64,000 nucleotides of DNA from Clostridiales bacterium UBA4698 (lineage in GTDB: Bacteria > Bacillota > Clostridia > TANB77 > UBA1234): assembly GCA_002404755.1 (NCBI GenBank), contig DHKI01000032.1, positions 43,039 to 107,038 of the forward strand, in the 5' to 3' direction. A program made the translations under genes and the position numbers. The notes beneath the pieces were generated by a model. The model ran no database searches. It saw only the letters and a list, made by a program, of their open reading frames with translations, and was not told the origin of the DNA. This document shows positions 1-64,000 of this stretch, in pieces (within the stretch, counting starts at the first letter, position 1; each line of letters starts with the position of its first letter).

Positions 1-2118
1 AAATGTTATATGAATGTTCTTTTGCTCTAACTCGTTTTTGATTTCATCAAGCATTAAATCAACGATTTGAAGTAGTTCCGGTTTTGTTAATTCGTGGAAC
101 ACAATAGTTTCATCAATTCTATTTAAGAATTCCGGTCTGAATGTCTCTTTTAAAGCATTCATAATTCTAGCTTCAACAAATACATTTTCATCTTTATTAA
201 AACCAATTCCATTTGTGTTCATATTTGAGCCTGCGTTTGATGTCATAATAATAATTGTGTTATCAAAATTTACTGTTCTACCTTGAGAATCGGTAAGTCT
301 GCCATCATCTAAAATTTGAAGTAAAATATTAAAAACATCATTGTGAGCTTTTTCAATTTCATCAAATAGGATTAGAGAATATGGATTTCTTCTAACTTTT
401 TCAGTAAGTTGTCCAGCATCATCATATCCAACATAACCTGGAGGAGAACCGATAAGCTTTGAAACACTATGACTTTCCATATATTCAGACATATCAAATC
501 TAATTATTGAATCTTCGCTTCCGAAAAGTTCAGATGCAATAGATTTAGCAAGTTCCGTTTTACCAACACCAGTAGGTCCAACAAATATAAATGAAGGTGG
601 ACGTTTTTTATTTCTGAGTCCTGCACGATTTCTTCTAATTGCATTACAAACAGCTGTCACAGCCTTATCTTGTCCAATTAAACGTTTATGAATATTAGCT
701 TCTAAATTTAATAATTTTGTAGCTTCAGTTTCAGATATTTTAGAAGCAGGTATCTTTGTCCAACTTTCGATAACGTTTGCAATGTCTTCAACAGAAAGCT
801 CAAGTTCTATATTACCTTGTGAAATTTCTGCAATCTGATTGATAAGAGCAGTTTCACGAGATTTAAGATTTGCAATCTTTTCATAGTCAAGTTCTTTGTT
901 TTCTTCATCAATGATTTCAGCCTTTTCACGTTCATCTTTTATTTTGTCTAACTCGTTTTTCATTATTTGAAGTTGAACTAAAACCTTGTTTGTTAAATTA
1001 ACTTTAGAACAAGCTTCATCTAAAATATCGATAGCCTTATCTGGTAAAAATCTGTCGTGAATATATTTTTCAGACATGATAACAATTTGACGAATTAAGT
1101 TATCAGAAACTTTAACATGGTGATATTCCTCATAATAGTTTTTAATACCTTTCATAATTTCGATAGTTTGGTCGATTGTTGGTTCTTCAACGATAATACT
1201 TTGGAATCTTCTTTCAAGTGCAGCATCTTTTTCTATATATTTTCTATACTCTTTAAGAGTAGTAGTACCGATAACTTGGACTTCGCCATTAGAAAGAGCT
1301 GGTTTTAGAATATTCGCTGCATTCATTGTGTGTTCTGTATCACCACCAGCACCAACAATATTATGGATTTCGTCAAATACTAAAATAATATTTCCATTAT
1401 CTCTACATTCTTGGATAAGTGATTTCATTCTAGCTTCAAATTGACCTCTGAATTGAGTGCCAGCAACCATAGCTGTCATATCAATTTGATAAATCTCTTT
1501 ATCAAGTAATTTTGCCGGAACATCTTGAGCTACAATTCTAAGTGCTAAGCCTTGAGCAATAGCAGTTTTACCAACACCAGGTTCACCAATTAGAACAGGG
1601 TTATTTTTAGTACGTCTATTTAGAATTTGTGTCATTCTTTCAATTTCTGCATCTCTACCAATCAATTTATCTATTTTTCCTTCACGAGCCTTTTGGGTTA
1701 AATTTGTGCCAAAAGCCTCTAAAGTTTTTCTCTTTTTTTCTTTGTTTGTCTTTTTATCTGTATTAGATGATTTTACTTTGCTTTCACTATTTTGCGTATC
1801 CGAATCTGATGGAAACATGTTTGAAAACATGCTTGCAAATGGGTTTGAACCATCTTCGTGTTTAAAACTTTCCATAAGTTCATCAGGGAATGGAGCATTT
1901 TCTTCGGAAATAGATGAAACTATTTCATTAAATTGCTCATTTAAGTTTGCAATATCATCTTCAGAAGCACCATATTGTTTCATCATAGATGCAAGTGGAT
2001 TTATGCCTCTATCTTTCGCACAAGAAAGGCAAAGCCCTTCAAGACTTGGCTTACCATCTACAATCTTATTAACAAAAACAACAGCAGTGTTTTTCTTACA
2101 TACTGAGCATAATGCCAT
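1..2118 (-). CDS. clpE: AAA+ Clp ATPase of the ClpE type, N-terminal part; the gene continues past the window edge
   Basis: Reverse-strand translation from the ATG at 2118 gives MALCSVCKKNTAVVFVNKIVDGKPSLEGLCLSCAK, a 4-Cys zinc ribbon typical of ClpE. It is followed by Walker A (GEPGVGKTAIAQGLA) and a second AAA module (GPTGVGKTELAKSIA). AAGGAG RBS lies 10 nt upstream. No stop inside the window, which is why it is absent from the ORF track. Confidence 0.8.
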   Translation of the reverse strand, partial: MALCSVCKKNTAVVFVNKIVDGKPSLEGLCLSCAKDRGINPLASMMKQYGASEDDIANLNEQFNEIVSSISEENAPFPDELMESFKHEDGSNPFASMFSNMFPSDSDTQNSESKVKSSNTDKKTNKEKKRKTLEAFGTNLTQKAREGKIDKLIGRDAEIERMTQILNRRTKNNPVLIGEPGVGKTAIAQGLALRIVAQDVPAKLLDKEIYQIDMTAMVAGTQFRGQFEARMKSLIQECRDNGNIILVFDEIHNIVGAGGDTEHTMNAANILKPALSNGEVQVIGTTTLKEYRKYIEKDAALERRFQSIIVEEPTIDQTIEIMKGIKNYYEEYHHVKVSDNLIRQIVIMSEKYIHDRFLPDKAIDILDEACSKVNLTNKVLVQLQIMKNELDKIKDEREKAEIIDEENKELDYEKIANLKSRETALINQIAEISQGNIELELSVEDIANVIESWTKIPASKISETEATKLLNLEANIHKRLIGQDKAVTAVCNAIRRNRAGLRNKKRPPSFIFVGPTGVGKTELAKSIASELFGSEDSIIRFDMSEYMESHSVSKLIGSPPGYVGYDDAGQLTEKVRRNPYSLILFDEIEKAHNDVFNILLQILDDGRLTDSQGRTVNFDNTIIIMTSNAGSNMNTNGIGFNKDENVFVEARIMNALKETFRPEFLNRIDETIVFHELTKPELLQIVDLMLDEIKNELEQKNIHITF

Positions 2119-2315
2119 TTAACATAACTCCTTTATAAAATAAATTGCGTGAAAGCACTAAAAAAGTGCTAAACATACAAATACATCTTAGCAAAACAAG
2201 GGGGAAAAGTCAATGTATCAAAAACTTGTTGCATTACGTAGATAAATAATATAAAATGTCAAATGGAGTAAGAATTTTGCATTATAGCCTAAATTATTTA
2301 ATGGAGGAAAAATGT

Positions 2316-3500
2316 ATGAATGTAAAGGTTTTGGGAACTACTCACGTTGGATATTTTCTTGCAAAAGAAGAGGCTTTGGATTTTGGTGGAAAAGCAGCAG
2401 GTGTATGTTATATGCCAAGCGACTTTGAAACCCTCATGAATGAGCCTAAGGAGAAAACACTCGCAAGAGTGAACGACACACTAAAGTCCGGACATCATAG
2501 TGTATACGACCATGTCTCGTATAACTTGCTTTTCGAGAGCATTCCGAAAATCTTGGCGATGGTTTTAAACAACGAAGGTATTTATACCACGTCGGAAAAG
2601 TCTGCACGTTACACCAAAATGAAGCCTTCTGAGGAGGAGCTTTTTCTTTACAACAAGTGGAATGATATTTTCAAAGGATTGATTACCGAGAAATACTTTG
2701 AAAAGTATCTTGCATATTTTGATGGAAACGAGAAGAGAGCAACCAATGCGGTAAAGAAACTTGCACAGGAAAATGCAAGGTACATGATAAGTGTATTTAC
2801 GCCTACGACTATGATTTATTCGGTAAGTTTTAGGCAAATAAACTATATCGTGTCTTTCTTTGAAGAGTTCATCGAAACATCAGAGGATACTTCATTTAAC
2901 CAAAAGTTGAAAGGAGCTATGCTCGAGTTTATAGAAAAGCTTCCCGCTGAAATAAAAGAACCGCTTTTGACAGCTTCTGAAAAGGGCAGAAAGATTTCGC
3001 TTTTTGACAGCAGAGTAGAAAGAAAAGAAGAATTTTCCGAGAACTACTGCACAACCTACAAAGGAACCTTTGCCGAACTTGCACAGGCACAAAGACATAG
3101 GACGCTTGACTACAAGATGAGATTTTTGCCTGAAGCAGAATTCTATGTTCCTGAGATTTTAAAACAAAGCGATGAGCTTTCAAAAGAATGGACGAAAGAC
3201 ATTACGTCTATTGCACATGTCTATCCTCAGGGAATGCTTGTTAGTATAAGAGAAAGAGGAACCTACGAAAAATTCATACTAAAGTGTTATGAAAGACTTT
3301 GCGGATGTGCACAGCTTGAAATAGCACTTCAAACCAAAAAGACTCTTGATAACTATCTTGAGCAAACAAAAGAAACGAACGTAGAAGTATACGAAGAACT
3401 TGAAAAAATCTCGAAAGGTGCTCGTTGCACATTCCCTTGCTTCAAATGTAACAAGAGATGTGTTTGGGGAGCAAAAGAAGCTTTAACAAGAAAAATTTAA
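2316..3500 (+). CDS. ThyX-like flavin-dependent thymidylate synthase family protein with a long C-terminal extension; elevated GC
   Basis: SGHHSVYDHVSYNLLFE resembles the ThyX SGHxSVLEH motif, and an RHR motif is present (AQRHRTLD). GGAGG RBS sits 9 nt before the ATG at 2316; the ORF track starts earlier at 2256. At 414 aa it is much longer than a canonical ThyX. GC is about 40 % against about 29 % background. Confidence 0.45.
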   Translation: MNVKVLGTTHVGYFLAKEEALDFGGKAAGVCYMPSDFETLMNEPKEKTLARVNDTLKSGHHSVYDHVSYNLLFESIPKILAMVLNNEGIYTTSEKSARYTKMKPSEEELFLYNKWNDIFKGLITEKYFEKYLAYFDGNEKRATNAVKKLAQENARYMISVFTPTTMIYSVSFRQINYIVSFFEEFIETSEDTSFNQKLKGAMLEFIEKLPAEIKEPLLTASEKGRKISLFDSRVERKEEFSENYCTTYKGTFAELAQAQRHRTLDYKMRFLPEAEFYVPEILKQSDELSKEWTKDITSIAHVYPQGMLVSIRERGTYEKFILKCYERLCGCAQLEIALQTKKTLDNYLEQTKETNVEVYEELEKISKGARCTFPCFKCNKRCVWGAKEALTRKI

Positions 3501-3537
3501 GCAACAAGAAGTTTTAAGCTTCGAATAAAAGTCAAAT

Positions 3538-3588
3538 ATGGCTGAGTATTTAAGGAGAAATCCCAAAATACTCAGCCATTTGCTTTAT
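3538..3588. terminator. Bidirectional rho-independent terminator between the ThyX-like gene (+) and nth (-)
   Basis: Perfect 12-bp stem atggctgagtat / atactcagccat with an 18-nt loop, followed by ttgcttta. Confidence 0.5.
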
Positions 3589-3614
3589 CCTAAAGTGAAA
3601 AGGATATATATTTT

Positions 3615-4238
3615 TTATTTTTTCTTACAAAATCTTTTAACACTACACTCATCGCACTTAGGCTTTTGTGCTGTACAAATTGCACGACCATGATATACCA
3701 ATAAATGATTCATTAAAGGCCAATATTTCTTTGGAATCTTTTTTAACAAGTCTTGTTCAACTTTTGATGCTTCTTTTTCTTTAGATAGTCCAAGTCTATT
3801 TGAAAGCCTAAGGGCATGCGTATCTACTGCAATACCTTCACATTTGTTGAATGCTTCTAACATTATTACATTAGCACTTTTTCTTCCAATGCCTGAAAGT
3901 GTCGTTAAATCCTTCATTTCGTTTGGAACGATACCATTATACTTTTCTATAATTTGAATTGAACATTCTTTTATATGCTTTGCTTTATTTCTATAAAAAC
4001 TAATAGAAGAGATTAGCTTTTCAATTTCTTTAGTATCCATTTTTGCAAACTGCTCTGGTGTGTTTGCAACTTTGAATAAATCTTTTGTGACGATATTTAC
4101 CCTCGCATCTGTGCATTGGGCAGAGAGCATAACGGCAACCAAAAGCTCAAATGGTGATGTAAAATCAAGAGAGCCTTTTTCGCCATCGTAGCATTTAGAA
4201 AGTTCTAGTATAAATTCTTCTATTTCACTTTTTTTCAT
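3615..4238 (-). CDS. nth: Endonuclease III (DNA glycosylase/AP lyase)
   Basis: HhH-GPD motif LSGIGRKSANVIML and a C-terminal 4-Cys Fe-S cluster loop CTAQKPKCDECSVKRFC; 207 aa. Confidence 0.9.
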   Translation of the reverse strand: MKKSEIEEFILELSKCYDGEKGSLDFTSPFELLVAVMLSAQCTDARVNIVTKDLFKVANTPEQFAKMDTKEIEKLISSISFYRNKAKHIKECSIQIIEKYNGIVPNEMKDLTTLSGIGRKSANVIMLEAFNKCEGIAVDTHALRLSNRLGLSKEKEASKVEQDLLKKIPKKYWPLMNHLLVYHGRAICTAQKPKCDECSVKRFCKKK

Positions 4239-4409
4239 AACAATTCCTCGTTTCTAAATCCGATTTAAAATATCATATTTTTATGTAGTTTAAATTAAAT
4301 ATTTACCACCTTGTTTTTTTACACTACTATTTAAAAAACATCTTGGACATACACTAATCAGATTTTACTACATAGAATATAGTAAATCAACGGTAAAAGG
4401 AGGTAGTAT

Positions 4410-4556
4410 ATGAATTTTTTGAAAAAGACATGTGCAGTGTGCATGGTTGGTTTTGGCCTTGGGGTGCTACTTGTGTTACTACTTCCAATTACGGGGTGGA
4501 TAGTTTTAATTGGAGCAGTGCTTTTGATTTTAGGTTTAGCATGGCTATGTAGATAA
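4410..4556 (+). CDS. Small hydrophobic protein (48 aa, 2 predicted TM helices)
   Basis: Strong RBS aaaggaggtagtat-ATG; translation MNFLKKTCAVCMVGFGLGVLLVLLLPITGWIVLIGAVLLILGLAWLCR. Below the ORF-track length cutoff. Confidence 0.35.
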   Translation: MNFLKKTCAVCMVGFGLGVLLVLLLPITGWIVLIGAVLLILGLAWLCR

Positions 4557-4570
4557 AAGGAGGATGAAAA

Positions 4571-4660
4571 ATGAAAATCGTGGTTTATAAACCTTCAAAT
4601 TTTATGAAAGGAATCTTGAGATTTTTATTTAGAGTAAAAAAGACGGAAGATAATACATAA
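4571..4660 (+). CDS. Possible 29-aa sORF immediately downstream of the 48-aa membrane peptide
   Basis: RBS aaggagg 6 nt upstream; translation MKIVVYKPSNFMKGILRFLFRVKKTEDNT. Supported by the RBS only. Confidence 0.2.
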   Translation: MKIVVYKPSNFMKGILRFLFRVKKTEDNT

Positions 4661-4926
4661 GAAAAATTCCGTAGTAGACAGTCCCTAAAAAAATTTATAT
4701 ATTTTATCTTCACAAAAAGTTTTCATTTTTTAGATCTCAAACAGCTTCACCAAGCACTATGGATGTTCTTTAGCATGAGCAAGACAAAAAACAACAACAG
4801 ACAAGACTTTATGCTAAGAACATCACATATTGCTAAGTGAAGAACTCGCCTTCAAAAATGAAACTCTTTTTGCTCGAACATATATAAATCTTTTTAGTAG
4901 CAAGTAGCTTTTTAAAAAAATTTAAG

Positions 4927-4973
4927 CAAAAAAATAGTGCAGATAAGGAAAAAATGAATTCTTCCTTATCTGC
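4927..4973 (-). terminator. Rho-independent terminator of rpmB
   Basis: Perfect 12-bp inverted repeat gcagataaggaa / ttccttatctgc at 4939-4973; on the minus strand it is followed by a U-run (A-run 4927-4938 on +). Confidence 0.6.
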
Positions 4974-4995
4974 ATTATTTTAATTGCTTATTTAA

Positions 4996-5181
4996 TTAAG
5001 CTCTTTCAACTTTACCTGATTTTAAGCATCTTGAACATACTGTAATTTTTTTAGGTGTACCATCAACAACAGCTTTAACACTTCTTAGATTTGGTTTAAA
5101 TGTTCTAGCTGATCTTCTGTGTGAGTGGCTTACTTGGTTTAAAAAAACTTTTTCTTTTTCACAAATTTCGCATTTTGCCAT
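4996..5181 (-). CDS. rpmB: 50S ribosomal protein L28
   Basis: MAKCEICEKEKVFLNQVSHSHRRSARTFKPNL matches L28 (VSHSH..R.F.PNL). Confidence 0.9.
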   Translation of the reverse strand: MAKCEICEKEKVFLNQVSHSHRRSARTFKPNLRSVKAVVDGTPKKITVCSRCLKSGKVERA

Positions 5182-5274
5182 TTCAAAGCACCTCCTTATG
5201 CCTTTGTTTAATCGTTCCCTACTATTCTAGCACAACACACGCATTTTGACAACACATTTTTTCAAAAAATGCAA

Positions 5275-5303
5275 TTGACAAGAACAAGTGTTTATGATAT
5301 TAT
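5275..5303 (+). promoter_or_regulatory. Consensus sigma-A promoter upstream of recG
   Basis: TTGACA (5275-5280), 17-nt spacer, TATTAT (5298-5303). Confidence 0.45.
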
Positions 5304-5367
5304 CTTCATAGTACATAGAGTATTATATTCTTTAAATAACTAAAGTCAAGTGTTTTAGGAGGTAGAA

Positions 5368-7413
5368 ATGACTTTCTTAAATCAAAGTGTTCAATATATA
5401 AAGGGTGTGGGGCCTAGTAGAGTAACGGTTTTAAATAAATTAGGCATACAAACCGTAGAAGATGTAATAAATTATTTTCCAAGAGAATATGAAGATAGAG
5501 GGAAATTTAAAAGCATATGCGAATTGCAAAATGGTGAAGTTGCTACTATAAAGGCGGTAGTAAAATCAAATATAACTGAGAGCCGAATAAGAAAAGGAAT
5601 GACAATATATAAAACAGTTGCATCAGATGAAACAGATAGCATAATTTTAACTTGGTTTAATCAAATGTTTGTTAAAAAATCATTAAAACCATTAGAAGAA
5701 TACATTTTTTATGGCAAGGTAAATGCGGGAATAGGTAGAAAAGAAATGAGTGCACCTATTTTTGAAAGGCCAGGCGAAAATAAAAATTTAGGTAAAATTG
5801 TGCCTATATATCCTTTGACTGAGGGAATCACGCAAAATGTTCTTAGAGGTATAATACAATCGGCAGTAGATATGGTAAAGGGTAATTTAGAAGAAACTTT
5901 GCCAAGTAAAGTGATAAACGATAATAATTTATGCGATGTAAATTATGCGATAGAAAAAATTCATTTTCCGGTAGAACTTTCGGAGTTTGAAATTGCTAGA
6001 CACAGAATTGCTTTCGAAGAATTGCTTATAATGCAACTTGGATTACTTTCAATAAAAGCAAAAGGCAAAAAAGATGAAAAAGGTATTTCTTTTGCCTCAA
6101 AAGGAGAGATTGACGAGCTTTTAAATTCTCTTCCATACAAGCTTACTGGGGCTCAAATGCGAGTTTGGAAAGAAATCGAAAAAGATATGGAAAAAGATAG
6201 ACCAATGAATAGGTTGGTACAAGGTGATGTTGGCTCTGGAAAAACAGTAGTTGCAACTCTTGCCATGCTTAAAGCAGTAAATAATGGTTATCAAGCTGCT
6301 ATGATGGCACCTACAGCAATCTTAGCTAAGCAACATTATTTAGGTATTTCAAAGATGTTAGCACCTTTTGGCATTAGATGCGAACTGTTTACAAGTGATT
6401 TGACAAAAAGTCAAAAGAATAAATTATTGCAATCATTAAAGGCGGGCGAAATTGACATAGCTATAGGTACACATGCACTTCTAGAAGAAAATGTAGAGTT
6501 TAATAACTGTGGACTTGTTATAACTGACGAACAACATAGATTTGGAGTAAGACAAAGAGGAATTTTAACAGCAAAAGGAGAAAAGGCAGATACACTTGTT
6601 ATGACTGCTACACCAATTCCAAGAACACTTGCCATAATTCTTTATGGTGATTTGGATATTTCAATAATTGATGAGCTACCACCAGGAAGACAAAAGATTG
6701 ATACTTATGCAGTTAAAAGAAACTTAGAAGAAAGAGTAAATAACTTTGTAATAAAAGAGCTTGCAAGCGGTAGACAAGCATATATAGTTTGTCCTCTTGT
6801 TGAGGAATCAGAGAACTTTGACGCAAAATCAGTTACAGAGATGTTTGATTATTATAAAGATGTTTTTAAAGATTATAAAGTGGCAATTTTGCACGGAAAA
6901 ATGAAACCAAAAGAAAAAGATGAGATAATGGCAAAATTTAAAGATGGCGAAATAAATGTGCTTATATCAACCACTGTTATTGAAGTTGGAGTAGATGTTC
7001 CAAATGCGACAATAATGATAATTGAAAATGCAGAAAGATTTGGCTTAGCTCAACTTCACCAGCTTAGAGGAAGAGTCGGAAGAGGAAAGTTTAAATCATA
7101 TTGTATACTAAAATATGAAAGTAATTCAGAAATAGTAAAGCAAAGAATGGAAATAATGCAAAAAAGTAGTGATGGTTTTGTTATATCTGAAAAAGACCTA
7201 GAGCTTAGAGGCCCAGGTGAATTCTTCGGAACAAAGCAACATGGTATACCAGAGTTTAAGGTTGCTAATTTAATTACAGATGTAAAAATATTAAAAGAAG
7301 CTCAAGCCGTTGCAAACGATATATTAGAAACCGATCCGATGCTTTTAAAAGAAGAGAATAAAAAAATAAAACAAAAAATAGATAAATTATTTGACACTCA
7401 AATACAATTGTAA
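5368..7413 (+). CDS. recG: ATP-dependent DNA helicase RecG
   Basis: 681 aa with wedge domain, Walker A GDVGSGKT, DEQH box and RGRVGRG helicase motif VI. Confidence 0.95.
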   Translation: MTFLNQSVQYIKGVGPSRVTVLNKLGIQTVEDVINYFPREYEDRGKFKSICELQNGEVATIKAVVKSNITESRIRKGMTIYKTVASDETDSIILTWFNQMFVKKSLKPLEEYIFYGKVNAGIGRKEMSAPIFERPGENKNLGKIVPIYPLTEGITQNVLRGIIQSAVDMVKGNLEETLPSKVINDNNLCDVNYAIEKIHFPVELSEFEIARHRIAFEELLIMQLGLLSIKAKGKKDEKGISFASKGEIDELLNSLPYKLTGAQMRVWKEIEKDMEKDRPMNRLVQGDVGSGKTVVATLAMLKAVNNGYQAAMMAPTAILAKQHYLGISKMLAPFGIRCELFTSDLTKSQKNKLLQSLKAGEIDIAIGTHALLEENVEFNNCGLVITDEQHRFGVRQRGILTAKGEKADTLVMTATPIPRTLAIILYGDLDISIIDELPPGRQKIDTYAVKRNLEERVNNFVIKELASGRQAYIVCPLVEESENFDAKSVTEMFDYYKDVFKDYKVAILHGKMKPKEKDEIMAKFKDGEINVLISTTVIEVGVDVPNATIMIIENAERFGLAQLHQLRGRVGRGKFKSYCILKYESNSEIVKQRMEIMQKSSDGFVISEKDLELRGPGEFFGTKQHGIPEFKVANLITDVKILKEAQAVANDILETDPMLLKEENKKIKQKIDKLFDTQIQL

Positions 7414-7523
7414 TAAAAGTGTACCAGTTGATAAAAATATGCGGTAAAAATTTTGCTTAGATTTTCACATGTAGTGAATTTGAAAAATAGAGTTACATCG
7501 GCCTTGTATTTCTAGTTAATGAA

Positions 7524-7560
7524 AAGGCTACCAATCACACGATTGGCAGCCTTTATACTT
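7524..7560. terminator. Imperfect hairpin between recG (+) and the minus-strand genes; possible bidirectional terminator
   Basis: aaggctaccaatc-acac-gattggcagcctt, 13 bp with one mismatch; flanking U-tracts are weak. Confidence 0.35.
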
Positions 7561-7642
7561 AGAAACTTTCGATATTATCAAATTTTAGATAATTTCCAAT
7601 AAACCATTTGATTCATTAAAATTAATTGCTTGACTATAAAAG

Positions 7643-7801
7643 TTATTCAGCTTTTATATAAGAACCGCAACAAGTCTCATCTTCTGGTGATCCATTTTTG
7701 CAACAAGCACAAGGTGCTACTTGAATTGTTGAAAGTGTACATTTATGCATATCTGGTGCATTAAACTTACAACTACATACTGAACAGTTTATTTTAGACA
7801 T
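7643..7801 (-). CDS. Cysteine-rich small protein (52 aa, 9 Cys)
   Basis: Minus-strand ORF with a GGAG RBS; translation MSKINCSVCSCKFNAPDMHKCTLSTIQVAPCACCKNGSPEDETCCGSYIKAE. Lies directly downstream of the 440-aa membrane protein gene on the same strand. Below the ORF-track cutoff. Confidence 0.4.
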   Translation of the reverse strand: MSKINCSVCSCKFNAPDMHKCTLSTIQVAPCACCKNGSPEDETCCGSYIKAE

Positions 7802-7890
7802 TTTAAATCACTCCATAAAAAAGATTGTACTTTTGGTACAATCTTATTATGTGCTAAATTTCTATTTATATGATGTAAAATTATTCAAAA

Positions 7891-9213
7891 TTAATCTATC
7901 CATGTTATTTCAGCATCTTCAATTTCATAGTAAACTTTAAACCAGTTTTCGTGATATTTACTAACATATGGCATAGACCATCCGTATGCGTCATTTTTTA
8001 GCTTATACAAGCATATCTTATTATTTTCATTATCTGAAGTTTTATATTCGTTTATTATTGCAATATTTTGCTTTTGAATGCTATTTGATGTTTTATAATT
8101 TGAATATGTTACATATATATTTGCTAATGACAAAACTGTGATGCAAGCAAAGAAAATATATGATAAATTTTGAAGAATTTTATTTTTGTAAAAAGAGATT
8201 TTTTGCAATAGTATAGCTGTAAATAGCATTATCATAAATATGCCAAACAAAGTATTTCTTTCACCATAAACAGGTGAAACAAGCATCATTGCTTGGGAAC
8301 CAATTCCTAAGATAACTGCTGTTACAATTAAAAAGATTTCATCACTATTTAGTTTAGCTGTTTTCCTATTTATAATCAGCAATATTAAAGAAAATATAGC
8401 TAATAAAACTTGTGGCAAATATTTTATAACATAAGTTTTTGCTAAAAATATAAAGCAAGATTTTATGTTTTCTATCATTGAAATTTCTTCATTTTCTTCT
8501 AAGCCGATTCTAATGAATTGTGAAGGGGCTAAGAGGACACTTGCTAGTCCTAAAGCGGATGCCAACAATACAATGATGATTTTTTTATAGCCACCTTTTA
8601 TACTGGATTTTTTATTCTTGATGAATGAATATATTAGCAATAATACTGTTGTTCCAAACGACATCATACCGGCCTGTTCAACTGTTGCTGTTGCAAAGAA
8701 TGCAAGTATTACTAGTGGAAACAAATTTCCATTAAAGTTATTTTTGAAATTTTTAAATAATTCATACATGTACCAAAATAGCATAAAAGTAGGATACACA
8801 TAATTGAAAGAACCTGTAACCCAATACACACTTTGTCTAACTACATCTATGTGTAGCATTAATATTCCAAAAAAGAACACAAGCACTGTGATTAACGAGC
8901 TTTCTTCTTTGTTTGAAAAAAGCGTTACAATTTTCTTTGCAAAATATGCTATCGCAGTGAGCATAAAAGAATTAGCAATAGCCCAAAATATATTTGGCAG
9001 CGCTAAAAATATTGTATCTAAAAGATGAACAATTGCACGTCCGTTGACTTGTAAATAGTGTGTTTGATGAAGTTGCCAAAAATCATTTTTTATGAAAGTG
9101 GCGTAATAGTAATCGTCACCAAATAGACCGATTTGCATGTTAACAATAAAAGTTGCTACAAATAATATTATTAATAATATGTTTGGTAAATATTTTCTAA
9201 AATTCATTTTCAT
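7891..9213 (-). CDS. Polytopic membrane protein, putative GT-C-like glycosyltransferase partner of the divergent GtrB-like gene
   Basis: 440 aa with about 11 predicted TM helices. An acidic GDDYYY motif follows TM1, consistent with the modified DxD loop of GT-C glycosyltransferases. Divergent from a polyprenyl-phosphate GT2 gene. Confidence 0.45.
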   Translation of the reverse strand: MKMNFRKYLPNILLIILFVATFIVNMQIGLFGDDYYYATFIKNDFWQLHQTHYLQVNGRAIVHLLDTIFLALPNIFWAIANSFMLTAIAYFAKKIVTLFSNKEESSLITVLVFFFGILMLHIDVVRQSVYWVTGSFNYVYPTFMLFWYMYELFKNFKNNFNGNLFPLVILAFFATATVEQAGMMSFGTTVLLLIYSFIKNKKSSIKGGYKKIIIVLLASALGLASVLLAPSQFIRIGLEENEEISMIENIKSCFIFLAKTYVIKYLPQVLLAIFSLILLIINRKTAKLNSDEIFLIVTAVILGIGSQAMMLVSPVYGERNTLFGIFMIMLFTAILLQKISFYKNKILQNLSYIFFACITVLSLANIYVTYSNYKTSNSIQKQNIAIINEYKTSDNENNKICLYKLKNDAYGWSMPYVSKYHENWFKVYYEIEDAEITWID

Positions 9214-9285
9214 TAACTCCTTAATTTGTATTTTCTTGACAAAAATAAGTGGTAGTATATAATTGATTGTAGATATGGAGGGAAC

Positions 9286-10197
9286 GTGATGATATCAATA
9301 GTTATACCAGCATACAATGAGGAAAAAACATTGCAACATAATATTTATGAAATAATAAATTACGTAAAGCAATATGATTTCGAAATTGTATTAGTTGATG
9401 ATGGCTCTAAGGATAATACTTGGAACATTATAACATTACTTTCGAAAGAATACAATAATATAAGAGGTGTAAAGTTTTCTAGAAATTTTGGTAAAGAGGC
9501 GGCATTGCTAGCAGGAGTAACGGAAGCAAGAGGCGAAGCTGTAATAACAATGGACTCAGATTTGCAACACCCACCTAAGTATATTTCAGAGATGATTTCT
9601 AAGTGGAATGAAGGCTATAAGGTTGTGGAATGTGTCAGAAGCAAAAGACCAAAAGAAAGTTTTATCTATAAAATTTGTGCAGGAATGTTTTATAAAACAC
9701 TTCAAAAATTAACCGGTGTGGATATGGCAAATGGCGGAGATTTTAAGCTAATGGATAGGCAGGTAGTAAATGAGGTTATAAGACTAAAAGATACAGGATT
9801 ATTTTTCAGAGGCATGGTTAATTTTGTGGGATTCAAAAAAGCACAAATAGGTTTTGAACCAGCTCAAAGAAAAGGTGATACAACTAAATTCAATTTCAAA
9901 TCTCTTACAAAACTTGCTTTAAATGCTATAACTTCTTTTTCTGTATTACCTCTTAATATACCGATTAAATTAGGAGTTGTAACAGCAATACTAGGCTTAT
10001 TTTTGTTTGTTGTATCATTTTTTGCAAAGAGTGTGCCAGTATTTGCAAATGCATATTTATTATTGGCGGCATTAGAACTTTTTATAACAACAATGATTCT
10101 TTTTTGCTTAGGTATAATTGGCCTTTATATAGGCAAGATTTATGAGCAAACTAAGGAAAGACCAAGATATATAATAGAAGAAAAGTGTGGAAATTAA
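9286..10197 (+). CDS. GT2-family polyprenyl-phosphate glycosyltransferase (GtrB/CsbB/DPM1-like)
   Basis: IVIPAYNEE, VDDGSKDNT and DSDLQHPP motifs plus two C-terminal TM helices; 303 aa. Confidence 0.85.
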   Translation: MMISIVIPAYNEEKTLQHNIYEIINYVKQYDFEIVLVDDGSKDNTWNIITLLSKEYNNIRGVKFSRNFGKEAALLAGVTEARGEAVITMDSDLQHPPKYISEMISKWNEGYKVVECVRSKRPKESFIYKICAGMFYKTLQKLTGVDMANGGDFKLMDRQVVNEVIRLKDTGLFFRGMVNFVGFKKAQIGFEPAQRKGDTTKFNFKSLTKLALNAITSFSVLPLNIPIKLGVVTAILGLFLFVVSFFAKSVPVFANAYLLLAALELFITTMILFCLGIIGLYIGKIYEQTKERPRYIIEEKCGN

Positions 10198-10278
10198 TGA
10201 TTTATAGCATGAAATAAATTTAGGGCAAAAGTTAATGAATGTGATAGAACAAATAAGAAAAAATGTGGAGGAAAACAT

Positions 10279-11484
10279 ATGAAGAATAATAAAGGTATTT
10301 CGCTAATAACTTTATTGGTAACTGTTATTGTAATAATTATAATCTCATCAATTTCAGTTTATAATGGAGCAAATGTTGTAAGAGATGCAAGAAAGAAAGA
10401 TGCAGAGGATAGACTTAGAACGATATGTAGTGCTATTTTTAAGGATGATTCTTTTTTGAATTTTAATGACGATGATTTAGCTGAGCTTACTGAAGACGAT
10501 TTCGATTATATGGATTTGCTTAAGTATTACGATACAGATTATGATGTAACAGTAAAAAAGATTGAATCTGGTGACGAAGATAAGAAAGAGATAATATATG
10601 AATTAACAATGAAAAAGAAAGATTCGGACACGCAATATGAATATTCCGCAAACTACACTATTTCTAAAGAAAAATATAACTATAATGTGAATTTCGACGA
10701 GGAAAATGGTGTGAATAGACCTATATTAGTTTCAGGAATGACTGCGATAAAAGAAGACGGAACAACTGTTGAAGATTTGTACAATGAAACATGGTATAGC
10801 TATAAAAAAACGACGCCATCATTTGCTAAAATGAAGACGGATGACGGAACGGTATATATATGGATTCCAAGGTTTGCGTATAGCATCCAAAGTTTTTATA
10901 AAGAAAGACAATCCAAAGAGGTTCCTAGTACGGCAATAAGCATAGTATTTTTGAGAGGCACTAGTAGTTACATGATAAATGACGAAGTTATGCCCGAAAC
11001 ATATGCAGTGCATCCAGCATTTTCTAAAGACGGAAATGAATATTCAGGAATATGGATTGAAAAAGATGTTTACACGAAATTGACAACTCTTTCAAGCGTG
11101 TATGAAGAAAAAGATTCATACGATGCACATATGATGACAAATGATGAATTTGGAGCAAGTATCTATCTAATGTATGCGTTAGAGGCAATGGATGAAATTA
11201 CATTTGAAAAAGATGAGTATGTTGCCGCTTCATTGATAGATGATATAGCTAAATTTTCTAACAGTAATGGCTTTGTTACTACTTATGAATTGGATGAGAA
11301 CGGCGTTACAAAAGAAAGAATTGGTGATGCAATGTGGGAAACACCATGGGATAGAGTTCTAGCAACATATCCGACAGAAGACAAACCATATATTATGAGA
11401 AAATTCGGCTCTGGAAAGTTTGACTTCGAAGCCGTAGACGGAAATGAAGAAGCCTATTGCAGAAGAGCAATAGCAGTGAAATAG
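10279..11484 (+). CDS. Hypothetical membrane-anchored acidic protein with a pilin-like hydrophobic N-terminus
   Basis: MKNNKGISLITLLVTVIVIIIISS resembles a class III (prepilin) leader but lacks Glu+5. A D/E/Y-rich segment follows and the C-terminal globular part shows no recognisable motif. Confidence 0.4.
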   Translation: MKNNKGISLITLLVTVIVIIIISSISVYNGANVVRDARKKDAEDRLRTICSAIFKDDSFLNFNDDDLAELTEDDFDYMDLLKYYDTDYDVTVKKIESGDEDKKEIIYELTMKKKDSDTQYEYSANYTISKEKYNYNVNFDEENGVNRPILVSGMTAIKEDGTTVEDLYNETWYSYKKTTPSFAKMKTDDGTVYIWIPRFAYSIQSFYKERQSKEVPSTAISIVFLRGTSSYMINDEVMPETYAVHPAFSKDGNEYSGIWIEKDVYTKLTTLSSVYEEKDSYDAHMMTNDEFGASIYLMYALEAMDEITFEKDEYVAASLIDDIAKFSNSNGFVTTYELDENGVTKERIGDAMWETPWDRVLATYPTEDKPYIMRKFGSGKFDFEAVDGNEEAYCRRAIAVK

Positions 11485-11542
11485 AAGAATATAAATTGAT
11501 GGTATGTGATATTGATTGATTGTTTATGTGGAGGAAATAAAA

Positions 11543-11923
11543 ATGAATGTGCTTGTATTATTATCATTTATTGTATGGATAATACTTTGTATAAAAAATA
11601 AAAAGATTATAATGTCATTGCCATATTTATTAATTATATTTATAACACCAATATATGTATTATTGGACCAAATTTATTTTTTGAATATATTTGGGTGCGG
11701 TTGTGTGCCAATAGTTCAAAATAATATGTTGAATATTCCATTTAATGCAAATGATTTAAGAATATTAGTTTATAGTATATTAATAATTGTAGTAATATTT
11801 ATTGGTGGAGTGTTATCAAGGAGATTTAAAAGTATAAAAGAAAAGATTTTGTATATTTTCTCTATTTTTATAATTAATATTGTTCTTGCTTTATACATAT
11901 GTCAATTGTATGTATGGAATTAA
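11543..11923 (+). CDS. Small 4-TM membrane protein, possibly a GtrA-like flippase
   Basis: GGAGG RBS precedes the ATG at 11543 (the ORF track starts at 11516). 126 aa with four hydrophobic segments. Assigned by size, topology and neighbourhood only. Confidence 0.35.
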   Translation: MNVLVLLSFIVWIILCIKNKKIIMSLPYLLIIFITPIYVLLDQIYFLNIFGCGCVPIVQNNMLNIPFNANDLRILVYSILIIVVIFIGGVLSRRFKSIKEKILYIFSIFIINIVLALYICQLYVWN

Positions 11924-12060
11924 ATCAATAGCATACTTTTATAAGCGTAAAAGGTTATGATACATCCAAAGAAAGGGTAATAGAATTTATGGAAGAATTA
12001 TCGAGTATTTCTGATAAGTAAATTGTCTAATAAATATAAGTTATAGAAAGGAAGATATAT

Positions 12061-12783
12061 ATGAAAAACAGTATTAAATCTTTTAGCATGGGGTTAATTA
12101 TAGGGATTACAATTTCTATGTTTAGTGGCATAGTATTTGCTAGAAACCTTAATATGAAAAATATTGATGTGTATAGTGGCGGGATAAAAGTAATTGTTAA
12201 TGGCGAAGAAATCGGTTTAAGTGATGTTTTGAATAATAATGTGGAGCCATTTTTATATAGTGGAACAACGTATGTACCGATTAGAGCAATTTCGGAAACT
12301 TTAAACAAGATTGTGTTATGGAATAATGAAAATTCTAATGTAGATATTAAAATTAAAAATATAGATAAAAACAATATAAAAAGCTACTACGAGGATATTA
12401 AATTATTAAATGATATGAAATTACATTATGCGTATTCTAAATACTATAAAGCAGGAAATGAATATAGTGATTTAGGTGAAGTAATGCTTTGTTTTACTGT
12501 TTCTGAAAAAAACAAAAGTGTCAATATATCTTTTTCAGAAAATAGAGATTTATTATTAGATTACTATCATTTAAAAAAAGAGAATGTTGTATCAAGAATT
12601 AGAAATAATTCTGCTATTATTATTGATAACACTAGAGGTGGTTATGGTGTTTCATTTAATAAAGATGGATTGAATTATTGTGTTGAAGCAACGGGATATA
12701 GCATACAAGAAGTGGTAGAGCTTATAGAAAATATTTTTGAAAGTAAGATAGGAACTATAATGGAAATCGCGAAAGCGGGATAG
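12061..12783 (+). CDS. Membrane-anchored protein with a copper amine oxidase N-terminal-like (stalk) domain
   Basis: N-terminal TM helix followed by GIKVIVNGEEIGL...YSGTTYVPIRAISETLN, typical of the Cu_amine_oxidN1 domain. Confidence 0.5.
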   Translation: MKNSIKSFSMGLIIGITISMFSGIVFARNLNMKNIDVYSGGIKVIVNGEEIGLSDVLNNNVEPFLYSGTTYVPIRAISETLNKIVLWNNENSNVDIKIKNIDKNNIKSYYEDIKLLNDMKLHYAYSKYYKAGNEYSDLGEVMLCFTVSEKNKSVNISFSENRDLLLDYYHLKKENVVSRIRNNSAIIIDNTRGGYGVSFNKDGLNYCVEATGYSIQEVVELIENIFESKIGTIMEIAKAG

Positions 12784-13144
12784 TTATAATAATGTTATGA
12801 AAATTCAATTGAGAGAGATTAGATTTAATGCTAATCTCTTTTTTGAATATTAAAAATATTTATGAAAAACTTAATGAATTACTTCGGATAAACTAATGAG
12901 AGTCAAATAATGACTGGAAAATAATAGAATAATCAAAGTGCTAAATATATAATTGAATTGACTAAAATCAATATATAAAGGAGTGATTTTCCTTCAATGA
13001 AAATTTTATCAAGAAAAGATTAGTTTCAACGTTTTAGATGAAAATACATACAATATAATTTTATCACATAAAATTTGGTTTACAAAATCGCCTTTTTGAT
13101 GTATTATTATAGCTGAAATTATTAGAATTTGGGAGGTTTTTACT

Positions 13145-14956
13145 TTGTCAGATGAACAAAAGAATATACGTAACTTTTGTATTATAGCACATATAGACCA
13201 TGGAAAATCTACACTTGCTGATAGGCTAATCGAGCTTACAGGTGTTTTGACAAAACGTGAAATGCAAGAACAAGTATTAGATAACATGGAATTAGAGAGA
13301 GAACGTGGTATAACAATTAAACTTCAATCTGTTAGAACTGTCTATAAAGCAAAAGATGGAGAAGAATATATACTAAATTTAATAGATACACCAGGGCATG
13401 TTGACTTTACTTATGAAGTTTCAAGAAGTTTGGCAGCTTGTGAAGGAGCAATACTAGTTGTTGATGCCTCTCAAGGCGTTGAAGCACAAACACTTGCCAA
13501 TGTTTATTTGGCACTTGATAACAATCTTGAGATTGTACCAGTTATAAATAAAATCGACTTGCCAAGTGCAAATCCTGAAATGGTAATAGAAGAAATAGAA
13601 AATGTTATAGGAGTTGAAGCTCATAGTGCTCCAAGGATTTCAGCAAAAACAGGACTAAATGTAGAAGAAGTGTTAGAAGCAATCGTAAATAATATTCCAG
13701 CACCAAGTGGAGATCCAAAAGCACCAACAAAAGCTTTGATTTTCGATTCGTATTATGATAATTACAAAGGCGCAGTAGCTTTTGTAAGAGTAAAAGATGG
13801 AAGCATAAAAGTTGGCGATGAGATTGATTTCATGGCTGCTGGAAAGTCATATATAGTTTCAGAAGTTGGATATTTTGGTGCTGGCACATACATACCAACA
13901 AACGAACTAAAAACAGGCGAAGTTGGATATGTTGCAGCTAGCATAAAAAATGTATCAGACATTCATGTTGGTGATACAATAACATTAAAAGAAAACAAAG
14001 CAAAAGAGCCATTGCCAGGTTACAAAAAGGTTACACCAATGGTTTATTGTGGAATATATCCTGCAGATGGAAGTGATTATGAAAATCTAAAAGTAGCACT
14101 TGAAAAACTATCTTTAAATGATGCTTCACTTTTCTGGGAGCCTGAAACATCAGTAGCTCTTGGCTTTGGATTTAGATGTGGATTCTTAGGATTACTACAC
14201 ATGGAGATAATTCAAGAAAGAATCGATAGAGAATATGACTTAAATGTAATTACTACAGCACCTAGCGTTATATATAAAGTTACAAAGACAGATGGAACAA
14301 AATTTGATTTATATAATCCGACAGATTTACCTGCTACACAAGAAATTTCTTATATCGAAGAACCAATTGTAAAAGCAGATATAATGCTTCCAAAAGAATA
14401 TGTTGGAAATGTTATGGAACTATGCCAAGATAGGCGTGGTGTGTATAAAGATATGCAGTATATGGATGCATCAAGAGTAATACTAAAATACGAGCTTCCA
14501 TTAAATGAAATAATATACGATTTCTTTGATGCACTTAAATCTAGAACAAAAGGCTATGCTTCATTTGATTATGAAATTATTGGTTATAACAAATCGGATT
14601 TGGTTAAACTAGATATAATGCTAAATGGCGATGTAATAGATGCATTTTCACTTATTGTGCATAAAGACAAAGCATATGCAAGAGGCAGAAAAATGGCAGA
14701 AAAGTTAAAAACAGCAATTCCAAGACAAATGTTTGAAATTCCTATTCAAGCAGCAATTGGCGGAAAAGTAATAGCAAGAGAGACTATTTCTGCAATGAGA
14801 AAAGATGTATTGGCAAAATGTTACGGTGGAGATATAACACGTAAGAAAAAGCTTTTAGAGAAACAAAAAGAAGGAAAGAAAAAGATGAAGAGTTTTGGAA
14901 CAGTTGATGTACCTCAAGAAGCATTTATGTCAATATTAAAACTAGATGATGAATAA
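13145..14956 (+). CDS. lepA: Elongation factor 4 (LepA)
   Basis: TTG start with a GGGAGG RBS; G-domain motifs [14 protein letters not shown] and NKID; the LepA-specific C-terminal domain is present. Confidence 0.95.
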
Positions 14957-14962
14957 GGAGAG

Positions 14963-15604
14963 TTGATAATATTGATGTCAATGACACATGCACTTTACGC
15001 AAAACATGTGGCTGAACATATTTTTTTAGTGTATGGTGTAAAACTAAAGAGATATAGCTTAATATACGGAGCGATAAAACCAGATGCATCAACAATATTT
15101 GCAAAATACCCGCATTATATAAATCTTTCCCTAGATAATTTATGCGAAACGGTTGATGACTTTATAGAAACAATAGAAGGAAGAAACGAACTTGAAACTA
15201 GGGCATTTGCAAGAGAATTAGGAGTTGTTCTTCATTATATTGCAGATTATTTTTGTAGAGTTCATAATGATGTGAATGGAATAAAGCATCCTAAAAATTT
15301 TAGACATATATGGTATGAACAAGGCTTGCAAAGAGCAATAAAAAAATATGAGCTTGAAGCACTTAAAGAAGAAGTTACAAATGATTTAGACTATGATATA
15401 AAAAAGATAGACATGATATCTTTTAAAGACTATATCATATACAAACATAACAGATATATGAAAGAAGCAGGCAAAATGTACATGAAAGATAACAATAAAA
15501 AGAGAAAGAAAACAGACATAGTTTATTCATATAAAATGGAACTACTTATTTCATCATATATCGTTAAAAAAATATTAGATAAAACAAAGTTGTTGGGAAG
15601 ATAA
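14963..15604 (+). CDS. Hypothetical protein, possibly a zinc-dependent phospholipase C-like family member
   Basis: The His/Asp pattern (THALYAKH ... HYIADYF ... HND) is weakly reminiscent of the family. Confidence 0.3.
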   Translation: MIILMSMTHALYAKHVAEHIFLVYGVKLKRYSLIYGAIKPDASTIFAKYPHYINLSLDNLCETVDDFIETIEGRNELETRAFARELGVVLHYIADYFCRVHNDVNGIKHPKNFRHIWYEQGLQRAIKKYELEALKEEVTNDLDYDIKKIDMISFKDYIIYKHNRYMKEAGKMYMKDNNKKRKKTDIVYSYKMELLISSYIVKKILDKTKLLGR

Positions 15605-15627
15605 CTAAACAAAGAAAGGAATTTAAA

Positions 15628-16368
15628 ATGGACGAATTTAAAATTGAAGGAAGAAATGCTGTAACTGAGCTTTTAAAATCAGATAAGACAGTAAACAAAC
15701 TAATGATACAAAAAGGTGAAAGACAAGGTTCAATAAATGAAATAATAAAGCTTGCTAAAAACAAAAAAATAATAATAACAGAAGTAGATAAAAATAAATT
15801 AGACCAATTATCAGAAACAAAGCATCATCAAGGAGTAATTGCATTTGTATCTCCAATCGAATACAAAGAATTAGATGACATTTTTGAGCTTGCAAAAGAA
15901 AGAAATGAAGCACCATTCATACTAATAGCAGATGAAATAGAAGATCCACACAATTTAGGAGCTTTAATAAGAAGTGCAGAATGTGCAGGATGCCACGGAG
16001 TTATAATTCCAAAAAGAAGAGCTGTTGCAGTAACAGAAGTTGTTGCAAAAACATCAGTTGGAGCAACAGAATATGTGCCAATAGTAAGAGTAAACAACAT
16101 AAACGAAACAATCAGAGAATTAAAAGATAGAGGCGTTTGGATAGTTGGTACAGATGGATCAGCCAAAATAACATACTATGACCAAGATATGACAGGTTCA
16201 ATTGCGATAATAATTGGAAGCGAAGGAAGAGGAATGAACAAACTAACAATGGAGAATTGTGATTTCTTAGTTAAAATTCCAATGATGGGAAAAATAACAT
16301 CATTAAATGCAAGCGTATCAGGAGGAATAGTGCTATTTGAAGCATTAAAGCAAAGACTAAAAAAATAA
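15628..16368 (+). CDS. rlmB: TrmH/SpoU-family 23S rRNA 2'-O-methyltransferase (RlmB-like)
   Basis: N-terminal L30e-like domain plus SpoU motifs DPHNLGALIRSAECAG, IGSEGRGM and SLNASVSGGIVLFE. Confidence 0.85.
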   Translation: MDEFKIEGRNAVTELLKSDKTVNKLMIQKGERQGSINEIIKLAKNKKIIITEVDKNKLDQLSETKHHQGVIAFVSPIEYKELDDIFELAKERNEAPFILIADEIEDPHNLGALIRSAECAGCHGVIIPKRRAVAVTEVVAKTSVGATEYVPIVRVNNINETIRELKDRGVWIVGTDGSAKITYYDQDMTGSIAIIIGSEGRGMNKLTMENCDFLVKIPMMGKITSLNASVSGGIVLFEALKQRLKK

Positions 16369-16408
16369 TTAAAAAATATAAAACTTTTTTACTACTTAAT
16401 TGTCTAAT

Positions 16409-16428
16409 AAGGTGAAACACCTTTTTAA
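16409..16428 (+). terminator. Short hairpin plus T-run after rlmB
   Basis: aaggtg-aaa-cacctt followed by ttttt. Confidence 0.35.
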
Positions 16429-16671
16429 AAATAAAAATGGTGATACTTAAAATATTGTTTCAAGCACCAAAAAAGAATGAAGCTAAATTCAAAGATTTTA
16501 GAACAAAAAAATTATTTCCCTACCTTCTAAAATCAAGAAATTAGCTTTATTTTTTTCGCTTGAAAATCAACCAAACCAATCAATGGGTGTTTTTACTTTT
16601 GATTTTAATAACTATAATTTTGGACAATAGTAATTAAAATAATCGTGCACGAAAAAATGTTTGCCAAATTG

Positions 16672-16700
16672 TTGACTCGTTTAATGTTACATGATAAAAT
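16672..16700 (+). promoter_or_regulatory. Sigma-A-type promoter for the 16736 gene
   Basis: TTGACT (16672-16677), 17-nt spacer, TAAAAT (16695-16700). Confidence 0.4.
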
Positions 16701-16735
16701 AAAGCTTATCAGATACATAGAAGCGGAAATTCATT

Positions 16736-17491
16736 ATGAGGTTGGTGATTAACATAAAAAATAAGGAGTTTTATCATATACTGTTGGGGTTGTTGATAGG
16801 AATTTATACATTTATGTTTTATGTGTTTAATTTTTGCACAATACATTACCATTTTGTAAAGTCGCTAATAGTTTTAATTCCAGTAATAATATGTTTTGTT
16901 ATATATTGGCTCTTAAAGAAAGATAAAATTAAGAATAGACTAGCATTAGCATTTACTGTTGCATCAACAATTTGTTTTTTTATGTTAGCATTTTTATTGC
17001 TAATTTTATTATTTTTTGATGAAGGTACGTCATATGAAGATAATCCTTGGAAGTACAACCATATAAAGAAAATTGCAAACTATACAAGCTACACATACCA
17101 GTTTCCTTCAGAATTATCAAGTGAATTTTTAAGAGATAGGAAAGTTAAATTGTATTATACTCCACAATTCTTGCAAGGTGCATTTCAATTAAATTTATTA
17201 ATGGAGTTAAATGAAAATGAAATAAATGAGTATATTGAAAGGTATGAGGGGAGCTCAAAAATTGTCGTTGACATTAAAGAAATGAAAGAGGAAGACTTAA
17301 AACAATATGCAATTTACGAACCATATGGAATCTTTAAAGAATATGAATTTGAAAGATTTATTGAAAATGCTACATTTTATATATTTGAAAGTAAACCCTA
17401 CAAACCTAATGATTGGAATCACGGTGTGGTTCAATATATGGCAAAAAATGAAGAGTTAGCACAGTTACTCCTGGTCACTGAAGTGTGGTGA
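16736..17491 (+). CDS. Hypothetical membrane protein
   Basis: 251 aa with three N-terminal hydrophobic segments and an acidic C-terminal domain; no recognisable motif. Confidence 0.4.
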   Translation: MRLVINIKNKEFYHILLGLLIGIYTFMFYVFNFCTIHYHFVKSLIVLIPVIICFVIYWLLKKDKIKNRLALAFTVASTICFFMLAFLLLILLFFDEGTSYEDNPWKYNHIKKIANYTSYTYQFPSELSSEFLRDRKVKLYYTPQFLQGAFQLNLLMELNENEINEYIERYEGSSKIVVDIKEMKEEDLKQYAIYEPYGIFKEYEFERFIENATFYIFESKPYKPNDWNHGVVQYMAKNEELAQLLLVTEVW

Positions 17492-17597
17492 GGTGTGATA
17501 ACGAAAAGTTTTATAGGTTTTAAAAATTCTCTATTGCCCAATTCAAATGTTTTGTGATATAATCATACCCGTTATTTTGAATATAGGAGGTTAACTT

Positions 17598-19845
17598 ATG
17601 AATATTAAACGAGAAGAAGAAAACATCGAAAGAAAGAAGCTACAAGTTACACAAAACTATATTGACAAAGAGATTAAAGAAAGTGAAGAGAGACTAGAAC
17701 GAGGATTTGATGATTACGACTTTGATGACTACGCAGATGATTACATGAAAGCAGCCCTAAGAGAAAGGTTTAGCCAAAGAATTAAGAACTTAAAAATGGT
17801 TAGACCATCGCCATATTTTGCAAGAGTAGATTTTGTAGAAGATGGCTCTGAACATAGGGATGCTTTTTATTTGCGGAAAAGCAATGATAACTGATCACAA
17901 TACTCTAGAACAAGTAGTAATTGACTGGAGAGCTCCTATAGCGGATTTATATTATGAGGGAAGACTTGGAGAGGCAGAATATAATTGCCCTGCAGGAAAA
18001 ATACATGGAGAAATAAAATTAAAAAGACAATATTTCTTTAAAAATGGCGATTTGCAAGATGTTATGGATATAGACATAACAACAAATGATGAAATGCTAC
18101 AGCCATTCTTATCTGCCAACTCAGATACAAGACTTAAAAACATCATATCGACAATTCAGGCAGAACAAAATAAAATCATAAGAGCTGATATGTGGCAGCC
18201 GCTTGTAGTGCAAGGAGTTGCTGGTAGTGGGAAAACAACAATAGCACTACACAGAATAGCATACTTGATTTACAATTATGACAAAAACTTTTTTCCAGAA
18301 GAATTTTTAATAATCGCACCAAATAAATTCTTCTTAAACTACATTTCAAACGTATTACCAGACTTAGGAGTTGATAGAGTGGGACAAAGTACATATGAAG
18401 AAATAGCATTTGATGTTATCGGAAGTGAGTTTGAGATTGAAGAGCCTAATAATAAACTTGCTAGAATAATAGATAATAATAAATCAGAAAAAGAAAAAAA
18501 GATGTGCGAAATAATAATTGAAAGTTCAAAATATAAATCATCAATAAGATTTAAAAACCTTTTGGATGAATATTTGTATGAGGTAGAAAAAAGATTCGTA
18601 CCAGAAGATGATTTTAAAGTCGGAAAATATGTATTTATGAAGAGGGAAGATGTGGAGCATCTGTTTTTTAGAGAATACAACAACTTGCCATTTTGCAGGA
18701 GAATGGAGGAAATATCAAAACACTTAAAAAGTGCAGTAACAATGAGAAGTGGTCAAATCTTAAAAGATATCGAAGAAGAAAGAGACTACAAGATAGCTAA
18801 AATCAAAATGGATGAGCCAAATGAGCAAATAAGACTTTCACTTATCCGTGATGCATACAAAGAGGCAGAAGATTTATCAAAAGAAGTTACTAAAAATGTA
18901 AAGAAAAACGTTCAAAAATACATAAGTAGCACAAATAAAGTTTTAGAGCCAATAAAATATTATAAAGAATTTATGGATGTTTATATTGATACACTTGCAA
19001 AAGGCAGAATATCAGATGAAGAAATAAAATACATAAAAACATCATTTGCAGATGCACAGCGAAAAGGCAAAATAGAGATGGAAGACTTGGCACCACTTAT
19101 GTATATAAAATATATGGTACATGGAATAAAGACTAAATTTGAGTTAAAGCATATAGTAATAGATGAAGCGCAAGATTTTAGTGAATTTCAGTTCTATATA
19201 TTTAAAAAAATAGTTAAAAGTAATTCACTTACAATACTTGGAGATTTGGCACAAGGAATATATTTCTACAGGGGCACGAACAATTGGCAAAAAACAATGA
19301 GCATAGTATTTGGTGATGGCATTGACCCAACATACTTAACACTAAAAAAGACATACAGAACAACAGAAGAGATAATGAATGTGGCAAATAAAGTAATTTC
19401 ACACATAATGGATAAGCTAAATTGTCCTCCAGGTGAACCAGTAATGAAAAATGGAGCACCAGTTATAGTAAAACATTTTGAAAACGAAGAAAAAATGGTA
19501 GAGCAAATAAAAGAAAGACTAAAAGAGTACAAAGAAAAAGGCTTTAGCAATATAGCACTAATATGCAAAACGGTGGAAGATTGTATAAAACTAAAAGAAC
19601 AATTGCAAGATGAAGAAATACATATAATAAGCAGTAAAGATTCAGAATATACAGGTGGAATCAACATAGTTCCATCATATTTATCAAAAGGACTTGAATT
19701 TGATGCCGTAATAATAACAAATGCTGATGTACATAACTATACAGATTCAGAAGTAGACACAAAACTATTATATGTATGTATCACAAGGGCAATGAATACG
19801 CTCGAAATATATCACATAGACGAACTTACAAAATTATTACAGTAG
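17598..19845 (+). pseudogene. helD: HelD (helicase IV) family DNA helicase, split by a +1 frameshift near 17870
   Basis: ORF 17598-17894 encodes the N-terminus (PYFARVDFVEDG). The overlapping ORF from 17842 continues VIDWRAPIADLYY and carries UvrD-like motifs VQGVAGSGKTT, IDEAQD and VCITRA. Both frames are open across 17842-17891, and that window contains a T5 run and ttgCGGAAAAgc. Confidence 0.75.
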
Positions 19846-19861
19846 AAGTTGCTATTAGGCA

Positions 19862-19890
19862 TTGACAAATTGCTCGAAATATAGGATAAT
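19862..19890 (+). promoter_or_regulatory. Sigma-A-type promoter for rpsA
   Basis: TTGACA (19862-19867), 17-nt spacer, GATAAT (19885-19890). Confidence 0.4.
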
Positions 19891-19963
19891 TATTAAAGCT
19901 TTTTACGTGAATTATTGGCGTAAGAAAGATAATTTAGCAGATTCGGAAAGGATTGATTTTAAA

Positions 19964-21055
19964 ATGGCAAATAATGAAGAACAAAACTTTGCAGAGTTAT
20001 ATGAAAACTCACTTAAAAAATTAGAGGAAGGAACTATCGTAGAAGGAACTATCGTAGATATCGTTGGAGAAGATATTTTCGTTGATTTAGGATACAAGGC
20101 AGACGGAGTTATACCAAGAGGAGAGTTCTCTTATGGTGATGAAAAACCAGCTGATAAAGTAAAAGTTGGAGATAAAATATCAGCATACATCTTAAAGATG
20201 AATAATGGTCAAGGAAATGTATTGTTATCTACAAAAAGATTACAATCAAAAAAATTAAGAGAAGAGTTCGAAGCAAATGTTAAAGCTGATAAACCAGTTG
20301 AAGCAAAAGTTACAGAGATTAAAGATGCTGGTGTTATAGCTGAAGCAGGTAGCACAAAAATATTTGTTCCAAGAACACAACTTGTTAAGAAAGTTACAGA
20401 TTTAGCTGAATACAAAGGCAAAACACTTGCACTAAAAGTTATCGAATACAACCCAGAAAAGAGAAAGATAGTTGGTTCAGAAAGAAAGCTTGCAGACGAA
20501 TTAAGAGAAATGCAACTTGCTAAAACATGGGCTGAAATAGAAGTTGGCAAAACAATGATTGGTACAGTTAGACAAATCACAGATTATGGTGCTTTTGTTG
20601 ATATCGGTGGAATTGATGGTTTACTTCATATTACAGAAATCTCTTGGAAGCAAATTAAACATCCAAGTGAAGTTTTAAAAGTTGGTGACCAAATCAAAGT
20701 TAGAGTTATAAAGATAGACAAAGAACATAACAAAATTTCTTTATCATACAAAAATCCAGAGGATGATCCTTGGGCAAACATTAAATACCAAGTAACTGAT
20801 ATTGTTACAGGTAAAGTTGTAAGCTTAAAACCTTTCGGAGCATTTGTAGAATTACCAAATGGAATGGAAGCTTTGGTTCACATATCAAACATCACAAATA
20901 GAAGAATTGCTAAACCAGATGAAGTTCTTAAAATTGGTGATGAAGTTACAGGTAAAATAGTAGAAATCAATCCAGAAAAGAGAAGAATTGAAATTTCTAT
21001 AAGAGAACTTGAGAACGCAGAAGCTGAAGAGAGCAAAGAAAACACAGAAGAATAA
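19964..21055 (+). CDS. rpsA: 30S ribosomal protein S1 (four S1 domains)
   Basis: Starts MANNEEQNFAELYE with an upstream GGAAAGGA RBS; the ORF track starts at 19862, inside the promoter. Four S1 repeats are present (GTIVEGTIVDIVGEDIFVDLG, GTVRQITDYGAFVDIGG and others). Confidence 0.85.
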   Translation: MANNEEQNFAELYENSLKKLEEGTIVEGTIVDIVGEDIFVDLGYKADGVIPRGEFSYGDEKPADKVKVGDKISAYILKMNNGQGNVLLSTKRLQSKKLREEFEANVKADKPVEAKVTEIKDAGVIAEAGSTKIFVPRTQLVKKVTDLAEYKGKTLALKVIEYNPEKRKIVGSERKLADELREMQLAKTWAEIEVGKTMIGTVRQITDYGAFVDIGGIDGLLHITEISWKQIKHPSEVLKVGDQIKVRVIKIDKEHNKISLSYKNPEDDPWANIKYQVTDIVTGKVVSLKPFGAFVELPNGMEALVHISNITNRRIAKPDEVLKIGDEVTGKIVEINPEKRRIEISIRELENAEAEESKENTEE

Positions 21056-21291
21056 GAATATATTAAGTTCTTAAAAGAATGTGTAGCGTAACAATTGTAA
21101 AGAAGTAATATTGGCGGGTGAGTAGCCCGCCAATAAAAAGGCTTTATGGAAAAGTTATGTAAATAGATAAAAATGTCTAAAAATAACAAAAAATATAAAA
21201 ATGAATCGAATTTGGTTACCTCCCAGGTATCCAAGTGATAAATGGCCGCTTGCCATTAGATATAATCCAAAAACGAAAAGGGGAATTAGAA

Positions 21292-23106
21292 ATGGAAATT
21301 AGAAATGTAGCTATTATCGCCCATGTTGACCATGGCAAGACTACACTTGTAGATGCTTTATTAAAGCAATCTGGTACATTTAGAGCAAATGAGCATGTAG
21401 ATGAGCGTGTTATGGACTCAAATGCACTAGAAAAAGAAAGAGGAATCACTATACTTGCTAAAAACACAGCAGTTCATTATGGTGATTACAAAATCAATAT
21501 TATTGATACACCAGGACATGCTGACTTCGGTGGAGAAGTTGAGCGTGTTTTGAAAATGGTTGATGGTGTAATACTTCTTGTTGACGCATTTGAAGGCGTT
21601 ATGCCACAAACAAGATTTGTTTTGAGAAAAGCTTTAGCACTTAACTTAAAACCAATCGTTGTTTTAAACAAAATAGACAGACCAGGTGCAAGACCTAAGG
21701 CTGTGGTAGATGAAGTAATTGATTTATTCTTAGAGCTTGCAGCAAACGATGATCAATTAAACTTCCCGGTTATTTATGCTTCAGGAAAACAAGGTGTTGC
21801 TTCAATGGATCCTGATGTTCCAGGAACAGATATGAAGCCTATATTTGAAACAATAATCAATTATATAGGTGCTCCATGCGTTGATAAAAATAAACCATTC
21901 CAAATGCTTGTTTCAAGTATTGACTATGACAACTATGTTGGAAGAATAGCAATTGGTAGAGTTGAAAGAGGAAAGATTCTTCAAGGACAAAATGTTGCTG
22001 TATGTAGAAAAGACGGAAACATTCAAAACCTAAAGATAGGAAAAATATACACATATCAAGGCTTAAAGAGAATAGAAATTGACGAAGCTGATGCCGGTGA
22101 TATAGTTGCAGTTGTTGGTATTCCAGATATAAATATTGGTGAGACAATAGCTGATCCAAACGAACCAGAAGCAGTACCTTTCGTTGATATCGACGAACCT
22201 ACTCTAACAATGACATTTAGCGTTAATAACGGACCATTTGCAGGTAGAGAGGGCGAATTTGTTACATCAAGACACTTAAGAGATAGACTTATGAAAGAAC
22301 TTGAATCAAATGTAAGCTTGAGAGTTGAAGAAACAGATAGCCCAGATAGCTTTAAGGTTTCAGGAAGAGGAGAATTACATCTATCTGTTCTTATCGAAAC
22401 AATGAGAAGAGAAGGTTTTGAGTTTATGGTATCAAGACCATCTGTAATATATAAAGAAATCAATGGCGTAAAATGCGAACCAATGGAAGACTTAGTTATT
22501 GATGTTCCAGATGAATATACAGGTTCTGTTATCGAAAAATTAGGTGTAAGAAAAGCTGAAATGACAAACATGGTTGCAGGAAATCAAGGATATACAAGAC
22601 TTGAGTTCAAGATACCTGCAAGAGGATTGATTGGTTATAGAAGCGAATTCATGACTGATACAAAGGGAAACGGAATAATGAACCATGTATTTAATGGATA
22701 CGAACCTGCAAAAGGCGATATAGCTGCTAGAAATAAAGGTGTTCTAATAGCATTTGAAACAGGAAAATCAGTTACTTATGGACTATACAATGCACAAGAA
22801 AGAGGAACATTATTTATAGGAGCAGGTGTTGAAGTATATCAAGGTATGATAATAGGTGAAAACGCTAGACCAGATGATATGGAAGTAAACGTATGTAAAG
22901 AAAAACATCTAACAAATACTAGAGCATCAGGTAGTGATGATGCATTAAGACTAACACCACCAAGAGTTTTATCACTAGAACAAGCAATCGAATTTATCGC
23001 TGAAGATGAATTAGTAGAAGTTACACCACAAAATATAAGACTAAGAAAGAAAATACTAGATCCAACAGCTAGAATCCGCTGGATGAGAGCAAACGGATTG
23101 CTATAA
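21292..23106 (+). CDS. typA: Translational GTPase TypA/BipA
   Basis: Begins MEIRNVAIIAHVDHGKTTLVD with an AAAGGGGAA RBS; DTPGHADF and NKID motifs; EF-G-like domains. Confidence 0.95.
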   Translation: MEIRNVAIIAHVDHGKTTLVDALLKQSGTFRANEHVDERVMDSNALEKERGITILAKNTAVHYGDYKINIIDTPGHADFGGEVERVLKMVDGVILLVDAFEGVMPQTRFVLRKALALNLKPIVVLNKIDRPGARPKAVVDEVIDLFLELAANDDQLNFPVIYASGKQGVASMDPDVPGTDMKPIFETIINYIGAPCVDKNKPFQMLVSSIDYDNYVGRIAIGRVERGKILQGQNVAVCRKDGNIQNLKIGKIYTYQGLKRIEIDEADAGDIVAVVGIPDINIGETIADPNEPEAVPFVDIDEPTLTMTFSVNNGPFAGREGEFVTSRHLRDRLMKELESNVSLRVEETDSPDSFKVSGRGELHLSVLIETMRREGFEFMVSRPSVIYKEINGVKCEPMEDLVIDVPDEYTGSVIEKLGVRKAEMTNMVAGNQGYTRLEFKIPARGLIGYRSEFMTDTKGNGIMNHVFNGYEPAKGDIAARNKGVLIAFETGKSVTYGLYNAQERGTLFIGAGVEVYQGMIIGENARPDDMEVNVCKEKHLTNTRASGSDDALRLTPPRVLSLEQAIEFIAEDELVEVTPQNIRLRKKILDPTARIRWMRANGLL

Positions 23107-23113
23107 AATCAAG

Positions 23114-23156
23114 AAAGAATGTACTTAAATAAAAATGTTAGGTACATTCTTTTTCT
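23114..23156 (+). terminator. Rho-independent terminator of typA
   Basis: 11-bp stem aaagaatgtac / gtacattcttt, 17-nt loop, then ttttt. Confidence 0.6.
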
Positions 23157-23408
23157 TAATGTATGGAAAATATTGTTACAGTTTGAATTTATAAAAGTTA
23201 TATAATCGATTTTTATAGAAGTTTAGCCTTAATATCCGAAAAATCAATGATAAGGTATAATCCGAATGATTGGCTTGATGAATGAAAATATATCCTTTAC
23301 AAAATTGCAATGAAGTGATAATATAGTCAGCGTACATTTATGTTTGTTTAATGTGAAAAGTGTTTAAGAATTTTAACATGCAGAAACGCATTAGGAGGTA
23401 TAATAACA

Positions 23409-24197
23409 ATGAAGTACGAAAAAGAGATCAAGGTTTTAGACATCGACATTGAAACGACCATGTCAAATTTGCAAGTAATTGGAGCTGAATTTGTAGGTAA
23501 GAAAGAACAAAAAATTTATGTTTACGATGTTCCAACTTTGTATTATCGCTATCTTGAGATTTGTGAGCTTCTGAAAAGCTCGAATGAATTGATGGTGACT
23601 ACAAATATTGGGAAATTAAAAGTGCTTTTGGAAGAGTTTGTCGACTTAATTCCTGAAGGTGATTTGATAGGTTTGACGGTCGAGTTAGGTGTGAAAGACA
23701 TTAGAGAAATTTTGAAACTTCCTGTAGAAAAAATGCTTGAAAAAATTCAAGGAAGAGCTTTCTTTGAAAAAATTAGTTCATACAAGATTAATCCAAACAA
23801 ATGGATTAGACTTAGAAAAAGCAATGAAAAAGTTGAACTTACAACAAAGCACATATTTAACAAAAAGGAAATGAAGGTTCAGGCTGTAGAGGAAAGAGAG
23901 ATAACCACATCTTCTTTTGAAGAAACTAACAGTATTCTTGAAAGTATAGGCATTGTTAAGAAAAGTTATCAAGAAAAAATTAGGTATAGTTACGAATTAG
24001 ATGGAGCTAATATCGAGATTGACTTGTGGCCATTACTTAACCCATATCTGGAGATTGAGTGTGATGATGTAAGTGTGATTGAAAGCATTATTACTAGATT
24101 AGGACTTACTGATAAAGAAATCGTTTCTATTAATACTCAGCAGTTATATCGTAGAATAGGTATTGATTTGCAAAAAACACCGGAACTTAAGTTTTAA
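23409..24197 (+). CDS. CYTH-domain protein (triphosphate tunnel metalloenzyme / CyaB-ThTPase family)
   Basis: N-terminal EIKVLDIDIE...LQVIGAEFVGKKEQKIYVYDVP matches the CYTH EIE...Q.D.YFD pattern. C-terminal YELDGANIEIDLWPLLNPYLEIECDD matches the terminal beta-strands with the ExE motif. Confidence 0.5.
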   Translation: MKYEKEIKVLDIDIETTMSNLQVIGAEFVGKKEQKIYVYDVPTLYYRYLEICELLKSSNELMVTTNIGKLKVLLEEFVDLIPEGDLIGLTVELGVKDIREILKLPVEKMLEKIQGRAFFEKISSYKINPNKWIRLRKSNEKVELTTKHIFNKKEMKVQAVEEREITTSSFEETNSILESIGIVKKSYQEKIRYSYELDGANIEIDLWPLLNPYLEIECDDVSVIESIITRLGLTDKEIVSINTQQLYRRIGIDLQKTPELKF

Positions 24198-24314
24198 CCT
24201 TTAAAAAAGGGTATTTCATAAAAAGTGACAGTTTAAATTAAATTGACACAGAAAAAGGGATATGAGGCTACATTAAATTGTAGTCTCAATTTATTTTATA
24301 ATGGAGGTACGGTA

Positions 24315-24866
24315 ATGGATAATATTAATTTAAATTTATATAAAATTTTTTATATAGTTGCTAATTCTAAAAGCTTTGTAGAGGCATCTAATAAATTATA
24401 TATTTCACAACCAGCAATAAGTAAAGATATAAAAACATTAGAGTCTATAATGAATACAAAATTGGTTTATAGAAAAAATAATGGAATAACTTTAACTAGA
24501 GATGGAGAAGAGTTTGTTAAATATCTGGAGGAATCATTTGGTATATTAAATGTAGGAGAGAAGATAATAAAACAAAGAAATGATTTATCAAGTGGAAATA
24601 TATCTATTGGTTGTCCTTCTCATATATCATCACTTTTTTTGATGGAAAAAATAGAAGAGTTTAAAAAGGACTTTTCAAATATTAGAATTCGATTATGAGT
24701 GGGTCAAGCGAACAATTAATGAAAATGTTACAATTGCACAAAGTTGATTTTATAATAGATACTTCTCACAATACAAGTATATATAATAATTTAAAGATAA
24801 AACATATAAAGGAATTTGATACAATCTTTATTTCAAACCAAAAAAGAAAAAACGAACGCAGATAAG
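24315..24866 (+). pseudogene. LysR-family transcriptional regulator, frameshifted and C-terminally truncated
   Basis: wHTH NLYKIFYIVANSKSFVEASNKLYISQPAISKDIKTLE. The reading frame ends at 24698 (IRIRL*). The substrate-binding-domain sequence SIMSGSSEQLMKMLQLHKVDFIIDTS continues in the +2 frame and stops at 24866, about 100 aa short of a full-length LysR. The junction lies in aattcgatt. Confidence 0.6.
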
Positions 24867-24894
24867 AAATTAATAAGAGAATATTTAGAAAAAT

Positions 24895-24934
24895 AATATA
24901 GATATAACTTCAAGTTATATCTATATTATTTTTT
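24895..24934 (+). terminator. Rho-independent terminator
   Basis: Perfect 13-bp stem atatagatataac / gttatatctatat, 5-nt loop, then tattttttt. Confidence 0.65.
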
Positions 24935-24998
24935 TGTATTTGTTTGTTTTTATTATGCATTATAAAATCACATAAAAATATATTAAAGGAGGAAATGT

Positions 24999-25620
24999 AT
25001 GAAAATTGCAATTGAAGGAATGGATGGTGTGGGGAAGACGACAATTGCTAAAAAACTAGCAGGTGATTTAGACTTCATGTATGTAGATAAACCTCTTCAT
25101 TATTTGTTAGATGGAACAGAAACTGAAACATATATGAAGTTAAATAATATTTTGAAAAAAATGTACAATTTGGATGATTCTGTGATTAAAGCTTGGATGA
25201 TAGGGTTAGGCAATTTATATAGTTGTAGATATTTCAAAAATGAAAATGTTATTTTAGACAGGCATTTAGTTTCAAATTATTTTTGGAATGGAAGTAAAGA
25301 AAGTAACATCGTTTTTTAGAGCCTTGATAGATTTAATTGGAGTGCCTGATATGACAATTCTTTTATATGCTTCAACCAAAACGCGTCAAGAACGATTAGC
25401 ATTAAGAGATAATAAGGATAGAGACCTTTTTGATCCAGAAATATTAGTTGAAGGATATGAGAAAATGAAAAAATTTTTGGAAGAATTTAATATACCATAT
25501 ATTCCAATAAATACTGAAAATAAAACTTTGGAAGATGTATACAGTACTGTTTACCAAGAAGTTGAAAAAATCATGAGAAAGGAGAAACAGGAACATGGAA
25601 TTGTTGAGCCCAGCAGGTAA
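24999..25620 (+). pseudogene. P-loop (deoxy)nucleoside / thymidylate kinase-like NMP kinase, split by a frameshift at the T6 run 25312-25317
   Basis: Walker A IAIEGMDGVGKTTIAKKL (dNK/Tmk-type) and DRHLVSNYFW are in frame 1; the lid region FFRALIDLIGVPDMTILLYAST..RQERLALR is in frame 2. Removing one T from gttttttag restores NIVFRALIDL. Confidence 0.6.
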
Positions 25621-27706
25621 TTTAAAACATATTGATTTAGCAATAAATAAAAAAGTAGATGCTGTATATGGAGGTTTAAAAGAATGGAATGCTAGAAACA
25701 AAGCCGTAAACTTTTCAATAGAACAATATAATGAAGTAGTAAAAAGATTACATACTCATGGTATAAAATTTTACATGACATTAAATACCTTAGTGTTTGA
25801 TGAAGAAATTGAAGAGATATTATGTTTTTTAGAAAAAGATGATACTGTATTACCAGATGCTTTTATTATTGCAGATTTAGGTTTAATTCAAAGAATTAAA
25901 GAAAGTTTTCCTAATGTAGCATTGCATTTTTCAACACAATTTGGAATTCATAATATATCCGATGTTAAATTTGTTGAGAGCTTATCTTGTGAAAGGGCTA
26001 TATTAGCCAGAGAACTAACAGCAAATGAAATAAATAATATAAAAAATAATACAGAATTAGAAATAGAAAATTTTGTATGGGGGTCGCAATGTATAAGTTT
26101 TTCTGGAATGTGTTTTTTTGGTTCATTAATTAATTGTGGTAATGGTAATAGAGGGAAATGTATTATAACATGTAGAGATATATATCAAATCGGGGATGAA
26201 AAGGGGCATTTTTTATATGTTCCGGACTTGGATTGTACGGCAATGCTTTCAGTTTTAGAAAAAATGAATATTGATTGTATCAAGTTAGAGGGAAGAAGAA
26301 GAGCGGTAGAAGAATTGTCAAATATTATAGATAATATACAAAAACAACAATATAATACTGAACAAAATGGATATATATATGGAGAAAAAGTAGGAAAAAA
26401 TAAACTTTATGAAAAAATTAATAAGAGAATAAAGCCAATTTGCAATGTAAGAGAATTAAAAAATATATCTGAATATGATGTTTTTATAAAATATAACGAG
26501 GGTACTCCTGAAGAATTTATAACTGAAAATATCGAAAGTTACAATAAAGAAGATATATATTATGTTTTTTCAGAATATAAAAAAGATTTTAAATTTGATA
26601 AGAAAAATATTTCTATTGATTTAAAAATTGAAGGAGATGTAGTAACCAGTTTATTATATGTTAATTCAAATGGAGAAGGAGAGAATTTTAATGATATACA
26701 AGAAAGTGGATATGTACCATTTGAATTAAAAAGATTTGTTAAAGACATAAATATTATTAATGAGAATATTAACTTATATAAAGTAAAATATATTAGAAAT
26801 CAAGAGGATAATTATAAAATTAGTGTGAACTTGTATAATAAAATATTGGAATATATAAAAAATGATAACTTGATGAATAAAAAGAAAAAGCAAGATATAA
26901 ATAAAAAATTTAGAGTAGAAGAGTTATATGTAGAAACAGATAGATTAGATTATGCATTAGAATTAAAACAAATCTCACAAGTTAAAATTATTTATAATAT
27001 AGCTTCAATAGAAAATTTGAAAATAGTAAAAAGACTTATATCTGAATTAGGAAACGATGTAATATATAAATTACTCTTATTTAATTTTAAAAGTGTAAGT
27101 TTATTGGAGTATTATAAAGAACTTGAAAGTTATCCAGTAATGTTTACTAGACTATCGCAAATATATGAAACAAAAGATTTAAAGTTTAGTAAGAAATATA
27201 TAGATTATACTATTTATGCATGGAATATGGATACTATAAAATTTCTAAAGAAGTACGGCATCGATGAATTTACGGCCTCTCCTGAATTAAGTTATGCGAA
27301 AAATAATAAAATTTTTAATGGGAATACAGTTCAATATATAATTGCAGGCAAGTTACCATTAGTATATACGAGACAATGTTTTTCACATTTATATGGTTGT
27401 GAGAATTGTATAAAAAATAAAAAAACAGAAAAAGAGCTTATTAATGTTGATAAAAATATTAAATTTAAAATTATTTGTAAGGACGATTATAGGATGATTA
27501 TTGCAGATACTCCTATGTTGAATAACTTTCAATACTTTAATAATTGTAATTCAATAAAATTTAGGTATGTAACAACAGATCAAGAAATAGATGAAATAAT
27601 AAAGACAATAAATACTATAAAAGAAGAAAATTATTACGAAAAGTTAAAGAATATGAAATTGTGGAAAGATTCTTATGAAGGAAACATTTTGGAAAGTAGG
27701 TGCTAA
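25595..27706 (+). CDS. Peptidase U32-family protein (Fe-S, O2-independent hydroxylase / collagenase-like family) with a roughly 430-aa extremely AT-rich C-terminal extension
   Basis: MELLSPAGNLKHIDLAINKKVDAVYGG ... CISFSGMCFFGSLINCGNGNRGKCIITCRD is the canonical U32 signature with its Cys cluster. A second CxxC pair occurs near the C-terminus (YTRQCFSHLYGCENC). Confidence 0.7.
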   Translation: MELLSPAGNLKHIDLAINKKVDAVYGGLKEWNARNKAVNFSIEQYNEVVKRLHTHGIKFYMTLNTLVFDEEIEEILCFLEKDDTVLPDAFIIADLGLIQRIKESFPNVALHFSTQFGIHNISDVKFVESLSCERAILARELTANEINNIKNNTELEIENFVWGSQCISFSGMCFFGSLINCGNGNRGKCIITCRDIYQIGDEKGHFLYVPDLDCTAMLSVLEKMNIDCIKLEGRRRAVEELSNIIDNIQKQQYNTEQNGYIYGEKVGKNKLYEKINKRIKPICNVRELKNISEYDVFIKYNEGTPEEFITENIESYNKEDIYYVFSEYKKDFKFDKKNISIDLKIEGDVVTSLLYVNSNGEGENFNDIQESGYVPFELKRFVKDINIINENINLYKVKYIRNQEDNYKISVNLYNKILEYIKNDNLMNKKKKQDINKKFRVEELYVETDRLDYALELKQISQVKIIYNIASIENLKIVKRLISELGNDVIYKLLLFNFKSVSLLEYYKELESYPVMFTRLSQIYETKDLKFSKKYIDYTIYAWNMDTIKFLKKYGIDEFTASPELSYAKNNKIFNGNTVQYIIAGKLPLVYTRQCFSHLYGCENCIKNKKTEKELINVDKNIKFKIICKDDYRMIIADTPMLNNFQYFNNCNSIKFRYVTTDQEIDEIIKTINTIKEENYYEKLKNMKLWKDSYEGNILESRC

Positions 27707-27712
27707 TAAATA

Positions 27713-28423
27713 ATGAGAACGAAAAGTATATGGGGAAACCCTCCAACAAGACTATATAAATTAATAAATTTAGCGGAAAGGGATTTTAGTAATAAATTTA
27801 CTGCTTGTATAGTAGGATGTTCGGACGGAAAGTTTTTAATGCCATTTGCGAGAAAAGGTTATTTAGTAACAGGATATGATATAGATGAGATTGCATTATA
27901 TGGTGGTGAAAAGGATTTCCCGATTGTAAATGATAAAATAAAGTATACATATAATAAAAATTTTAAATCAAACGATTATGAATTAGAAAGAAAACGTGTT
28001 TTAGGTATAGTTGAAAGATTGGAAAAAGAAAATTTATCAAATAATGCAATTATTGAAAAGAGAGATTTTTACAAAAATATTCCGAACGAAAAATTTGATG
28101 TAGTTTTTACAAGTTGCTCATTACATTATACTGTGAATAAAGAGTTTACATTAAAGGATAAAGTAGAAAAATTACAATCAATTGTTTCAAAAAATGTTTT
28201 TTTGTATATTGATTATATGATGGCAATTGATGAGGAAGATAGTATAAATTATCCTAAAAATAAGTTCTTTAGAAAAGGCGAAATTAAAAATTATTTTGAT
28301 GATAATTGGAAAATTATTTCCGTTATAGAAAATAATACGCCTTCTTTTGAAGGTGCTCATGTTGATTGCGTAAAAGATCATTTTCATAGATTTGGATATG
28401 TGTTAGCTAAAAAAGTAAAATAG
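27713..28423 (+). CDS. TehB-like class I SAM-dependent methyltransferase
   Basis: Motif I ACIVGCSDGKFLMPFARKGYLVTGYDID. The C-terminal FRKGEIKNYFDDNWKII...RFGYVLAKKV parallels the TehB C-terminus (FKEGELRRYYEGW...LRFATMLARK). Confidence 0.6.
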   Translation: MRTKSIWGNPPTRLYKLINLAERDFSNKFTACIVGCSDGKFLMPFARKGYLVTGYDIDEIALYGGEKDFPIVNDKIKYTYNKNFKSNDYELERKRVLGIVERLEKENLSNNAIIEKRDFYKNIPNEKFDVVFTSCSLHYTVNKEFTLKDKVEKLQSIVSKNVFLYIDYMMAIDEEDSINYPKNKFFRKGEIKNYFDDNWKIISVIENNTPSFEGAHVDCVKDHFHRFGYVLAKKVK

Positions 28424-28435
28424 GAGGAAAATAAA

Positions 28436-29206
28436 ATGCAAAAAAAAGAAATATGCTGGAATATAACAACAAGATGCAATCAAGATTGTAAATATTGTCA
28501 CAGATTTTTGAATGTTAAAGAGTTGCCATTTGAAAAAAGTGAAAAGATTTTAGATAATTTAGTAAAAGATAAAATTACAGATATTACTTGGACAGGTGGA
28601 GAAGCATTAATATATGAAAATATAGATAAGTTAATTGAAAAAGCGTATAAAAGCGGGATAAAAAATAAGCTAATAACAAATGGAAAAATTCTGGCAAAGG
28701 GTGATATGCATATTATTAAGTATTTAGATAGCTTAACATTATCAATAGATTCTAATAATAATCAAATAAATGAAAAACTTGGTAGAGGAAAAAATCACTT
28801 TATAAATATTAAATATATATTAGATTACATTAAGGAAAATAATATTAATATAAAGTTAAGAATTAATACTGTTGCAAATAAGCTAAATATTAAAAATATG
28901 AGTGAATTAATGACTTTTTTAAATGAATACAATATTTATGCTTGGAGGATATTCAGATTTATGCCATTAAGGGAAACTGCAATAAAAAACAAAGAACAAT
29001 TTGAAATTTCCGATGAAGAATTTGAATCTATAAAGGTCAAAAGTAAAAAAGAGAGTAATATAAAAAGAATAGAATTTCGTCAAGAAAAAGATATGGAACA
29101 AAAGTATGTATTGTTAGTTGCAAATGGTGATATAGTTGTAACTGAAAATGGAAAAGATTTAAAAAAAGGAAATGCTTTGTTTGATAGTGTATCAAAATAT
29201 ATGTAA
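28436..29206 (+). CDS. Radical SAM enzyme of the viperin-like family (candidate prokaryotic viperin / nucleotide-modifying radical SAM)
   Basis: CNQDCKYC is a CxxxCxxC cluster in the context [17 protein letters not shown] (viperin: NYHFTRQCNYKCGFCFH). Other segments align with human viperin: [32 protein letters not shown] ([19 protein letters not shown]), [16 protein letters not shown] ([14 protein letters not shown]), [10 protein letters not shown] (RWKVFQCLLI) and EISDEEFES (VIGDEEFER). Confidence 0.7.
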   Translation: [256 protein letters not shown]

Positions 29207-29218
29207 AGGAGAAAAGCT

Positions 29219-30055
29219 ATGAGTAATGAAACTCCAAATCTTATAATAATAGGAAATATAGCATATGATGTAATTGATTTTGGCAAAGTTTTTGATGACA
29301 GAGAACAAATTGATGAAATTGGAGGAGCTTGTGTATTTTCAGCTATTCCTGCTAGTTTTTTTAACAGGGTAGGTGTGGTTGCTAAAATTGGTGAAGACTT
29401 TGACCTTTCTAAATTTTATAATTATAATATTGATTTGTCAGGAATAAAAAGATTGAATCTTCCAACAACTAAATTTTATACTATATGGAATACAATTGAT
29501 GGTCAAAATAGAACTATTATTGGTGAGGTGCAGCCTGATATGGAAGTTGGTGCTAGTGATATACCGGAAAAATTCTTAAAAGCGAAACATTTTCATTTGA
29601 CTACGGCCAATCCTTTGAAACAACTAGAGATAATTAATTATTTGAGAAAGAAAACAACGGCAACAATTAGTGCAGATACAATTGATTGTTACGCCAAACA
29701 ACCAGAATGCAAAATGGTTTTTGATAATGTTGATATAGCTTTTATAGATAAAGAGTATACCAATTTATTGGATTGTAAAGCACGAATTAAGATTATAAAA
29801 TATGGTAAAGAAGGTTGCTTATATTATTCAAGTAAAAAAAGTTTTCCTGTTTATGCAAATGTAATAGAAAATGTTGTAGACAAAACGGGAGCAGGAGATT
29901 GTTTAAATGGAGTTTTTTTGAATTTATTAATTAATGGGCAAAACGAAATTAAAGCATTAACTACAGCTGTAAATATAGCCACAGAATCAATAAAGAATAG
30001 AGGAATAATGAGTTTGAAAATACCATCTAATGTAAAATATGATGTGGAAATATAA
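29219..30055 (+). CDS. PfkB-family (ribokinase-like) sugar/nucleoside kinase
   Basis: N-terminal IGNIAYDVI..GGA and C-terminal anion-hole motif DKTGAGDCLNG. Confidence 0.75.
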   Translation: MSNETPNLIIIGNIAYDVIDFGKVFDDREQIDEIGGACVFSAIPASFFNRVGVVAKIGEDFDLSKFYNYNIDLSGIKRLNLPTTKFYTIWNTIDGQNRTIIGEVQPDMEVGASDIPEKFLKAKHFHLTTANPLKQLEIINYLRKKTTATISADTIDCYAKQPECKMVFDNVDIAFIDKEYTNLLDCKARIKIIKYGKEGCLYYSSKKSFPVYANVIENVVDKTGAGDCLNGVFLNLLINGQNEIKALTTAVNIATESIKNRGIMSLKIPSNVKYDVEI

Positions 30056-30307
30056 AAATACAAAGTTGAAATGCATGTTTTGTAAATGAGAGCCCAAAAT
30101 AAATATGTTAATGACAAAATTGAATATACGAAGCTGATGAGGGTGCAAGTTAGAATACTTACACCTCAATGTTTTTTAAAAAGGTCATTACACATAATGT
30201 GAGGCTTAAATCAAAAAAAGATAAGAGACTTTGCCTCAAAATATAATTTTGAAATGATGTGGATGAGTTTATATGGAACTTTATTTGGTATATTTAGGAG
30301 GAGTAAT

Positions 30308-30775
30308 ATGGAGGAATATGAATATAGTTTTGAGGTTGCTGGAATTGAACCATATATAGAATATTGTGAGAAAAATTCTTATAAACTACGTAAATCAAAT
30401 ACACAAAAAAGAATTGTTTATGAAAATTTTTATAATAAAAATGTATTAGCGAGAATTACAACTGAAATCGAGAATAATAATGAAATCACAAAAATCGATT
30501 TTAAAAATGTTGGCAAAAATGAAAAAGATTTAAAAGTTTCGAATGAATCAATACCAATGTTAATTACATCTGAAAACATTGATATGATTGAATCTATTTT
30601 AGAGGTATTAAGATTTGAAAAAACCTCTGAGCTTAAAAGAGAAAGATATGTTTATATAAAAAATAATGTTAAGTTTGAAATAGATAAATATATTGAGCCA
30701 ATAATGAATGTTGTTGCCATAGAGGGAGAAAAGTCTTTAGTGGACAGTGTTTATCAAGAAATAAAAGAGCTTTGA
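30308..30775 (+). CDS. CYTH-like (triphosphate tunnel metalloenzyme) domain protein
   Basis: Strong RBS taggaggagtaat-ATG at 30308; the ORF track starts at 30254. N-terminal EYEYSFEV...QKRIVYENF and C-terminal RERYVYIKNNVKFEIDKY...VVAIEGE fit the CYTH pattern. Confidence 0.45.
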   Translation: MEEYEYSFEVAGIEPYIEYCEKNSYKLRKSNTQKRIVYENFYNKNVLARITTEIENNNEITKIDFKNVGKNEKDLKVSNESIPMLITSENIDMIESILEVLRFEKTSELKRERYVYIKNNVKFEIDKYIEPIMNVVAIEGEKSLVDSVYQEIKEL

Positions 30776-30790
30776 AAAGCAGTTTTGTAT

Positions 30791-30818
30791 TTGCAGTTAC
30801 CATAATTTATGGTATAAT
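30791..30818 (+). promoter_or_regulatory. Sigma-A-type promoter for queA-tgt
   Basis: TTGCAG, 16-nt spacer, TATAAT (30813-30818). Confidence 0.45.
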
Positions 30819-30912
30819 AGCAAAGAATGGTTAAATTATTGAGTGCTTTGTGCATTCTAAGATTTTGACTGTATTTCAAAATATAATTTAATTATAGATA
30901 GGATGATAAAAA

Positions 30913-31947
30913 ATGAAATTACAAGATTTTTATTATGACTTGCCAGAAGAGCTTATAGCACAACATCCAACAGAAAAAAGAGATGAGTGTAGACTACTTG
31001 TTTTAGACAAAGAAACTGGAAAAATCGAGCACAAAATTTTTAAAGATATTGTTAAGTACATATCTCCAAATGATTGCTTGGTAATAAATGAAACAAGAGT
31101 TATTCCTGCTAGGCTTTATGGCAGAAGAGAAGAAAAAGAAGAAAAAATTGAAATGCTACTTCTAAAAGATTTAGGCGATGAGAAGTGGGAGGTTCTAGTA
31201 AAACCAGGCAAGAAGTGCAAAATAGGTACAGAGCTTTTATTTGAAGCAGATGGCGAGGTTTTACTAAAAGCAAAAGTTATTGAGATTAAAGAAGATGGAA
31301 ATAGGGTTGTAAAACTTTCATATGATGGCATTTTAAATGAAATTTTAGATAAAATTGGAATAATGCCACTTCCACCATATATACATGAAAAGTTAAAAGA
31401 AAAAGAAAGCTATCAAACAGTATATAGTAAGGTTGAAGGTAGTGCTGCAGCTCCTACAGCTGGCTTACATTTTACGCCAGAATTGTTAAGTGAACTTGAG
31501 AAAAAAGGCGTAAAAATAGCTAGAGTTTTACTACATGTTGGACTTGGTACTTTTAGACCGGTAAAAGAAGAAAACATAGAAGATCACAAAATGCATTCTG
31601 AGTATTATGAAATATCTAAAGAGGCATGCGATATAATAAACGAAACAAAGAAGAATGGTGGAAGGGTAATTTGCGTTGGTACAACTTCATGTAGAACTGT
31701 TGAATCAGCAGCTGATGAGAATGGCTTTTTAAAGCCTCAGAATGGCAATACAGAGATTTTTATATATCCAGGATATAAGTTTAAGGTATTAGATTGTTTA
31801 ATAACTAATTTTCACTTGCCAGAGAGCACACTTTTAATGCTTATATCAGCACTTGCAAATAGAGAAATGATAATGAATACATATAAAGTTGCTGTCGAAG
31901 AAAAGTACAGATTTTTTAGCTTTGGAGATGCAATGTTAATTAAGTAA
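30913..31947 (+). CDS. queA: S-adenosylmethionine:tRNA ribosyltransferase-isomerase
   Basis: [19 protein letters not shown] and [10 protein letters not shown] are QueA signatures. Confidence 0.95.
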
Positions 31948-31979
31948 AAATGCATGAAAATCATAATTATTTAAGATGA

Positions 31980-33116
<1,137 letters not shown>

Positions 33117-33232
33117 TATGGTCATTAACAATGTTATGTTTTTAAGCGAATAATAACTTTTAATTTTCCTTGAACCTTAATTTTAGTCGTATTATAATGT
33201 TTATGTAAAAGTTTTCTTAAGGAGTGTGAAAA

Positions 33233-33574
33233 ATGGAAGTAGCAAATATTGAAAAGTACATGCCAACGGTGTATCAGGCTGAAATATTGGTGAAAAATAA
33301 TTTAGAGATGCATAGAAGACAAGGTGTGAAAGCTTTTAAAATAATACATGGCTATGGTTCTACAGGAAAAGGCGGGGCTTTAAGAACAGGAATTAGAAAT
33401 TATTTAAGCCAGCTAAAAGGAGCAAAAATAATCGCTGATTATATTCCAGGCGAAGAATGGACAGCATTTAATGAGACAACAAGAAAAGTACTAGATTTAG
33501 ATAACTCTTTTAGAAAAGATTCAGATTTGGGCCAAATGAATTCAGGTATCACAATTATTGTTATTTCGTGGTAG
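33233..33574 (+). CDS. Smr-domain protein
   Basis: IIHGYGSTGKGGALRTGIRNYL matches the Smr motif (IHGKG.G.LR). Confidence 0.45.
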   Translation: MEVANIEKYMPTVYQAEILVKNNLEMHRRQGVKAFKIIHGYGSTGKGGALRTGIRNYLSQLKGAKIIADYIPGEEWTAFNETTRKVLDLDNSFRKDSDLGQMNSGITIIVISW

Positions 33575-33610
33575 TTATAGTGATATAATAAATACAAAGG
33601 AGGAGAATAT

Positions 33611-34321
33611 ATGAAAAAATTAGTTTTGAAATTTTTAATTGTTGCTACGGTTTTATTTTCGATGTGTTCTATTTCATTTGCGGCTAGCAAAGTTATAAAA
33701 AGTGTTGCTGTTACTGACATAGATGCACCATATTCTACAGAAAAGGTATTGGATACAAAAGGCGAAGTGCCACGTAATGCCACTTATAGAATAACCGAAG
33801 TTGCTTGGAAATTGCCTGGAAATTCATCTTCTGGTTTTTATGAGGTTTCTGTTACGTTAAAGGCAAGCATTGGTTATGTTTTTGATGAAAATACTACAGG
33901 TACTATTAATAGCAAAGATATTCTAAGCAAAGAGTTAATTGACGAAGATGAGCTAAAAATAACGTATGCTTTTAAAGATGAAAAATCTGAAATAGGCTCT
34001 GCTACAACGACATTAAGACATAGAATTTTTACATATTGCGATTCGAGAATGGGTACGATAACTCCAAGTACACCTAGAGTTTTGCATGATGATACTGTTA
34101 CAATAAGTATTGTACCGAATGATGGATACAAAATAAAGGATGTTGAGGTTGACGGTGATTCTGTAGGTGCTGTTTCTGAGTACAAGTTCAGAAGAGTCAG
34201 AGAAGAACATACTATAAGAGTATACTTTGAAGAGATAAAAAAAGACGATAATAAGCAAGATACTACTACAAAGGAAAGACCTATATTAGAATTTATAAAA
34301 AAGATTCTTAGTATGTTTTAA
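33611..34321 (+). CDS. Secreted hypothetical protein (signal peptide)
   Basis: MKKLVLKFLIVATVLFSMCSISFAAS is a signal peptide; the rest is a Thr/Ser/Asp-rich beta-type sequence. Confidence 0.5.
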   Translation: MKKLVLKFLIVATVLFSMCSISFAASKVIKSVAVTDIDAPYSTEKVLDTKGEVPRNATYRITEVAWKLPGNSSSGFYEVSVTLKASIGYVFDENTTGTINSKDILSKELIDEDELKITYAFKDEKSEIGSATTTLRHRIFTYCDSRMGTITPSTPRVLHDDTVTISIVPNDGYKIKDVEVDGDSVGAVSEYKFRRVREEHTIRVYFEEIKKDDNKQDTTTKERPILEFIKKILSMF

Positions 34322-34472
34322 TTAGTACAAAAATAACCAAATTATGTAAGAAAAGCAACTTTTTTCTTTAAAGACTTGCAAAGAGTAGGCAAATATGCTA
34401 TTATATTAGAGCATGGTTATTGTAAAATAAAAATTAATATATATTTGTAATGACAAAAGAGAGGTGAAAATA

Positions 34473-34676
34473 ATGAAAGCAGGAATACATCCAGAATACA
34501 AAGAAGCTACAATTAAATGTGGTTGTGGTAACGTAATAAAAGTTGGTTCAACTAAAGAGAATATGTCAGTCGAGGTATGTTCAAAATGTCATCCATTCTA
34601 CACAGGAAATCAAAAATTCCAAGCAGCTGGTGGTAGAGTTGAACAATTTAAGAAAAAATACGGAATTAAAGACTAA
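34473..34676 (+). CDS. rpmE: 50S ribosomal protein L31
   Basis: [20 protein letters not shown]...[10 protein letters not shown]; the ORF track starts 9 nt earlier at 34464. Confidence 0.9.
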
Positions 34677-34792
34677 TTCTAATAAGTTTTTTACGAGTAA
34701 GGTTCAAGTTAAATCTTACTCGTTTTTTGTTGTCTTTAGTGGCAATTTATGTTAAAATATTAACTACAACAAAAAGAAAATGAGGTAATAAA

Positions 34793-37700
34793 ATGAATGA
34801 TTCTTTAATTAAAATTTTGCCTAAAATGAAAAAATTCGAGGCATATATAAATGATGTAAACAAAGATAACTTTCCAATTACTCTTTCAGGACTTTCTGAG
34901 AGTAGTAAGGCACACTTTATGTATGCTACAAGATTTTATTCAGGAAAGCCGATTTTAGTTGTTACATACAATGATATTCAACTTAAAAAGATAATAGGCG
35001 ATTTCAAATTCTTTAGTGATGAAGAGGTTCTAGTTTTTCCTAAAAAAGAGGTCGTTTATTATGATATCGATACAATGAATAAAGACGCAACAATGGACAG
35101 AATTAGCGTGTATACGAAGCTATATAACAGCGACGCTAAGGTGATTTTGACAACTGTTGAAGCACTAATGCAAAAAACAATCTCTAAAGATGAGCTTTTT
35201 TCGAGAGTACTTCAACTAGAAGTTGGTAAACAATTTAAGCTAGAAGAACTAAAAGAAAACCTTACATACCTTGGATACGAGAGAACTGATATGGTACAAG
35301 GTAGAGGTGAATATACGGTAAGAGGAGGAATTGTAGATGTTTTTCCACTTACAACAAAAAATCCTATAAGAATAGAGTTTTGGGGCGATGAGATTGATTC
35401 AATAAGAGTATTTGATGTAGAATCTCAAAGAACAGTTGATACAATAAGAGATATCAGTATTTTTCCAGCAGAAGAGTTTTTGATAGACACTTCAAAACTT
35501 GAGGATATAGGAAATAGCATATTAAAAAAATATCCGGATGAATTAGAAGATGTAGAAGTTATAAAGCATGGTAATTATTTAACTAAGATAGATAAGTACT
35601 TTGAATTTTTCTATCAAAAGACATCAACTCTACTAGATTATATAGGCAAAGACGCAATTGTGTTTGTTGACGAACCTACAAGAATTATTTCTAAAGCACA
35701 ATCTGTTGAGTTTGAAAATAACGAAATAATAAAACAACTTATGGATAAAGGCAAGGTTGTTCCAAGTTATACAAAGTCTATGCTTAATTATGCAGACGTA
35801 GAGGAAAGCCTTGAAAAGAAAAATTTAATCAATCTAGAAAGAATTGATGGAAATACGCATGCAAAAAGAAACGGATACAGTTTTAACTGTAGGGAGGTTA
35901 ACTTTTTTCGTGGTTCAATGGATATATTTATTCAGGAAGTTGAAGAGTGTCGAGAGAAAGAAAAGATAGTAGTAATACTTGGAGGAACAGTATCAAAGGC
36001 TAGAGGCATAGCTACGATGCTTTTAGAGCACAAGATCAATGCGGTATTTTTAGAAAAAATAGATGACAATATGTTTAACAACAAGCAAGTAATTGTCATA
36101 CCAGGAATGCTTTCAGAGGGCTTTGAGTATACCGATTTAGGACTTGTAATAGCAACAGGTGAATTTACAACGATAAAAGAAAGCAGAAGATCTTATAAAC
36201 CAGTAGCATTCAAACAAGGCAAGAAAGTTGTTTTTGCTGATTTGAATGTTGGTGATTATGTTGTTCATAGTGTTCATGGAATTGGACAGTATATGGGCAT
36301 AAAAACTCTTGTGGTTGATAATGTTAAACAAGATTATATAATGATTAGATATAAAGATGACGCAATGCTTTATATTAAAACTAATCAGCTGGATTCGATT
36401 AGAAAATATATGAGTGATAGCGACAATCCACCTAAGCTAAATAAAATGGGCAGTAAAGAATTTGCTAATATAAAAGCAAAGGTTAAAGCATCATTAAAAG
36501 ATATTGCCAAAGGACTTATTGAACTATATGCCAAAAGAAAGAATGCCGTTGGCTATGCCTTTTCAAAAGATACCGTTTGGCAAAACGAATTCGAAGAAGC
36601 ATTTCCATATCAAGAAACAGATGACCAACTGCGTTGCATAGAAGAAGTGAAAACTGATATGGAGAAAACGCAACCGATGGATAGACTTCTTTGCGGTGAT
36701 GTTGGATACGGAAAAACAGAGGTGGCAATTCGTGCGGCATTTAAAGCTGTTATGGATAGCAAACAAGTTGCCTATTTAGTTCCAACCACTGTCTTGGCGG
36801 AGCAGCAATATAAATCTTTTAGTGAGAGAATGAAAAACTTCCCTATAAGGTTAGATGTTTTAGATAGATTTAGAACTCCAAAAGAAAAGTCAAACATAAT
36901 AAAAAAGACAAAGAATGGTGAACTAGACATTATAATAGGAACTCATAGTTTGCTTCAAAAAGATATGGAGTTTAAAGATTTAGGTCTTTTAATAATAGAT
37001 GAGGAGCAACGTTTTGGCGTTACACAAAAAGAAAAAATAAAGAAGCTAAAAAACAATGTGGATGTTTTAACTATGACTGCAACACCAATTCCAAGAACAA
37101 TGCACATGTCTATTGTTGGAATAAGAGATATGAGTGTAATTTATGAGCCTCCACAGAATAGAAGACCAATTCAAACATATGTGTTAGAGTATGATGAAGA
37201 GGTTATAAAAGAGGCAATTATAAAAGAGATTGAAAGAGGCGGACAAATATTTTATTTGTATAATAGAGTTGAAGGCATCGAAAGAAAAGCAAGCGAAATA
37301 TCAAAACTTGTTCCAGAGGCAAGAGTAGCTTTTGCACATGGTCAGATGACAAGTAATCAACTTGAAAATATAATGAAAGATTTTGTTGATGGAAATGTAG
37401 ATGTTATTATATGTACAACAATATTAGAGTCAGGAATAGATATTCCAAATGCTAACACAATAATTGTTGAAGACGCAGATAGACTCGGACTTGCACAGCT
37501 TTATCAAATAAGAGGTCGTGTTGGTAGAAGCGATAAAGTAGCATATGCATACATCACATATAGAAGAAATAAGGTGCTTTCAGAAGTTTCAGAAAAAAGA
37601 TTAAAAGCAATAAAAGAATTTACAGAGTTTGGTTCAGGATTTAAAATCGCACTTCGAGACTTAGAAATAAGAGGAGCAGGAAATATTTTAGGACCAGAAC

Positions 37701-38239
37701 AACATGGACATATGGATGCTGTTGGCTATGAGATGTATTGTAAACTTCTTGATGAAACAGTAAAAGAATTACAAGGAGAAAAAGTTGTTGAAGAAGTTGA
37801 TACACAAATAGATTTGAAAGTTACAGCATATATTCCAAATGATTATATAGAAAATCAAAATCAAAAAATTGAGACATATCAAGATATTGCAAACCTAGAA
37901 AAAGAAGAGCAAATTAGTGAGATTATCGATGAGTTAATTGATAGATTTGGCGAAATACCAACAGAAGTTACAAACTTAATCGAAATAGCAAGAATAAAGA
38001 TATTAGCAAGAAGCCTAAAGATATTAAGTATAATTCAAAAACAAGATAATGTTGTAATTCAATTTAGCGAAGATGGAAATAATATTGCAGATAAAGTTCA
38101 AATATTAATTGATTTATACAAAAATAAAATATTTTTCTCAGGTGCCGGAGCACCATATATAACTTTAAAGTTGCAAAGCAAAAAAGATAGTGATATATTA
38201 GATGAGGTGTATAAATTATTAAACATATTGAAAGGATGA
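34793..38239 (+). CDS. mfd: Transcription-repair coupling factor
   Basis: 1148 aa with UvrB-homology N-terminus, RNAP-interaction domain, helicase motifs GDVGYGKTEVA, DEEQRFG and RGRVGRS, and a TRG motif. Confidence 0.95.
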   Translation: MNDSLIKILPKMKKFEAYINDVNKDNFPITLSGLSESSKAHFMYATRFYSGKPILVVTYNDIQLKKIIGDFKFFSDEEVLVFPKKEVVYYDIDTMNKDATMDRISVYTKLYNSDAKVILTTVEALMQKTISKDELFSRVLQLEVGKQFKLEELKENLTYLGYERTDMVQGRGEYTVRGGIVDVFPLTTKNPIRIEFWGDEIDSIRVFDVESQRTVDTIRDISIFPAEEFLIDTSKLEDIGNSILKKYPDELEDVEVIKHGNYLTKIDKYFEFFYQKTSTLLDYIGKDAIVFVDEPTRIISKAQSVEFENNEIIKQLMDKGKVVPSYTKSMLNYADVEESLEKKNLINLERIDGNTHAKRNGYSFNCREVNFFRGSMDIFIQEVEECREKEKIVVILGGTVSKARGIATMLLEHKINAVFLEKIDDNMFNNKQVIVIPGMLSEGFEYTDLGLVIATGEFTTIKESRRSYKPVAFKQGKKVVFADLNVGDYVVHSVHGIGQYMGIKTLVVDNVKQDYIMIRYKDDAMLYIKTNQLDSIRKYMSDSDNPPKLNKMGSKEFANIKAKVKASLKDIAKGLIELYAKRKNAVGYAFSKDTVWQNEFEEAFPYQETDDQLRCIEEVKTDMEKTQPMDRLLCGDVGYGKTEVAIRAAFKAVMDSKQVAYLVPTTVLAEQQYKSFSERMKNFPIRLDVLDRFRTPKEKSNIIKKTKNGELDIIIGTHSLLQKDMEFKDLGLLIIDEEQRFGVTQKEKIKKLKNNVDVLTMTATPIPRTMHMSIVGIRDMSVIYEPPQNRRPIQTYVLEYDEEVIKEAIIKEIERGGQIFYLYNRVEGIERKASEISKLVPEARVAFAHGQMTSNQLENIMKDFVDGNVDVIICTTILESGIDIPNANTIIVEDADRLGLAQLYQIRGRVGRSDKVAYAYITYRRNKVLSEVSEKRLKAIKEFTEFGSGFKIALRDLEIRGAGNILGPEQHGHMDAVGYEMYCKLLDETVKELQGEKVVEEVDTQIDLKVTAYIPNDYIENQNQKIETYQDIANLEKEEQISEIIDELIDRFGEIPTEVTNLIEIARIKILARSLKILSIIQKQDNVVIQFSEDGNNIADKVQILIDLYKNKIFFSGAGAPYITLKLQSKKDSDILDEVYKLLNILKG

Positions 38240-38248
38240 TTGTAGATT

Positions 38249-39298
38249 ATGGATAAAAAGACAGGAATTATTATAGGAATCATAACTGCTGTAATAGTTG
38301 TTTTAGTAGCAGTTGTATTTGTTATGGAAGGAAAAACAGAAAAAGTAGATAGCAATGTAATTTTAACATTGAACGGAGAAAATTATACTGTTGATGAGTT
38401 CAATATCTTTTCAAAGCTTACTAATGATGAATCAGATGACATCAATAAAAAGATGACAGAAGATGAAGTGGTAACTATGATGAACAATTTTATAATTAGA
38501 AAGATATATAATGACTCTGCTAAAAATCATGATGTTACTTTAGAAAGCGGAGATATGGAAAAATTTAATCAAGATTATGATAGTGATGCAGAGAAATATT
38601 TAAGCGTTAATATTTCAAAAGATGATTATATAAAATATCAAACAGAAAAGAGCTTGGCACAAAATTTAAAATATAATCTTTCAGACTATTATGAATTGCC
38701 AGTTGAAACATATAATTCAATAGTTGATAACTTCAAGGAAAATGATATGTATAAATCATATTCTTTTAGAATGATGACAATACCATACGAAGAGCCAAAG
38801 TCAGGCGATGAAGCTACAAGCGGAGATGTTGCTACAAGTGGTGATAGCGGAGAAAAAGAAGACTTATCAAGAGAAGCACAAATTAAAGTTGCTGAAACTG
38901 TTTTAGCAAAAATAAGATCGGGAGAAGACTTTGAAACTTTAGCAAAAGAATATGGCTCAATGAGACTTTCTTTTAAAGGTAAAGATTATACTCTAGTAAA
39001 TGGCGATATCGAGTATGCTACAAGTCCTTTACTTTCAAGCAAGCTAGGAAATGAAGATTTGTATAAAGCAGTACTTGAACTAAATAGCGGAGATACAACA
39101 GATGTAATAGAGGACAAAGATTATACATCTTTCCAAATAGTAAAAGTTGAAGCAGTTGAGGATGGTTTTGTAGGCGAAGCTCAAAAAGAGTTAAAAGAAG
39201 TTTTGTTAAATGAATATGCAGATGATATTGTTTCTACAGGTGCTAATTATGAAGTAAATCAAGGTACTTTCATGAGAACTGTATATAGCAATATATAG
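38249..39298 (+). CDS. Membrane-anchored PrsA/SurA-like protein with a degenerate PpiC (parvulin) domain
   Basis: N-terminal TM helix; C-terminal KIRSGEDFETLAKEYGS... fits a parvulin domain but lacks GGDLG. An SGDEATSGDVATSGDSGE acidic repeat is present. Confidence 0.45.
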   Translation: MDKKTGIIIGIITAVIVVLVAVVFVMEGKTEKVDSNVILTLNGENYTVDEFNIFSKLTNDESDDINKKMTEDEVVTMMNNFIIRKIYNDSAKNHDVTLESGDMEKFNQDYDSDAEKYLSVNISKDDYIKYQTEKSLAQNLKYNLSDYYELPVETYNSIVDNFKENDMYKSYSFRMMTIPYEEPKSGDEATSGDVATSGDSGEKEDLSREAQIKVAETVLAKIRSGEDFETLAKEYGSMRLSFKGKDYTLVNGDIEYATSPLLSSKLGNEDLYKAVLELNSGDTTDVIEDKDYTSFQIVKVEAVEDGFVGEAQKELKEVLLNEYADDIVSTGANYEVNQGTFMRTVYSNI

Positions 39299-39441
39299 AA
39301 TATAATTAAGTCCTTAATAAAATTCAAAGATAACATAAAAAATTTGTTGCAACATTTGAGTTTTATTTAGGACTAATTTATTTTTCAAAAGAATAACTTT
39401 ACTAGCAGAACTTTACATTGATAATGATGAGGAGGAGTATT

Positions 39442-40194
39442 ATGATTATAAGTAAGACGAATGAATATATAAAACACGTAAAATCATTGTCTGAAAAGAA
39501 ATATAGAGACGAGTATGAAGAATATGTGGTTGAAGGTATAAAATTAGTTAATGAGGCAATAGAAGAAAAGTTGAATATAAAAAAGATTTTGATATGTAAA
39601 GAATTATGTAGCAAGGAGTTTGATTTTGAAAATGTTGAGTATGTATCAGAGCAAGTATTTAAATACATTAGTGATACAGAAACTCCGCAGGGAGTTATGG
39701 CAATTATAGAAAAGAAGAGCTTTAGCGGAGAATATGGAAGAATAGTTTTTGCATTAGATAATTTAAGTGATCCTGGAAATTTAGGAACAATAATTAGAAC
39801 ATTAGATTCTGCAGGAATAGATTCTTTGGTACTTTCTAAAGGCTCTGCTGATTTGTATAATCCTAAAGTTGTAAGAAGCACGATGGGTGCTATCTTCAGA
39901 ATTGATGCGGAATACACAGAAAATTTACAAAGTAAATTGTTGAACCTAAAAGAGCAAGGTTATAAAATTATAGTTACGTCTTTGCAGGCTGACAAGTATA
40001 TTTACGCTTTGCCTTTTAAAGAAAAATGTGTTGTTGTTATTGGAAATGAATCAAAAGGCGTAAGTGAAAAAATAATGGGAATAGCTGATATAAAAACTAA
40101 AATACCAATGCTTGGCAGAACTGAAAGTTTGAATGCGGCGGTAGCTGCAAGTATTATGGCTTATGAAGCTGTTAGACAGAATTTTGTCGGATAA
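39442..40194 (+). CDS. TrmH-family RNA 2'-O-methyltransferase
   Basis: GGAGGAG RBS; NPGNLGTIIRTLDSAGI, IGNESKGVS and SLNAAVAASI motifs. Confidence 0.8.
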   Translation: MIISKTNEYIKHVKSLSEKKYRDEYEEYVVEGIKLVNEAIEEKLNIKKILICKELCSKEFDFENVEYVSEQVFKYISDTETPQGVMAIIEKKSFSGEYGRIVFALDNLSDPGNLGTIIRTLDSAGIDSLVLSKGSADLYNPKVVRSTMGAIFRIDAEYTENLQSKLLNLKEQGYKIIVTSLQADKYIYALPFKEKCVVVIGNESKGVSEKIMGIADIKTKIPMLGRTESLNAAVAASIMAYEAVRQNFVG

Positions 40195-40210
40195 GGAGCG
40201 ATATTCAAAA

Positions 40211-41719
40211 ATGAAAAAATGGATTAAGAGGATTATTTTAATAGTTATTGTGGGTTTAGTTGTTTTTGCGATTTTTAATAAACCGGAAGAAACAAAAACG
40301 TATAGAACTTCACAAGTAGAGAAAGGTAATATAGAATCAGTTGTTTCTGGCAGTGGAACTTTAGTTGCAACAAAAGATCATAAGGAATATTCAAAAGTTT
40401 CTGCAGAAGTAGAAGACATATATTATGTTGAAGGAGACAAAGTCGAAAAAGATTATCCTATAATTAAGTTAGATTCTAGTAATTACGAAGCTACTGTGAA
40501 AGCACAAGAAATAGCTATAAAACAGGCAGAGCTTTCAAAACAAAATATAGAAAAACAAATAAAAGACTTAGAAATAAAATCAGAAACTGATGGATATGTA
40601 AGCAATCTTTCAATAGAAAAAGGAAGCTATGTAACAAATGCAATGGCTATCTGTAATATTGTTAAAGATGGAAGATTTAGTGTTGTTTTGCAATTCACAT
40701 ATTATGAGAATAATCCTATTTTAGTGGGCTCGAAGGCTAATATAACTCTAGTAGATAGTATGGCTACAATGACAGGTACTGTTACAAAAGTCAGTGATAT
40801 GAGAAAACTAATAGCTGGTAATGCACAAGTTGTTGATGTAACGATAGAAACTGATACAACAGGATTTTCACTAGAAGGAGCTAATGCTAAGGCTGAAATA
40901 TATAACGGCTCAATGATAATTCCTAGTGCTAACATGGCTAAGTTTACAAGCATAAATTCAAATATCGTACGTTCGAAAACAATGGGAACAGTAAAAGAAG
41001 TATATGTTAATGAAGGAAAAAGAGTTCAAAAAGGTGAGGCAATTGCACTTCTTGAAAACTCTGATTTGACAACTAATGTGCAAACTGTAAATTTGAATTT
41101 GGAGAATTTAAATAACCAATTAGCAACTATGAAAAAACAATTAGGCTATTATTTAATAAAAGCTCCTATAGCTGGAACAATTACATCACAAACTGTAGAA
41201 AAAGGTGATATGGTTGCAGCAGGTACAATGCTTACAAGTATTTCAGATAAAGATACAATGGAGTTTGTTGTGCCAATAGACGAATTAGATATTGCAAAAA
41301 TAGATTATGACCAGGAAGTAAGAGTTAAAATAGATGCACTAGAAGAAACAGAAAATAATCCTTTAATAGGTAAGATAACAGATATACCAGAAGAAGGCGT
41401 TACTGTTTCAGGAGTTACAGACTATTATGTAACAATTCAAGTGTCAGGAAATCAAAGTATGAAAATATCGATGAATGCAAATGCAGATATCGTAGTTAAT
41501 AGTGTTAAAGATGTTTTAATAGTACCTGTTGATGCGATTGTCAAAGAAAACGGAAAGAAATATGTTGATATATTGCATGATGATGGAGTTACTGTTGAAA
41601 GAAGAGAAGTTGAAACTGGTGCAAGTGATATAACTAATATTGAAGTAAAAACTGGACTTTCAGAAGGAGAAAAAGTTATAATTCCTGAAGTAAACTCTGG
41701 AATTAGTTTCTTCATGTAA
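40211..41719 (+). CDS. HlyD-family periplasmic adaptor (MacA-like efflux subunit)
   Basis: Begins MKKWIKRIILIVIVGLVVFAIF (N-terminal TM); coiled-coil and beta-barrel / lipoyl-like repeats; 502 aa. Confidence 0.75.
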   Translation: MKKWIKRIILIVIVGLVVFAIFNKPEETKTYRTSQVEKGNIESVVSGSGTLVATKDHKEYSKVSAEVEDIYYVEGDKVEKDYPIIKLDSSNYEATVKAQEIAIKQAELSKQNIEKQIKDLEIKSETDGYVSNLSIEKGSYVTNAMAICNIVKDGRFSVVLQFTYYENNPILVGSKANITLVDSMATMTGTVTKVSDMRKLIAGNAQVVDVTIETDTTGFSLEGANAKAEIYNGSMIIPSANMAKFTSINSNIVRSKTMGTVKEVYVNEGKRVQKGEAIALLENSDLTTNVQTVNLNLENLNNQLATMKKQLGYYLIKAPIAGTITSQTVEKGDMVAAGTMLTSISDKDTMEFVVPIDELDIAKIDYDQEVRVKIDALEETENNPLIGKITDIPEEGVTVSGVTDYYVTIQVSGNQSMKISMNANADIVVNSVKDVLIVPVDAIVKENGKKYVDILHDDGVTVERREVETGASDITNIEVKTGLSEGEKVIIPEVNSGISFFM

Positions 41720-41749
41720 ATAAAGTTATGTCATGGAAAGGAAAAACAA

Positions 41750-42928
41750 ATGAATTTTTTATTTGCATATAAAATGGCTATAAAAAGCATATTAGGAAAT
41801 AAGGTTCGTTCACTTTTAACGATGCTTGGCGTTATTATAGGTGTTATGGCTGTTATTGTCGCTGTTGGTTTTGCACAAGGCAGTATGGCGACAATTACAA
41901 ACAGAATTGAAGGCATGGGTTCAAATGCGATTACTGGTATGATTGTTTCAACTAAAGAAAGTAGTAAAGGTGTGACGACGTCAGATTTAGAAAAACTTGC
42001 TAGTAGTTCAGTATATATAAATAGCATATCACCATATACAATGACATCAGCAATTGTAAAAGCAGAAGGAAAAAATAAAAGCACAGGAATTATAGGAACG
42101 AATGAAGATTATCTTAAGATAGAAGGTCAAAAATTAAAATCAGGAAGATTTATAACAAGACTAGATTTAGAAAATTCTGATAAAGTTGCGGTTATTGGAG
42201 CCGCTGTTGAAAAGAAACTTTTTGAAGGAGTTGATCCTCTGGGAAAAACAATAAAAGTAAAAGGAGTTAATTTTACAATAGTAGGAACACTAGAATCAGT
42301 TATGAACGCGGCAGAAGGAACAAAAGACGATTATGTTTTTATCCCAGTAAATGTGGCACAAAGAACATTAAAAATAAAAAATATAACAATGTTTATTGCA
42401 GAAGCAAGTTCACAAGACACAGTAGACCTAGCTAAACAAAAAATAGAAGATTATCTATACAGTGTTTATAAAGACAAAGATGATTATATATTGTTTACTC
42501 AAGAATCTATTCTTTCTATGCTTGGCGATGTTTCAAGCATAATGATGCTTATACTTGGAAGTATTGCAACTATTTCACTTGTTGTAGGTGGAATTGGAAT
42601 TATGAATATAATGCTAGTATCTGTAACAGAAAGAACTAGAGAAATAGGAATAAGAAAAGCAATAGGTGCCAAAAAGAAGGATATATTGGTGCAATTTTTG
42701 ATAGAGGCATTAATGCTTACTGGAATTGGAGGAATAATTGGAATAATCCTTGGACTTATAACAATAAAATATGGAATAGGTTCAATAAGTCTGATAACAC
42801 CTGTATATTCGCTTTCTTGGACTTTAGCAGCATTTTTAATATCACTTACTATAGGTGTTGTATTTGGAATATTCCCGGCATATAAAGCGGCAAAATTAAA
42901 TCCTATAGATGCGTTAAGAACACAATAG
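41750..42928 (+). CDS. ABC transporter permease, FtsX/MacB-like, with a periplasmic MacB_PCD domain
   Basis: 4-TM FtsX fold with a large loop after TM1; C-terminal ...AYKAAKLNPIDALR. Confidence 0.85.
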   Translation: MNFLFAYKMAIKSILGNKVRSLLTMLGVIIGVMAVIVAVGFAQGSMATITNRIEGMGSNAITGMIVSTKESSKGVTTSDLEKLASSSVYINSISPYTMTSAIVKAEGKNKSTGIIGTNEDYLKIEGQKLKSGRFITRLDLENSDKVAVIGAAVEKKLFEGVDPLGKTIKVKGVNFTIVGTLESVMNAAEGTKDDYVFIPVNVAQRTLKIKNITMFIAEASSQDTVDLAKQKIEDYLYSVYKDKDDYILFTQESILSMLGDVSSIMMLILGSIATISLVVGGIGIMNIMLVSVTERTREIGIRKAIGAKKKDILVQFLIEALMLTGIGGIIGIILGLITIKYGIGSISLITPVYSLSWTLAAFLISLTIGVVFGIFPAYKAAKLNPIDALRTQ

Positions 42929-42989
42929 AAATATATACAATTTCATAAAATCACCTCATTAATCATATCTATTAATGAGGTGATTTTTT

Positions 42990-43259
42990 GTGCCAAACGA
43001 AGAACGTAAAAAGGTCCGTGAAAAACTACGTAATGTAATGGAAATACCAAGAGAACTTTTGAAAAATTATTCGAGAATTACTGCCATAGGCAACGAAGAT
43101 GTTTGGATTGAAAATTATAAAAGTATTCTTGAGTATGATGATAATTTAATAAGATTAGGCAATAACATTTGCATATATGGTCAAGGATTAAAAGTCGAAG
43201 AGATAACAGCCGACGATATACTTATAATAGGAAAAATAAGCAATATAGAATTTGAGTGA
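42990..43259 (+). CDS. yqfC: Sporulation protein YqfC (YabP family)
   Basis: GTG start; IPRELLKNYSRITAIGNEDVWIENYKSILEYDDNLIRL matches the YabP/YqfC domain. Confidence 0.7.
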   Translation: MPNEERKKVREKLRNVMEIPRELLKNYSRITAIGNEDVWIENYKSILEYDDNLIRLGNNICIYGQGLKVEEITADDILIIGKISNIEFE

Positions 43260-43270
43260 GGAGTGAGAAT

Positions 43271-44452
43271 ATGTTTCTTGAAAACACCTGGAGATATATG
43301 CGTGGATACATATGCATTAAAGTCGAAGGATACTTTGTTGAACGATTTTTGAATTTGTGTATGTTAAAGAATATTGAGCTTTGGAATATAAAAAAGAAAA
43401 ATGAGATTGAATTGACTGCAAACATAAGATATGTAGATTATAGAGTTGTGGAAGAGATTGCAAATATAACTAAGTGCAAAATAAATAAAAATCTTGCAAA
43501 AGGAATTCCAGATTTAGTTATTAGATATAAAAAAAGAAAGGCATTGATTTGTGCGTTATTTTTGATGCTAATTATCATAAACATATATACATCAAGAATA
43601 TGGCATATTGAAATAATTGGCGATTTCACAATTCCGATAGAAGAACTTTGGGACGAATTAAAATTAGAGGGCGTAAAAATAGGGATGCTAAAAAAAGATT
43701 TGAATTATGATGAAATAAAAAGGAATATTTATCTAAGACGTGATGATGTTGCATGGATGGGATTTGAAATACATGGCACGAAAGCATATGCTAAAATAGT
43801 CGAAAGAAAAAATGTAGAAAAGGATGAACTTAAAAATGAGCCTTGTAATATAGTTTCAGATAAAGATGGTGTTGTAGAAAAAATATTGGTTAGAACGGGA
43901 ATGAAAAGTGTAAATAAAGGAGATACAGTTGTAAAAGGTCAAGTACTAATAAGCGGAAGTCTTTCAAGTGAAAATTCAGTAAGCAGAAATGTACACGCAG
44001 ATGGAAAGGTGGTACTAAAGACATGGTATATAAATAGAGAGACAGTTCCGTACGAAAAAGATGTAGCATACAAGACTGGCGAAAACGAAAAGAAATACAA
44101 ACTAGAAATAGGAAATTATCAAATAAATTTAATAAATACTAGTACAAAATTTGAAAAATATGATACAATTACAGTGTCAAATCAATTAAAATTATTTAAT
44201 AAATTTGACTTACCAATAAAGCTTACAGAGTTGACATATGAAGAACTTAATGTAGATACAATAACATATACAAAAACTCAAGCAGAAAAAATAGCAAGAG
44301 AAAAAGCTACTGCTGGTATGCAATCGATTATGTCAAATAACAATATAACGATTTTGAATACAGATTATAAAACTTTTGAAAATGAAGATGGTATTTGTGT
44401 TGAAGTAACATTAGAATGTTTAGAAGATGTAGGAATAAAAGAAAAAATATAG
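43271..44452 (+). CDS. yqfD: Stage IV sporulation protein YqfD
   Basis: Begins MFLENTWRYMRGYICIKVEGYFVERFLNLC with one TM helix; GAGGAG RBS precedes the ATG at 43271. The ORF track begins at a GTG at 43256. Confidence 0.7.
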   Translation: MFLENTWRYMRGYICIKVEGYFVERFLNLCMLKNIELWNIKKKNEIELTANIRYVDYRVVEEIANITKCKINKNLAKGIPDLVIRYKKRKALICALFLMLIIINIYTSRIWHIEIIGDFTIPIEELWDELKLEGVKIGMLKKDLNYDEIKRNIYLRRDDVAWMGFEIHGTKAYAKIVERKNVEKDELKNEPCNIVSDKDGVVEKILVRTGMKSVNKGDTVVKGQVLISGSLSSENSVSRNVHADGKVVLKTWYINRETVPYEKDVAYKTGENEKKYKLEIGNYQINLINTSTKFEKYDTITVSNQLKLFNKFDLPIKLTELTYEELNVDTITYTKTQAEKIAREKATAGMQSIMSNNNITILNTDYKTFENEDGICVEVTLECLEDVGIKEKI

Positions 44453-44484
44453 AAAGAAACATTACATAAAATAGGAGGTGCAAA

Positions 44485-45693
44485 ATGGCAGAATTACAAC
44501 TTAAGGTAGTAAAGAATACAGACAAAGGCGTATTTGGAAAAGCAATTAATAATTTCAATAAAGTATTATACTCTTCTGGTGGCGGATTCTTTAGCATCAT
44601 GATGAATGGAAAGAGAAACAGTTTATTAAAAGCATACGCAAACGCAGAAGATATAAAAAACATGAAAAGTGAAAGCAAACAAAAAAGTGTAAATGAGAAA
44701 TATGAGAAAGCTTATGACAATTATTTGACAGCATTAGAAAGATACATAACAGAAACAGTCTACAACAAAGTTAAGAAGAAAGTTAGCAATATAAGTGAGA
44801 ATAATCTATTGTCAGAGTACTATGAAATCAATTCTTTAAAAGGCACTGAATACTGTGAATATAGATATAGAATTCAGTTAATGCTTTTACATATGGATTG
44901 GGAAACAATCATATTGACAAAATCAAATAATTTTATCAATAAGTACAAAAAATTTTACATTGGAGTTGTTGGGCAGCTATATAAAGCAATGATGAGGCAC
45001 TATGCAATTGAAATAACTAATACAGTTGATGAAAAAGAAAAAGTCTTTTCTAAGATATATAATTTGACAGAAGATTATATAGTAAACTTTCTTCCAATAT
45101 TAGAAAAAACGGAGGAAACACAACTAGTTTTAGATGCTTATAAAAACTATGTTGAAAAAATAGATAATTTTGCAAGAAAGGACTTCAACGATATCAAAAG
45201 AGAACTTCATCTTTTGGAACTTGCAAGAAGATTGTTTACATATAGCCTTCCAACGCTAGCGGCAGAAGAATGCTATTTAAGCATAATGGAAAAAGCGAGA
45301 ATTATAATATCAAATACATATATCTCTGCCGATAAATTTGAAACATATCAATTATTGCTAGATGCGATAGAAAGTTACAATTATAACGTTTTGTCACAAA
45401 AAGTTGTTTGGGATAATGATGAGGAGAAAGAAAATTATTCAAAGTTCTGGAAAGAATTCCAAGAATATAAGAAGCTAGAAAGAATAGATTTTGATGAATA
45501 TAAGAGATTAAGAGAAGTATTATTCATAACAAAAGAAATAAAAGAAGTAAAAAAGCAAAATAAAGATTATACAAACTTATTGACGTATTACAGAGATCGT
45601 ATGAGACAGCAAAAAGGACTTAGAGGATTAAAAAATTCTGTAAAAAAGATAGACGGAAAATGGAAAACAAAAAGAAGAATAGTTGCAGATTAG
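44485..45693 (+). CDS. Hypothetical Lys-rich helical protein occupying the phoH position of the yqfCD-ybeY-era-recO cluster
   Basis: 402 aa with no P-loop and no recognisable motif; AGGAGG RBS. Confidence 0.45.
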   Translation: MAELQLKVVKNTDKGVFGKAINNFNKVLYSSGGGFFSIMMNGKRNSLLKAYANAEDIKNMKSESKQKSVNEKYEKAYDNYLTALERYITETVYNKVKKKVSNISENNLLSEYYEINSLKGTEYCEYRYRIQLMLLHMDWETIILTKSNNFINKYKKFYIGVVGQLYKAMMRHYAIEITNTVDEKEKVFSKIYNLTEDYIVNFLPILEKTEETQLVLDAYKNYVEKIDNFARKDFNDIKRELHLLELARRLFTYSLPTLAAEECYLSIMEKARIIISNTYISADKFETYQLLLDAIESYNYNVLSQKVVWDNDEEKENYSKFWKEFQEYKKLERIDFDEYKRLREVLFITKEIKEVKKQNKDYTNLLTYYRDRMRQQKGLRGLKNSVKKIDGKWKTKRRIVAD

Positions 45694-45706
45694 AAAGGAA
45701 AATATA

Positions 45707-46174
45707 ATGGTAATAGAAGTGGATTATGATGGTATAGATAAAATACCAGAAGAAGAAAAACTTATAAAAAAAGTGGTAAAGACAGTTTTAAAAGAAGAAA
45801 AAATATTAAAAGATTTAGAAGTATATGTAACACTTACAAATAACGAACAAATTCATAAAGTGAATTTGGAACAAAGAAAAGTGGACAGGCCTACTGATGT
45901 ACTTTCTTTTCCAATGTTCGAAAGAGACGAAATTCCTTATTTGAAAGAAGACGACGGAGAAAGAGATATTTTGGGAGATATAATTGTATCAATAGAAAAA
46001 GTTAGAGAACAAGCAGAAGAATATGGACATTCTTTTGAAAGAGAGCTTGCATACTTAGTAACTCATGGAATGCTACATTTATTGGGATATGATCATATGA
46101 TAGAAGAAGAAAAGGAACAAATGAGAAAAAGAGAGGAAGAGATTTTAGGAAAACTAAAAATAACAAGAGAATAA
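45707..46174 (+). CDS. ybeY: rRNA maturation endoribonuclease YbeY
   Basis: HGMLHLLGYDH zinc motif; the start MVIEVDYDG is preceded by a GGAAAA RBS, and the ORF track starts at 45683. Confidence 0.9.
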   Translation: MVIEVDYDGIDKIPEEEKLIKKVVKTVLKEEKILKDLEVYVTLTNNEQIHKVNLEQRKVDRPTDVLSFPMFERDEIPYLKEDDGERDILGDIIVSIEKVREQAEEYGHSFERELAYLVTHGMLHLLGYDHMIEEEKEQMRKREEEILGKLKITRE

Positions 46175-46187
46175 AAGGAGAATTATA

Positions 46188-47279
46188 ATGACAAAAAATT
46201 ATTGGTTTAAAGTATTATCAGTTTTTATTATAGTGTCTGCAATTTGTGCAGGAGTGATTTGCGGTGTTATATCAGCGAAAAATAAGAGACAAGCTTCTAG
46301 AAATGATGAATTAATAGGCAGTGGAGATGTAACTACTTCGGGTGATATCATTTCTTCAGGAGAAACAAATAACAATGAAGAAGAAGAAAAACCTTATCTA
46401 GGACCTAATATTTATTCTGGCGATTCAAGACCAATAGCTGTAATGATAGATAACGAAAGACCAGCTAGACAAAATCATGGCGGATTAAATTCAGCATATA
46501 TGCTTTATGAATTTATAATTGAAGGTGGAGAAACTAGAATTATGGCATTTTTCAAAAATGCAACTGCTTCATATATAGGACCAGTTAGAAGTGCAAGACA
46601 TTATTTCTTAGATTATGCGATGGAGCATGATGCGATATTTGTACATTTTGGCTGGAGTCCAAAAGCACAATCAGATATAAAAACACTTTCAATAAACAAT
46701 ATAAATGGTATATATGACACATTTTATTGGAGAGTTGCACCAAAAGGTTCATATCACAATGCAATAACAAGTATGGAAAACATTCAAAAGATGATTGCCA
46801 GAAAAAAATATCGTACAACAACAGAAAAAGGTTCTATAGTAACATATAATAAAGAAGATGAAGATATAGCAAGTGGTGATGTAGCAAATAACATTATGAT
46901 AAAATATTCTGCAAGATCTAATTCATCATATAGATATGATGCAGAAAGAAAAGTATATCTAAGAGACATGCGTGGAGAACCACATGTAGATTCACAAACT
47001 AAAGAACAATTCTATGCTAAAAATGTTGTCATGATATATGTAAAAGATGAGCTTTTAGATGATCCAGAAGATAAAGGTAGAAGAGAATTGTACAACATAG
47101 GAACTGGCGAAGGATATTTCGCAACAAATGGACGAGCAATCAAAATAAAATGGGAAAAGAAAACAAGAGATGGTAGAACAATCTACCGTGATTTAAATGG
47201 AAACGAAATAACATTTAATGATGGAATTACTTGGGTACAAATAGTTCCTAAAACAGGAAGTATAACTATTAGTGAATAA
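46188..47279 (+). CDS. DUF3048-family (YerB-like) membrane-anchored protein
   Basis: N-terminal TM helix, an SGDVTTSGDIISSGE linker, then RPIAVMIDNERPARQNHGGLNSAYMLYEFIIEGGETRIMAFF, which is typical of DUF3048. Confidence 0.55.
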   Translation: MTKNYWFKVLSVFIIVSAICAGVICGVISAKNKRQASRNDELIGSGDVTTSGDIISSGETNNNEEEEKPYLGPNIYSGDSRPIAVMIDNERPARQNHGGLNSAYMLYEFIIEGGETRIMAFFKNATASYIGPVRSARHYFLDYAMEHDAIFVHFGWSPKAQSDIKTLSINNINGIYDTFYWRVAPKGSYHNAITSMENIQKMIARKKYRTTTEKGSIVTYNKEDEDIASGDVANNIMIKYSARSNSSYRYDAERKVYLRDMRGEPHVDSQTKEQFYAKNVVMIYVKDELLDDPEDKGRRELYNIGTGEGYFATNGRAIKIKWEKKTRDGRTIYRDLNGNEITFNDGITWVQIVPKTGSITISE

Positions 47280-47395
47280 AGCGAGATAATGGCAGTGTAA
47301 ATCAACTTATAAAAAAGAAAGCACACTGCAAAAAGTGAGAATACAGTGCATTCAATAAGAATACACGCAACTCAAATATTAAAAAGGATGATAAT

Positions 47396-47788
47396 ATGGA
47401 AAACGAAGAATTAATAGCTAAGGCAATAGAAGCAAGAAAAAATGCTAAATCACCAACAGGATATTTTGTTGGTGCAGCATTATTAACTGAAACGGGAAAA
47501 GTATATACTGGATGCAATTTAGGTTCAGATGACGGAATTTTTAATATATGTGCCGAAAGAGTTGCAATAGTAAAAATGCTTTCGGAAGCACCGGAAAAAA
47601 TAAAAAAGATAGCTGTTGTTGGTGGAAGAGAAACATTAATACCAACAACACCATGTGGTGTATGCAGACAATTGATTTATGGATTAGGAAAAGATATTGA
47701 AATTATATGTGCATTCAATGAAGAAAATGAATTAAAATATAAATCATATAAAATAGAAGAATTATTGCCAAGTGGCTTTACGTATTAA
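47396..47788 (+). CDS. cdd: Cytidine deaminase
   Basis: CAERVAI and PCGVCRQ zinc motifs. Confidence 0.9.
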   Translation: MENEELIAKAIEARKNAKSPTGYFVGAALLTETGKVYTGCNLGSDDGIFNICAERVAIVKMLSEAPEKIKKIAVVGGRETLIPTTPCGVCRQLIYGLGKDIEIICAFNEENELKYKSYKIEELLPSGFTY

Positions 47789-47899
47789 AAAGAAGTATTG
47801 GTTACCAATCGGTTTTATATGCTTGGCATTTGCAAAACTATTTTGCAGAAACGTATGTGAATTTGAATGGGAAAGACCGATATTAAGGAGGAAAAATAA

Positions 47900-48784
47900 A
47901 TGTTTAAATCAGGATTTGTAGCAATTGTAGGAAGACCTAATGTAGGAAAATCAACACTTTTAAATAGACTAGCAGGACAAAAAATAGCAATAGTATCAAA
48001 CAAACCACAAACAACAAGAACAGCAATAAAAGGTATAATAAATAGAAAAGATGCACAAATTATATTTACAGATACTCCAGGAATTCACAAACCTAAAAAC
48101 AAACTTGGAGAAAAAATGGCAGAAACAATAGATACAGCAGTATCAGATGATGATTTATTGTTATATGTTATAGAAGCAACAGATAAAGGAATTGGTATGG
48201 CAAATGAATTCATACTAAAAAAGGTAAAAGAATCAGGTAAAAAAGCCATATTAGCAATAAACAAAGTCGACTTAGTAAAAAAAGAAAATATATTAGAGTT
48301 AATAAAGTTATATAGTGCAGAGTACAATTTTGAGGCAATAATTCCAATATCAGCAAAAGAAGATGATGGAATAGATACATTGTTAGAAAAGATAATAGAA
48401 GTACTTCCAGAGGGACCAGCATATTATAGCGAAGAAGAATGGACAGACCAAACAGAACGTCAGATAATAGAAGAAACAATTCGTGAAAAAGCATTAAAAG
48501 TATTAGATGATGAAATACCTCACGGAATTGCTGTAGAAGTTGTAACAATGAAAAAAAGACCTAAAAAAGACTTGTACGATATAGAAGCAACTATATATTG
48601 TGAAAAGAAAACTCATAAGGCAATAATAATCGGAAAAGATGGCGAAGTATTAAAGAGAATTGGAACAATGGCAAGAGAAGATATAGAAGCAATGATGGAT
48701 GCAAAAGTAAACTTGCAATTATGGGTAAAGGTAAAAGAAGGCTGGAGAGATAGCAGTATAAAATTAAATCAAGTTTTTCACTAA
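47900..48784 (+). CDS. era: GTPase Era
   Basis: GRPNVGKSTLLN, DTPG and NKVD motifs with a C-terminal KH domain. Confidence 0.95.
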   Translation: MFKSGFVAIVGRPNVGKSTLLNRLAGQKIAIVSNKPQTTRTAIKGIINRKDAQIIFTDTPGIHKPKNKLGEKMAETIDTAVSDDDLLLYVIEATDKGIGMANEFILKKVKESGKKAILAINKVDLVKKENILELIKLYSAEYNFEAIIPISAKEDDGIDTLLEKIIEVLPEGPAYYSEEEWTDQTERQIIEETIREKALKVLDDEIPHGIAVEVVTMKKRPKKDLYDIEATIYCEKKTHKAIIIGKDGEVLKRIGTMAREDIEAMMDAKVNLQLWVKVKEGWRDSSIKLNQVFH

Positions 48785-48959
48785 AAGAAAGTATAGGACA
48801 GATAAAAAGCTAAAGCACAAAGGAGGAGACTTATGAGCAAAGATTTTGCTTGGCAATTATTCAAAAATACAGGAAATTTAGATGCATTCATGATAATGCG
48901 AGAATATGAAGAAATAGGAGAAGAATTAACTCCTAATAGAGATTTAGATGGAGCTAAAG

Positions 48960-49697
48960 ATGGGAATAATAAAGACAAAAGGAATAGTAATTAAAGTAGC
49001 AAATTCATCAGATAATGATAAGGTGTTAACCGTATTAACACCAGATTTGCGGAAAAATAAATGTATTTTGCAAAGGTGCTAAAAAAAATAAAAGCACCTT
49101 TTTGTCTAGTACAGAAATACTAGCCTTTAGCGACATGATGTTATTCTCACGGAAATAGTGAGTTATATAGCTTAAACTCTGCTGAAACAATAGAAGTATT
49201 CTATAACTTAAGAATGGATATAGCAAAGCTCTCATATGCAGCAACTATGCTTCAAATAATAAACGATGTCTGTATGGAAGGCGAAATATCATATAAAAAA
49301 CTACAACTACTATTAAACACACTTTATACATTATCAGAAACTTCGAAAAATGAAGAGCTGGTACTCGCAATCTTTAAAATAAGACTTTTAGCAATATTAG
49401 GTTTTGTGCCAAGACTTCGGAAAATGCACAAACTGTAACATAGGTGCAGAAGAAATAAAAGAAATATACTTTAGCATAAAGAATAACGGAATAAAATGTG
49501 AAGCTTGTAGCAAACAAGACAAAGGAGCAATAAAACTAAGTTATGTAGCGTACACATCTTTGCTATACATACTGTCAGCCGAACCAAAGAAAATATTTTC
49601 ATTTGAAGTGCCAGAAGATGCAATAAAAGAGCTATCGTTAATTGCAAAATTATATACAGATGAAAAGTTAGAAAAAGAATATAAAGTTAATATTTAG
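48960..49697 (+). pseudogene. recO: DNA repair protein RecO, interrupted by three frameshifts (about 49050, 49150 and 49405-49435)
   Basis: Four successive frames read in order: MGIIKTKGIVIKVANSSDNDKVLTVLTPDL; GKINVFCKGAKKNKSTFLSSTEILAFSDMMLFS; GNSELYSLNSAETIEVFYNLRMDIAKLSYAATMLQ...; GKCTNCN...CEACS (zinc ribbon). Each piece aligns to the RecO family, with GK and SG conserved across junctions. Confidence 0.65.
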
Positions 49698-49917
49698 AGT
49701 AAATGTCAATAGGTAAAAGCTTATTGGCATTTATTTTTTTGAAATGAATTTCCATTGCTCAATATAAATGGAGTGCATAAAATGTAAATGTATTTTATAA
49801 AAGTGCAGCTTAAGCTTAGGTGTACTCCGTAAGAAGCATCACTGTCAGCGTTTGTTTGGCTTAAGGCTGAACAGTAACAAAATATTGAAATAAAATAAAT
49901 ATATTGAGTAATTTTTC

Positions 49918-49946
49918 TTGAATTTTACATAAACTTGTGATAATAT
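49918..49946 (+). promoter_or_regulatory. Sigma-A-type promoter for the glyQS T-box leader
   Basis: TTGAAT (49918-49923), 17-nt spacer, TAATAT (49941-49946). Confidence 0.4.
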
Positions 49947-49952
49947 AACTTG

Positions 49953-50176
49953 CATAGTTAAATAGATTATGGTGATAAAGAGGAGTAGCTATATAAATTT
50001 TTAAAGAGAGTTTGGATTAGGTGGAAGCCAAATAAAATCGTATGGTGAATGGAGCTTTTGAATAATCAAATAATTAAGTGAGTAGCTTTCAAAAAGCTAT
50101 TAACTAGGGTGGAACCGCGGAAGTTTAATTTCGTCCCTAGCTACATTTTATAAGTGTAGCCAGGGACTTTTGTTTT
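49953..50176 (+). ncRNA. T-box riboswitch leader (glycine) upstream of glyQS
   Basis: Conserved T-box sequence AGGGTGGAACCGCGG at 50106-50120. Terminator hairpin gtccctagctaca / tgtagccagggac (50133-50167) overlaps the T-box and is followed by ttttgtttt. An AGAGA motif lies upstream in stem I. The element sits directly 5' of a tRNA synthetase gene. Confidence 0.8.
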
Positions 50177-50285
50177 ATGTCTAAGCTACATAAAGGTTTT
50201 AATAGTAGGTGGTGTAAAAAACACTACCTAAAAAGTTCGTGAAGCATAAGAAACTTCGTGAAGAAAAATATAAGGAGGAATATTT

Positions 50286-51674
50286 ATGGTAGAAAAAACA
50301 ATGGACAAGATAGTTAATCTATGTAAAAACAGAGGATTTGTATATCCAGGTTCAGAAATTTATGGTGGACTTGCAAACTCATGGGATTTTGGTCCTTTGG
50401 GTAGTGAGTTAAAAAAGAATATAAGAGATGCGTGGTGGCAAAAGTTTGTTAAAGAAAACAAATACAATGTTGGTATTGATGCCGCAATTATGATGAACCC
50501 TCAAGTTTGGGTTACAACAGGACATGTTGGAGGTTTTAGCGATCCACTTATTGATTGTAAAGCTTGTAAGACAAGACATAGAGCAGATAAATTAATTGAA
50601 GAATGGTCATTTAAAAAAGGTGAGCAAATCTCAGGACTTGATGGATGGTCAAACGAAGAATTAGTTAAATTTATAAATGACAATAAGATACCTTGCCCAG
50701 ATTGCGGAAAGACAGATTTCACAGATATTAGAAAGTTTAATTTGATGTTTAAAACATTTATGGGTGTTACAGAAGATGCTAAATCTGAAGTATATTTAAG
50801 ACCTGAAACAGCACAAGGTATGTTTGTTAATTTTAAAAATGTCCTTAGAACAACTAGAAGCAAAATGCCTATGGGTATATGCCAAATTGGTCGTTCTTTT
50901 AGAAATGAAATAACACCAGGTAACTTTATTTTTAGAATAAGAGAATTTGAACAAATGGAACTTGAATTCTTCTGTAAGCCAGGAACAGACTTAGACTGGT
51001 ATTCTTACTGGAAAGAGTACTGCAAAAATTGGCTTTTAAGCTTGGGTATAAAAGAAGAAAACTTAAGAATGAGAGAGCACTCAAAAGAAGAGTTATCATT
51101 CTACAGCAAAGGAACAACAGATATAGAGTATTTATTCCCATTTGGCTGGGGAGAACTTTGGGGAATTGCCGACAGAACAGATTACGATTTGAAGAGACAT
51201 ATGGAAGCTTCAAAAGCAGACCTTACATATTTAGACCCAGAGACAAATGAAAAATATATTCCATATTGCGTTGAGCCATCTGTAGGTGTTGAGAGAATAT
51301 TCTTAACAGTAATTTGTGATGCATATGATGAAGAAAAAATATCAGATGATGATACAAGAATAGTACTTAGATTGCATCCGGCTCTTGCACCATTTAAAGC
51401 TGCAATTTTACCACTTTCTAAAAAGTTAAGTGCACCAGCTACAGAGTTATTTGAAAAGTTATCTAAAAAATTCAATTGCGAATATGATGATGCTGGAAGC
51501 ATTGGTAAAAGATATAGAAGAGAAGATGAGATTGGAACACCATATTGCATAACATATGACTTTGAATCAGAAAATGATAACTGTGTAACAATAAGAGACA
51601 GAGATACAATGGAACAAGTAAGAATACCAATAGATGAAGTTGAAAAGTTTATAGAAGATAAACTAGTATTTTAA
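50286..51674 (+). CDS. glyQS: Glycyl-tRNA synthetase (class II, dimeric GlyQS type)
   Basis: 462 aa; contains ...[12 protein letters not shown]..., [23 protein letters not shown] (motif 2) and [10 protein letters not shown]. Confidence 0.95.
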
Positions 51675-51810
51675 AGTATAGCGAGCAATCGTTTTGAAAT
51701 AGCAAGAGCTTAGTTTGATTTGTTAAAAATTTGGCATACTGATATAGAGGCATATAAATGGAATAAGTCGAAAAGTATCTAGAAAACTTGTTATGTAATT
51801 ACATATTAAC

Positions 51811-51846
51811 GTAAAAATAGCACATGAAAACATGTGCTATTTTTGA
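51811..51846. terminator. Rho-independent, likely bidirectional terminator after glyQS
   Basis: 10-bp perfect stem atagcacatg / catgtgctat, loop aaaa, A-run before and T-run after. Confidence 0.7.
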
Positions 51847-51944
51847 TGATGATTAGAAAAATTAATCACCTATAAAACGTTCATATACCTTTTGATTGTT
51901 ACTAATAAATAGTACAATCGTGGCTATATGAAAGACGTTTTATA

Positions 51945-52622
51945 TTATTCGTAATCTTTGGGTGATATACCGCAAACTGTGCATATCTCAGGGTCGCTTT
52001 TGAAAAGTAGATTTAGCAATTCAAGAGCTTTCTCCTTGGAATTTTCTCTAAAGATACCATGAAGAACGCTTACTAATGTCTTGCGATTTTCAATGGTTCT
52101 CTTAATGGCAGAATTGACTTCCTGATGAATTTGAGGAATGTCTTTTCCAATCAACTGTTCTCTTCTAATAGAGTAAGTGCAGTCGTCATCGTACATTATT
52201 TTGACATACTTCAGACCGACGCCCTTGCCAAATTGAAAGAAAACGTGACTACCGGACTCAAGGATGAAATTCATGTGCGTCATGTCACAGGGTGGGATAT
52301 TTTTTGTTACAGGAAGATTGCAAATCGGTACAATCTCCGGATCAAGAGCGTTGAATGTATTAATCAAGTCCTGGGTTGTGTACTTTCCGTCCTCACTTGG
52401 CAAGGCGGATTTTACGATGTTGGCAAGGTTTCTGCGATTTTCTTGCACCGTTGCGAGAAATTGTATACTTTCTCTCCAAAGTTCTTCAGAATCTTTTCCG
52501 ATTATATCGAGCCGAGAAAGAAAACAAACAAAATCGTTATAAACGATTTGAACGGATTGAAAGCCTCTTTCCTCTGAAATGGAGAAGACTGCTTGACCAT
52601 CTGCTATTTTGTAATTCTTCAT
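51945..52622 (-). CDS. Hypothetical protein with elevated GC
   Basis: 225-aa ORF at about 40 % GC against about 29 % background; no recognisable motif. The long antisense ORFs on the + strand across it are shadows. Confidence 0.45.
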   Translation of the reverse strand: MKNYKIADGQAVFSISEERGFQSVQIVYNDFVCFLSRLDIIGKDSEELWRESIQFLATVQENRRNLANIVKSALPSEDGKYTTQDLINTFNALDPEIVPICNLPVTKNIPPCDMTHMNFILESGSHVFFQFGKGVGLKYVKIMYDDDCTYSIRREQLIGKDIPQIHQEVNSAIKRTIENRKTLVSVLHGIFRENSKEKALELLNLLFKSDPEICTVCGISPKDYE

Positions 52623-52806
52623 GTGTACCTCCTACACAATTCATAAAATATCTTAAAAAGTCGTATACATTAAATTATTTTGTATATCTAGAAATGTCGC
52701 TTGTCTTTACATAATACTACTATTTTCCAATTTTGTCAAATCTGTTGCTCTTAAATATGGCATATGATAAAATAAACCTATGTTTGATGGTTGAAAGGAG
52801 AGAAAA

Positions 52807-53820
52807 ATGCCAAGTATTAATTATTTAGTTAAAAGGCTTTGTACAATGAATTACAAGTCTATGTTTGATAGAATTAATGTAGTAAAGAAAAAATGTAACA
52901 AATCAAAATTCATGATATTTTGTGATATGGTTTGGTGTGGAATACGTTATGGTGCGGGTTATGTAGATTATGATGTCATAGGTTTTTATAAATTAAATTC
53001 AAAGCAAAGAAAAACAATGCTTACTAGAGGAATAAACAATAAATTTGTAAAAAGATTAAATGAGCGAGAATATTGGCATTTATTCAATAATAAAAACGAA
53101 TTTAATGAAATGTTTAGAGAGTATTTAAAACGAGATTTTATATATCCAGTAAACGACAAAAAAGAAGAAACTATTGAATGGATGAAGAAACATAAAGTGT
53201 TTTTTGCTAAGCCTAATGATGGACAATGTGGAAAGAACATTGAGAAGATAAATGTGGCTGATTGGAATGAGGATTTTGAAAAGCTATATAATCATTTGGT
53301 AGAGAATAAGCTATATTTGTTGGAAGAACCAGTTATTCAGTGCGAAGAAATGAACCAGTTAAATAAAAGTTCAGTAAATACAACTAGGATGGTTTCGGTA
53401 ATGAACGATAAAGGTGAGGTTACAATCCTTGCGACATTTGTTAGAATTGGCAATGGTAAATGTGTGGATAATTTTAATAGTGGTGGAATGACAGCAAAAG
53501 TAGATGTTGAGACTGGAATTATTTTAGAAGAAGCTGTGAATAAAAAAGGAGAACTATTTGAAAAGCATCCATTAACAGGAACAAAAATAAAAGGTTTTCA
53601 AATACCTTATTGGAATGAGGCTAAAGAAATGGTAAAAGAAGCTGCTAAAAAGAGTACACATATAAGGTATGTTGGCTGGGATGTAGCAATGAGCATAAAT
53701 GGTCCTGTGCTAATAGAGGGAAATCAATTCCCTGGACATGACATATATCAAGTTGCAGAAAAAATTGGACCAGATGATATAGGCATTTTACCTATGTTTG
53801 AAAAAGCAATAGAAGGATAA
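52807..53820 (+). CDS. ATP-grasp domain protein (sugar-transfer-associated ATP-grasp-like)
   Basis: 337 aa; NSGGMTAKVDVETG and GWDVAMSINGPVLIEGNQFPG resemble ATP-grasp C-terminal motifs. Confidence 0.45.
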   Translation: MPSINYLVKRLCTMNYKSMFDRINVVKKKCNKSKFMIFCDMVWCGIRYGAGYVDYDVIGFYKLNSKQRKTMLTRGINNKFVKRLNEREYWHLFNNKNEFNEMFREYLKRDFIYPVNDKKEETIEWMKKHKVFFAKPNDGQCGKNIEKINVADWNEDFEKLYNHLVENKLYLLEEPVIQCEEMNQLNKSSVNTTRMVSVMNDKGEVTILATFVRIGNGKCVDNFNSGGMTAKVDVETGIILEEAVNKKGELFEKHPLTGTKIKGFQIPYWNEAKEMVKEAAKKSTHIRYVGWDVAMSINGPVLIEGNQFPGHDIYQVAEKIGPDDIGILPMFEKAIEG

Positions 53821-53913
53821 AAGAAAGACTACTCAGTATTATACTGGGTAGTCTTTTTCTAGCTTAACATGAGGCACATCTCATGTTAGAGCGTTTTGAA
53901 CTCGATTGTTATT

Positions 53914-54882
53914 TTAAGTCAAAAGCTCGAAGAGTGTCTTGAGCGAGTCTCTTTCAGAAGAGCCATACTCGAATATGAATTCGAAGTAATTTTCAGGAGA
54001 ACTGCTAAGCATATTGTTTAATGCTATGAGTTTTGCAAGTTGCTGCACTTGCTTTATTGTGATATTTTCAACGAGGCTGTCAAGAAGAAGCTGTGAGTAG
54101 ATGCCTTCCCAACTTCGAGGGATAGGAAGGTTCTTATTCGTTGAGATATCACCATTTCGGTATGCCGTAACGGTGATTTTCTTAAGCTCCTTTATCCTGA
54201 TACTTATGTTGTCTATCTCTTCTAAAGTCTTCCTGATTTCGTTATCAGCGGTCTCCAATTGATTCTTAAGTATTGTGACGTTGGTGTTTGCGACTGCAAG
54301 AGATTGCTTGGTGTGCTTAAGTTCACCCTCAAGATTTTCTATTTTAGTCTTCAGCTCCTTGACGGATGCAGTAGACTTGCTATGTTCCGAAGAAAGTGAA
54401 AGTTTTTTACTTTCCTTTTCCTTCAAAACTCTTTCTTTTCCCTCCAACTCTTTGCAAAGAGCGTTGATTTTTATTGTGGCAGGGTCGAAGCTTTCTTGTA
54501 CTTCTTCATCTTTTCTAACGAGTGTTGAAGAAGCCTCTTCGGTTTCGGAACCATTTTCCGGTATGTTGGTAGCTTCTTCGCTGGCAGAAGCATTTTTCTT
54601 TTCTGTGTTCTGCAAGCGTTTCTCTGCGGCACGTGCTTTTTTCTCCGCATTTTGTTCATTTTGCTTTAGCATTCGAGGAAAGTCAGCGTAAACCTTGTTG
54701 TTCGAATGCTTTCTCATGAAGTCCATGAGGATTTCCTCAGAAACCCCAAGATCTTCACAAAAATCCTCGGTAGTCCAGTCAAGATTTAACTTTGACAAAA
54801 CGTACTTCGGAGTGATAAGCTTCTTTGGCTTTTCAAACCGTTGCACTTCCAGTTCTGTTTTTTCCAGGTTTACTTTTTCCAT
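53914..54882 (-). CDS. Hypothetical coiled-coil protein with elevated GC
   Basis: 322 aa at about 42 % GC. The central region is E/K-rich with heptad-like repeats (LKTKIENLEGELKHTKQSLA...). Two antisense ORFs are shadows. Confidence 0.45.
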   Translation of the reverse strand: MEKVNLEKTELEVQRFEKPKKLITPKYVLSKLNLDWTTEDFCEDLGVSEEILMDFMRKHSNNKVYADFPRMLKQNEQNAEKKARAAEKRLQNTEKKNASASEEATNIPENGSETEEASSTLVRKDEEVQESFDPATIKINALCKELEGKERVLKEKESKKLSLSSEHSKSTASVKELKTKIENLEGELKHTKQSLAVANTNVTILKNQLETADNEIRKTLEEIDNISIRIKELKKITVTAYRNGDISTNKNLPIPRSWEGIYSQLLLDSLVENITIKQVQQLAKLIALNNMLSSSPENYFEFIFEYGSSERDSLKTLFELLT

Positions 54883-55095
54883 TGTTGTACCTCCATGTGA
54901 TTTGTTTTAAATAAACGGACATCTAAGGATTAATTTGATATTTTTTTACCTCCTAAATATAGAATTGGGCAAACAACATATAAGTTCATGTGCGTATCAT
55001 AGCCATTCTATCACAAATGTATAAAATTGTAAATATATAATTGTAAGAAAAAACAAATTATGTAAAGATAATACAAAAAATTGATATACTGCTAA

Positions 55096-55120
55096 AAAAA
55101 CTTGATTTTATCAAGTTTTT
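55096..55120. promoter_or_regulatory. Perfect 11-bp inverted repeat in the divergent promoter region between the 53914 gene and ppdK; candidate operator
   Basis: aaaaacttgat-ttt-atcaagttttt. Confidence 0.3.
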
Positions 55121-55187
55121 GGTATATATTAATACTGTTCATGACTAATAAATCAAAACGAAATAATAATTACAAGGAGGAATTTAA

Positions 55188-57818
55188 ATGAGCAAAAAGT
55201 ATGTATATCTTTTTAGCGAAGGAAATGCTAAAATGAGAGAATTACTTGGTGGTAAAGGAGCAAACCTTGCAGAAATGACAAATTTAGGTTTACCAGTTCC
55301 ACAAGGATTTACAATTACTACAGAGGCTTGTACAAAGTATTATGAGGATGGCAGAGAAATCAATCCAGAAATCAAAGCCGAAATCACAGAGTACATTTCA
55401 AAACTAGAAGAAATCACAGGAAAGAAATTTGGAGACAAAGAAAATCCATTATTAGTATCAGTTCGTAGTGGTGCTAGAGCATCAATGCCTGGTATGATGG
55501 ATACAATCTTAAACCTAGGATTAAACGAACAAGTTGTTGAAACACTTGCTGAAAAATCAGGAAACCCACGTTGGGCTTGGGATTGTTACAGAAGATTTAT
55601 CCAAATGTATTCTGATGTTGTTATGGAAGTTGGTAAAAAATACTTTGAACAACTTATAGATAAAATGAAAGCTGAAAAAGGCGTTACACTAGACGTTGAA
55701 CTTACAGCTGAAGATTTAAAAGAATTAGCTAGCGAATTTAAAGCTGAATATAAAGAAAAGATCGGTGAAGAATTCCCTACAGATCCAGTAGCTCAATTAT
55801 GGGGAGCTATTAAAGCCGTATTTAGATCTTGGGACAACCCTAGAGCTAATGTTTACAGAAGAGATAATGATATTCCATATTCTTGGGGTACAGCTGTAAA
55901 CGTTCAAATGATGGCATTTGGTAACATGGGAGATGACTGTGGTACTGGTGTTGCATTTACTCGTGACCCAGCTACAGGTGAAAAAGGATTATATGGAGAA
56001 TTCCTTACAAACGCACAAGGTGAAGACGTTGTTGCAGGTGTTCGTACACCAATGAAAATTACTGAAATGGAAAACAAGTTCCCAGCTGCATTCGCACAAT
56101 TTAAAGATGTATGCAAAAAACTAGAAGACCATTACAGAGATATGCAAGATATGGAATTCACAGTTGAACATGAAAAATTATTTATGTTACAAACAAGAAA
56201 TGGTAAGAGAACTCCACAAGCTGCTCTTAAGATTGCTTGTGATTTAGTTGATGAAGGAATGATATCAGAACAAGAAGCTGTTATGATGATCGATCCTAGA
56301 AACTTAGATGCTTTATTACACCCACAATTCGATAGTAAAGCATTAAAGAGTGCTACACCAATCGGTAAAGCATTAGGTGCTTCTCCAGGAGCTGCTGCTG
56401 GTAAAGTAGTATTCACAGCTGAAGATGCAAAAGCATGGGCTGCTAGAAAAGAAAAAGTAGTTCTAGTTCGTCTTGAAACATCTCCAGAAGATATCGAAGG
56501 AATGAAAGCTTCTCAAGGTATCTTAACAGTTCGTGGTGGTAGAACATCTCACGCAGCAGTTGTTGCTCGTGGTATGGGTAAATGCTGTGTATCAGGATGC
56601 TCAGAAATCATTATGGATGAAGAAAACAAAAAATTCACACTTGGTGGAAAGACATATCATGAAGGAGATTTAATCTCAATTGATGGTTCTACAGGTTACA
56701 TATATGATGGATTAATTCCAACAGTTGATGCTGTTATTAGCGGTGACTTTGGAAGAATAATGGGATGGGCTGATAAATACAGAGTTCTAGAAGTTAGAAC
56801 AAACGCAGATACACCAAGAGATGCTGAAAAAGCAAAAGAACTTGGTGCACAAGGTATTGGTCTATGCCGTACAGAGCATATGTTCTTTGAGGGCGACAGA
56901 ATAGCTGCCATCAGAGAAATGATTTGTTCGGATACAGTTGAACAAAGAAAAGCTGCTCTTGCAAAATTAGAGCCAATGCAACAAGGTGACTTCGAGAAAT
57001 TATTCGAAACAATGGACGGATATGAGGTTACAATCAGATTCCTAGATCCACCTCTACATGAGTTCGTTCCAACAGAAGAAAAAGATATCGAAGCTCTTGC
57101 TAAAACACAAGGAAAGACAGTTGAAGAAATCAAAGCAATCATTGCTGGTCTTCACGAGTTTAACCCAATGATGGGACACAGAGGATGCCGTCTAGCAGTT
57201 ACATTCCCTGAAATTGCAGAAATGCAAACAGAGGCTGTTATTAAAGCTGCTATCAATTCTTCTAAGAAGATTGGTAAAATGATTACTCCAGAAATCATGA
57301 TCCCACTTGTTGGCGAAGTTAAAGAGTTAAAATATGTTAAAGATGTAGTTTGCGCAACAGCAGATAAAATAATTGCTGAAGCTGGTGTTGATATGAAGTA
57401 TCAAGTTGGTACAATGATAGAGATACCAAGAGCTGCTCTTACAGCTGATGAGATTGCTAGAGAAGCTGAATTCTTCTCATTTGGTACAAACGACTTAACA
57501 CAAATGACATTCGGATTCTCAAGAGATGATGCCGGTAAATTCTTAGGAGCATACTATGACAAGAAGATTTATGAGAACGATCCATTTGCTAAAGTTGACC
57601 AAGTTGGTGTTGGTAAATTAGTTGAAATGGCAGTTAAATTAGGTAAAGAAACAAGACCTGATATTAAGTTAGGTGTTTGTGGTGAACATGGTGGTGAACC
57701 TACATCTGTTGAATTCTTCCACAGAGCTGGTTTAACATACGTTTCTTGCTCACCATTTAGAGTTCCAGTTGCAAGACTTGCAGCTGCACAAGCTCAAATC
57801 AAATATCCAAGAAAGTAA
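55188..57818 (+). CDS. ppdK: Pyruvate, phosphate dikinase
   Basis: 876 aa with the PEP-utilising enzyme mobile domain (GGRTSHAAVVARGMGKCCV) and PPDK N-terminal nucleotide-binding and C-terminal TIM-barrel domains. Confidence 0.95.
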   Translation: MSKKYVYLFSEGNAKMRELLGGKGANLAEMTNLGLPVPQGFTITTEACTKYYEDGREINPEIKAEITEYISKLEEITGKKFGDKENPLLVSVRSGARASMPGMMDTILNLGLNEQVVETLAEKSGNPRWAWDCYRRFIQMYSDVVMEVGKKYFEQLIDKMKAEKGVTLDVELTAEDLKELASEFKAEYKEKIGEEFPTDPVAQLWGAIKAVFRSWDNPRANVYRRDNDIPYSWGTAVNVQMMAFGNMGDDCGTGVAFTRDPATGEKGLYGEFLTNAQGEDVVAGVRTPMKITEMENKFPAAFAQFKDVCKKLEDHYRDMQDMEFTVEHEKLFMLQTRNGKRTPQAALKIACDLVDEGMISEQEAVMMIDPRNLDALLHPQFDSKALKSATPIGKALGASPGAAAGKVVFTAEDAKAWAARKEKVVLVRLETSPEDIEGMKASQGILTVRGGRTSHAAVVARGMGKCCVSGCSEIIMDEENKKFTLGGKTYHEGDLISIDGSTGYIYDGLIPTVDAVISGDFGRIMGWADKYRVLEVRTNADTPRDAEKAKELGAQGIGLCRTEHMFFEGDRIAAIREMICSDTVEQRKAALAKLEPMQQGDFEKLFETMDGYEVTIRFLDPPLHEFVPTEEKDIEALAKTQGKTVEEIKAIIAGLHEFNPMMGHRGCRLAVTFPEIAEMQTEAVIKAAINSSKKIGKMITPEIMIPLVGEVKELKYVKDVVCATADKIIAEAGVDMKYQVGTMIEIPRAALTADEIAREAEFFSFGTNDLTQMTFGFSRDDAGKFLGAYYDKKIYENDPFAKVDQVGVGKLVEMAVKLGKETRPDIKLGVCGEHGGEPTSVEFFHRAGLTYVSCSPFRVPVARLAAAQAQIKYPRK

Positions 57819-57837
57819 TCATAAAGATTATTCAACA

Positions 57838-57870
57838 AGCCGAGGCTAAGTTATGTAGCCTCGGCTTTCA
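57838..57870 (+). terminator. Terminator hairpin after ppdK
   Basis: agccgaggcta-agttatg-tagcctcggct followed by ttcagattggttt. Confidence 0.5.
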
Positions 57871-57950
57871 GATTGGTTTGAAAAAGATGAGAAATAAAAA
57901 GGCATAAATTCGGCATTTTGGGTAAAAATATTTCTAAAGGAGGAATTAAA

Positions 57951-58385
57951 ATGAAAGTTAGAGATATAATGACTAAAGATGTTGTTTTTGCAAATAAAGA
58001 CGATTCGGTACTTACCGTCGCAAAACTAATGAAACATCATAATGTTGGAGCTATTCCAATAGTTGAAAATGCTGAAAAGGTTTTAGGAATGGTAACAGAT
58101 AGGGATATAGTTTTAAATATGGCAGACTATAATTTTGATCCGGCAAATACTTTTGCACTTAAGCTTATGACGGATAAGTTATATACTGTAAAACCAGAAG
58201 CGGATTTAAGCAGTGCATTGGCATTAATGAAAAAACAACAAATAAGAAGGTTACCGGTCATGGAAGATAACAAGCTTGTAGGAATGTTGTCAATTGGAGA
58301 TATTGCAGTACGTTCAGATTACAATATGGAGATGAGTGAAGCGATTTCAGAGATTTCAATGCCAGATAGACCAGAAAATATATAA
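57951..58385 (+). CDS. CBS-domain pair protein
   Basis: Starts MKVRDIMTKD with an AAAGGAGG RBS; the ORF track starts earlier at 57918. Two CBS repeats. Confidence 0.8.
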   Translation: MKVRDIMTKDVVFANKDDSVLTVAKLMKHHNVGAIPIVENAEKVLGMVTDRDIVLNMADYNFDPANTFALKLMTDKLYTVKPEADLSSALALMKKQQIRRLPVMEDNKLVGMLSIGDIAVRSDYNMEMSEAISEISMPDRPENI

Positions 58386-58499
58386 GCAAGATTGAGGCAT
58401 GATATTAATTCGTGCCTCATAATTATTTATCTTGCTTTTTTATAGAATATATGCAAAAATATAGATAGATTTTGAAAAAAGAAGAGGTGCTTTGTAAAT

Positions 58500-59591
58500 A
58501 TGGATAAAAGCAAAAAAATAAGAATTTTAGAAAGAGTAGGAGTATTTTTAGGAACGATACTTTTACTATATTTGTTAGTTAAATTTGCTACATACTTTAT
58601 GCCGTTTTTGATAGCAGGAATTATAGCTGTTTTGATAGAACCAGCTATAAAGTTTTGCATGAATAAACTAAAAATGAGCAGAAGAGTGAGTTCGATAATA
58701 ATAGTTGCTTTAACGATTGTGCTATTAATTTTAGCAATTGTATATGGAAGCTTAGGAATAATAAAAGAAATAGGCAACCTTTCAAGCAATATAGGACCTG
58801 CGATAACGACAACGACAAGGTTTATAGATTCATTGAGTGGCAAAGTTAGCGAGATATATCCAGATATTCCAGAAAATATATTGATTGCAGTTGAAAGTTC
58901 ACTTGTTGATTTTGTTGGAAAACTTGGAAATTTGGTTGCAGAAGCTGCTACTAAACTTGTCTCATTGCTACTTTCGGTTCCAACTATGATAATAAATACC
59001 GTAATAACAATTCTTGCACTTATATTTTTCACAAAAGATAGGATTTATGTTATAGATATGATGGAACATCATATGCCAAAAAGTTGGATAAAGAAATGTA
59101 TGGAAGTTGGTACTGAAATTTTTTCAACTATAGGTGGATATATAAGAGTATATGCTAAGATATTGCTAATAACATTCGTAGAATTATATATTGCGTTTTT
59201 GATAATAAATGCAATTGGTTTCAAAATAGAGTATCCATTATTATTAGCGATAATGATTTCAATAGTTGATATTTTGCCAATACTTGGCGTAGGAACAGTA
59301 CTTATTCCTTGGGCTTTGTGGATGCTTGTAGTTGGTAACTGGGGCCTTGCACTTGCACTTATAATCACATATGGTGCAATCTTCTGCATAAGACAATTCT
59401 TAGAACCAAAACTAGTAAGTAAGCAATTTGGAATACATCCACTAATCACACTATTTGCAATGTATGCAGGATATAAATCATCAGGTGTATTTGGACTTAT
59501 CTTAGGACCAGTTTTACTAATGGTATTAAGATGTGTATTTGCTAAACAAATAGAAAAAGGACTATTTAAAGATATGTTCGAAGAAAAATAA
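58500..59591 (+). CDS. ytvI: AI-2E family transporter / sporulation integral membrane protein YtvI-like
   Basis: 363 aa, 8 TM helices; a conserved KLVSKQFGIHPLITLFAMYAG-like C-terminal block. Confidence 0.65.
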   Translation: MDKSKKIRILERVGVFLGTILLLYLLVKFATYFMPFLIAGIIAVLIEPAIKFCMNKLKMSRRVSSIIIVALTIVLLILAIVYGSLGIIKEIGNLSSNIGPAITTTTRFIDSLSGKVSEIYPDIPENILIAVESSLVDFVGKLGNLVAEAATKLVSLLLSVPTMIINTVITILALIFFTKDRIYVIDMMEHHMPKSWIKKCMEVGTEIFSTIGGYIRVYAKILLITFVELYIAFLIINAIGFKIEYPLLLAIMISIVDILPILGVGTVLIPWALWMLVVGNWGLALALIITYGAIFCIRQFLEPKLVSKQFGIHPLITLFAMYAGYKSSGVFGLILGPVLLMVLRCVFAKQIEKGLFKDMFEEK

Positions 59592-59640
59592 TATATGAAA
59601 ACGGAGTAAAAAGTCAAAATACTATTTACTCCGTTTTTCT

Positions 59641-59961
59641 TTAAAAATTATTTTTAGGTGGATATACAGCTGCTTCATTAGGCGTTGTAATCTTTTTGAT
59701 TTCGAAGACTTCAATTATTGGCATAGGGCCATGGTAATCTTTTAATTTGATTGTTCCTTTGATTTCTATCCAAGAGTTGTTTTCAAAATTTTTGATTTCA
59801 TCAGATTCACATAAAAAACCAACAATTCTATAATCGTTATCTGAAACAATCATATCTCTAGCTGTTACAAATTGATTTTCTTTAAAATCGTTAACTCTAA
59901 AAACATATCCGGTAGAGTGAATTTTTTTACCGTATGTATTTATCTGTGTTATCATGTACAT
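59641..59961 (-). CDS. Hypothetical protein
   Basis: 106-aa ORF preceded on the same strand by a small hydrophobic ORF (59927-60127); no recognisable motif. Confidence 0.35.
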   Translation of the reverse strand: MYMITQINTYGKKIHSTGYVFRVNDFKENQFVTARDMIVSDNDYRIVGFLCESDEIKNFENNSWIEIKGTIKLKDYHGPMPIIEVFEIKKITTPNEAAVYPPKNNF

Positions 59962-60263
59962 CTTTTAATATGCTAGTATAGTTACTGTTATTCATGATAA
60001 TAGTCTTGCTAGCAAAAAGTTTTGCAAAGCATAAGAGCGAAAGTAAAATAATAATTGTAGATAAGATAATTATAAAAAGTTTAAAGCTAAATTTTATATT
60101 TATAATCTTCATAAAAATATCCCCCAATCCTTAGTAAATCTTATGACTTTTTTGAAAAAATATGACAATGTTGTGTGGGGGGCAGATAGATTTTAAGTAG
60201 GCTTTTTAAATCTTGATAAGATTTTAGATATGTTATATAATTTATAAGCGAGGAGGCGGTTAC

Positions 60264-60923
60264 ATGATAGTTGCAATAGATGGTCCTGCAGGGACAGGAA
60301 AGGGAACTGTAGCAAAATTAATTTCAGAAAGACTAGACTTCGTATATATAGATACAGGTGCGATGTACAGATGTATAACTTTAAAGATGATAAGAGAAAA
60401 CATCTCATTAGATGAAGAAGAAAAAATAAAGGATTTGCTAGAAAGAACGAAAATAACATTCAAAAATCTAGATGATAAACAACATGTATATATAGATGGA
60501 GAAGATGTTTCGGATTTAATAAGAAAACCTAATGTAAATGAATTAGTTTCACCGGTTTCAGCAATAAAAATAATAAGAATAAAAATGGTAGAGCTTCAAC
60601 GCAAATTAGGTGAAGAGGGAAATGTAATAATGGAAGGTAGAGATATAACAACTGTTGTATTTCCAAATGCTGAAGTAAAAATATATTTAGATGCTAAACT
60701 AGAGATAAGAGCAGAAAGAAGATACAAAGAGTTAATCGCAAGAGGTAATGATGTAACATATGAAGATACATTAGAGAGTATAAGAAAAAGAGATAAAAAT
60801 GACATGGAAAAAGAAATGGGTGCATTAAAAATCGCAGAAGACGCTGTAGTTATTGATACATCTAATATGACCATCGAAGAAGTATATGATAAAATAAAAG
60901 AAATAATAGAATTAAAAAAGTAA
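60264..60923 (+). CDS. cmk: Cytidylate kinase
   Basis: MIVAIDGPAGTGKGTVAK and IDTGAMYR motifs. Confidence 0.95.
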   Translation: MIVAIDGPAGTGKGTVAKLISERLDFVYIDTGAMYRCITLKMIRENISLDEEEKIKDLLERTKITFKNLDDKQHVYIDGEDVSDLIRKPNVNELVSPVSAIKIIRIKMVELQRKLGEEGNVIMEGRDITTVVFPNAEVKIYLDAKLEIRAERRYKELIARGNDVTYEDTLESIRKRDKNDMEKEMGALKIAEDAVVIDTSNMTIEEVYDKIKEIIELKK

Positions 60924-61051
60924 TATAAGAGATTATGAAAGGAATTTAAATAAGAATGGCGACTTACATTTTATAATAAAAGATACATAACTTTCATATC
61001 GTATAAATATAGTAAAAACATAATCGCCACAAAAGGGCAAAAGGAGAAAAA

Positions 61052-61642
61052 ATGATTATAAGGTCAATTGTAAAAGGATTTGCACATATTTGTTTTCATA
61101 CAATATACAGAACAAAAATAAAAGGAATAGAAAATATACCAAAAGAAGGCAAGGCAGTGCTTTGCTCTAATCATATACATATGTTTGATTCGGCAGGTAT
61201 AATAGCTCATGTAAAAAGAATGACATATATAATAGCAAAAGAGGAATTATTTAAAACGAAATTTAAAAATTGGTTTATGAGGCAAATGGGAACATTTCCT
61301 GTTGCTAGAGGAACTGGTGGAAAAGAAGCAATAGATACTGCAACAGAATACTTAAATCAAGGCAATCTTTTGCTTATATTCCCTGAGGGCACAAGAAACG
61401 GCTTAGCAAAAGGTGTAAAGTTTCAAAAAGGTGCAGCATACATAGCTATACAAAGTAAATCGCCAGTTATTCCTATAGGTGTTACAGGAACATTCAAACC
61501 GTTTTCGAAGATATGTATAAACATAGGCCAGCCTATAGATATAACAGAATATTTAGATGATGAAAAAGTAGACCCTAGAAAAGTAGTTGCATTAACTAAA
61601 AAAATAGAGAGCGAAGTAATAAAGCTAAGAGATGAAAATTAA
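61052..61642 (+). CDS. plsC: 1-acyl-sn-glycerol-3-phosphate acyltransferase
   Basis: HxxxxD acyltransferase motif NHIHMFD and a FPEGTR motif. Confidence 0.85.
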   Translation: MIIRSIVKGFAHICFHTIYRTKIKGIENIPKEGKAVLCSNHIHMFDSAGIIAHVKRMTYIIAKEELFKTKFKNWFMRQMGTFPVARGTGGKEAIDTATEYLNQGNLLLIFPEGTRNGLAKGVKFQKGAAYIAIQSKSPVIPIGVTGTFKPFSKICINIGQPIDITEYLDDEKVDPRKVVALTKKIESEVIKLRDEN

Positions 61643-61675
61643 AGAACACAACCATAAATAAAGAGAGGATTAAAA

Positions 61676-62248
61676 ATGGAAAAAGAAGAATTAGTTGGAC
61701 TTATCGAAGCATTGCTTTTTGCAAGCGGAAAGATGGTAAATATAAAAGTTTTATGTGATGTGACAGGATGCGAAAAAGAAGAGGTCTTAGAAGCACTTAG
61801 CACATTAAAACAAAATTTAATAGAAAGAAAAAGCGGAATACAATTATTAGAAGTAAAAGAATCATATCAGCTTGCAACACTTGAAAAATACTATACATAT
61901 ATTTGTACAATGCTAGATAATAGGCCAAAGCCAAACTTGTCGCAAGCTGCTTTTGAGGTATTATCAATAGTTGCATATAATCAAAATGTAACAAGGGCTG
62001 AAATGGAAAAAATAAGAGGAGTTTCATCGGATAGTGCATTAAACAAACTGTTAGAATACAACCTAGTTGAAGAGGCAGGAAAAATGGATGCACCAGGAAG
62101 ACCGATGATGTACAGAACAACCGATGAATTCTTAAAAATGTTTGGGTATAATTCTATAAAAGACTTGCCAGAACTACCAAAGCTTAAAGAAGAAGTTGAT
62201 GAGCAAATGAAAATCGAAGAAGAGTTATCTACAGAAGAAAATGCTTAA
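61676..62248 (+). CDS. scpB: Segregation and condensation protein B
   Basis: LVGLIEALLFASGKMVNIKVL and tandem winged-helix domains. Confidence 0.9.
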   Translation: MEKEELVGLIEALLFASGKMVNIKVLCDVTGCEKEEVLEALSTLKQNLIERKSGIQLLEVKESYQLATLEKYYTYICTMLDNRPKPNLSQAAFEVLSIVAYNQNVTRAEMEKIRGVSSDSALNKLLEYNLVEEAGKMDAPGRPMMYRTTDEFLKMFGYNSIKDLPELPKLKEEVDEQMKIEEELSTEENA

Positions 62249-62267
62249 AACTAAGGAGGAACAATAA

Positions 62268-64000
62268 TTGAAAATAATTTATGGACGCAGTGGATGTGGT
62301 AAAACATACTTTGCAATGAATGAGATAAAAGAAAATATAAAAGGGGCTTATGAGTGCCCCTTACTTTACATTGTGCCAGAACAATTTTCACTTACAGCTG
62401 AGGTTGACCTTTCAAAGATAATTGGCAGAGGTGGAATTATAAAAGCGGAGGTCGTTACATTTAAAAGATTGTGTCATCGAATATATAATGAACATGGCTT
62501 TAAAAAAGATACACTAGATACGGCAGCTAAAACAATGTTACTTTATTATATAATGAGCAAAAATGAAAATAAGCTAAAAGTTCTTAATGGTGTTTCTAAA
62601 AATTTAGGATTAGTTACAACTGTGAGTGATATGATTTCAGAGTTTAAGAGATATAATGTAACACCAGAAATATTAAAAAGCTTTACACCAAAAAGCGAAT
62701 ACTTAAAAATGAAACTAGATGACTTGATTTTTATATATGAAGCTTTCAAAGAAAAAAATCAAGGAAGTTACATGGATAAAGATGATGAATATACAAAAAT
62801 GTCAGAGCTTATAAAGAATTCAGAGATAGTAAAAGGTGCTAAGATATGGATAGATGGCTTCGATGGATTTACACCACAAGAATTAAATATAATAAACGAA
62901 TTAGAAAAAGTGGCAGATGTTTCTATACTTCTTACATTAGATGATTCGGATAACAACATGTTTTTACTAAACAAAAAAACATATCAAAAATTGTCAAAGG
63001 AAAATAATGTAGAACCGATATATTTAAATGAGCAAAAGAGATTTAATAATATAGAATTAAAACATTTAGAAGAAAACTATAATTCGACATTTATAAAAAA
63101 ATACGAAGAGAAAACAAAAAACATAGATATACGAATAGAAAAAAATCCATATGAGGAAATAGAAAATATCGCTATAAAGATTTTAGAAAAAGTAAGAGAT
63201 GAAAACTTAAGATATGAGAATATAGCTATAGTTACAAGAAACATAGATAGTTATAAAAACAATTTCAAGATGATTTTTACTAAGTACAACATTCCATACT
63301 TCTTTGATGATAAGCATGAGCTTTCAGCACAGCCTCTTATAACATTAGTGTCTATGCTTTTAGATATATGTACAAGCAATTACTCATATGAATCAATCTT
63401 TAATTATCTAAAAACAGGACTTACAAATGTAGAAGATGTAAACGATATAGATAGATTAGAAAATTATGTGCTAGAATGGGGTATAAAGGGCAATACATGG
63501 CTTAAAGAATGGACATTTGGTAAATCGGACTTAGAAAAAATAAATCAAATAAGAAGACAAGTAATAGAGCCAATCGTAGAATTTAAAAATAAATTCTCGA
63601 AACAGAAAAAAGTATCTGAAATAGCAAGAGAGCTATATAACTTCCTTATAGAAATAAGAGCATATGAAAATATACAAAACAAAATAAAAGAGTTAAAAGA
63701 AAAAGAAAATCCAACCGAAACCGAAATAGAGATAACAAACACATACATACAAGTATGGAACATATTTATAAAGTTATTAGATGAAATTGTAATGGTACTT
63801 GGCGAAGAAGTAGTTTCATTCGATAGATTTAAAAATATATTAAAACAAGGAATAATGCAAAATCAAATAGGAATACTTCCAACAACTAGAGACCATGTTG
63901 TGATAGGAGATGTTAGCAGGACTAGAAATTCAAATATAAAGGTCTTATTCGTAATAGGCTTAAATGATGGCGTTTTTCCAATGCCATATAATGATGAGGG
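62268..64000 (+). CDS. addB: AddB subunit of ATP-dependent helicase/nuclease AddAB, N-terminal part; continues past the window
   Basis: TTG start with an AAGGAGG RBS 8 nt upstream; LKIIYGRSGCGKTYFAMNEI is the AddB N-terminal degenerate Walker A. No stop in the window, so it is absent from the ORF track. Confidence 0.8.
   Translation, partial: MKIIYGRSGCGKTYFAMNEIKENIKGAYECPLLYIVPEQFSLTAEVDLSKIIGRGGIIKAEVVTFKRLCHRIYNEHGFKKDTLDTAAKTMLLYYIMSKNENKLKVLNGVSKNLGLVTTVSDMISEFKRYNVTPEILKSFTPKSEYLKMKLDDLIFIYEAFKEKNQGSYMDKDDEYTKMSELIKNSEIVKGAKIWIDGFDGFTPQELNIINELEKVADVSILLTLDDSDNNMFLLNKKTYQKLSKENNVEPIYLNEQKRFNNIELKHLEENYNSTFIKKYEEKTKNIDIRIEKNPYEEIENIAIKILEKVRDENLRYENIAIVTRNIDSYKNNFKMIFTKYNIPYFFDDKHELSAQPLITLVSMLLDICTSNYSYESIFNYLKTGLTNVEDVNDIDRLENYVLEWGIKGNTWLKEWTFGKSDLEKINQIRRQVIEPIVEFKNKFSKQKKVSEIARELYNFLIEIRAYENIQNKIKELKEKENPTETEIEITNTYIQVWNIFIKLLDEIVMVLGEEVVSFDRFKNILKQGIMQNQIGILPTTRDHVVIGDVSRTRNSNIKVLFVIGLNDGVFPMPYNDE

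Follow-up and report, generated by a model that had tools for sequence, protein, structure and literature searches.

Introduction

The characterised relatives of the protein described herein act on RNA or on quinones, the nearest of them on RNA (PMC5727448, PMC10990095). Within the U32 family, RlhA (YdcP), the 23S rRNA 5-hydroxycytidine C2501 synthase, makes ho5C, and TrhP (YegQ; YrrN/YrrO in B. subtilis), the prephenate-dependent hydroxylase of tRNA U34, makes ho5U, with Fe–S clusters and prephenate needed in both cases (PMC5727448, PMC10990095). A recurrent CX6CX15CX3/4C pattern marks the [4Fe-4S] site of U32 proteins (PMC6747719), and an electron-relay role has been ascribed to their clusters (PMC10990095). 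The RlhA subfamily combines the U32 domain with DUF3656, which is unique to it; about half of its members possess a second, C-terminal U32 motif (RlhA2a/b), and RlhA homologues are common in clostridia (PMC5727448). In the mo5U/cmo5U pathway of TrhP the hydroxylase is followed by a SAM-dependent transferase, and the UbiU–UbiV pair of O2-independent ubiquinone biosynthesis, similarly prephenate-dependent, is followed by the O-methyltransferase UbiG. UbiU–UbiV comprises two U32 barrels, each with a [4Fe-4S] cluster, and UbiV displays a deviant cysteine motif. Direct hydroxylation by a U32 enzyme has yet to be reconstituted in vitro (PMC10990095), and no member of the family is known to act on a free nucleotide.

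The second set of relevant systems comprises the prokaryotic viperins (pVip), for which a linkage to kinases such as VakA has been described (10.1101/2023.09.13.557418). These described systems consist of one or two genes. In the locus presented here a U32 protein, termed U32L, belongs to the core of an operon that moves horizontally and also encodes a CYTH-like protein, a VakA-type kinase, a methyltransferase and a viperin-like radical SAM enzyme. A literature search for links between U32 proteins and viperin or defence returned nothing relevant.

The U32L protein

Within the window, i.e. the whole 64,000-nt stretch of DNA that was analysed, U32L occupies positions 25595–27706 of the forward strand, on which all other features given below also lie. 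The ORF list, homologues and an AF2 model together describe a 703-aa, two-barrel Fe–S protein of the U32 family, whose start, MELLSPAGN, agrees with where all homologues begin. Full-length homologues number more than 120 (47–70 % identity), and the model, made up of two β/α barrels, is confident (pLDDT 86.9, pTM 0.88); low-complexity junk or a mis-called ORF is ruled out on these two grounds. The sequence-only reading had singled out this protein for an unusually long and extremely AT-rich C-terminal extension. Its length is in fact ordinary, because U32L has the two-barrel layout of RlhA-type proteins, which measure 650–850 aa and are known in an RlhA1 plus RlhA2 arrangement (PMC5727448). The AT-richness is real, with GC contents of 27.5 % for the N-terminal domain, 19.8 % for the middle and 23.1 % for the C-terminal part, compared with 30.8 % for the window, but it is not peculiar to the tail, as GC is low throughout the cassette (23.5–29.9 %, with the flanking typA and tgt genes at ~35 %). 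The C-terminal region does have the N/K/I/Y-rich composition ascribed to it. It is also conserved, with 39–47 % identity to 27 distant homologues (59 % for the N-terminal domain); what might have been pure low complexity has many conserved homologues and a confidently predicted fold.

The N-terminal portion (aa 1–270; 25595–26404) forms a canonical U32 barrel. Pfam Peptidase_U32 (PF01136) matches aa 79–257 (E 1.2e-44; 152.7 bits against a gathering cut-off of 22.4), hhalign aligns the barrel with RlhA at E 1e-27, and identity amounts to 33 % with E. coli RlhA and 35 % with TrhP (E 6e-32 for the latter). The best Foldseek match for the whole model is the U32 structure 5d88. TrhP also provides the best NCBIfam model (1.3e-45), where NF011996 scores 156.1 bits, far short of its cut-off of 534, and covers residues 2–202 only; TrhP differs in having one barrel and another type of C-terminal domain. 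Conservation and the RlhA alignment define the first cluster motif, E158..C166-X6-C173-X15-C189-X3-C193-R (26066–26176), in which E158 and all four cysteines are invariant in the 37 sequences aligned for the cysteine counts, and which hhalign places on E161/C169/C176/C192/C196 of RlhA. Its spacing equals the recurrent U32 pattern (PMC6747719), from which binding of a cluster is predicted. The full U32 signature proposed for this region is thus present as a complete Fe–S domain, but as CX6CX15CX3C rather than CxxxC, and both barrel and motif are shared with RlhA.

U32L is highly unlikely to be a PrtC-like collagenase or peptidase, a reading for which only the historical family name and the 'Collagenase' label given by Pfam to DUF3656 speak. 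No signal peptide is found, the N-terminus (MELLSPAGNLKHIDLAINKK) having no hydrophobic signal, two conserved cysteine motifs of Fe–S type are present, and the operon context is one of nucleotide metabolism. Nor does U32L group with PrtC-type collagenases: PrtC and HP0169 belong to U32 subfamilies other than that of RlhA (PMC5727448), and the nearest relatives of U32L are RlhA-type proteins, TrhP and UbiU.

Between the two barrels lies a β-rich middle domain (aa 271–430; 26405–26884), with strands at 295–410 of the AF2 model, which sits at the position of DUF3656 in RlhA-type proteins and is the least conserved part of U32L (39 % identity). Pfam gives no match at all here, DUF3656 included, even at E ≤ 10, and the hhalign alignment to DUF3656 segments, although in register, is not significant (E = 0.28). 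That DUF3656 is not recognisable here sets U32L apart from RlhA and makes a change of substrate likely.

The C-terminal half (aa 431–660; 26885–27574) is predicted, from the AF2 model, Foldseek and a C-terminal (A2) profile, to be a second, highly diverged U32 barrel of TIM type with a β subdomain. Direct detection failed throughout. Pfam returns no second U32 domain for C-terminal pieces at E ≤ 10, and neither the protein nor the C-terminal profile found a match among PDB sequences. In hhalign the N-terminal and C-terminal halves align in the expected register at a non-significant E of 0.15, and the C-terminal profile meets E. coli RlhA at E 0.006 with a probability of 6 %. Modelled alone, the C-terminal part is confident (pLDDT 88), but its Foldseek matches are generic TIM barrels, with 5d88 at rank 27 (E 0.019), so that U32 is not singled out by fold. 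The question was settled only by a deep profile search and by Pfam analysis of the intermediates. The A2 profile matched 380 cluster representatives, the distant ones being U32–DUF3656–U32 proteins, and in P0172 (for which this layout comes from precomputed domains), P0190, P0182, P0229 and P0251 it falls on the C-terminal regions (E 1.8e-18 to 1.8e-6). When eight matched segments were compared on their own with Pfam Peptidase_U32, five, those of the proteins just named, scored above the cut-off (E 9.5e-8 to 2.9e-30). Pairwise BLAST likewise connects the second barrel of U32L to the C-terminal U32 domain of two-domain relatives (25–32 % identity, E 5e-11 to 3e-4); of the five compared, one lacked such a match, yet was found by the A2 profile at E 1.4e-12. 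Transitive homology and the confident TIM-barrel model show that this half contains a second, degenerate U32 barrel, a possibility raised from the sequence. Two-domain RlhA1 plus RlhA2 proteins of clostridia and bacteroidia, whose N-terminal barrels are 35–38 % identical to that of U32L, similarly carry a domain between the barrels. With respect to the features of the RlhA subfamily, U32L lacks a detectable DUF3656 and shares the RlhA2 motif by transitive homology only, its second barrel being invisible to Pfam. UbiU–UbiV differs in that its barrels are separate chains, with identities to U32L of 27 % or less.

The second barrel lacks the glutamate and the first cysteine of the N-terminal type of motif but possesses its own conserved four-cysteine site, P588-LVYTRQ-C595-X6-C602-X2-C605-X22-C628-xx-D631-x-R633 (27356–27493), identified by conservation and by its parallel in RlhA. 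C595, C602 and C628 are conserved in 37/37 sequences, and C605 in 36/37. The cysteine pair that had been described as terminal, within YTRQCFSHLYGCENC (aa 591–605), exists, but lies ~100 aa ahead of the C-terminus and belongs to this set of four. The site parallels PVMITKHC572-X7-C580-X30-C611-X2-C614 of E. coli RlhA, from which it differs in that the fourth cysteine is C605, instead of forming a CxxC with C628. In RlhA, C580 and C611 are essential (PMC5727448). By analogy, a predicted second cluster at this site would probably relay electrons, as UbiV does for UbiU. Taken as a whole, the sequence comparisons and model describe U32L as a predicted cytoplasmic, RlhA-type U32 iron–sulfur enzyme with two fused barrels.

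The surrounding cassette

In the window, U32L is preceded by a 262-aa protein of CYTH-like (triphosphate tunnel) type that is nearly a core gene of the cassette and whose CYTH/CyaB matches are weak and below cut-offs (23409–24197), a LysR-family regulator pseudogene retaining HTH_1 and a truncated LysR_substrate domain (24243–24870), and a frameshifted VakA-type nucleotide kinase (24999–25620). Two ORFs match the halves of Thymidylate_kin and of PADLOC VakA (1.1e-8 and 6.7e-7), and blastn places the frameshift at one additional T, with T6 at 25311–25316 compared with T5 in the sibling contig L006; the kinase gene is intact, at 206 aa, in L006 and L007. The LysR gene shows a 1-nt deletion after position 24691 and some 258 missing bp (blastn), whilst that of L006 is intact at 291 aa. 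With kinase and regulator both broken, the system in this window is probably crippled. Downstream of U32L are a 236-aa class I SAM methyltransferase with weak Pfam/NCBIfam matches (27713–28423), the viperin-like radical SAM enzyme (28436–29206) and an accessory PfkB-family, ribokinase-like kinase (29219–30055; Pfam PfkB E 2.7e-15). From kinase to PfkB the genes are spaced by −26, +6, +12 and +12 nt, the 26-nt overlap of U32L with the upstream kinase ORF being as originally reported, and AGGAG stands 10 nt ahead of the U32L ATG. The two genes overlap by 26–32 nt in intact relatives, in which translational coupling is plausible. A promoter and terminator scan was uninformative, with 69 promoter-like sites compared with 60 expected.

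The radical SAM enzyme is tentatively placed in the pVip type on PADLOC and PDB comparisons. It carries CX3CX2C at aa 14–21 (CNQDCKYC), matches the PADLOC pVip profile 'associated with kinases' at E 1.2e-45 and has mouse viperin (5vsl) as its nearest PDB relative (E 2e-15). Its score for NCBIfam viperin_w_prok, at 134.9 bits, is under the cut-off of 180, and its product may for this reason not be a ddh-nucleotide.

With regard to conservation, gene order was compared across 22 reference-genome loci, metagenome contigs and a sister family; the contigs of the distant relatives P0159 and P0172 are too short for gene context. The kinase is present in 22/22 reference loci, the methyltransferase in 20/22 (the two misses being cut contigs), the viperin-like gene in 18/22, a GreA-like factor in 18/22, CYTH-like homologues in 17/22 and a UbiG-like O-methyltransferase, as accessory, in 12/22. 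The PfkB kinase, mostly a feature of the window's own clade, occurs in L001/2/5/6/8/9 and L023. Gene order is the same in metagenome contigs that differ in their flanks, and in the sister family (31–34 % identity) the CYTH-like, radical SAM, U32L and methyltransferase genes stay together, the first two being adjacent in L037 and L039. The most conserved partner of U32L is the methyltransferase, which displays 53–82 % identity in the 20 reference loci and 43–48 % in sister-family loci, and adjoins U32L down to ~31 % identity. The neighbourhood with viperin and methyltransferase genes that first drew attention is thus conserved synteny. Compared with described pVip/VakA systems, whose profiles its radical SAM enzyme and kinase match and which likewise lie beside mobile-element and defence genes, the cassette adds U32L, the methyltransferase and the CYTH-like protein as fixed members; for these three there is no PADLOC model, and the searched literature holds no link to viperin.

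This setting bears on whether U32L could be an RNA-modifying enzyme of RlhA or TrhP type, acting on cytidine or uridine of host rRNA or tRNA that is then methylated, either as a self-protection or regulatory arm or as a housekeeping rlhA. We regard this as rather unlikely, although RNA is the substrate of every close relative characterised, the RlhA1 plus RlhA2 layout is retained together with the C-terminal cysteine cluster that is essential in RlhA, and RlhA homologues are frequent in clostridia. The B. subtilis U32 pair, in addition, presumably adjoins the mo5U methyltransferase gene (yrrMNO). Against a housekeeping role, the U32L family occurs in only ~22 of ~186,000 reference species, and the gene never stands alone as rlhA does, being locked in its viperin/kinase/methyltransferase operon beside integrases, TnpV, Mob, AbiEii and RloB/AAA_21; low GC is accompanied by synonymous divergence ~ten-fold lower than that of flanking genes. 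A distribution so rare, mobile and tied to the cassette speaks against a housekeeping function on rRNA, and the substrate is probably not rRNA. Also against this reading stand the undetectable subfamily hallmark, DUF3656, and accessory genes that encode nucleotide-pool enzymes (including cytidine deaminase, NUDIX, Ham1, HD, DHH, HAD and PfkB proteins) rather than RNA-binding proteins. Neither the 50,697 phage records nor the 72,556 plasmid records searched contained a close homologue, and a phage or plasmid origin was rejected on this basis.

The composition of variant cassettes argues against another role, in which U32L would be a two-cluster electron-transfer partner, as reductase or oxidase, of the viperin-like [4Fe-4S] cluster, and not a hydroxylase. 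Its two conserved four-cysteine sites would fit such a role, as would the electron-relay function thought to belong to U32 clusters and the need of radical SAM enzymes for a reductant. Dedicated electron-transfer partners for viperin have reportedly been discussed of late. However, the catalytic signature around Glu158 is invariant, the tightest partner of U32L is the methyltransferase and not the radical SAM enzyme, and in L019 and L025 U32L, methyltransferase and kinase occur without any radical SAM gene, viperin included, in operons with HD and Ham1 genes (and, in L025, also a ribonucleotide reductase). DAHP synthase, with which the route leading to prephenate begins, has moreover been recruited to the cassette in two lineages, in forms that pass NCBIfam curated cut-offs, and this agrees with a demand for prephenate rather than for electrons. 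We thus consider an electron-transfer role improbable.

The abundance of tailoring-type enzymes (ATP-grasp, PLP decarboxylase-like, two methyltransferases, DAHP synthase) and the LysR regulator could also indicate that the operon makes a nucleoside natural product for secretion, i.e. an antibiotic or signal, with U32L as tailoring hydroxylase; the predicted chemistry of U32L would then stay unchanged. The radical SAM enzyme does resemble BlsE of blasticidin biosynthesis, but more weakly than viperin (E 1.7e-8 vs 2e-15), and the PADLOC pVip and VakA profiles match. No exporter or resistance pump was found in any cassette examined, the neighbours are defence and mobile-element genes (AbiEii, RloB/AAA_21, integrases), and the GreA-like accessories point to an intracellular target. 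Such a product appears unlikely.

Proposed function

The reading that we favour, with middling confidence and by analogy to RlhA and TrhP, is that U32L, as the two-barrel enzyme at the core of a mobile operon, serves as an anaerobic, prephenate-dependent hydroxylase of a pyrimidine nucleotide within a viperin pathway. That a free nucleotide is hydroxylated may reasonably be supposed. U32L would take the oxygen from prephenate, without O2, and the most plausible site of hydroxylation would be C5 of cytosine or uracil, as in the chemistry of RlhA and TrhP. The DAHP synthase recruitment fits this prephenate need. The adjacent methyltransferase would cap the new hydroxyl, in a succession of hydroxylase and SAM-dependent enzyme that resembles the TrhP pathway; as it is only weakly TehB-like, and neither TrmR- nor CmoB-like, O-methylation of a 5-hydroxyl is a guess. 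UbiU–UbiV offers a similar succession, and UbiG-like genes often accompany the cassette, but it has neither a UbiT-like lipid carrier nor any quinone context.

The kinase would bring the nucleotide to the triphosphate and the viperin-like enzyme would dehydrate the ribose, yielding a base-modified 3′-deoxy-3′,4′-didehydro nucleotide that would block phage transcription. The viperin-less modules of L019 and L025 argue for modification of the base, not of the sugar. The GreA-like factors point to RNA polymerase as the target. More tentatively, the cassette may represent a new branch of viperin immunity that decorates its antiviral nucleotide either ahead of ribose dehydration or after it, with U32L as the first U32 hydroxylase of a free nucleotide and a 5-hydroxy- or 5-methoxy-ddh-pyrimidine triphosphate as the product. 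On this reading the DAHP synthases encoded by some cassettes would feed the prephenate supply, the viperin-less variant with ribonucleotide reductase would make a modified deoxynucleotide, and the GreA-like factors would rescue host RNA polymerase from the chain terminator.

Conclusions

To our knowledge, only three ddh-nucleotides, all of them plain, are made by the prokaryotic viperins known so far. The cassette described here suggests an undescribed, chemically decorated antiviral nucleotide, and a conserved operon that joins a viperin-like enzyme to an anaerobic hydroxylase and a methyltransferase implies that antiviral nucleotide analogues in nature are chemically more varied; such molecules are leads for antiviral drugs. 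In vitro assays of U32 enzymes have been held back by their substrates, which are ribosome precursors or very hydrophobic quinone intermediates (PMC6747719, PMC10990095). Should the proposed activity be correct, the U32 family would gain a small, soluble substrate with which an in vitro assay of prephenate-dependent hydroxylation becomes feasible, and in strict anaerobes of the gut a link would emerge between bacterial immunity and the shikimate pathway.

The U32 protein and its N-terminal domain

The 703 aa ORF for the U32-family protein, designated U32L (25595–27706, + strand), contains a sole Pfam Peptidase_U32 match, which spans aa 79–257 (E 1.2e-44). TrhP and UbiU are the top NCBIfam models, although both score far under their cut-offs. 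Within this domain C166, C173, C189 and C193 are invariant across an alignment of 37 homologues, and pairwise comparison with characterised members reveals 33 % identity to RlhA (E 2e-36), 35 % to TrhP (E 6e-32) and 27 % to UbiU. Amongst the comparison proteins tested, only two-domain RlhA-type proteins and a sister family match both halves of U32L, and no relative of solved structure is detectable by sequence search. The characterised relatives are all O2-independent hydroxylases that need Fe–S clusters and prephenate. Hydroxylase activity of the U32 family has never been reconstituted in vitro (PMC10990095).

The sequence-only reading of this ORF was accurate overall. The gene is AT-rich, with a GC content of 27.5 % for the N-terminal, 19.8 % for the middle and 23.1 % for the C-terminal part, compared with 30.8 % for the window; K, I, N and Y are abundant in the C-terminal part, and the upstream ORF overlaps by 26 nt, with an AGGAG sequence 10 nt 5′ of the ATG. 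The spacing of the N-terminal motif is, however, CX6C rather than CxxxC, and the second set of cysteines, previously described as terminal, is located approximately 100 aa before the end of the protein.

The C-terminal extension as a second U32 domain

Residues 261–703 produce no Pfam match, even at E ≤ 10. The extension is nevertheless conserved and folded. Searching 5.8 billion proteins yielded over 120 full-length homologues (688–708 aa, 47–70 % identity), and identity to the 27 most distant members is 59 % in the N-terminal domain, 39 % in the middle and 47 % in the C-terminal part. C595, C602 and C628 are invariant in the alignment of 37 homologues, with C605 retained in 36. An AlphaFold2 model, built with the homologue alignment as input (pLDDT 86.9, pTM 0.88), predicts an N-terminal barrel, a beta-rich middle domain (aa 295–425), a second series of alternating strands and helices (aa 444–592), and finally a small beta subdomain followed by terminal helices.

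Direct tests of whether this second series is a U32 barrel are weak. Alignment of the N-terminal half to the C-terminal half using hhalign yields the expected register, with LARELT opposite ASPELS, but an E-value of only 0.15. With Foldseek, the whole model returns 5d88, the only solved U32 barrel, in first place (E 4e-6); when the C-terminal part is modelled alone (pLDDT 88), generic TIM barrels are on top and 5d88 ranks 27th (E 0.019, TM 0.41/0.45). The decisive result comes from a deep search, in which a profile of aa 431–703 was run against 1.84 billion cluster representatives. This gives 380 matches, nearly all to proteins of 550–850 aa that align in their own C-terminal third, and the distant matches have Pfam U32 and DUF3656 domains. 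When C-terminal segments are scanned alone, five of eight exceed the Peptidase_U32 gathering cut-off (E 7e-19, 1e-25, 4.5e-8, 9.5e-8 and 2.9e-30), three of these spanning nearly the entire profile, and the remaining three display sub-threshold matches only. The precomputed domain order of P0172, a distant relative of U32L, is likewise U32–DUF3656–U32. Because the profile matches the C-terminal U32 regions of U32–DUF3656 proteins, aa 431–660 are, by homology, a strongly diverged second U32 domain. The middle domain occupies the position of DUF3656, but gives no match to that family by Pfam at E ≤ 10, and its hhalign comparison with DUF3656 segments, although the registers agree, is not significant (E 0.28).

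This two-barrel layout is already known from RlhA-type proteins (PMC5727448), and the cysteines follow a comparable pattern: PVMITKHC572-X7-C580…C611-X2-C614 in Escherichia coli RlhA, of which C580 and C611 are essential, parallels PLVYTRQC595-X6-C602-X2-C605-X22-C628 in U32L. Hence the extension, which had been regarded as unusual, is real and conserved, but is explained as a divergent form of a known architecture. Profile alignment to the RlhA N-terminal domain places Q580, P588 and C595 opposite E161, C169 and C176; the second barrel therefore no longer has the Glu of the catalytic-type motif, nor its first Cys. It may be closer to a partner subunit, such as UbiV, than to a second active site.

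Cassette context and conservation

U32L resides in an operon-like cassette alongside genes for a CYTH-like protein, a LysR regulator, a thymidylate-kinase-like protein matching PADLOC VakA, a 236 aa methyltransferase, a radical SAM protein and a PfkB kinase, in this order and with U32L between the kinase matching VakA and the methyltransferase, with intergenic spacing of −26, +6, +12 and +12 nt. The radical SAM protein matches PADLOC pVip (E 1.2e-45), and viperin is its closest relative amongst solved structures. Metagenome contigs whose flanks are unrelated show the same arrangement, often next to integrase, resolvase, Mob, TnpV, AbiEii or RloB genes.

When 185,579 species were scanned, each represented by one genome, the U32L family turned up in just 22 loci, and every one of these belongs to an uncultured gut MAG of Bacillota type. 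The kinase partner is present in all 22, the methyltransferase in 20 (both exceptions being cut contigs), the viperin-like gene in 18 and the CYTH-like gene in 17. The scan also picked up three short canonical U32 genes, which lack all of these partners. In the sister family (31–34 % identity to U32L), the CYTH-like, radical SAM, U32L and methyltransferase genes are kept together, with a DAHP synthase once. U32L is obligatorily linked to the methyltransferase, and usually also to the viperin-like enzyme and nucleotide kinases.

The CYTH-like protein (262 aa, 23409–24197) resembles CYTH/CyaB only weakly, and its presence in the cassette is nearly as constant as that of the methyltransferase, including in the sister family (L037 2–700; L039 3380–4210). 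It may act on the cassette product, as a triphosphatase or cyclase. A 173 aa ORF 3′ of PfkB (30254–30775) has no family match; its homologue is found only in the sibling contig L006 (93 % identity, called as 155 aa), and it is absent from all other cassettes.

Accessory genes comprise a HAD hydrolase (14/22 loci), a UbiG-like O-methyltransferase (12/22), and a cytidine deaminase paired with a PLP-decarboxylase-like gene (5/22). DAHP synthase, above NCBIfam curated cut-offs, is likewise present in 5/22, and adjoins U32L inside the cassette in two divergent lineages (L003 10082–10885; L037 4447–5259; also L011, L012, L013, L021 and L022); through it, more prephenate could reach the hydroxylase. 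In 18/22 loci (L003 7437–7973; L025 9174–9659; and 16 other related loci) the cassette comes with a short GreA-like factor. Transcript cleavage stimulated by Gre could release the host's RNA polymerase from an analogue that terminates the chain, providing self-protection. Two loci, L025 (2–9659) and L019 (a shorter version, 1–5300), are without a viperin gene, and in both a tight operon of HD, Ham1, methyltransferase, kinase, U32L and GreA-like genes is found. L025 additionally harbours ribonucleotide reductase, DHH, cytidine deaminase and PLP-decarboxylase-like genes, and the product of these viperin-less operons might be a modified deoxynucleotide.

Lesions and boundary of the locus in the window

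Using L006 (approximately 98 % identity) as reference, several lesions are apparent. In the VakA-type kinase gene (24999–25620), which is intact at 206 aa in L006 and a second sibling contig, L007, the run at 25311–25316 has an additional T (T6 versus T5 in L006), leaving two separate ORFs. The LysR gene upstream (24243–24870; 291 aa in L006) is a pseudogene, with a 1 nt deletion after 24691 and approximately 258 bp missing near 24851. Codon 494 of U32L (27074–27076) lies in the second barrel, in its conserved YKLPLFN motif, and encodes Leu (CTC); Pro occupies this position in L006 and in each of the 36 aligned homologues. The substitution may be damaging, which would fit decay of the locus. 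Taken together, these lesions indicate that the system in the window is probably inactive or deregulated, unless the indels are assembly errors, which is unlikely for the 258 bp deletion. A perfect hairpin made up of A and T alone (ATATAGATATAACTT/AAGTTATATCTATAT), with a T run after it, occupies 24897–24945, in the gap that separates the kinase from the LysR remnant. This is a probable terminator, missed by a consensus terminator scan because the latter demands G–C pairs.

Synonymous divergence from L006 is 0.008–0.032 for the cassette genes (23409–30055), versus 0.11–0.20 for the flanking queA, tgt and next two genes (30913–34321). On these values the cassette looks like an island recently exchanged between strains, with a boundary between 30.06 and 30.9 kb.

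Proposed mechanism and implications

Based on knowledge of the family, U32L would be a prephenate-dependent hydroxylase; the presence of DAHP synthase in the cassette is in keeping with a demand for prephenate. Its substrate may be a free pyrimidine nucleotide, as the accessories are nucleotide-pool enzymes and cytidine deaminase, and the new hydroxyl would then be methylated. The modification would be on the base, since the U32L module also occurs where ribonucleotide reductase replaces viperin. Alternatively, hydroxylation might occur at the electron-rich C3′=C4′ bond of a ddh-nucleotide. The end product would be aimed at RNA polymerase, in view of what viperin products are known to do and of the GreA-like partners.

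U32L, the CYTH-like protein and PfkB are not covered by any PADLOC model, and no link of U32 to viperin or phage defence was found in the searched literature; the fixed place of U32L in an extended pVip cassette thus appears undescribed. The cassette implies new antiviral nucleotide chemistry, and could supply the U32 family with a tractable soluble substrate.

Follow-up and report, generated by a model that had tools for sequence, protein, structure and literature searches.

A short gut-bacterial subfamily of viperin-like radical SAM proteins with an apparently remodeled substrate pocket and a putative modified-nucleotide operon

Overview

A 64,000-nt stretch of contig DHKI01000032.1 from Clostridiales bacterium UBA4698 (hereafter, the window) encodes a 256-aa radical SAM (rSAM) protein whose sequence, profile matches, and predicted fold all place it nearest, among known families, to viperin and its prokaryotic counterparts (pVips). 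By its sequence, this protein belongs to a separate, shorter gut-bacterial subfamily of viperin-like rSAM proteins, distinguished by a length of ~256 aa, a C-W-N motif, and a short C-terminus. We hold with moderate confidence that this distinct subfamily combines viperin-type chemistry with a remodeled pocket and performs one step of a modified-nucleotide pathway, most probably directed against phages or competitors. The genes of the window that bear on this proposal are as follows:

23409..24197, (+) strand: CYTH/triphosphate-tunnel-metalloenzyme-like protein, 262 aa, with an invariant ExExK motif (E4, E6, K8)
24315..24865, (+) strand: pseudogene of a LysR-family regulator, with a frameshift near 24695 and ~114 C-terminal codons lost
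24999..25620, (+) strand: P-loop NMP-kinase-like (dTMP-kinase-like) gene, split by a frameshift
25595..27706, (+) strand: U32-family protein, 703 aa, Pfam Peptidase_U32 152.7 bits
27713..28423, (+) strand: SAM-dependent methyltransferase-like protein, 236 aa; 12-nt gap to the rSAM gene that follows
28436..29206, (+) strand: viperin-like rSAM enzyme, ATG-initiated ORF, 256 aa
29219..30055, (+) strand: PfkB-family (ribokinase-like) kinase, 278 aa; 12-nt gap to the rSAM gene that precedes
30254..30775, (+) strand: small ORF, 155–173 aa, at the right edge of the island, before queA

The rSAM protein is related to viperin but scores apart from canonical pVips

The protein matched Pfam Radical_SAM with 63 bits and possesses the cluster motif C14-x3-C18-x2-C21 and a GGE motif at residues 54–56, with C14, C18, C21, and G54-G55-E56 all invariant across 43 family members. 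Further invariant residues of the family are C7, W8, N9, K78, R117, H121, N144, R171, R179, R215, Y224, T236, D241, G245, and N246. A phmmer search of PDB sequences matched mouse viperin (5vsl) with an E-value of 2.3e-15 over query residues 6–224; viperins ranked first in this search, with BlsE being the next family (1.7e-8). The first-pass annotation had described a radical SAM ORF with blocks collinear with viperin, and all of the blocks that it quoted were recovered in the translation (residues 6–22, TWTGGEAL at 51–58, LITNGKIL at 79–86, 97–121, 139–154, 169–178, and EISDEEFES at 190–198) and in the same order in the phmmer alignment. At the sequence level, this collinear match to mouse viperin is far beyond chance. 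Using an AF2 model (pLDDT 94.7), Foldseek returned viperins as all of the top 18 matches, and the predicted partial (beta-alpha)6 barrel is closest to viperin among solved structures. Alignment by hhalign with canonical pVips gave a probability of 99.95% and an E-value of 1.3e-37, with ~250 homologous columns, and the best profile matches overall lay with viperin/pVip rather than in another rSAM subgroup.

A placement of the protein among typical pVips is not supported by these data at the level of sequence. Specifically, on NCBIfam NF038283 (“viperin family antiviral radical SAM protein”), the window protein scored 134.9 bits, below the cut-off of 180, with five PGAP-named pVips scoring from 243 to 300 bits, and none of the 121 nearest representatives passed this model at an E-value chosen to match the cut-off. 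The best-scoring NCBIfam family for the protein was viperin_w_prok. Similarly, the PADLOC pVip model (“Viperins associated with kinases”) matched with an E-value of 1.2e-45 and 154 bits over profile positions 5–229 of 262, versus 223–323 bits and full profile coverage for canonical pVips. The absence of some viperin motif residues and of the C-terminal tail (see below) points the same way. Short length was ruled out as the sole cause of the low NF038283 score, since a naturally truncated Anabaena pVip of 250 aa reached 263 bits. In a rough neighbor-joining (NJ) tree, the canonical clade (the human protein and four pVips) received 93.5% bootstrap support and left the window family outside, the deeper nodes of this tree having only 10–45% support.

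Other rSAM families proved more distant. A SPASM/twitch maturase was ruled out: the protein ends at residue 256, has no Cys-rich domain, and gives SPASM scores far below the cut-offs. It also differs from MoaA (GTP 3′,8-cyclase), with 18% identity, 66.5 bits on TIGR02666 (cut-off, 284), and C7, C14, C18, and C21 as its only cysteines, so that it has no second cluster.

Operon organization and state of the copy in the window

The operon runs in the order NMP-kinase-like, U32, methyltransferase, rSAM, and PfkB kinase, with genes that overlap or lie 6–12 nt apart and with CYTH-like genes on both sides. The PfkB kinase scored 57 bits on Pfam PfkB, contains the GAGD anion-hole motif, and had the PfkB carbohydrate kinase 3kd6 as its best PDB match (E-value of 8.5e-10). 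The methyltransferase-like protein displayed weak Pfam matches, one of which passes its cut-off (Methyltransf_11; 23.2 vs 21.2 bits), and a weak TehB-like match in NCBIfam. In its N-terminal domain, the U32 protein is similar to prephenate-dependent Fe-S hydroxylases of the TrhP/UbiU type, with NCBIfam scores of 156 bits (TrhP) and 132 bits (UbiU) that each fall below the cut-off; a long, unassigned C-terminal extension follows, and no solved relative of the protein was found. More generally, a PDB search returned no close solved relatives of the PfkB, methyltransferase, and U32 proteins from which to infer a substrate. The 262-aa CYTH-like protein scored 18 bits on Pfam CYTH, below the cut-off, with intact tunnel residues and a PDB match to the triphosphate tunnel metalloenzyme Saci_0718 (E-values of 5e-5 with the single sequence and 5.9e-11 with the family profile). 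The small ORF is possibly, though weakly, CYTH-like: it matched the C-terminal half of the 262-aa protein (BLASTP E-value of 0.002), gave no match in Pfam, NCBIfam, or the PDB, and is also found on contig L102. A scan of this AT-rich DNA for promoters and terminators was uninformative (69 promoter-like sites vs 60 expected).

A nucleotide kinase upstream of the rSAM gene had been reported in the first-pass annotation. Such a gene is indeed present in the form of the NMP-kinase-like gene, whose two halves both match PADLOC VakA (33.8 and 28 bits), but it lies three genes away and is broken by a frameshift within a T6 run at 25311–25316; in a 98–99% identical strain, it is intact (206 aa). In addition, ~260–290 bp of the LysR pseudogene are deleted relative to contig L102, where the intact cassette spans 509–8168 and the rSAM gene 5829–6599. 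Because both the LysR and the NMP-kinase genes are disrupted in the strain of the window, the cassette there may have lost its normal control or be in decay.

Whether the cassette has gone further and become a decaying remnant without current function is a separate matter, and we consider this possible but somewhat unlikely. The frameshifted and shortened LysR gene and the broken kinase are what such decay would leave, the 98–99% identical strain keeps both genes intact at the same site, and no recombinase is left between typA and queA. However, none of the ORFs for the rSAM, U32, methyltransferase, PfkB, and CYTH proteins is shortened, the rSAM protein shares 99% identity with P0001 of contigs L102 and L103, and the kinase frameshift, falling in a homopolymer, could reflect a sequencing error or phase variation. 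Moreover, decay would concern the state of one copy, not the function of the family, and is compatible with each of the explanations considered below.

The substrate pocket and C-terminus differ from those of viperin

In place of the N-x-H motif that precedes the cluster cysteines in human viperin and in five of five pVips, the family has an invariant C7-W8-N9, with N77 and H79 of viperin aligning with C7 and N9. As for the NTP-binding residues of viperin, alignment suggests that they are partly absent: mouse K120 and R245 correspond to D49 and A169, a loss of two basic residues, whereas equivalents of K220 (R142; Asn in one subgroup), K247 (R171), and Y302 (Y224) are kept, as are those of R194 (R117) and N222 (N144). 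While the K120 equivalent is gone, the family has gained basic residues of its own, K78 and R215. We take K120, K220, R245, and K247 to be the substrate-facing basic residues, with presumed roles in phosphate binding, the roles of K120, R245, and R347 being presumed from the viperin-CTP structures (6Q2P).

In the beta-8 loop, where the alignment is moderately reliable, the invariant T236 aligns with viperin C314 (Asn in most pVips) and the invariant D241 occupies the position of viperin K319. A previous study sorted the nucleobase-contacting residues of this loop into Cys/Lys, Arg, Asn, or Asp classes and described a C-terminal extension present in all viperins (Shomar et al. preprint, 10.1101/2023.09.13.557418). 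T236 fits none of these pocket classes (Cys, Asn, Arg-type, Asp). With regard to the extension, the earlier observation that viperin C-terminal residues are missing was borne out, as the last 25 of 279 pVip template columns were unmatched by hhalign and the protein ends ~27–30 residues short of the viperin end in a MAFFT alignment. Of this extension, which closes the barrel in viperins, the proximal part (Y224 to the G-N loop) is kept and the R-G-G...W tail is absent. This missing tail is the viperin segment that is ordered only when CTP or UTP is bound: PDB chains show 258–262 ordered residues without NTP (5vsl/5vsm) versus 290–293 with CTP/UTP (6q2p/6q2q), and target-normalized TM-scores were 0.82–0.83 for the former pair and 0.75 for the latter. 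From these sequence differences, we infer that the substrate pocket is remodeled relative to viperin and that the enzyme may act on something other than a plain NTP bound in the viperin manner.

Alternatively, K78, R179, and R215 might simply rebuild the triphosphate site and thereby make the protein an ordinary synthase of 3′-deoxy-3′,4′-didehydro-NTP (ddhNTP). The protein would then be a short prokaryotic viperin that converts ordinary CTP, UTP, or GTP to a chain-terminating ddhNTP, helped by the upstream NMP kinase. The PADLOC matches of the rSAM protein and of both kinase halves, the top NCBIfam family, and the best structural match are all consistent with this account, as are the retained equivalents of Y302, K220, K247, R194, and N222; loss of K120 could be offset by the new basic residues K78 and R215, and many family members stand alone with a regulator only, like a self-sufficient NTP-using enzyme. 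Nevertheless, we find it doubtful. The NF038283 score is well below those of real pVips, including the truncated one, not one of the 121 nearest representatives reaches the cut-off-equivalent E-value, and a protein that, as a viperin, should have the C-terminal extension found in all of them (Shomar et al. preprint, 10.1101/2023.09.13.557418) lacks the R-G-G...W tail as well as N-x-H and counterparts of K120 and R245. Furthermore, the invariant Thr at the C314 equivalent lies outside the described pocket classes, and in the NJ tree the canonical clade excludes the window family.

Conserved partners, fusions, and mobile elements of the family

Relatives occur in 161 of ~185,000 species genomes (89 clusters at E < 1e-30), with the 256-aa form constituting a conserved subfamily of uncultured gut Clostridia and Bacilli. 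All 75 informative species loci have a LysR regulator gene upstream of the rSAM, 62 of 80 loci have a receiver-like domain next to or fused with the rSAM, and 60 of 80 have a Spo0A-like response regulator. The only family match of the receiver-like domain is Response_reg, below cut-off, and the domain may alternatively be a flavodoxin-type electron donor. The remaining partners are less frequent: the block of U32, methyltransferase, and kinase occurs in 14 of 80 species loci, a CYTH gene in 15 of 80, and a PfkB gene on the downstream side of the rSAM in 7 of 80. In the majority of members (62 of 80), there is no kinase, U32, or methyltransferase partner, only LysR and the receiver-like domain. 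Because of these members, the multi-enzyme pathway is a minority architecture, and the enzyme must be able to work alone. The conserved partners of the subfamily are LysR and the receiver-like domain, not the kinase. Fusions of the rSAM to PfkB (a homologue of which is fused in P0121), LysR (three independent clusters), the receiver-like domain, and an HD domain also exist. Cassettes of type C additionally encode GreA-like proteins.

Family loci are often found on serine-recombinase elements beside ToxN, which is encoded upstream in 22 of 80 loci, and serine recombinases, PemK, and diversity-generating DGR modules occur nearby; the carrying elements have a sigma-like gene, PemK, a resolvase, and a serine recombinase. 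A tblastn search of a phage collection found no homologue and IMG/VR yielded a single family relative, which argues that the carrying elements are not typical phages. One plasmid match, H3 from Clostridium beijerinckii, was discarded as a SPASM-type rSAM.

The prominence of regulators raises the idea that the rSAM makes a small-molecule signal, or performs another radical reaction, that feeds a regulatory circuit instead of making an antiviral nucleotide, with LysR and the receiver-like domain sensing or controlling the rSAM, e.g., to control the carrying mobile element. The frequencies of LysR, the receiver-like domain, and the Spo0A-like regulator, the rSAM-LysR fusions, and the regulatory and recombination genes of the elements are in line with such a circuit, and the invariant Cys7, absent from viperins, could change the reaction outcome. 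We regard it as quite improbable, however, since a LysR gene beside an operon is the ordinary arrangement of an inducible pathway and does not imply signaling, the other partners (NMP kinase, PfkB, CYTH, NUDIX, HD) point to nucleotide metabolism, the frequent neighbor ToxN is an abortive-infection toxin, and no signaling precedent for viperin-like enzymes was found among the papers searched.

Comparison with known systems

The window protein shares with pVips the radical SAM motifs, the equivalents of R194, N222, K247, and Y302, an NMP-kinase-like gene in the same operon, and a frequent location on mobile, defense-rich DNA. It differs from them in its low identity (23%), in having Thr at the C314 position, where most pVips have Asn, and in belonging to a subfamily with an obligatory LysR partner and with receiver-like, LysR, and PfkB fusions. 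Compared with eukaryotic viperin (RSAD2; PDB 5VSL, 6Q2P), to which it is ~22–23% identical, it lacks the N-terminal amphipathic helix and ~30 C-terminal residues.

The G2 relatives (275–300 aa; e.g., P0142, P0174, and P0204) resemble the window protein in their C-W-(N/D) motif, P-(L/I)-R-(E/G) after beta-6, T/S...D...G-N loop, full-length identity of 27–38%, and NF038283 scores that are also below the cut-off (139–166 bits). Unlike the window protein, they keep the K120, K220, R245, and K247 equivalents and a ~30-residue R...W tail. Thus, by these residues, the G2 proteins look like NTP binders, and the window subfamily appears to have lost those features.

An E. coli IncF plasmid (L098) encodes a viperin-like rSAM in an rSAM-deoxynucleoside kinase-NudI operon. 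This protein is ~25% identical to the window protein (tblastn covering 95% of the query), scores 105 bits on PADLOC pVip, leaving ~30 positions at the profile end uncovered, and gives no NCBIfam match at E ≤ 1e-25, hence its PGAP name of “radical SAM protein” only. Its operon likewise includes a nucleotide kinase and lies between toxin-antitoxin systems, but its partners are the deoxynucleoside kinase and NudI, not LysR, U32, methyltransferase, and PfkB; its placement in the NJ tree is unstable. Going by its description, a further likeness is OpnA, the rSAM of the three-gene anti-jumbo-phage system Ophion, which demonstrates that viperin-like enzymes do occur in multi-gene defense systems, although the partners of OpnA are PHP and PRTase proteins and the system is from Gammaproteobacteria.

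A proposed modified-nucleotide pathway

From the observed homology, fold, motif differences, gene linkage, and fusions, we infer the following chemistry, substrate, product, and defensive role for the reading that we favor, i.e., a distinct subfamily acting in a modified-nucleotide pathway. The enzyme would keep viperin-type chemistry, generating a 5′-deoxyadenosyl radical from SAM at a [4Fe-4S] cluster, and this radical would attack the ribose of a nucleoside or nucleotide with loss of the 3′-OH. The rSAM would catalyze a single step in a co-transcribed pathway for the assembly and phosphorylation of a modified nucleotide analogue, together with the NMP-kinase-like, U32 Fe-S hydroxylase-like, methyltransferase, and PfkB kinase proteins and the flanking CYTH triphosphate-tunnel genes. 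Normally, the pathway would be controlled by a dedicated LysR regulator and carried on mobile islands; because of this control and these islands, use against phages or competitors seems the most probable purpose. Based on gene context, the cassette probably has a defensive role.

More specifically, and only as a tentative suggestion that we would not expect to hold, the short C-W-N subfamily may produce not a plain ddhNTP but a doubly modified analogue, via a nucleoside, NMP, or base-modified substrate, in cassettes with U32, methyltransferase, kinase, and CYTH genes. The U32 and methyltransferase enzymes would hydroxylate and methylate the base, the rSAM would dehydrate or deoxygenate the ribose, and the PfkB and NMP kinases would re-phosphorylate the product; the invariant Cys7 might donate an H atom, altering the outcome of the reaction. 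A literature search found no paper linking viperin-like enzymes with U32, LysR, or PfkB.

Implications

Few immune enzymes are common to humans and bacteria; viperin is among them and makes natural antivirals that act as chain terminators. The subfamily described here is widespread in gut Firmicutes and, as read from its sequences, appears to have kept the viperin scaffold while rebuilding the pocket, losing the NTP-clamping tail, and acquiring a dedicated LysR; some elements add an Fe-S hydroxylase-like enzyme, methyltransferases, two kinases, and a triphosphate-tunnel-like enzyme. Automatic defense finders likely call genes of this subfamily “pVip,” whereas curated NCBI models do not, and because of these differing labels, viperin counts in gut metagenomes may mix two functionally different groups. 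If the product of the enzyme or cassette is a new nucleotide analogue, the range of known antiviral-nucleotide chemistry would grow, with new drug scaffolds on offer. A doubly modified analogue, if real, would mean that anaerobic gut bacteria make a new class of antiviral or antibacterial nucleotide under LysR induction.

Viperin homology and fold of the radical SAM protein

The ORF named in the first-pass annotation (28436-29206, (+) strand) proved genuine, with an ATG start and a product of 256 aa (ORF listing), and seven of its seven motif blocks were found in the translation. The extended viperin similarity read from them held up, as the blocks are collinear with mouse viperin (5vsl; phmmer, E = 2.3e-15, residues 6-224), and viperins were the best relatives among solved structures when the single sequence was searched with phmmer. 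A profile of 43 family sequences matched viperins with E-values of 1e-24 to 3e-21 and MoaA more weakly (8e-14). Pfam returned only the generic Radical_SAM domain; the top NCBIfam model was NF038283 (viperin family antiviral radical SAM protein), and the top PADLOC model was pVip ("Viperins associated with kinases"; 154 bits, E = 1.2e-45). A confident AlphaFold2 model (43 homologues as input; pLDDT 94.7, pTM 0.91) retrieved viperins or viperin-like enzymes as its top 18 Foldseek matches in the PDB (query-normalised TM 0.83-0.87). With hhalign, the family profile aligned to five PGAP-named pVips over 250 columns (probability 99.95%, E = 1.3e-37). These sequence, profile and fold matches establish that the protein is homologous to viperin; it is a viperin-fold radical SAM enzyme whose cluster and SAM site are intact.

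Departures from canonical pVips

The window protein departs from the curated viperin/pVip family in several of the features tested, namely the cut-off, the N-x-H motif, the tail and the beta-8-loop class. On NF038283 it scored 134.9 bits, below the 180-bit cut-off, whereas five plasmid-borne PGAP-named viperin-family proteins scored 243-300. These canonical proteins matched all 262 positions of the PADLOC pVip profile (223-323 bits), while in the window family (142-157 bits) the match ended near position 230. Against solved eukaryotic viperins, a Nostoc pVip reached 170-194 bits end to end and the window protein only 50-60. One of the five, a canonical pVip on Anabaena cylindrica plasmid pANACY.03 (7221-7973), adjoins an ISL3 transposase and a deoxynucleoside kinase; it was probably cut short by the ISL3 insertion, since it has only 250 aa and abuts the transposase. 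Even so, its NF038283 score is 263 bits.

Residue equivalences, all alignment-based, were taken from a MAFFT alignment with a column census, with mouse viperin numbering carried over through the phmmer alignment; of the human viperin sequence used in the alignment and tree, residues 76-302 were compared with the mouse sequence. The viperin NTP-site residues on which the annotation had staked its reading are present in part: R194 (R117), K220 (R142), N222 (N144), K247 (R171) and Y302 (Y224) have equivalents, and K120 (D49; D, N, S, E or H across the family), R245 (A169) and the tail do not. Several active-site residues, including the Tyr, are thus retained, and others are lost or relocated with the tail. 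In the 6Q2P work, K120, R245 and R347 reportedly contact the triphosphate. Past beta-6, the (E/K)-G-(E/Q)-N motif is replaced by P-L-R-E (R179). At the beta-8-loop positions C314 and K319, where viperins fall into Cys/Lys, Arg, Asn or Asp classes (Shomar et al. preprint, 10.1101/2023.09.13.557418), the window family has invariant T236 and D241.

Ahead of the cluster, N-x-H becomes C7-W8-N9. The Cys7 codon lies at 28454-28456, and this Cys, invariant in the window family, occupies the place of viperin Asn77, as it does in most of the 121 nearest relatives (motif C-W-N/D). Cys7 might act as a hydrogen-atom donor, which would alter the reaction product.

The missing C-terminus described in the annotation was borne out, in that nothing in the window protein or its family aligns with the final 25 of the 279 columns in the pVip profile, among them the conserved R-G-G...W (MAFFT, hhalign). 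The absent segment is the stretch that viperin orders upon NTP binding, because PDB viperin chains have 258-262 ordered residues when nucleotide-free and 290-293 when bound to CTP or UTP, and the model lies nearer the nucleotide-free chains (target-normalised TM 0.82-0.83 versus 0.75).

A short-tailed subfamily

When 1.84 billion representatives were searched exhaustively, 89 clusters matched at E < 1e-30, and the number rose to 1,191 at E < 1e-10. The 256-257-aa form is no truncation artefact: more than 100 clusters with at least 57% identity share this length, and R215, D219, Y224, G231, T236, D241, G245 and N246 are invariant at their C-terminus. Ten representatives, each run singly, scored 134-166 bits on NF038283, and of the 121 nearest representatives with full-length sequences, not one passed this model at an E-value set to match 180 bits.

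The column census and the MAFFT alignment separated close relatives, with a non-basic residue at 49, K78, R215 and a short tail, from distant G2 proteins (275-300 aa). Both carry the C-W-N/D motif, but G2 proteins retain equivalents of K120, K220, R245 and K247 and end in a tail of ~30 residues that shows an R...W pattern. Among 117 relatives, the presence of a basic residue at 49 is anticorrelated with that of one at 215 (57/29/22/9), which indicates that the pocket was rewired in a coordinated way, although kinship among the sequences inflates the signal. In a rough NJ tree with E. coli MoaA as the root, human viperin and four pVips formed a canonical clade (93.5% bootstrap), and the window subfamily (67%) nested among the C-W-N proteins, with deeper nodes unsupported.

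Operon and family context

The gene lies in a low-GC region (0.24-0.27 versus about 0.30) between typA and queA-tgt:

23409-24197, CYTH-like gene
24315-24865, LysR pseudogene
24999-25620, NMP-kinase-like gene
25595-27706, U32-family gene
27713-28423, methyltransferase
28436-29206 (+), radical SAM enzyme
29219-30055, PfkB kinase
30254-30775, small ORF

The genes from the NMP-kinase-like gene through PfkB form one operon, as they overlap or lie 6-12 nt apart. The CYTH-like protein has an invariant ExExK signature and invariant tunnel Arg and Glu residues, and its family profile matched the triphosphate tunnel metalloenzyme Saci_0718 (E = 5.9e-11). In NCBIfam, the U32 domain shows similarity to TrhP and UbiU, which are prephenate-dependent, O2-independent Fe-S hydroxylases. 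The small ORF in the PfkB-queA gap returned nothing in a family search; its weak match to the CYTH-like protein (E = 0.002) covers the C-terminal half of the latter, so that it may represent another, minimal gene of CYTH type. A metagenomic strain with 98-99% identical DNA carries this island in the same position, and there LysR (291 aa) and the kinase (206 aa) are both intact. In the window, LysR is frameshifted and lacks ~260-290 bp from its 3′ end, and the kinase has a frameshift within a T6 run (25311-25316); the cassette may be additionally deregulated or decaying in this strain.

Relatives were found in 161 genomes (one per species), and the best 80 were all uncultured gut Clostridia, Bacilli or similar MAGs, the closest protein being 77% identical. 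Neighbours at these 80 loci were counted by tblastn at E 1e-5, at which divergent partners can be missed. LysR lay upstream at 75 loci, i.e., every locus with enough upstream sequence, followed by a receiver-like domain, downstream or fused (62), a divergent Spo0A-like response regulator (60), upstream ToxN toxin (22), a CYTH-like gene (15), the U32-methyltransferase-kinase block (14) and PfkB (7). By these counts, the window architecture is a minority form.

The radical SAM domain is also joined C-terminally to PfkB (cluster P0121, 550 aa), full LysR regulators (P0177, P0190 and P0197, 561-564 aa), receiver-like domains (~396 aa, many clusters, e.g., P0113, P0123 and P0127) or HD (P0246, 480 aa). 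Such fusions, which confirm functional coupling to these partners, are not mentioned in the viperin literature examined. The subfamily and its LysR, receiver-like, PfkB and U32 partnerships were not described in the literature that could be searched.

Mobile elements and side loci

The elements that bear the cassettes terminate in large serine recombinases and have PemK, sigma-like genes and DGR modules close by. At L005-L007 the element interrupts a Zip-family transporter gene, as two fragments of it (~3144-3647, 13836-14042) flank the cassette, resolvase and recombinase. DGR modules (reverse transcriptase, bAvd, MutS_I-like; L001:4684-6764, L095:2765-4654) lie on the same elements, a few kb from LysR-rSAM-PfkB. 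Homologues were absent from a phage collection (tblastn), and IMG/VR held one family relative only.

Some type-C cassettes have a second methyltransferase in place of PfkB, plus GreA-like genes. GreA/GreB-like small proteins lie in or beside U32/methyltransferase/radical SAM cassettes at loci L039 (4464-4973, 6607-7134) and L005 (1345-1809). Gre factors trim the 3′ ends of stalled transcripts, so the host might rely on these proteins to protect its RNA polymerase against a product that terminates chains.

On an E. coli IncF plasmid (NZ_CP045714, 21220-22790), a viperin-like radical SAM gene shares an operon with genes for a deoxynucleoside kinase and NudI, flanked by toxin-antitoxin systems. 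The viperin-like protein (288 aa, annotated "radical SAM protein") scored 105 bits on PADLOC pVip and matched no NCBIfam model at E ≤ 1e-25, and the operon looks like another, unnamed viperin-like system.

Proposed mechanism

The putative enzyme would work most like viperin. We infer that it makes a 5′-dA radical and performs viperin-like chemistry on a nucleoside or nucleotide ribose. Because it has lost the NTP-clamping tail and two basic residues, its substrate may have fewer phosphates or an altered binding mode. This would fit re-phosphorylation of a product by the PfkB kinase, which is of nucleoside/sugar type, and by the NMP-kinase-like enzyme. U32 could add a hydroxyl and the methyltransferase then a methyl, triphosphates could be trimmed or detoxified by CYTH and NUDIX, and LysR would turn the operon on. 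The linkage to a LysR regulator and nucleotide-handling enzymes, in operons and fusions, is observed directly. Alternatively, the protein could simply be a short pVip acting on NTPs, its site rebuilt by K78, R179 and R215; a signalling or regulatory product is a second alternative. Context, namely mobile islands, ToxN and the analogy with pVips and with Ophion, as a defensive use of a viperin-like enzyme, suggests that the cassette may serve in defense.
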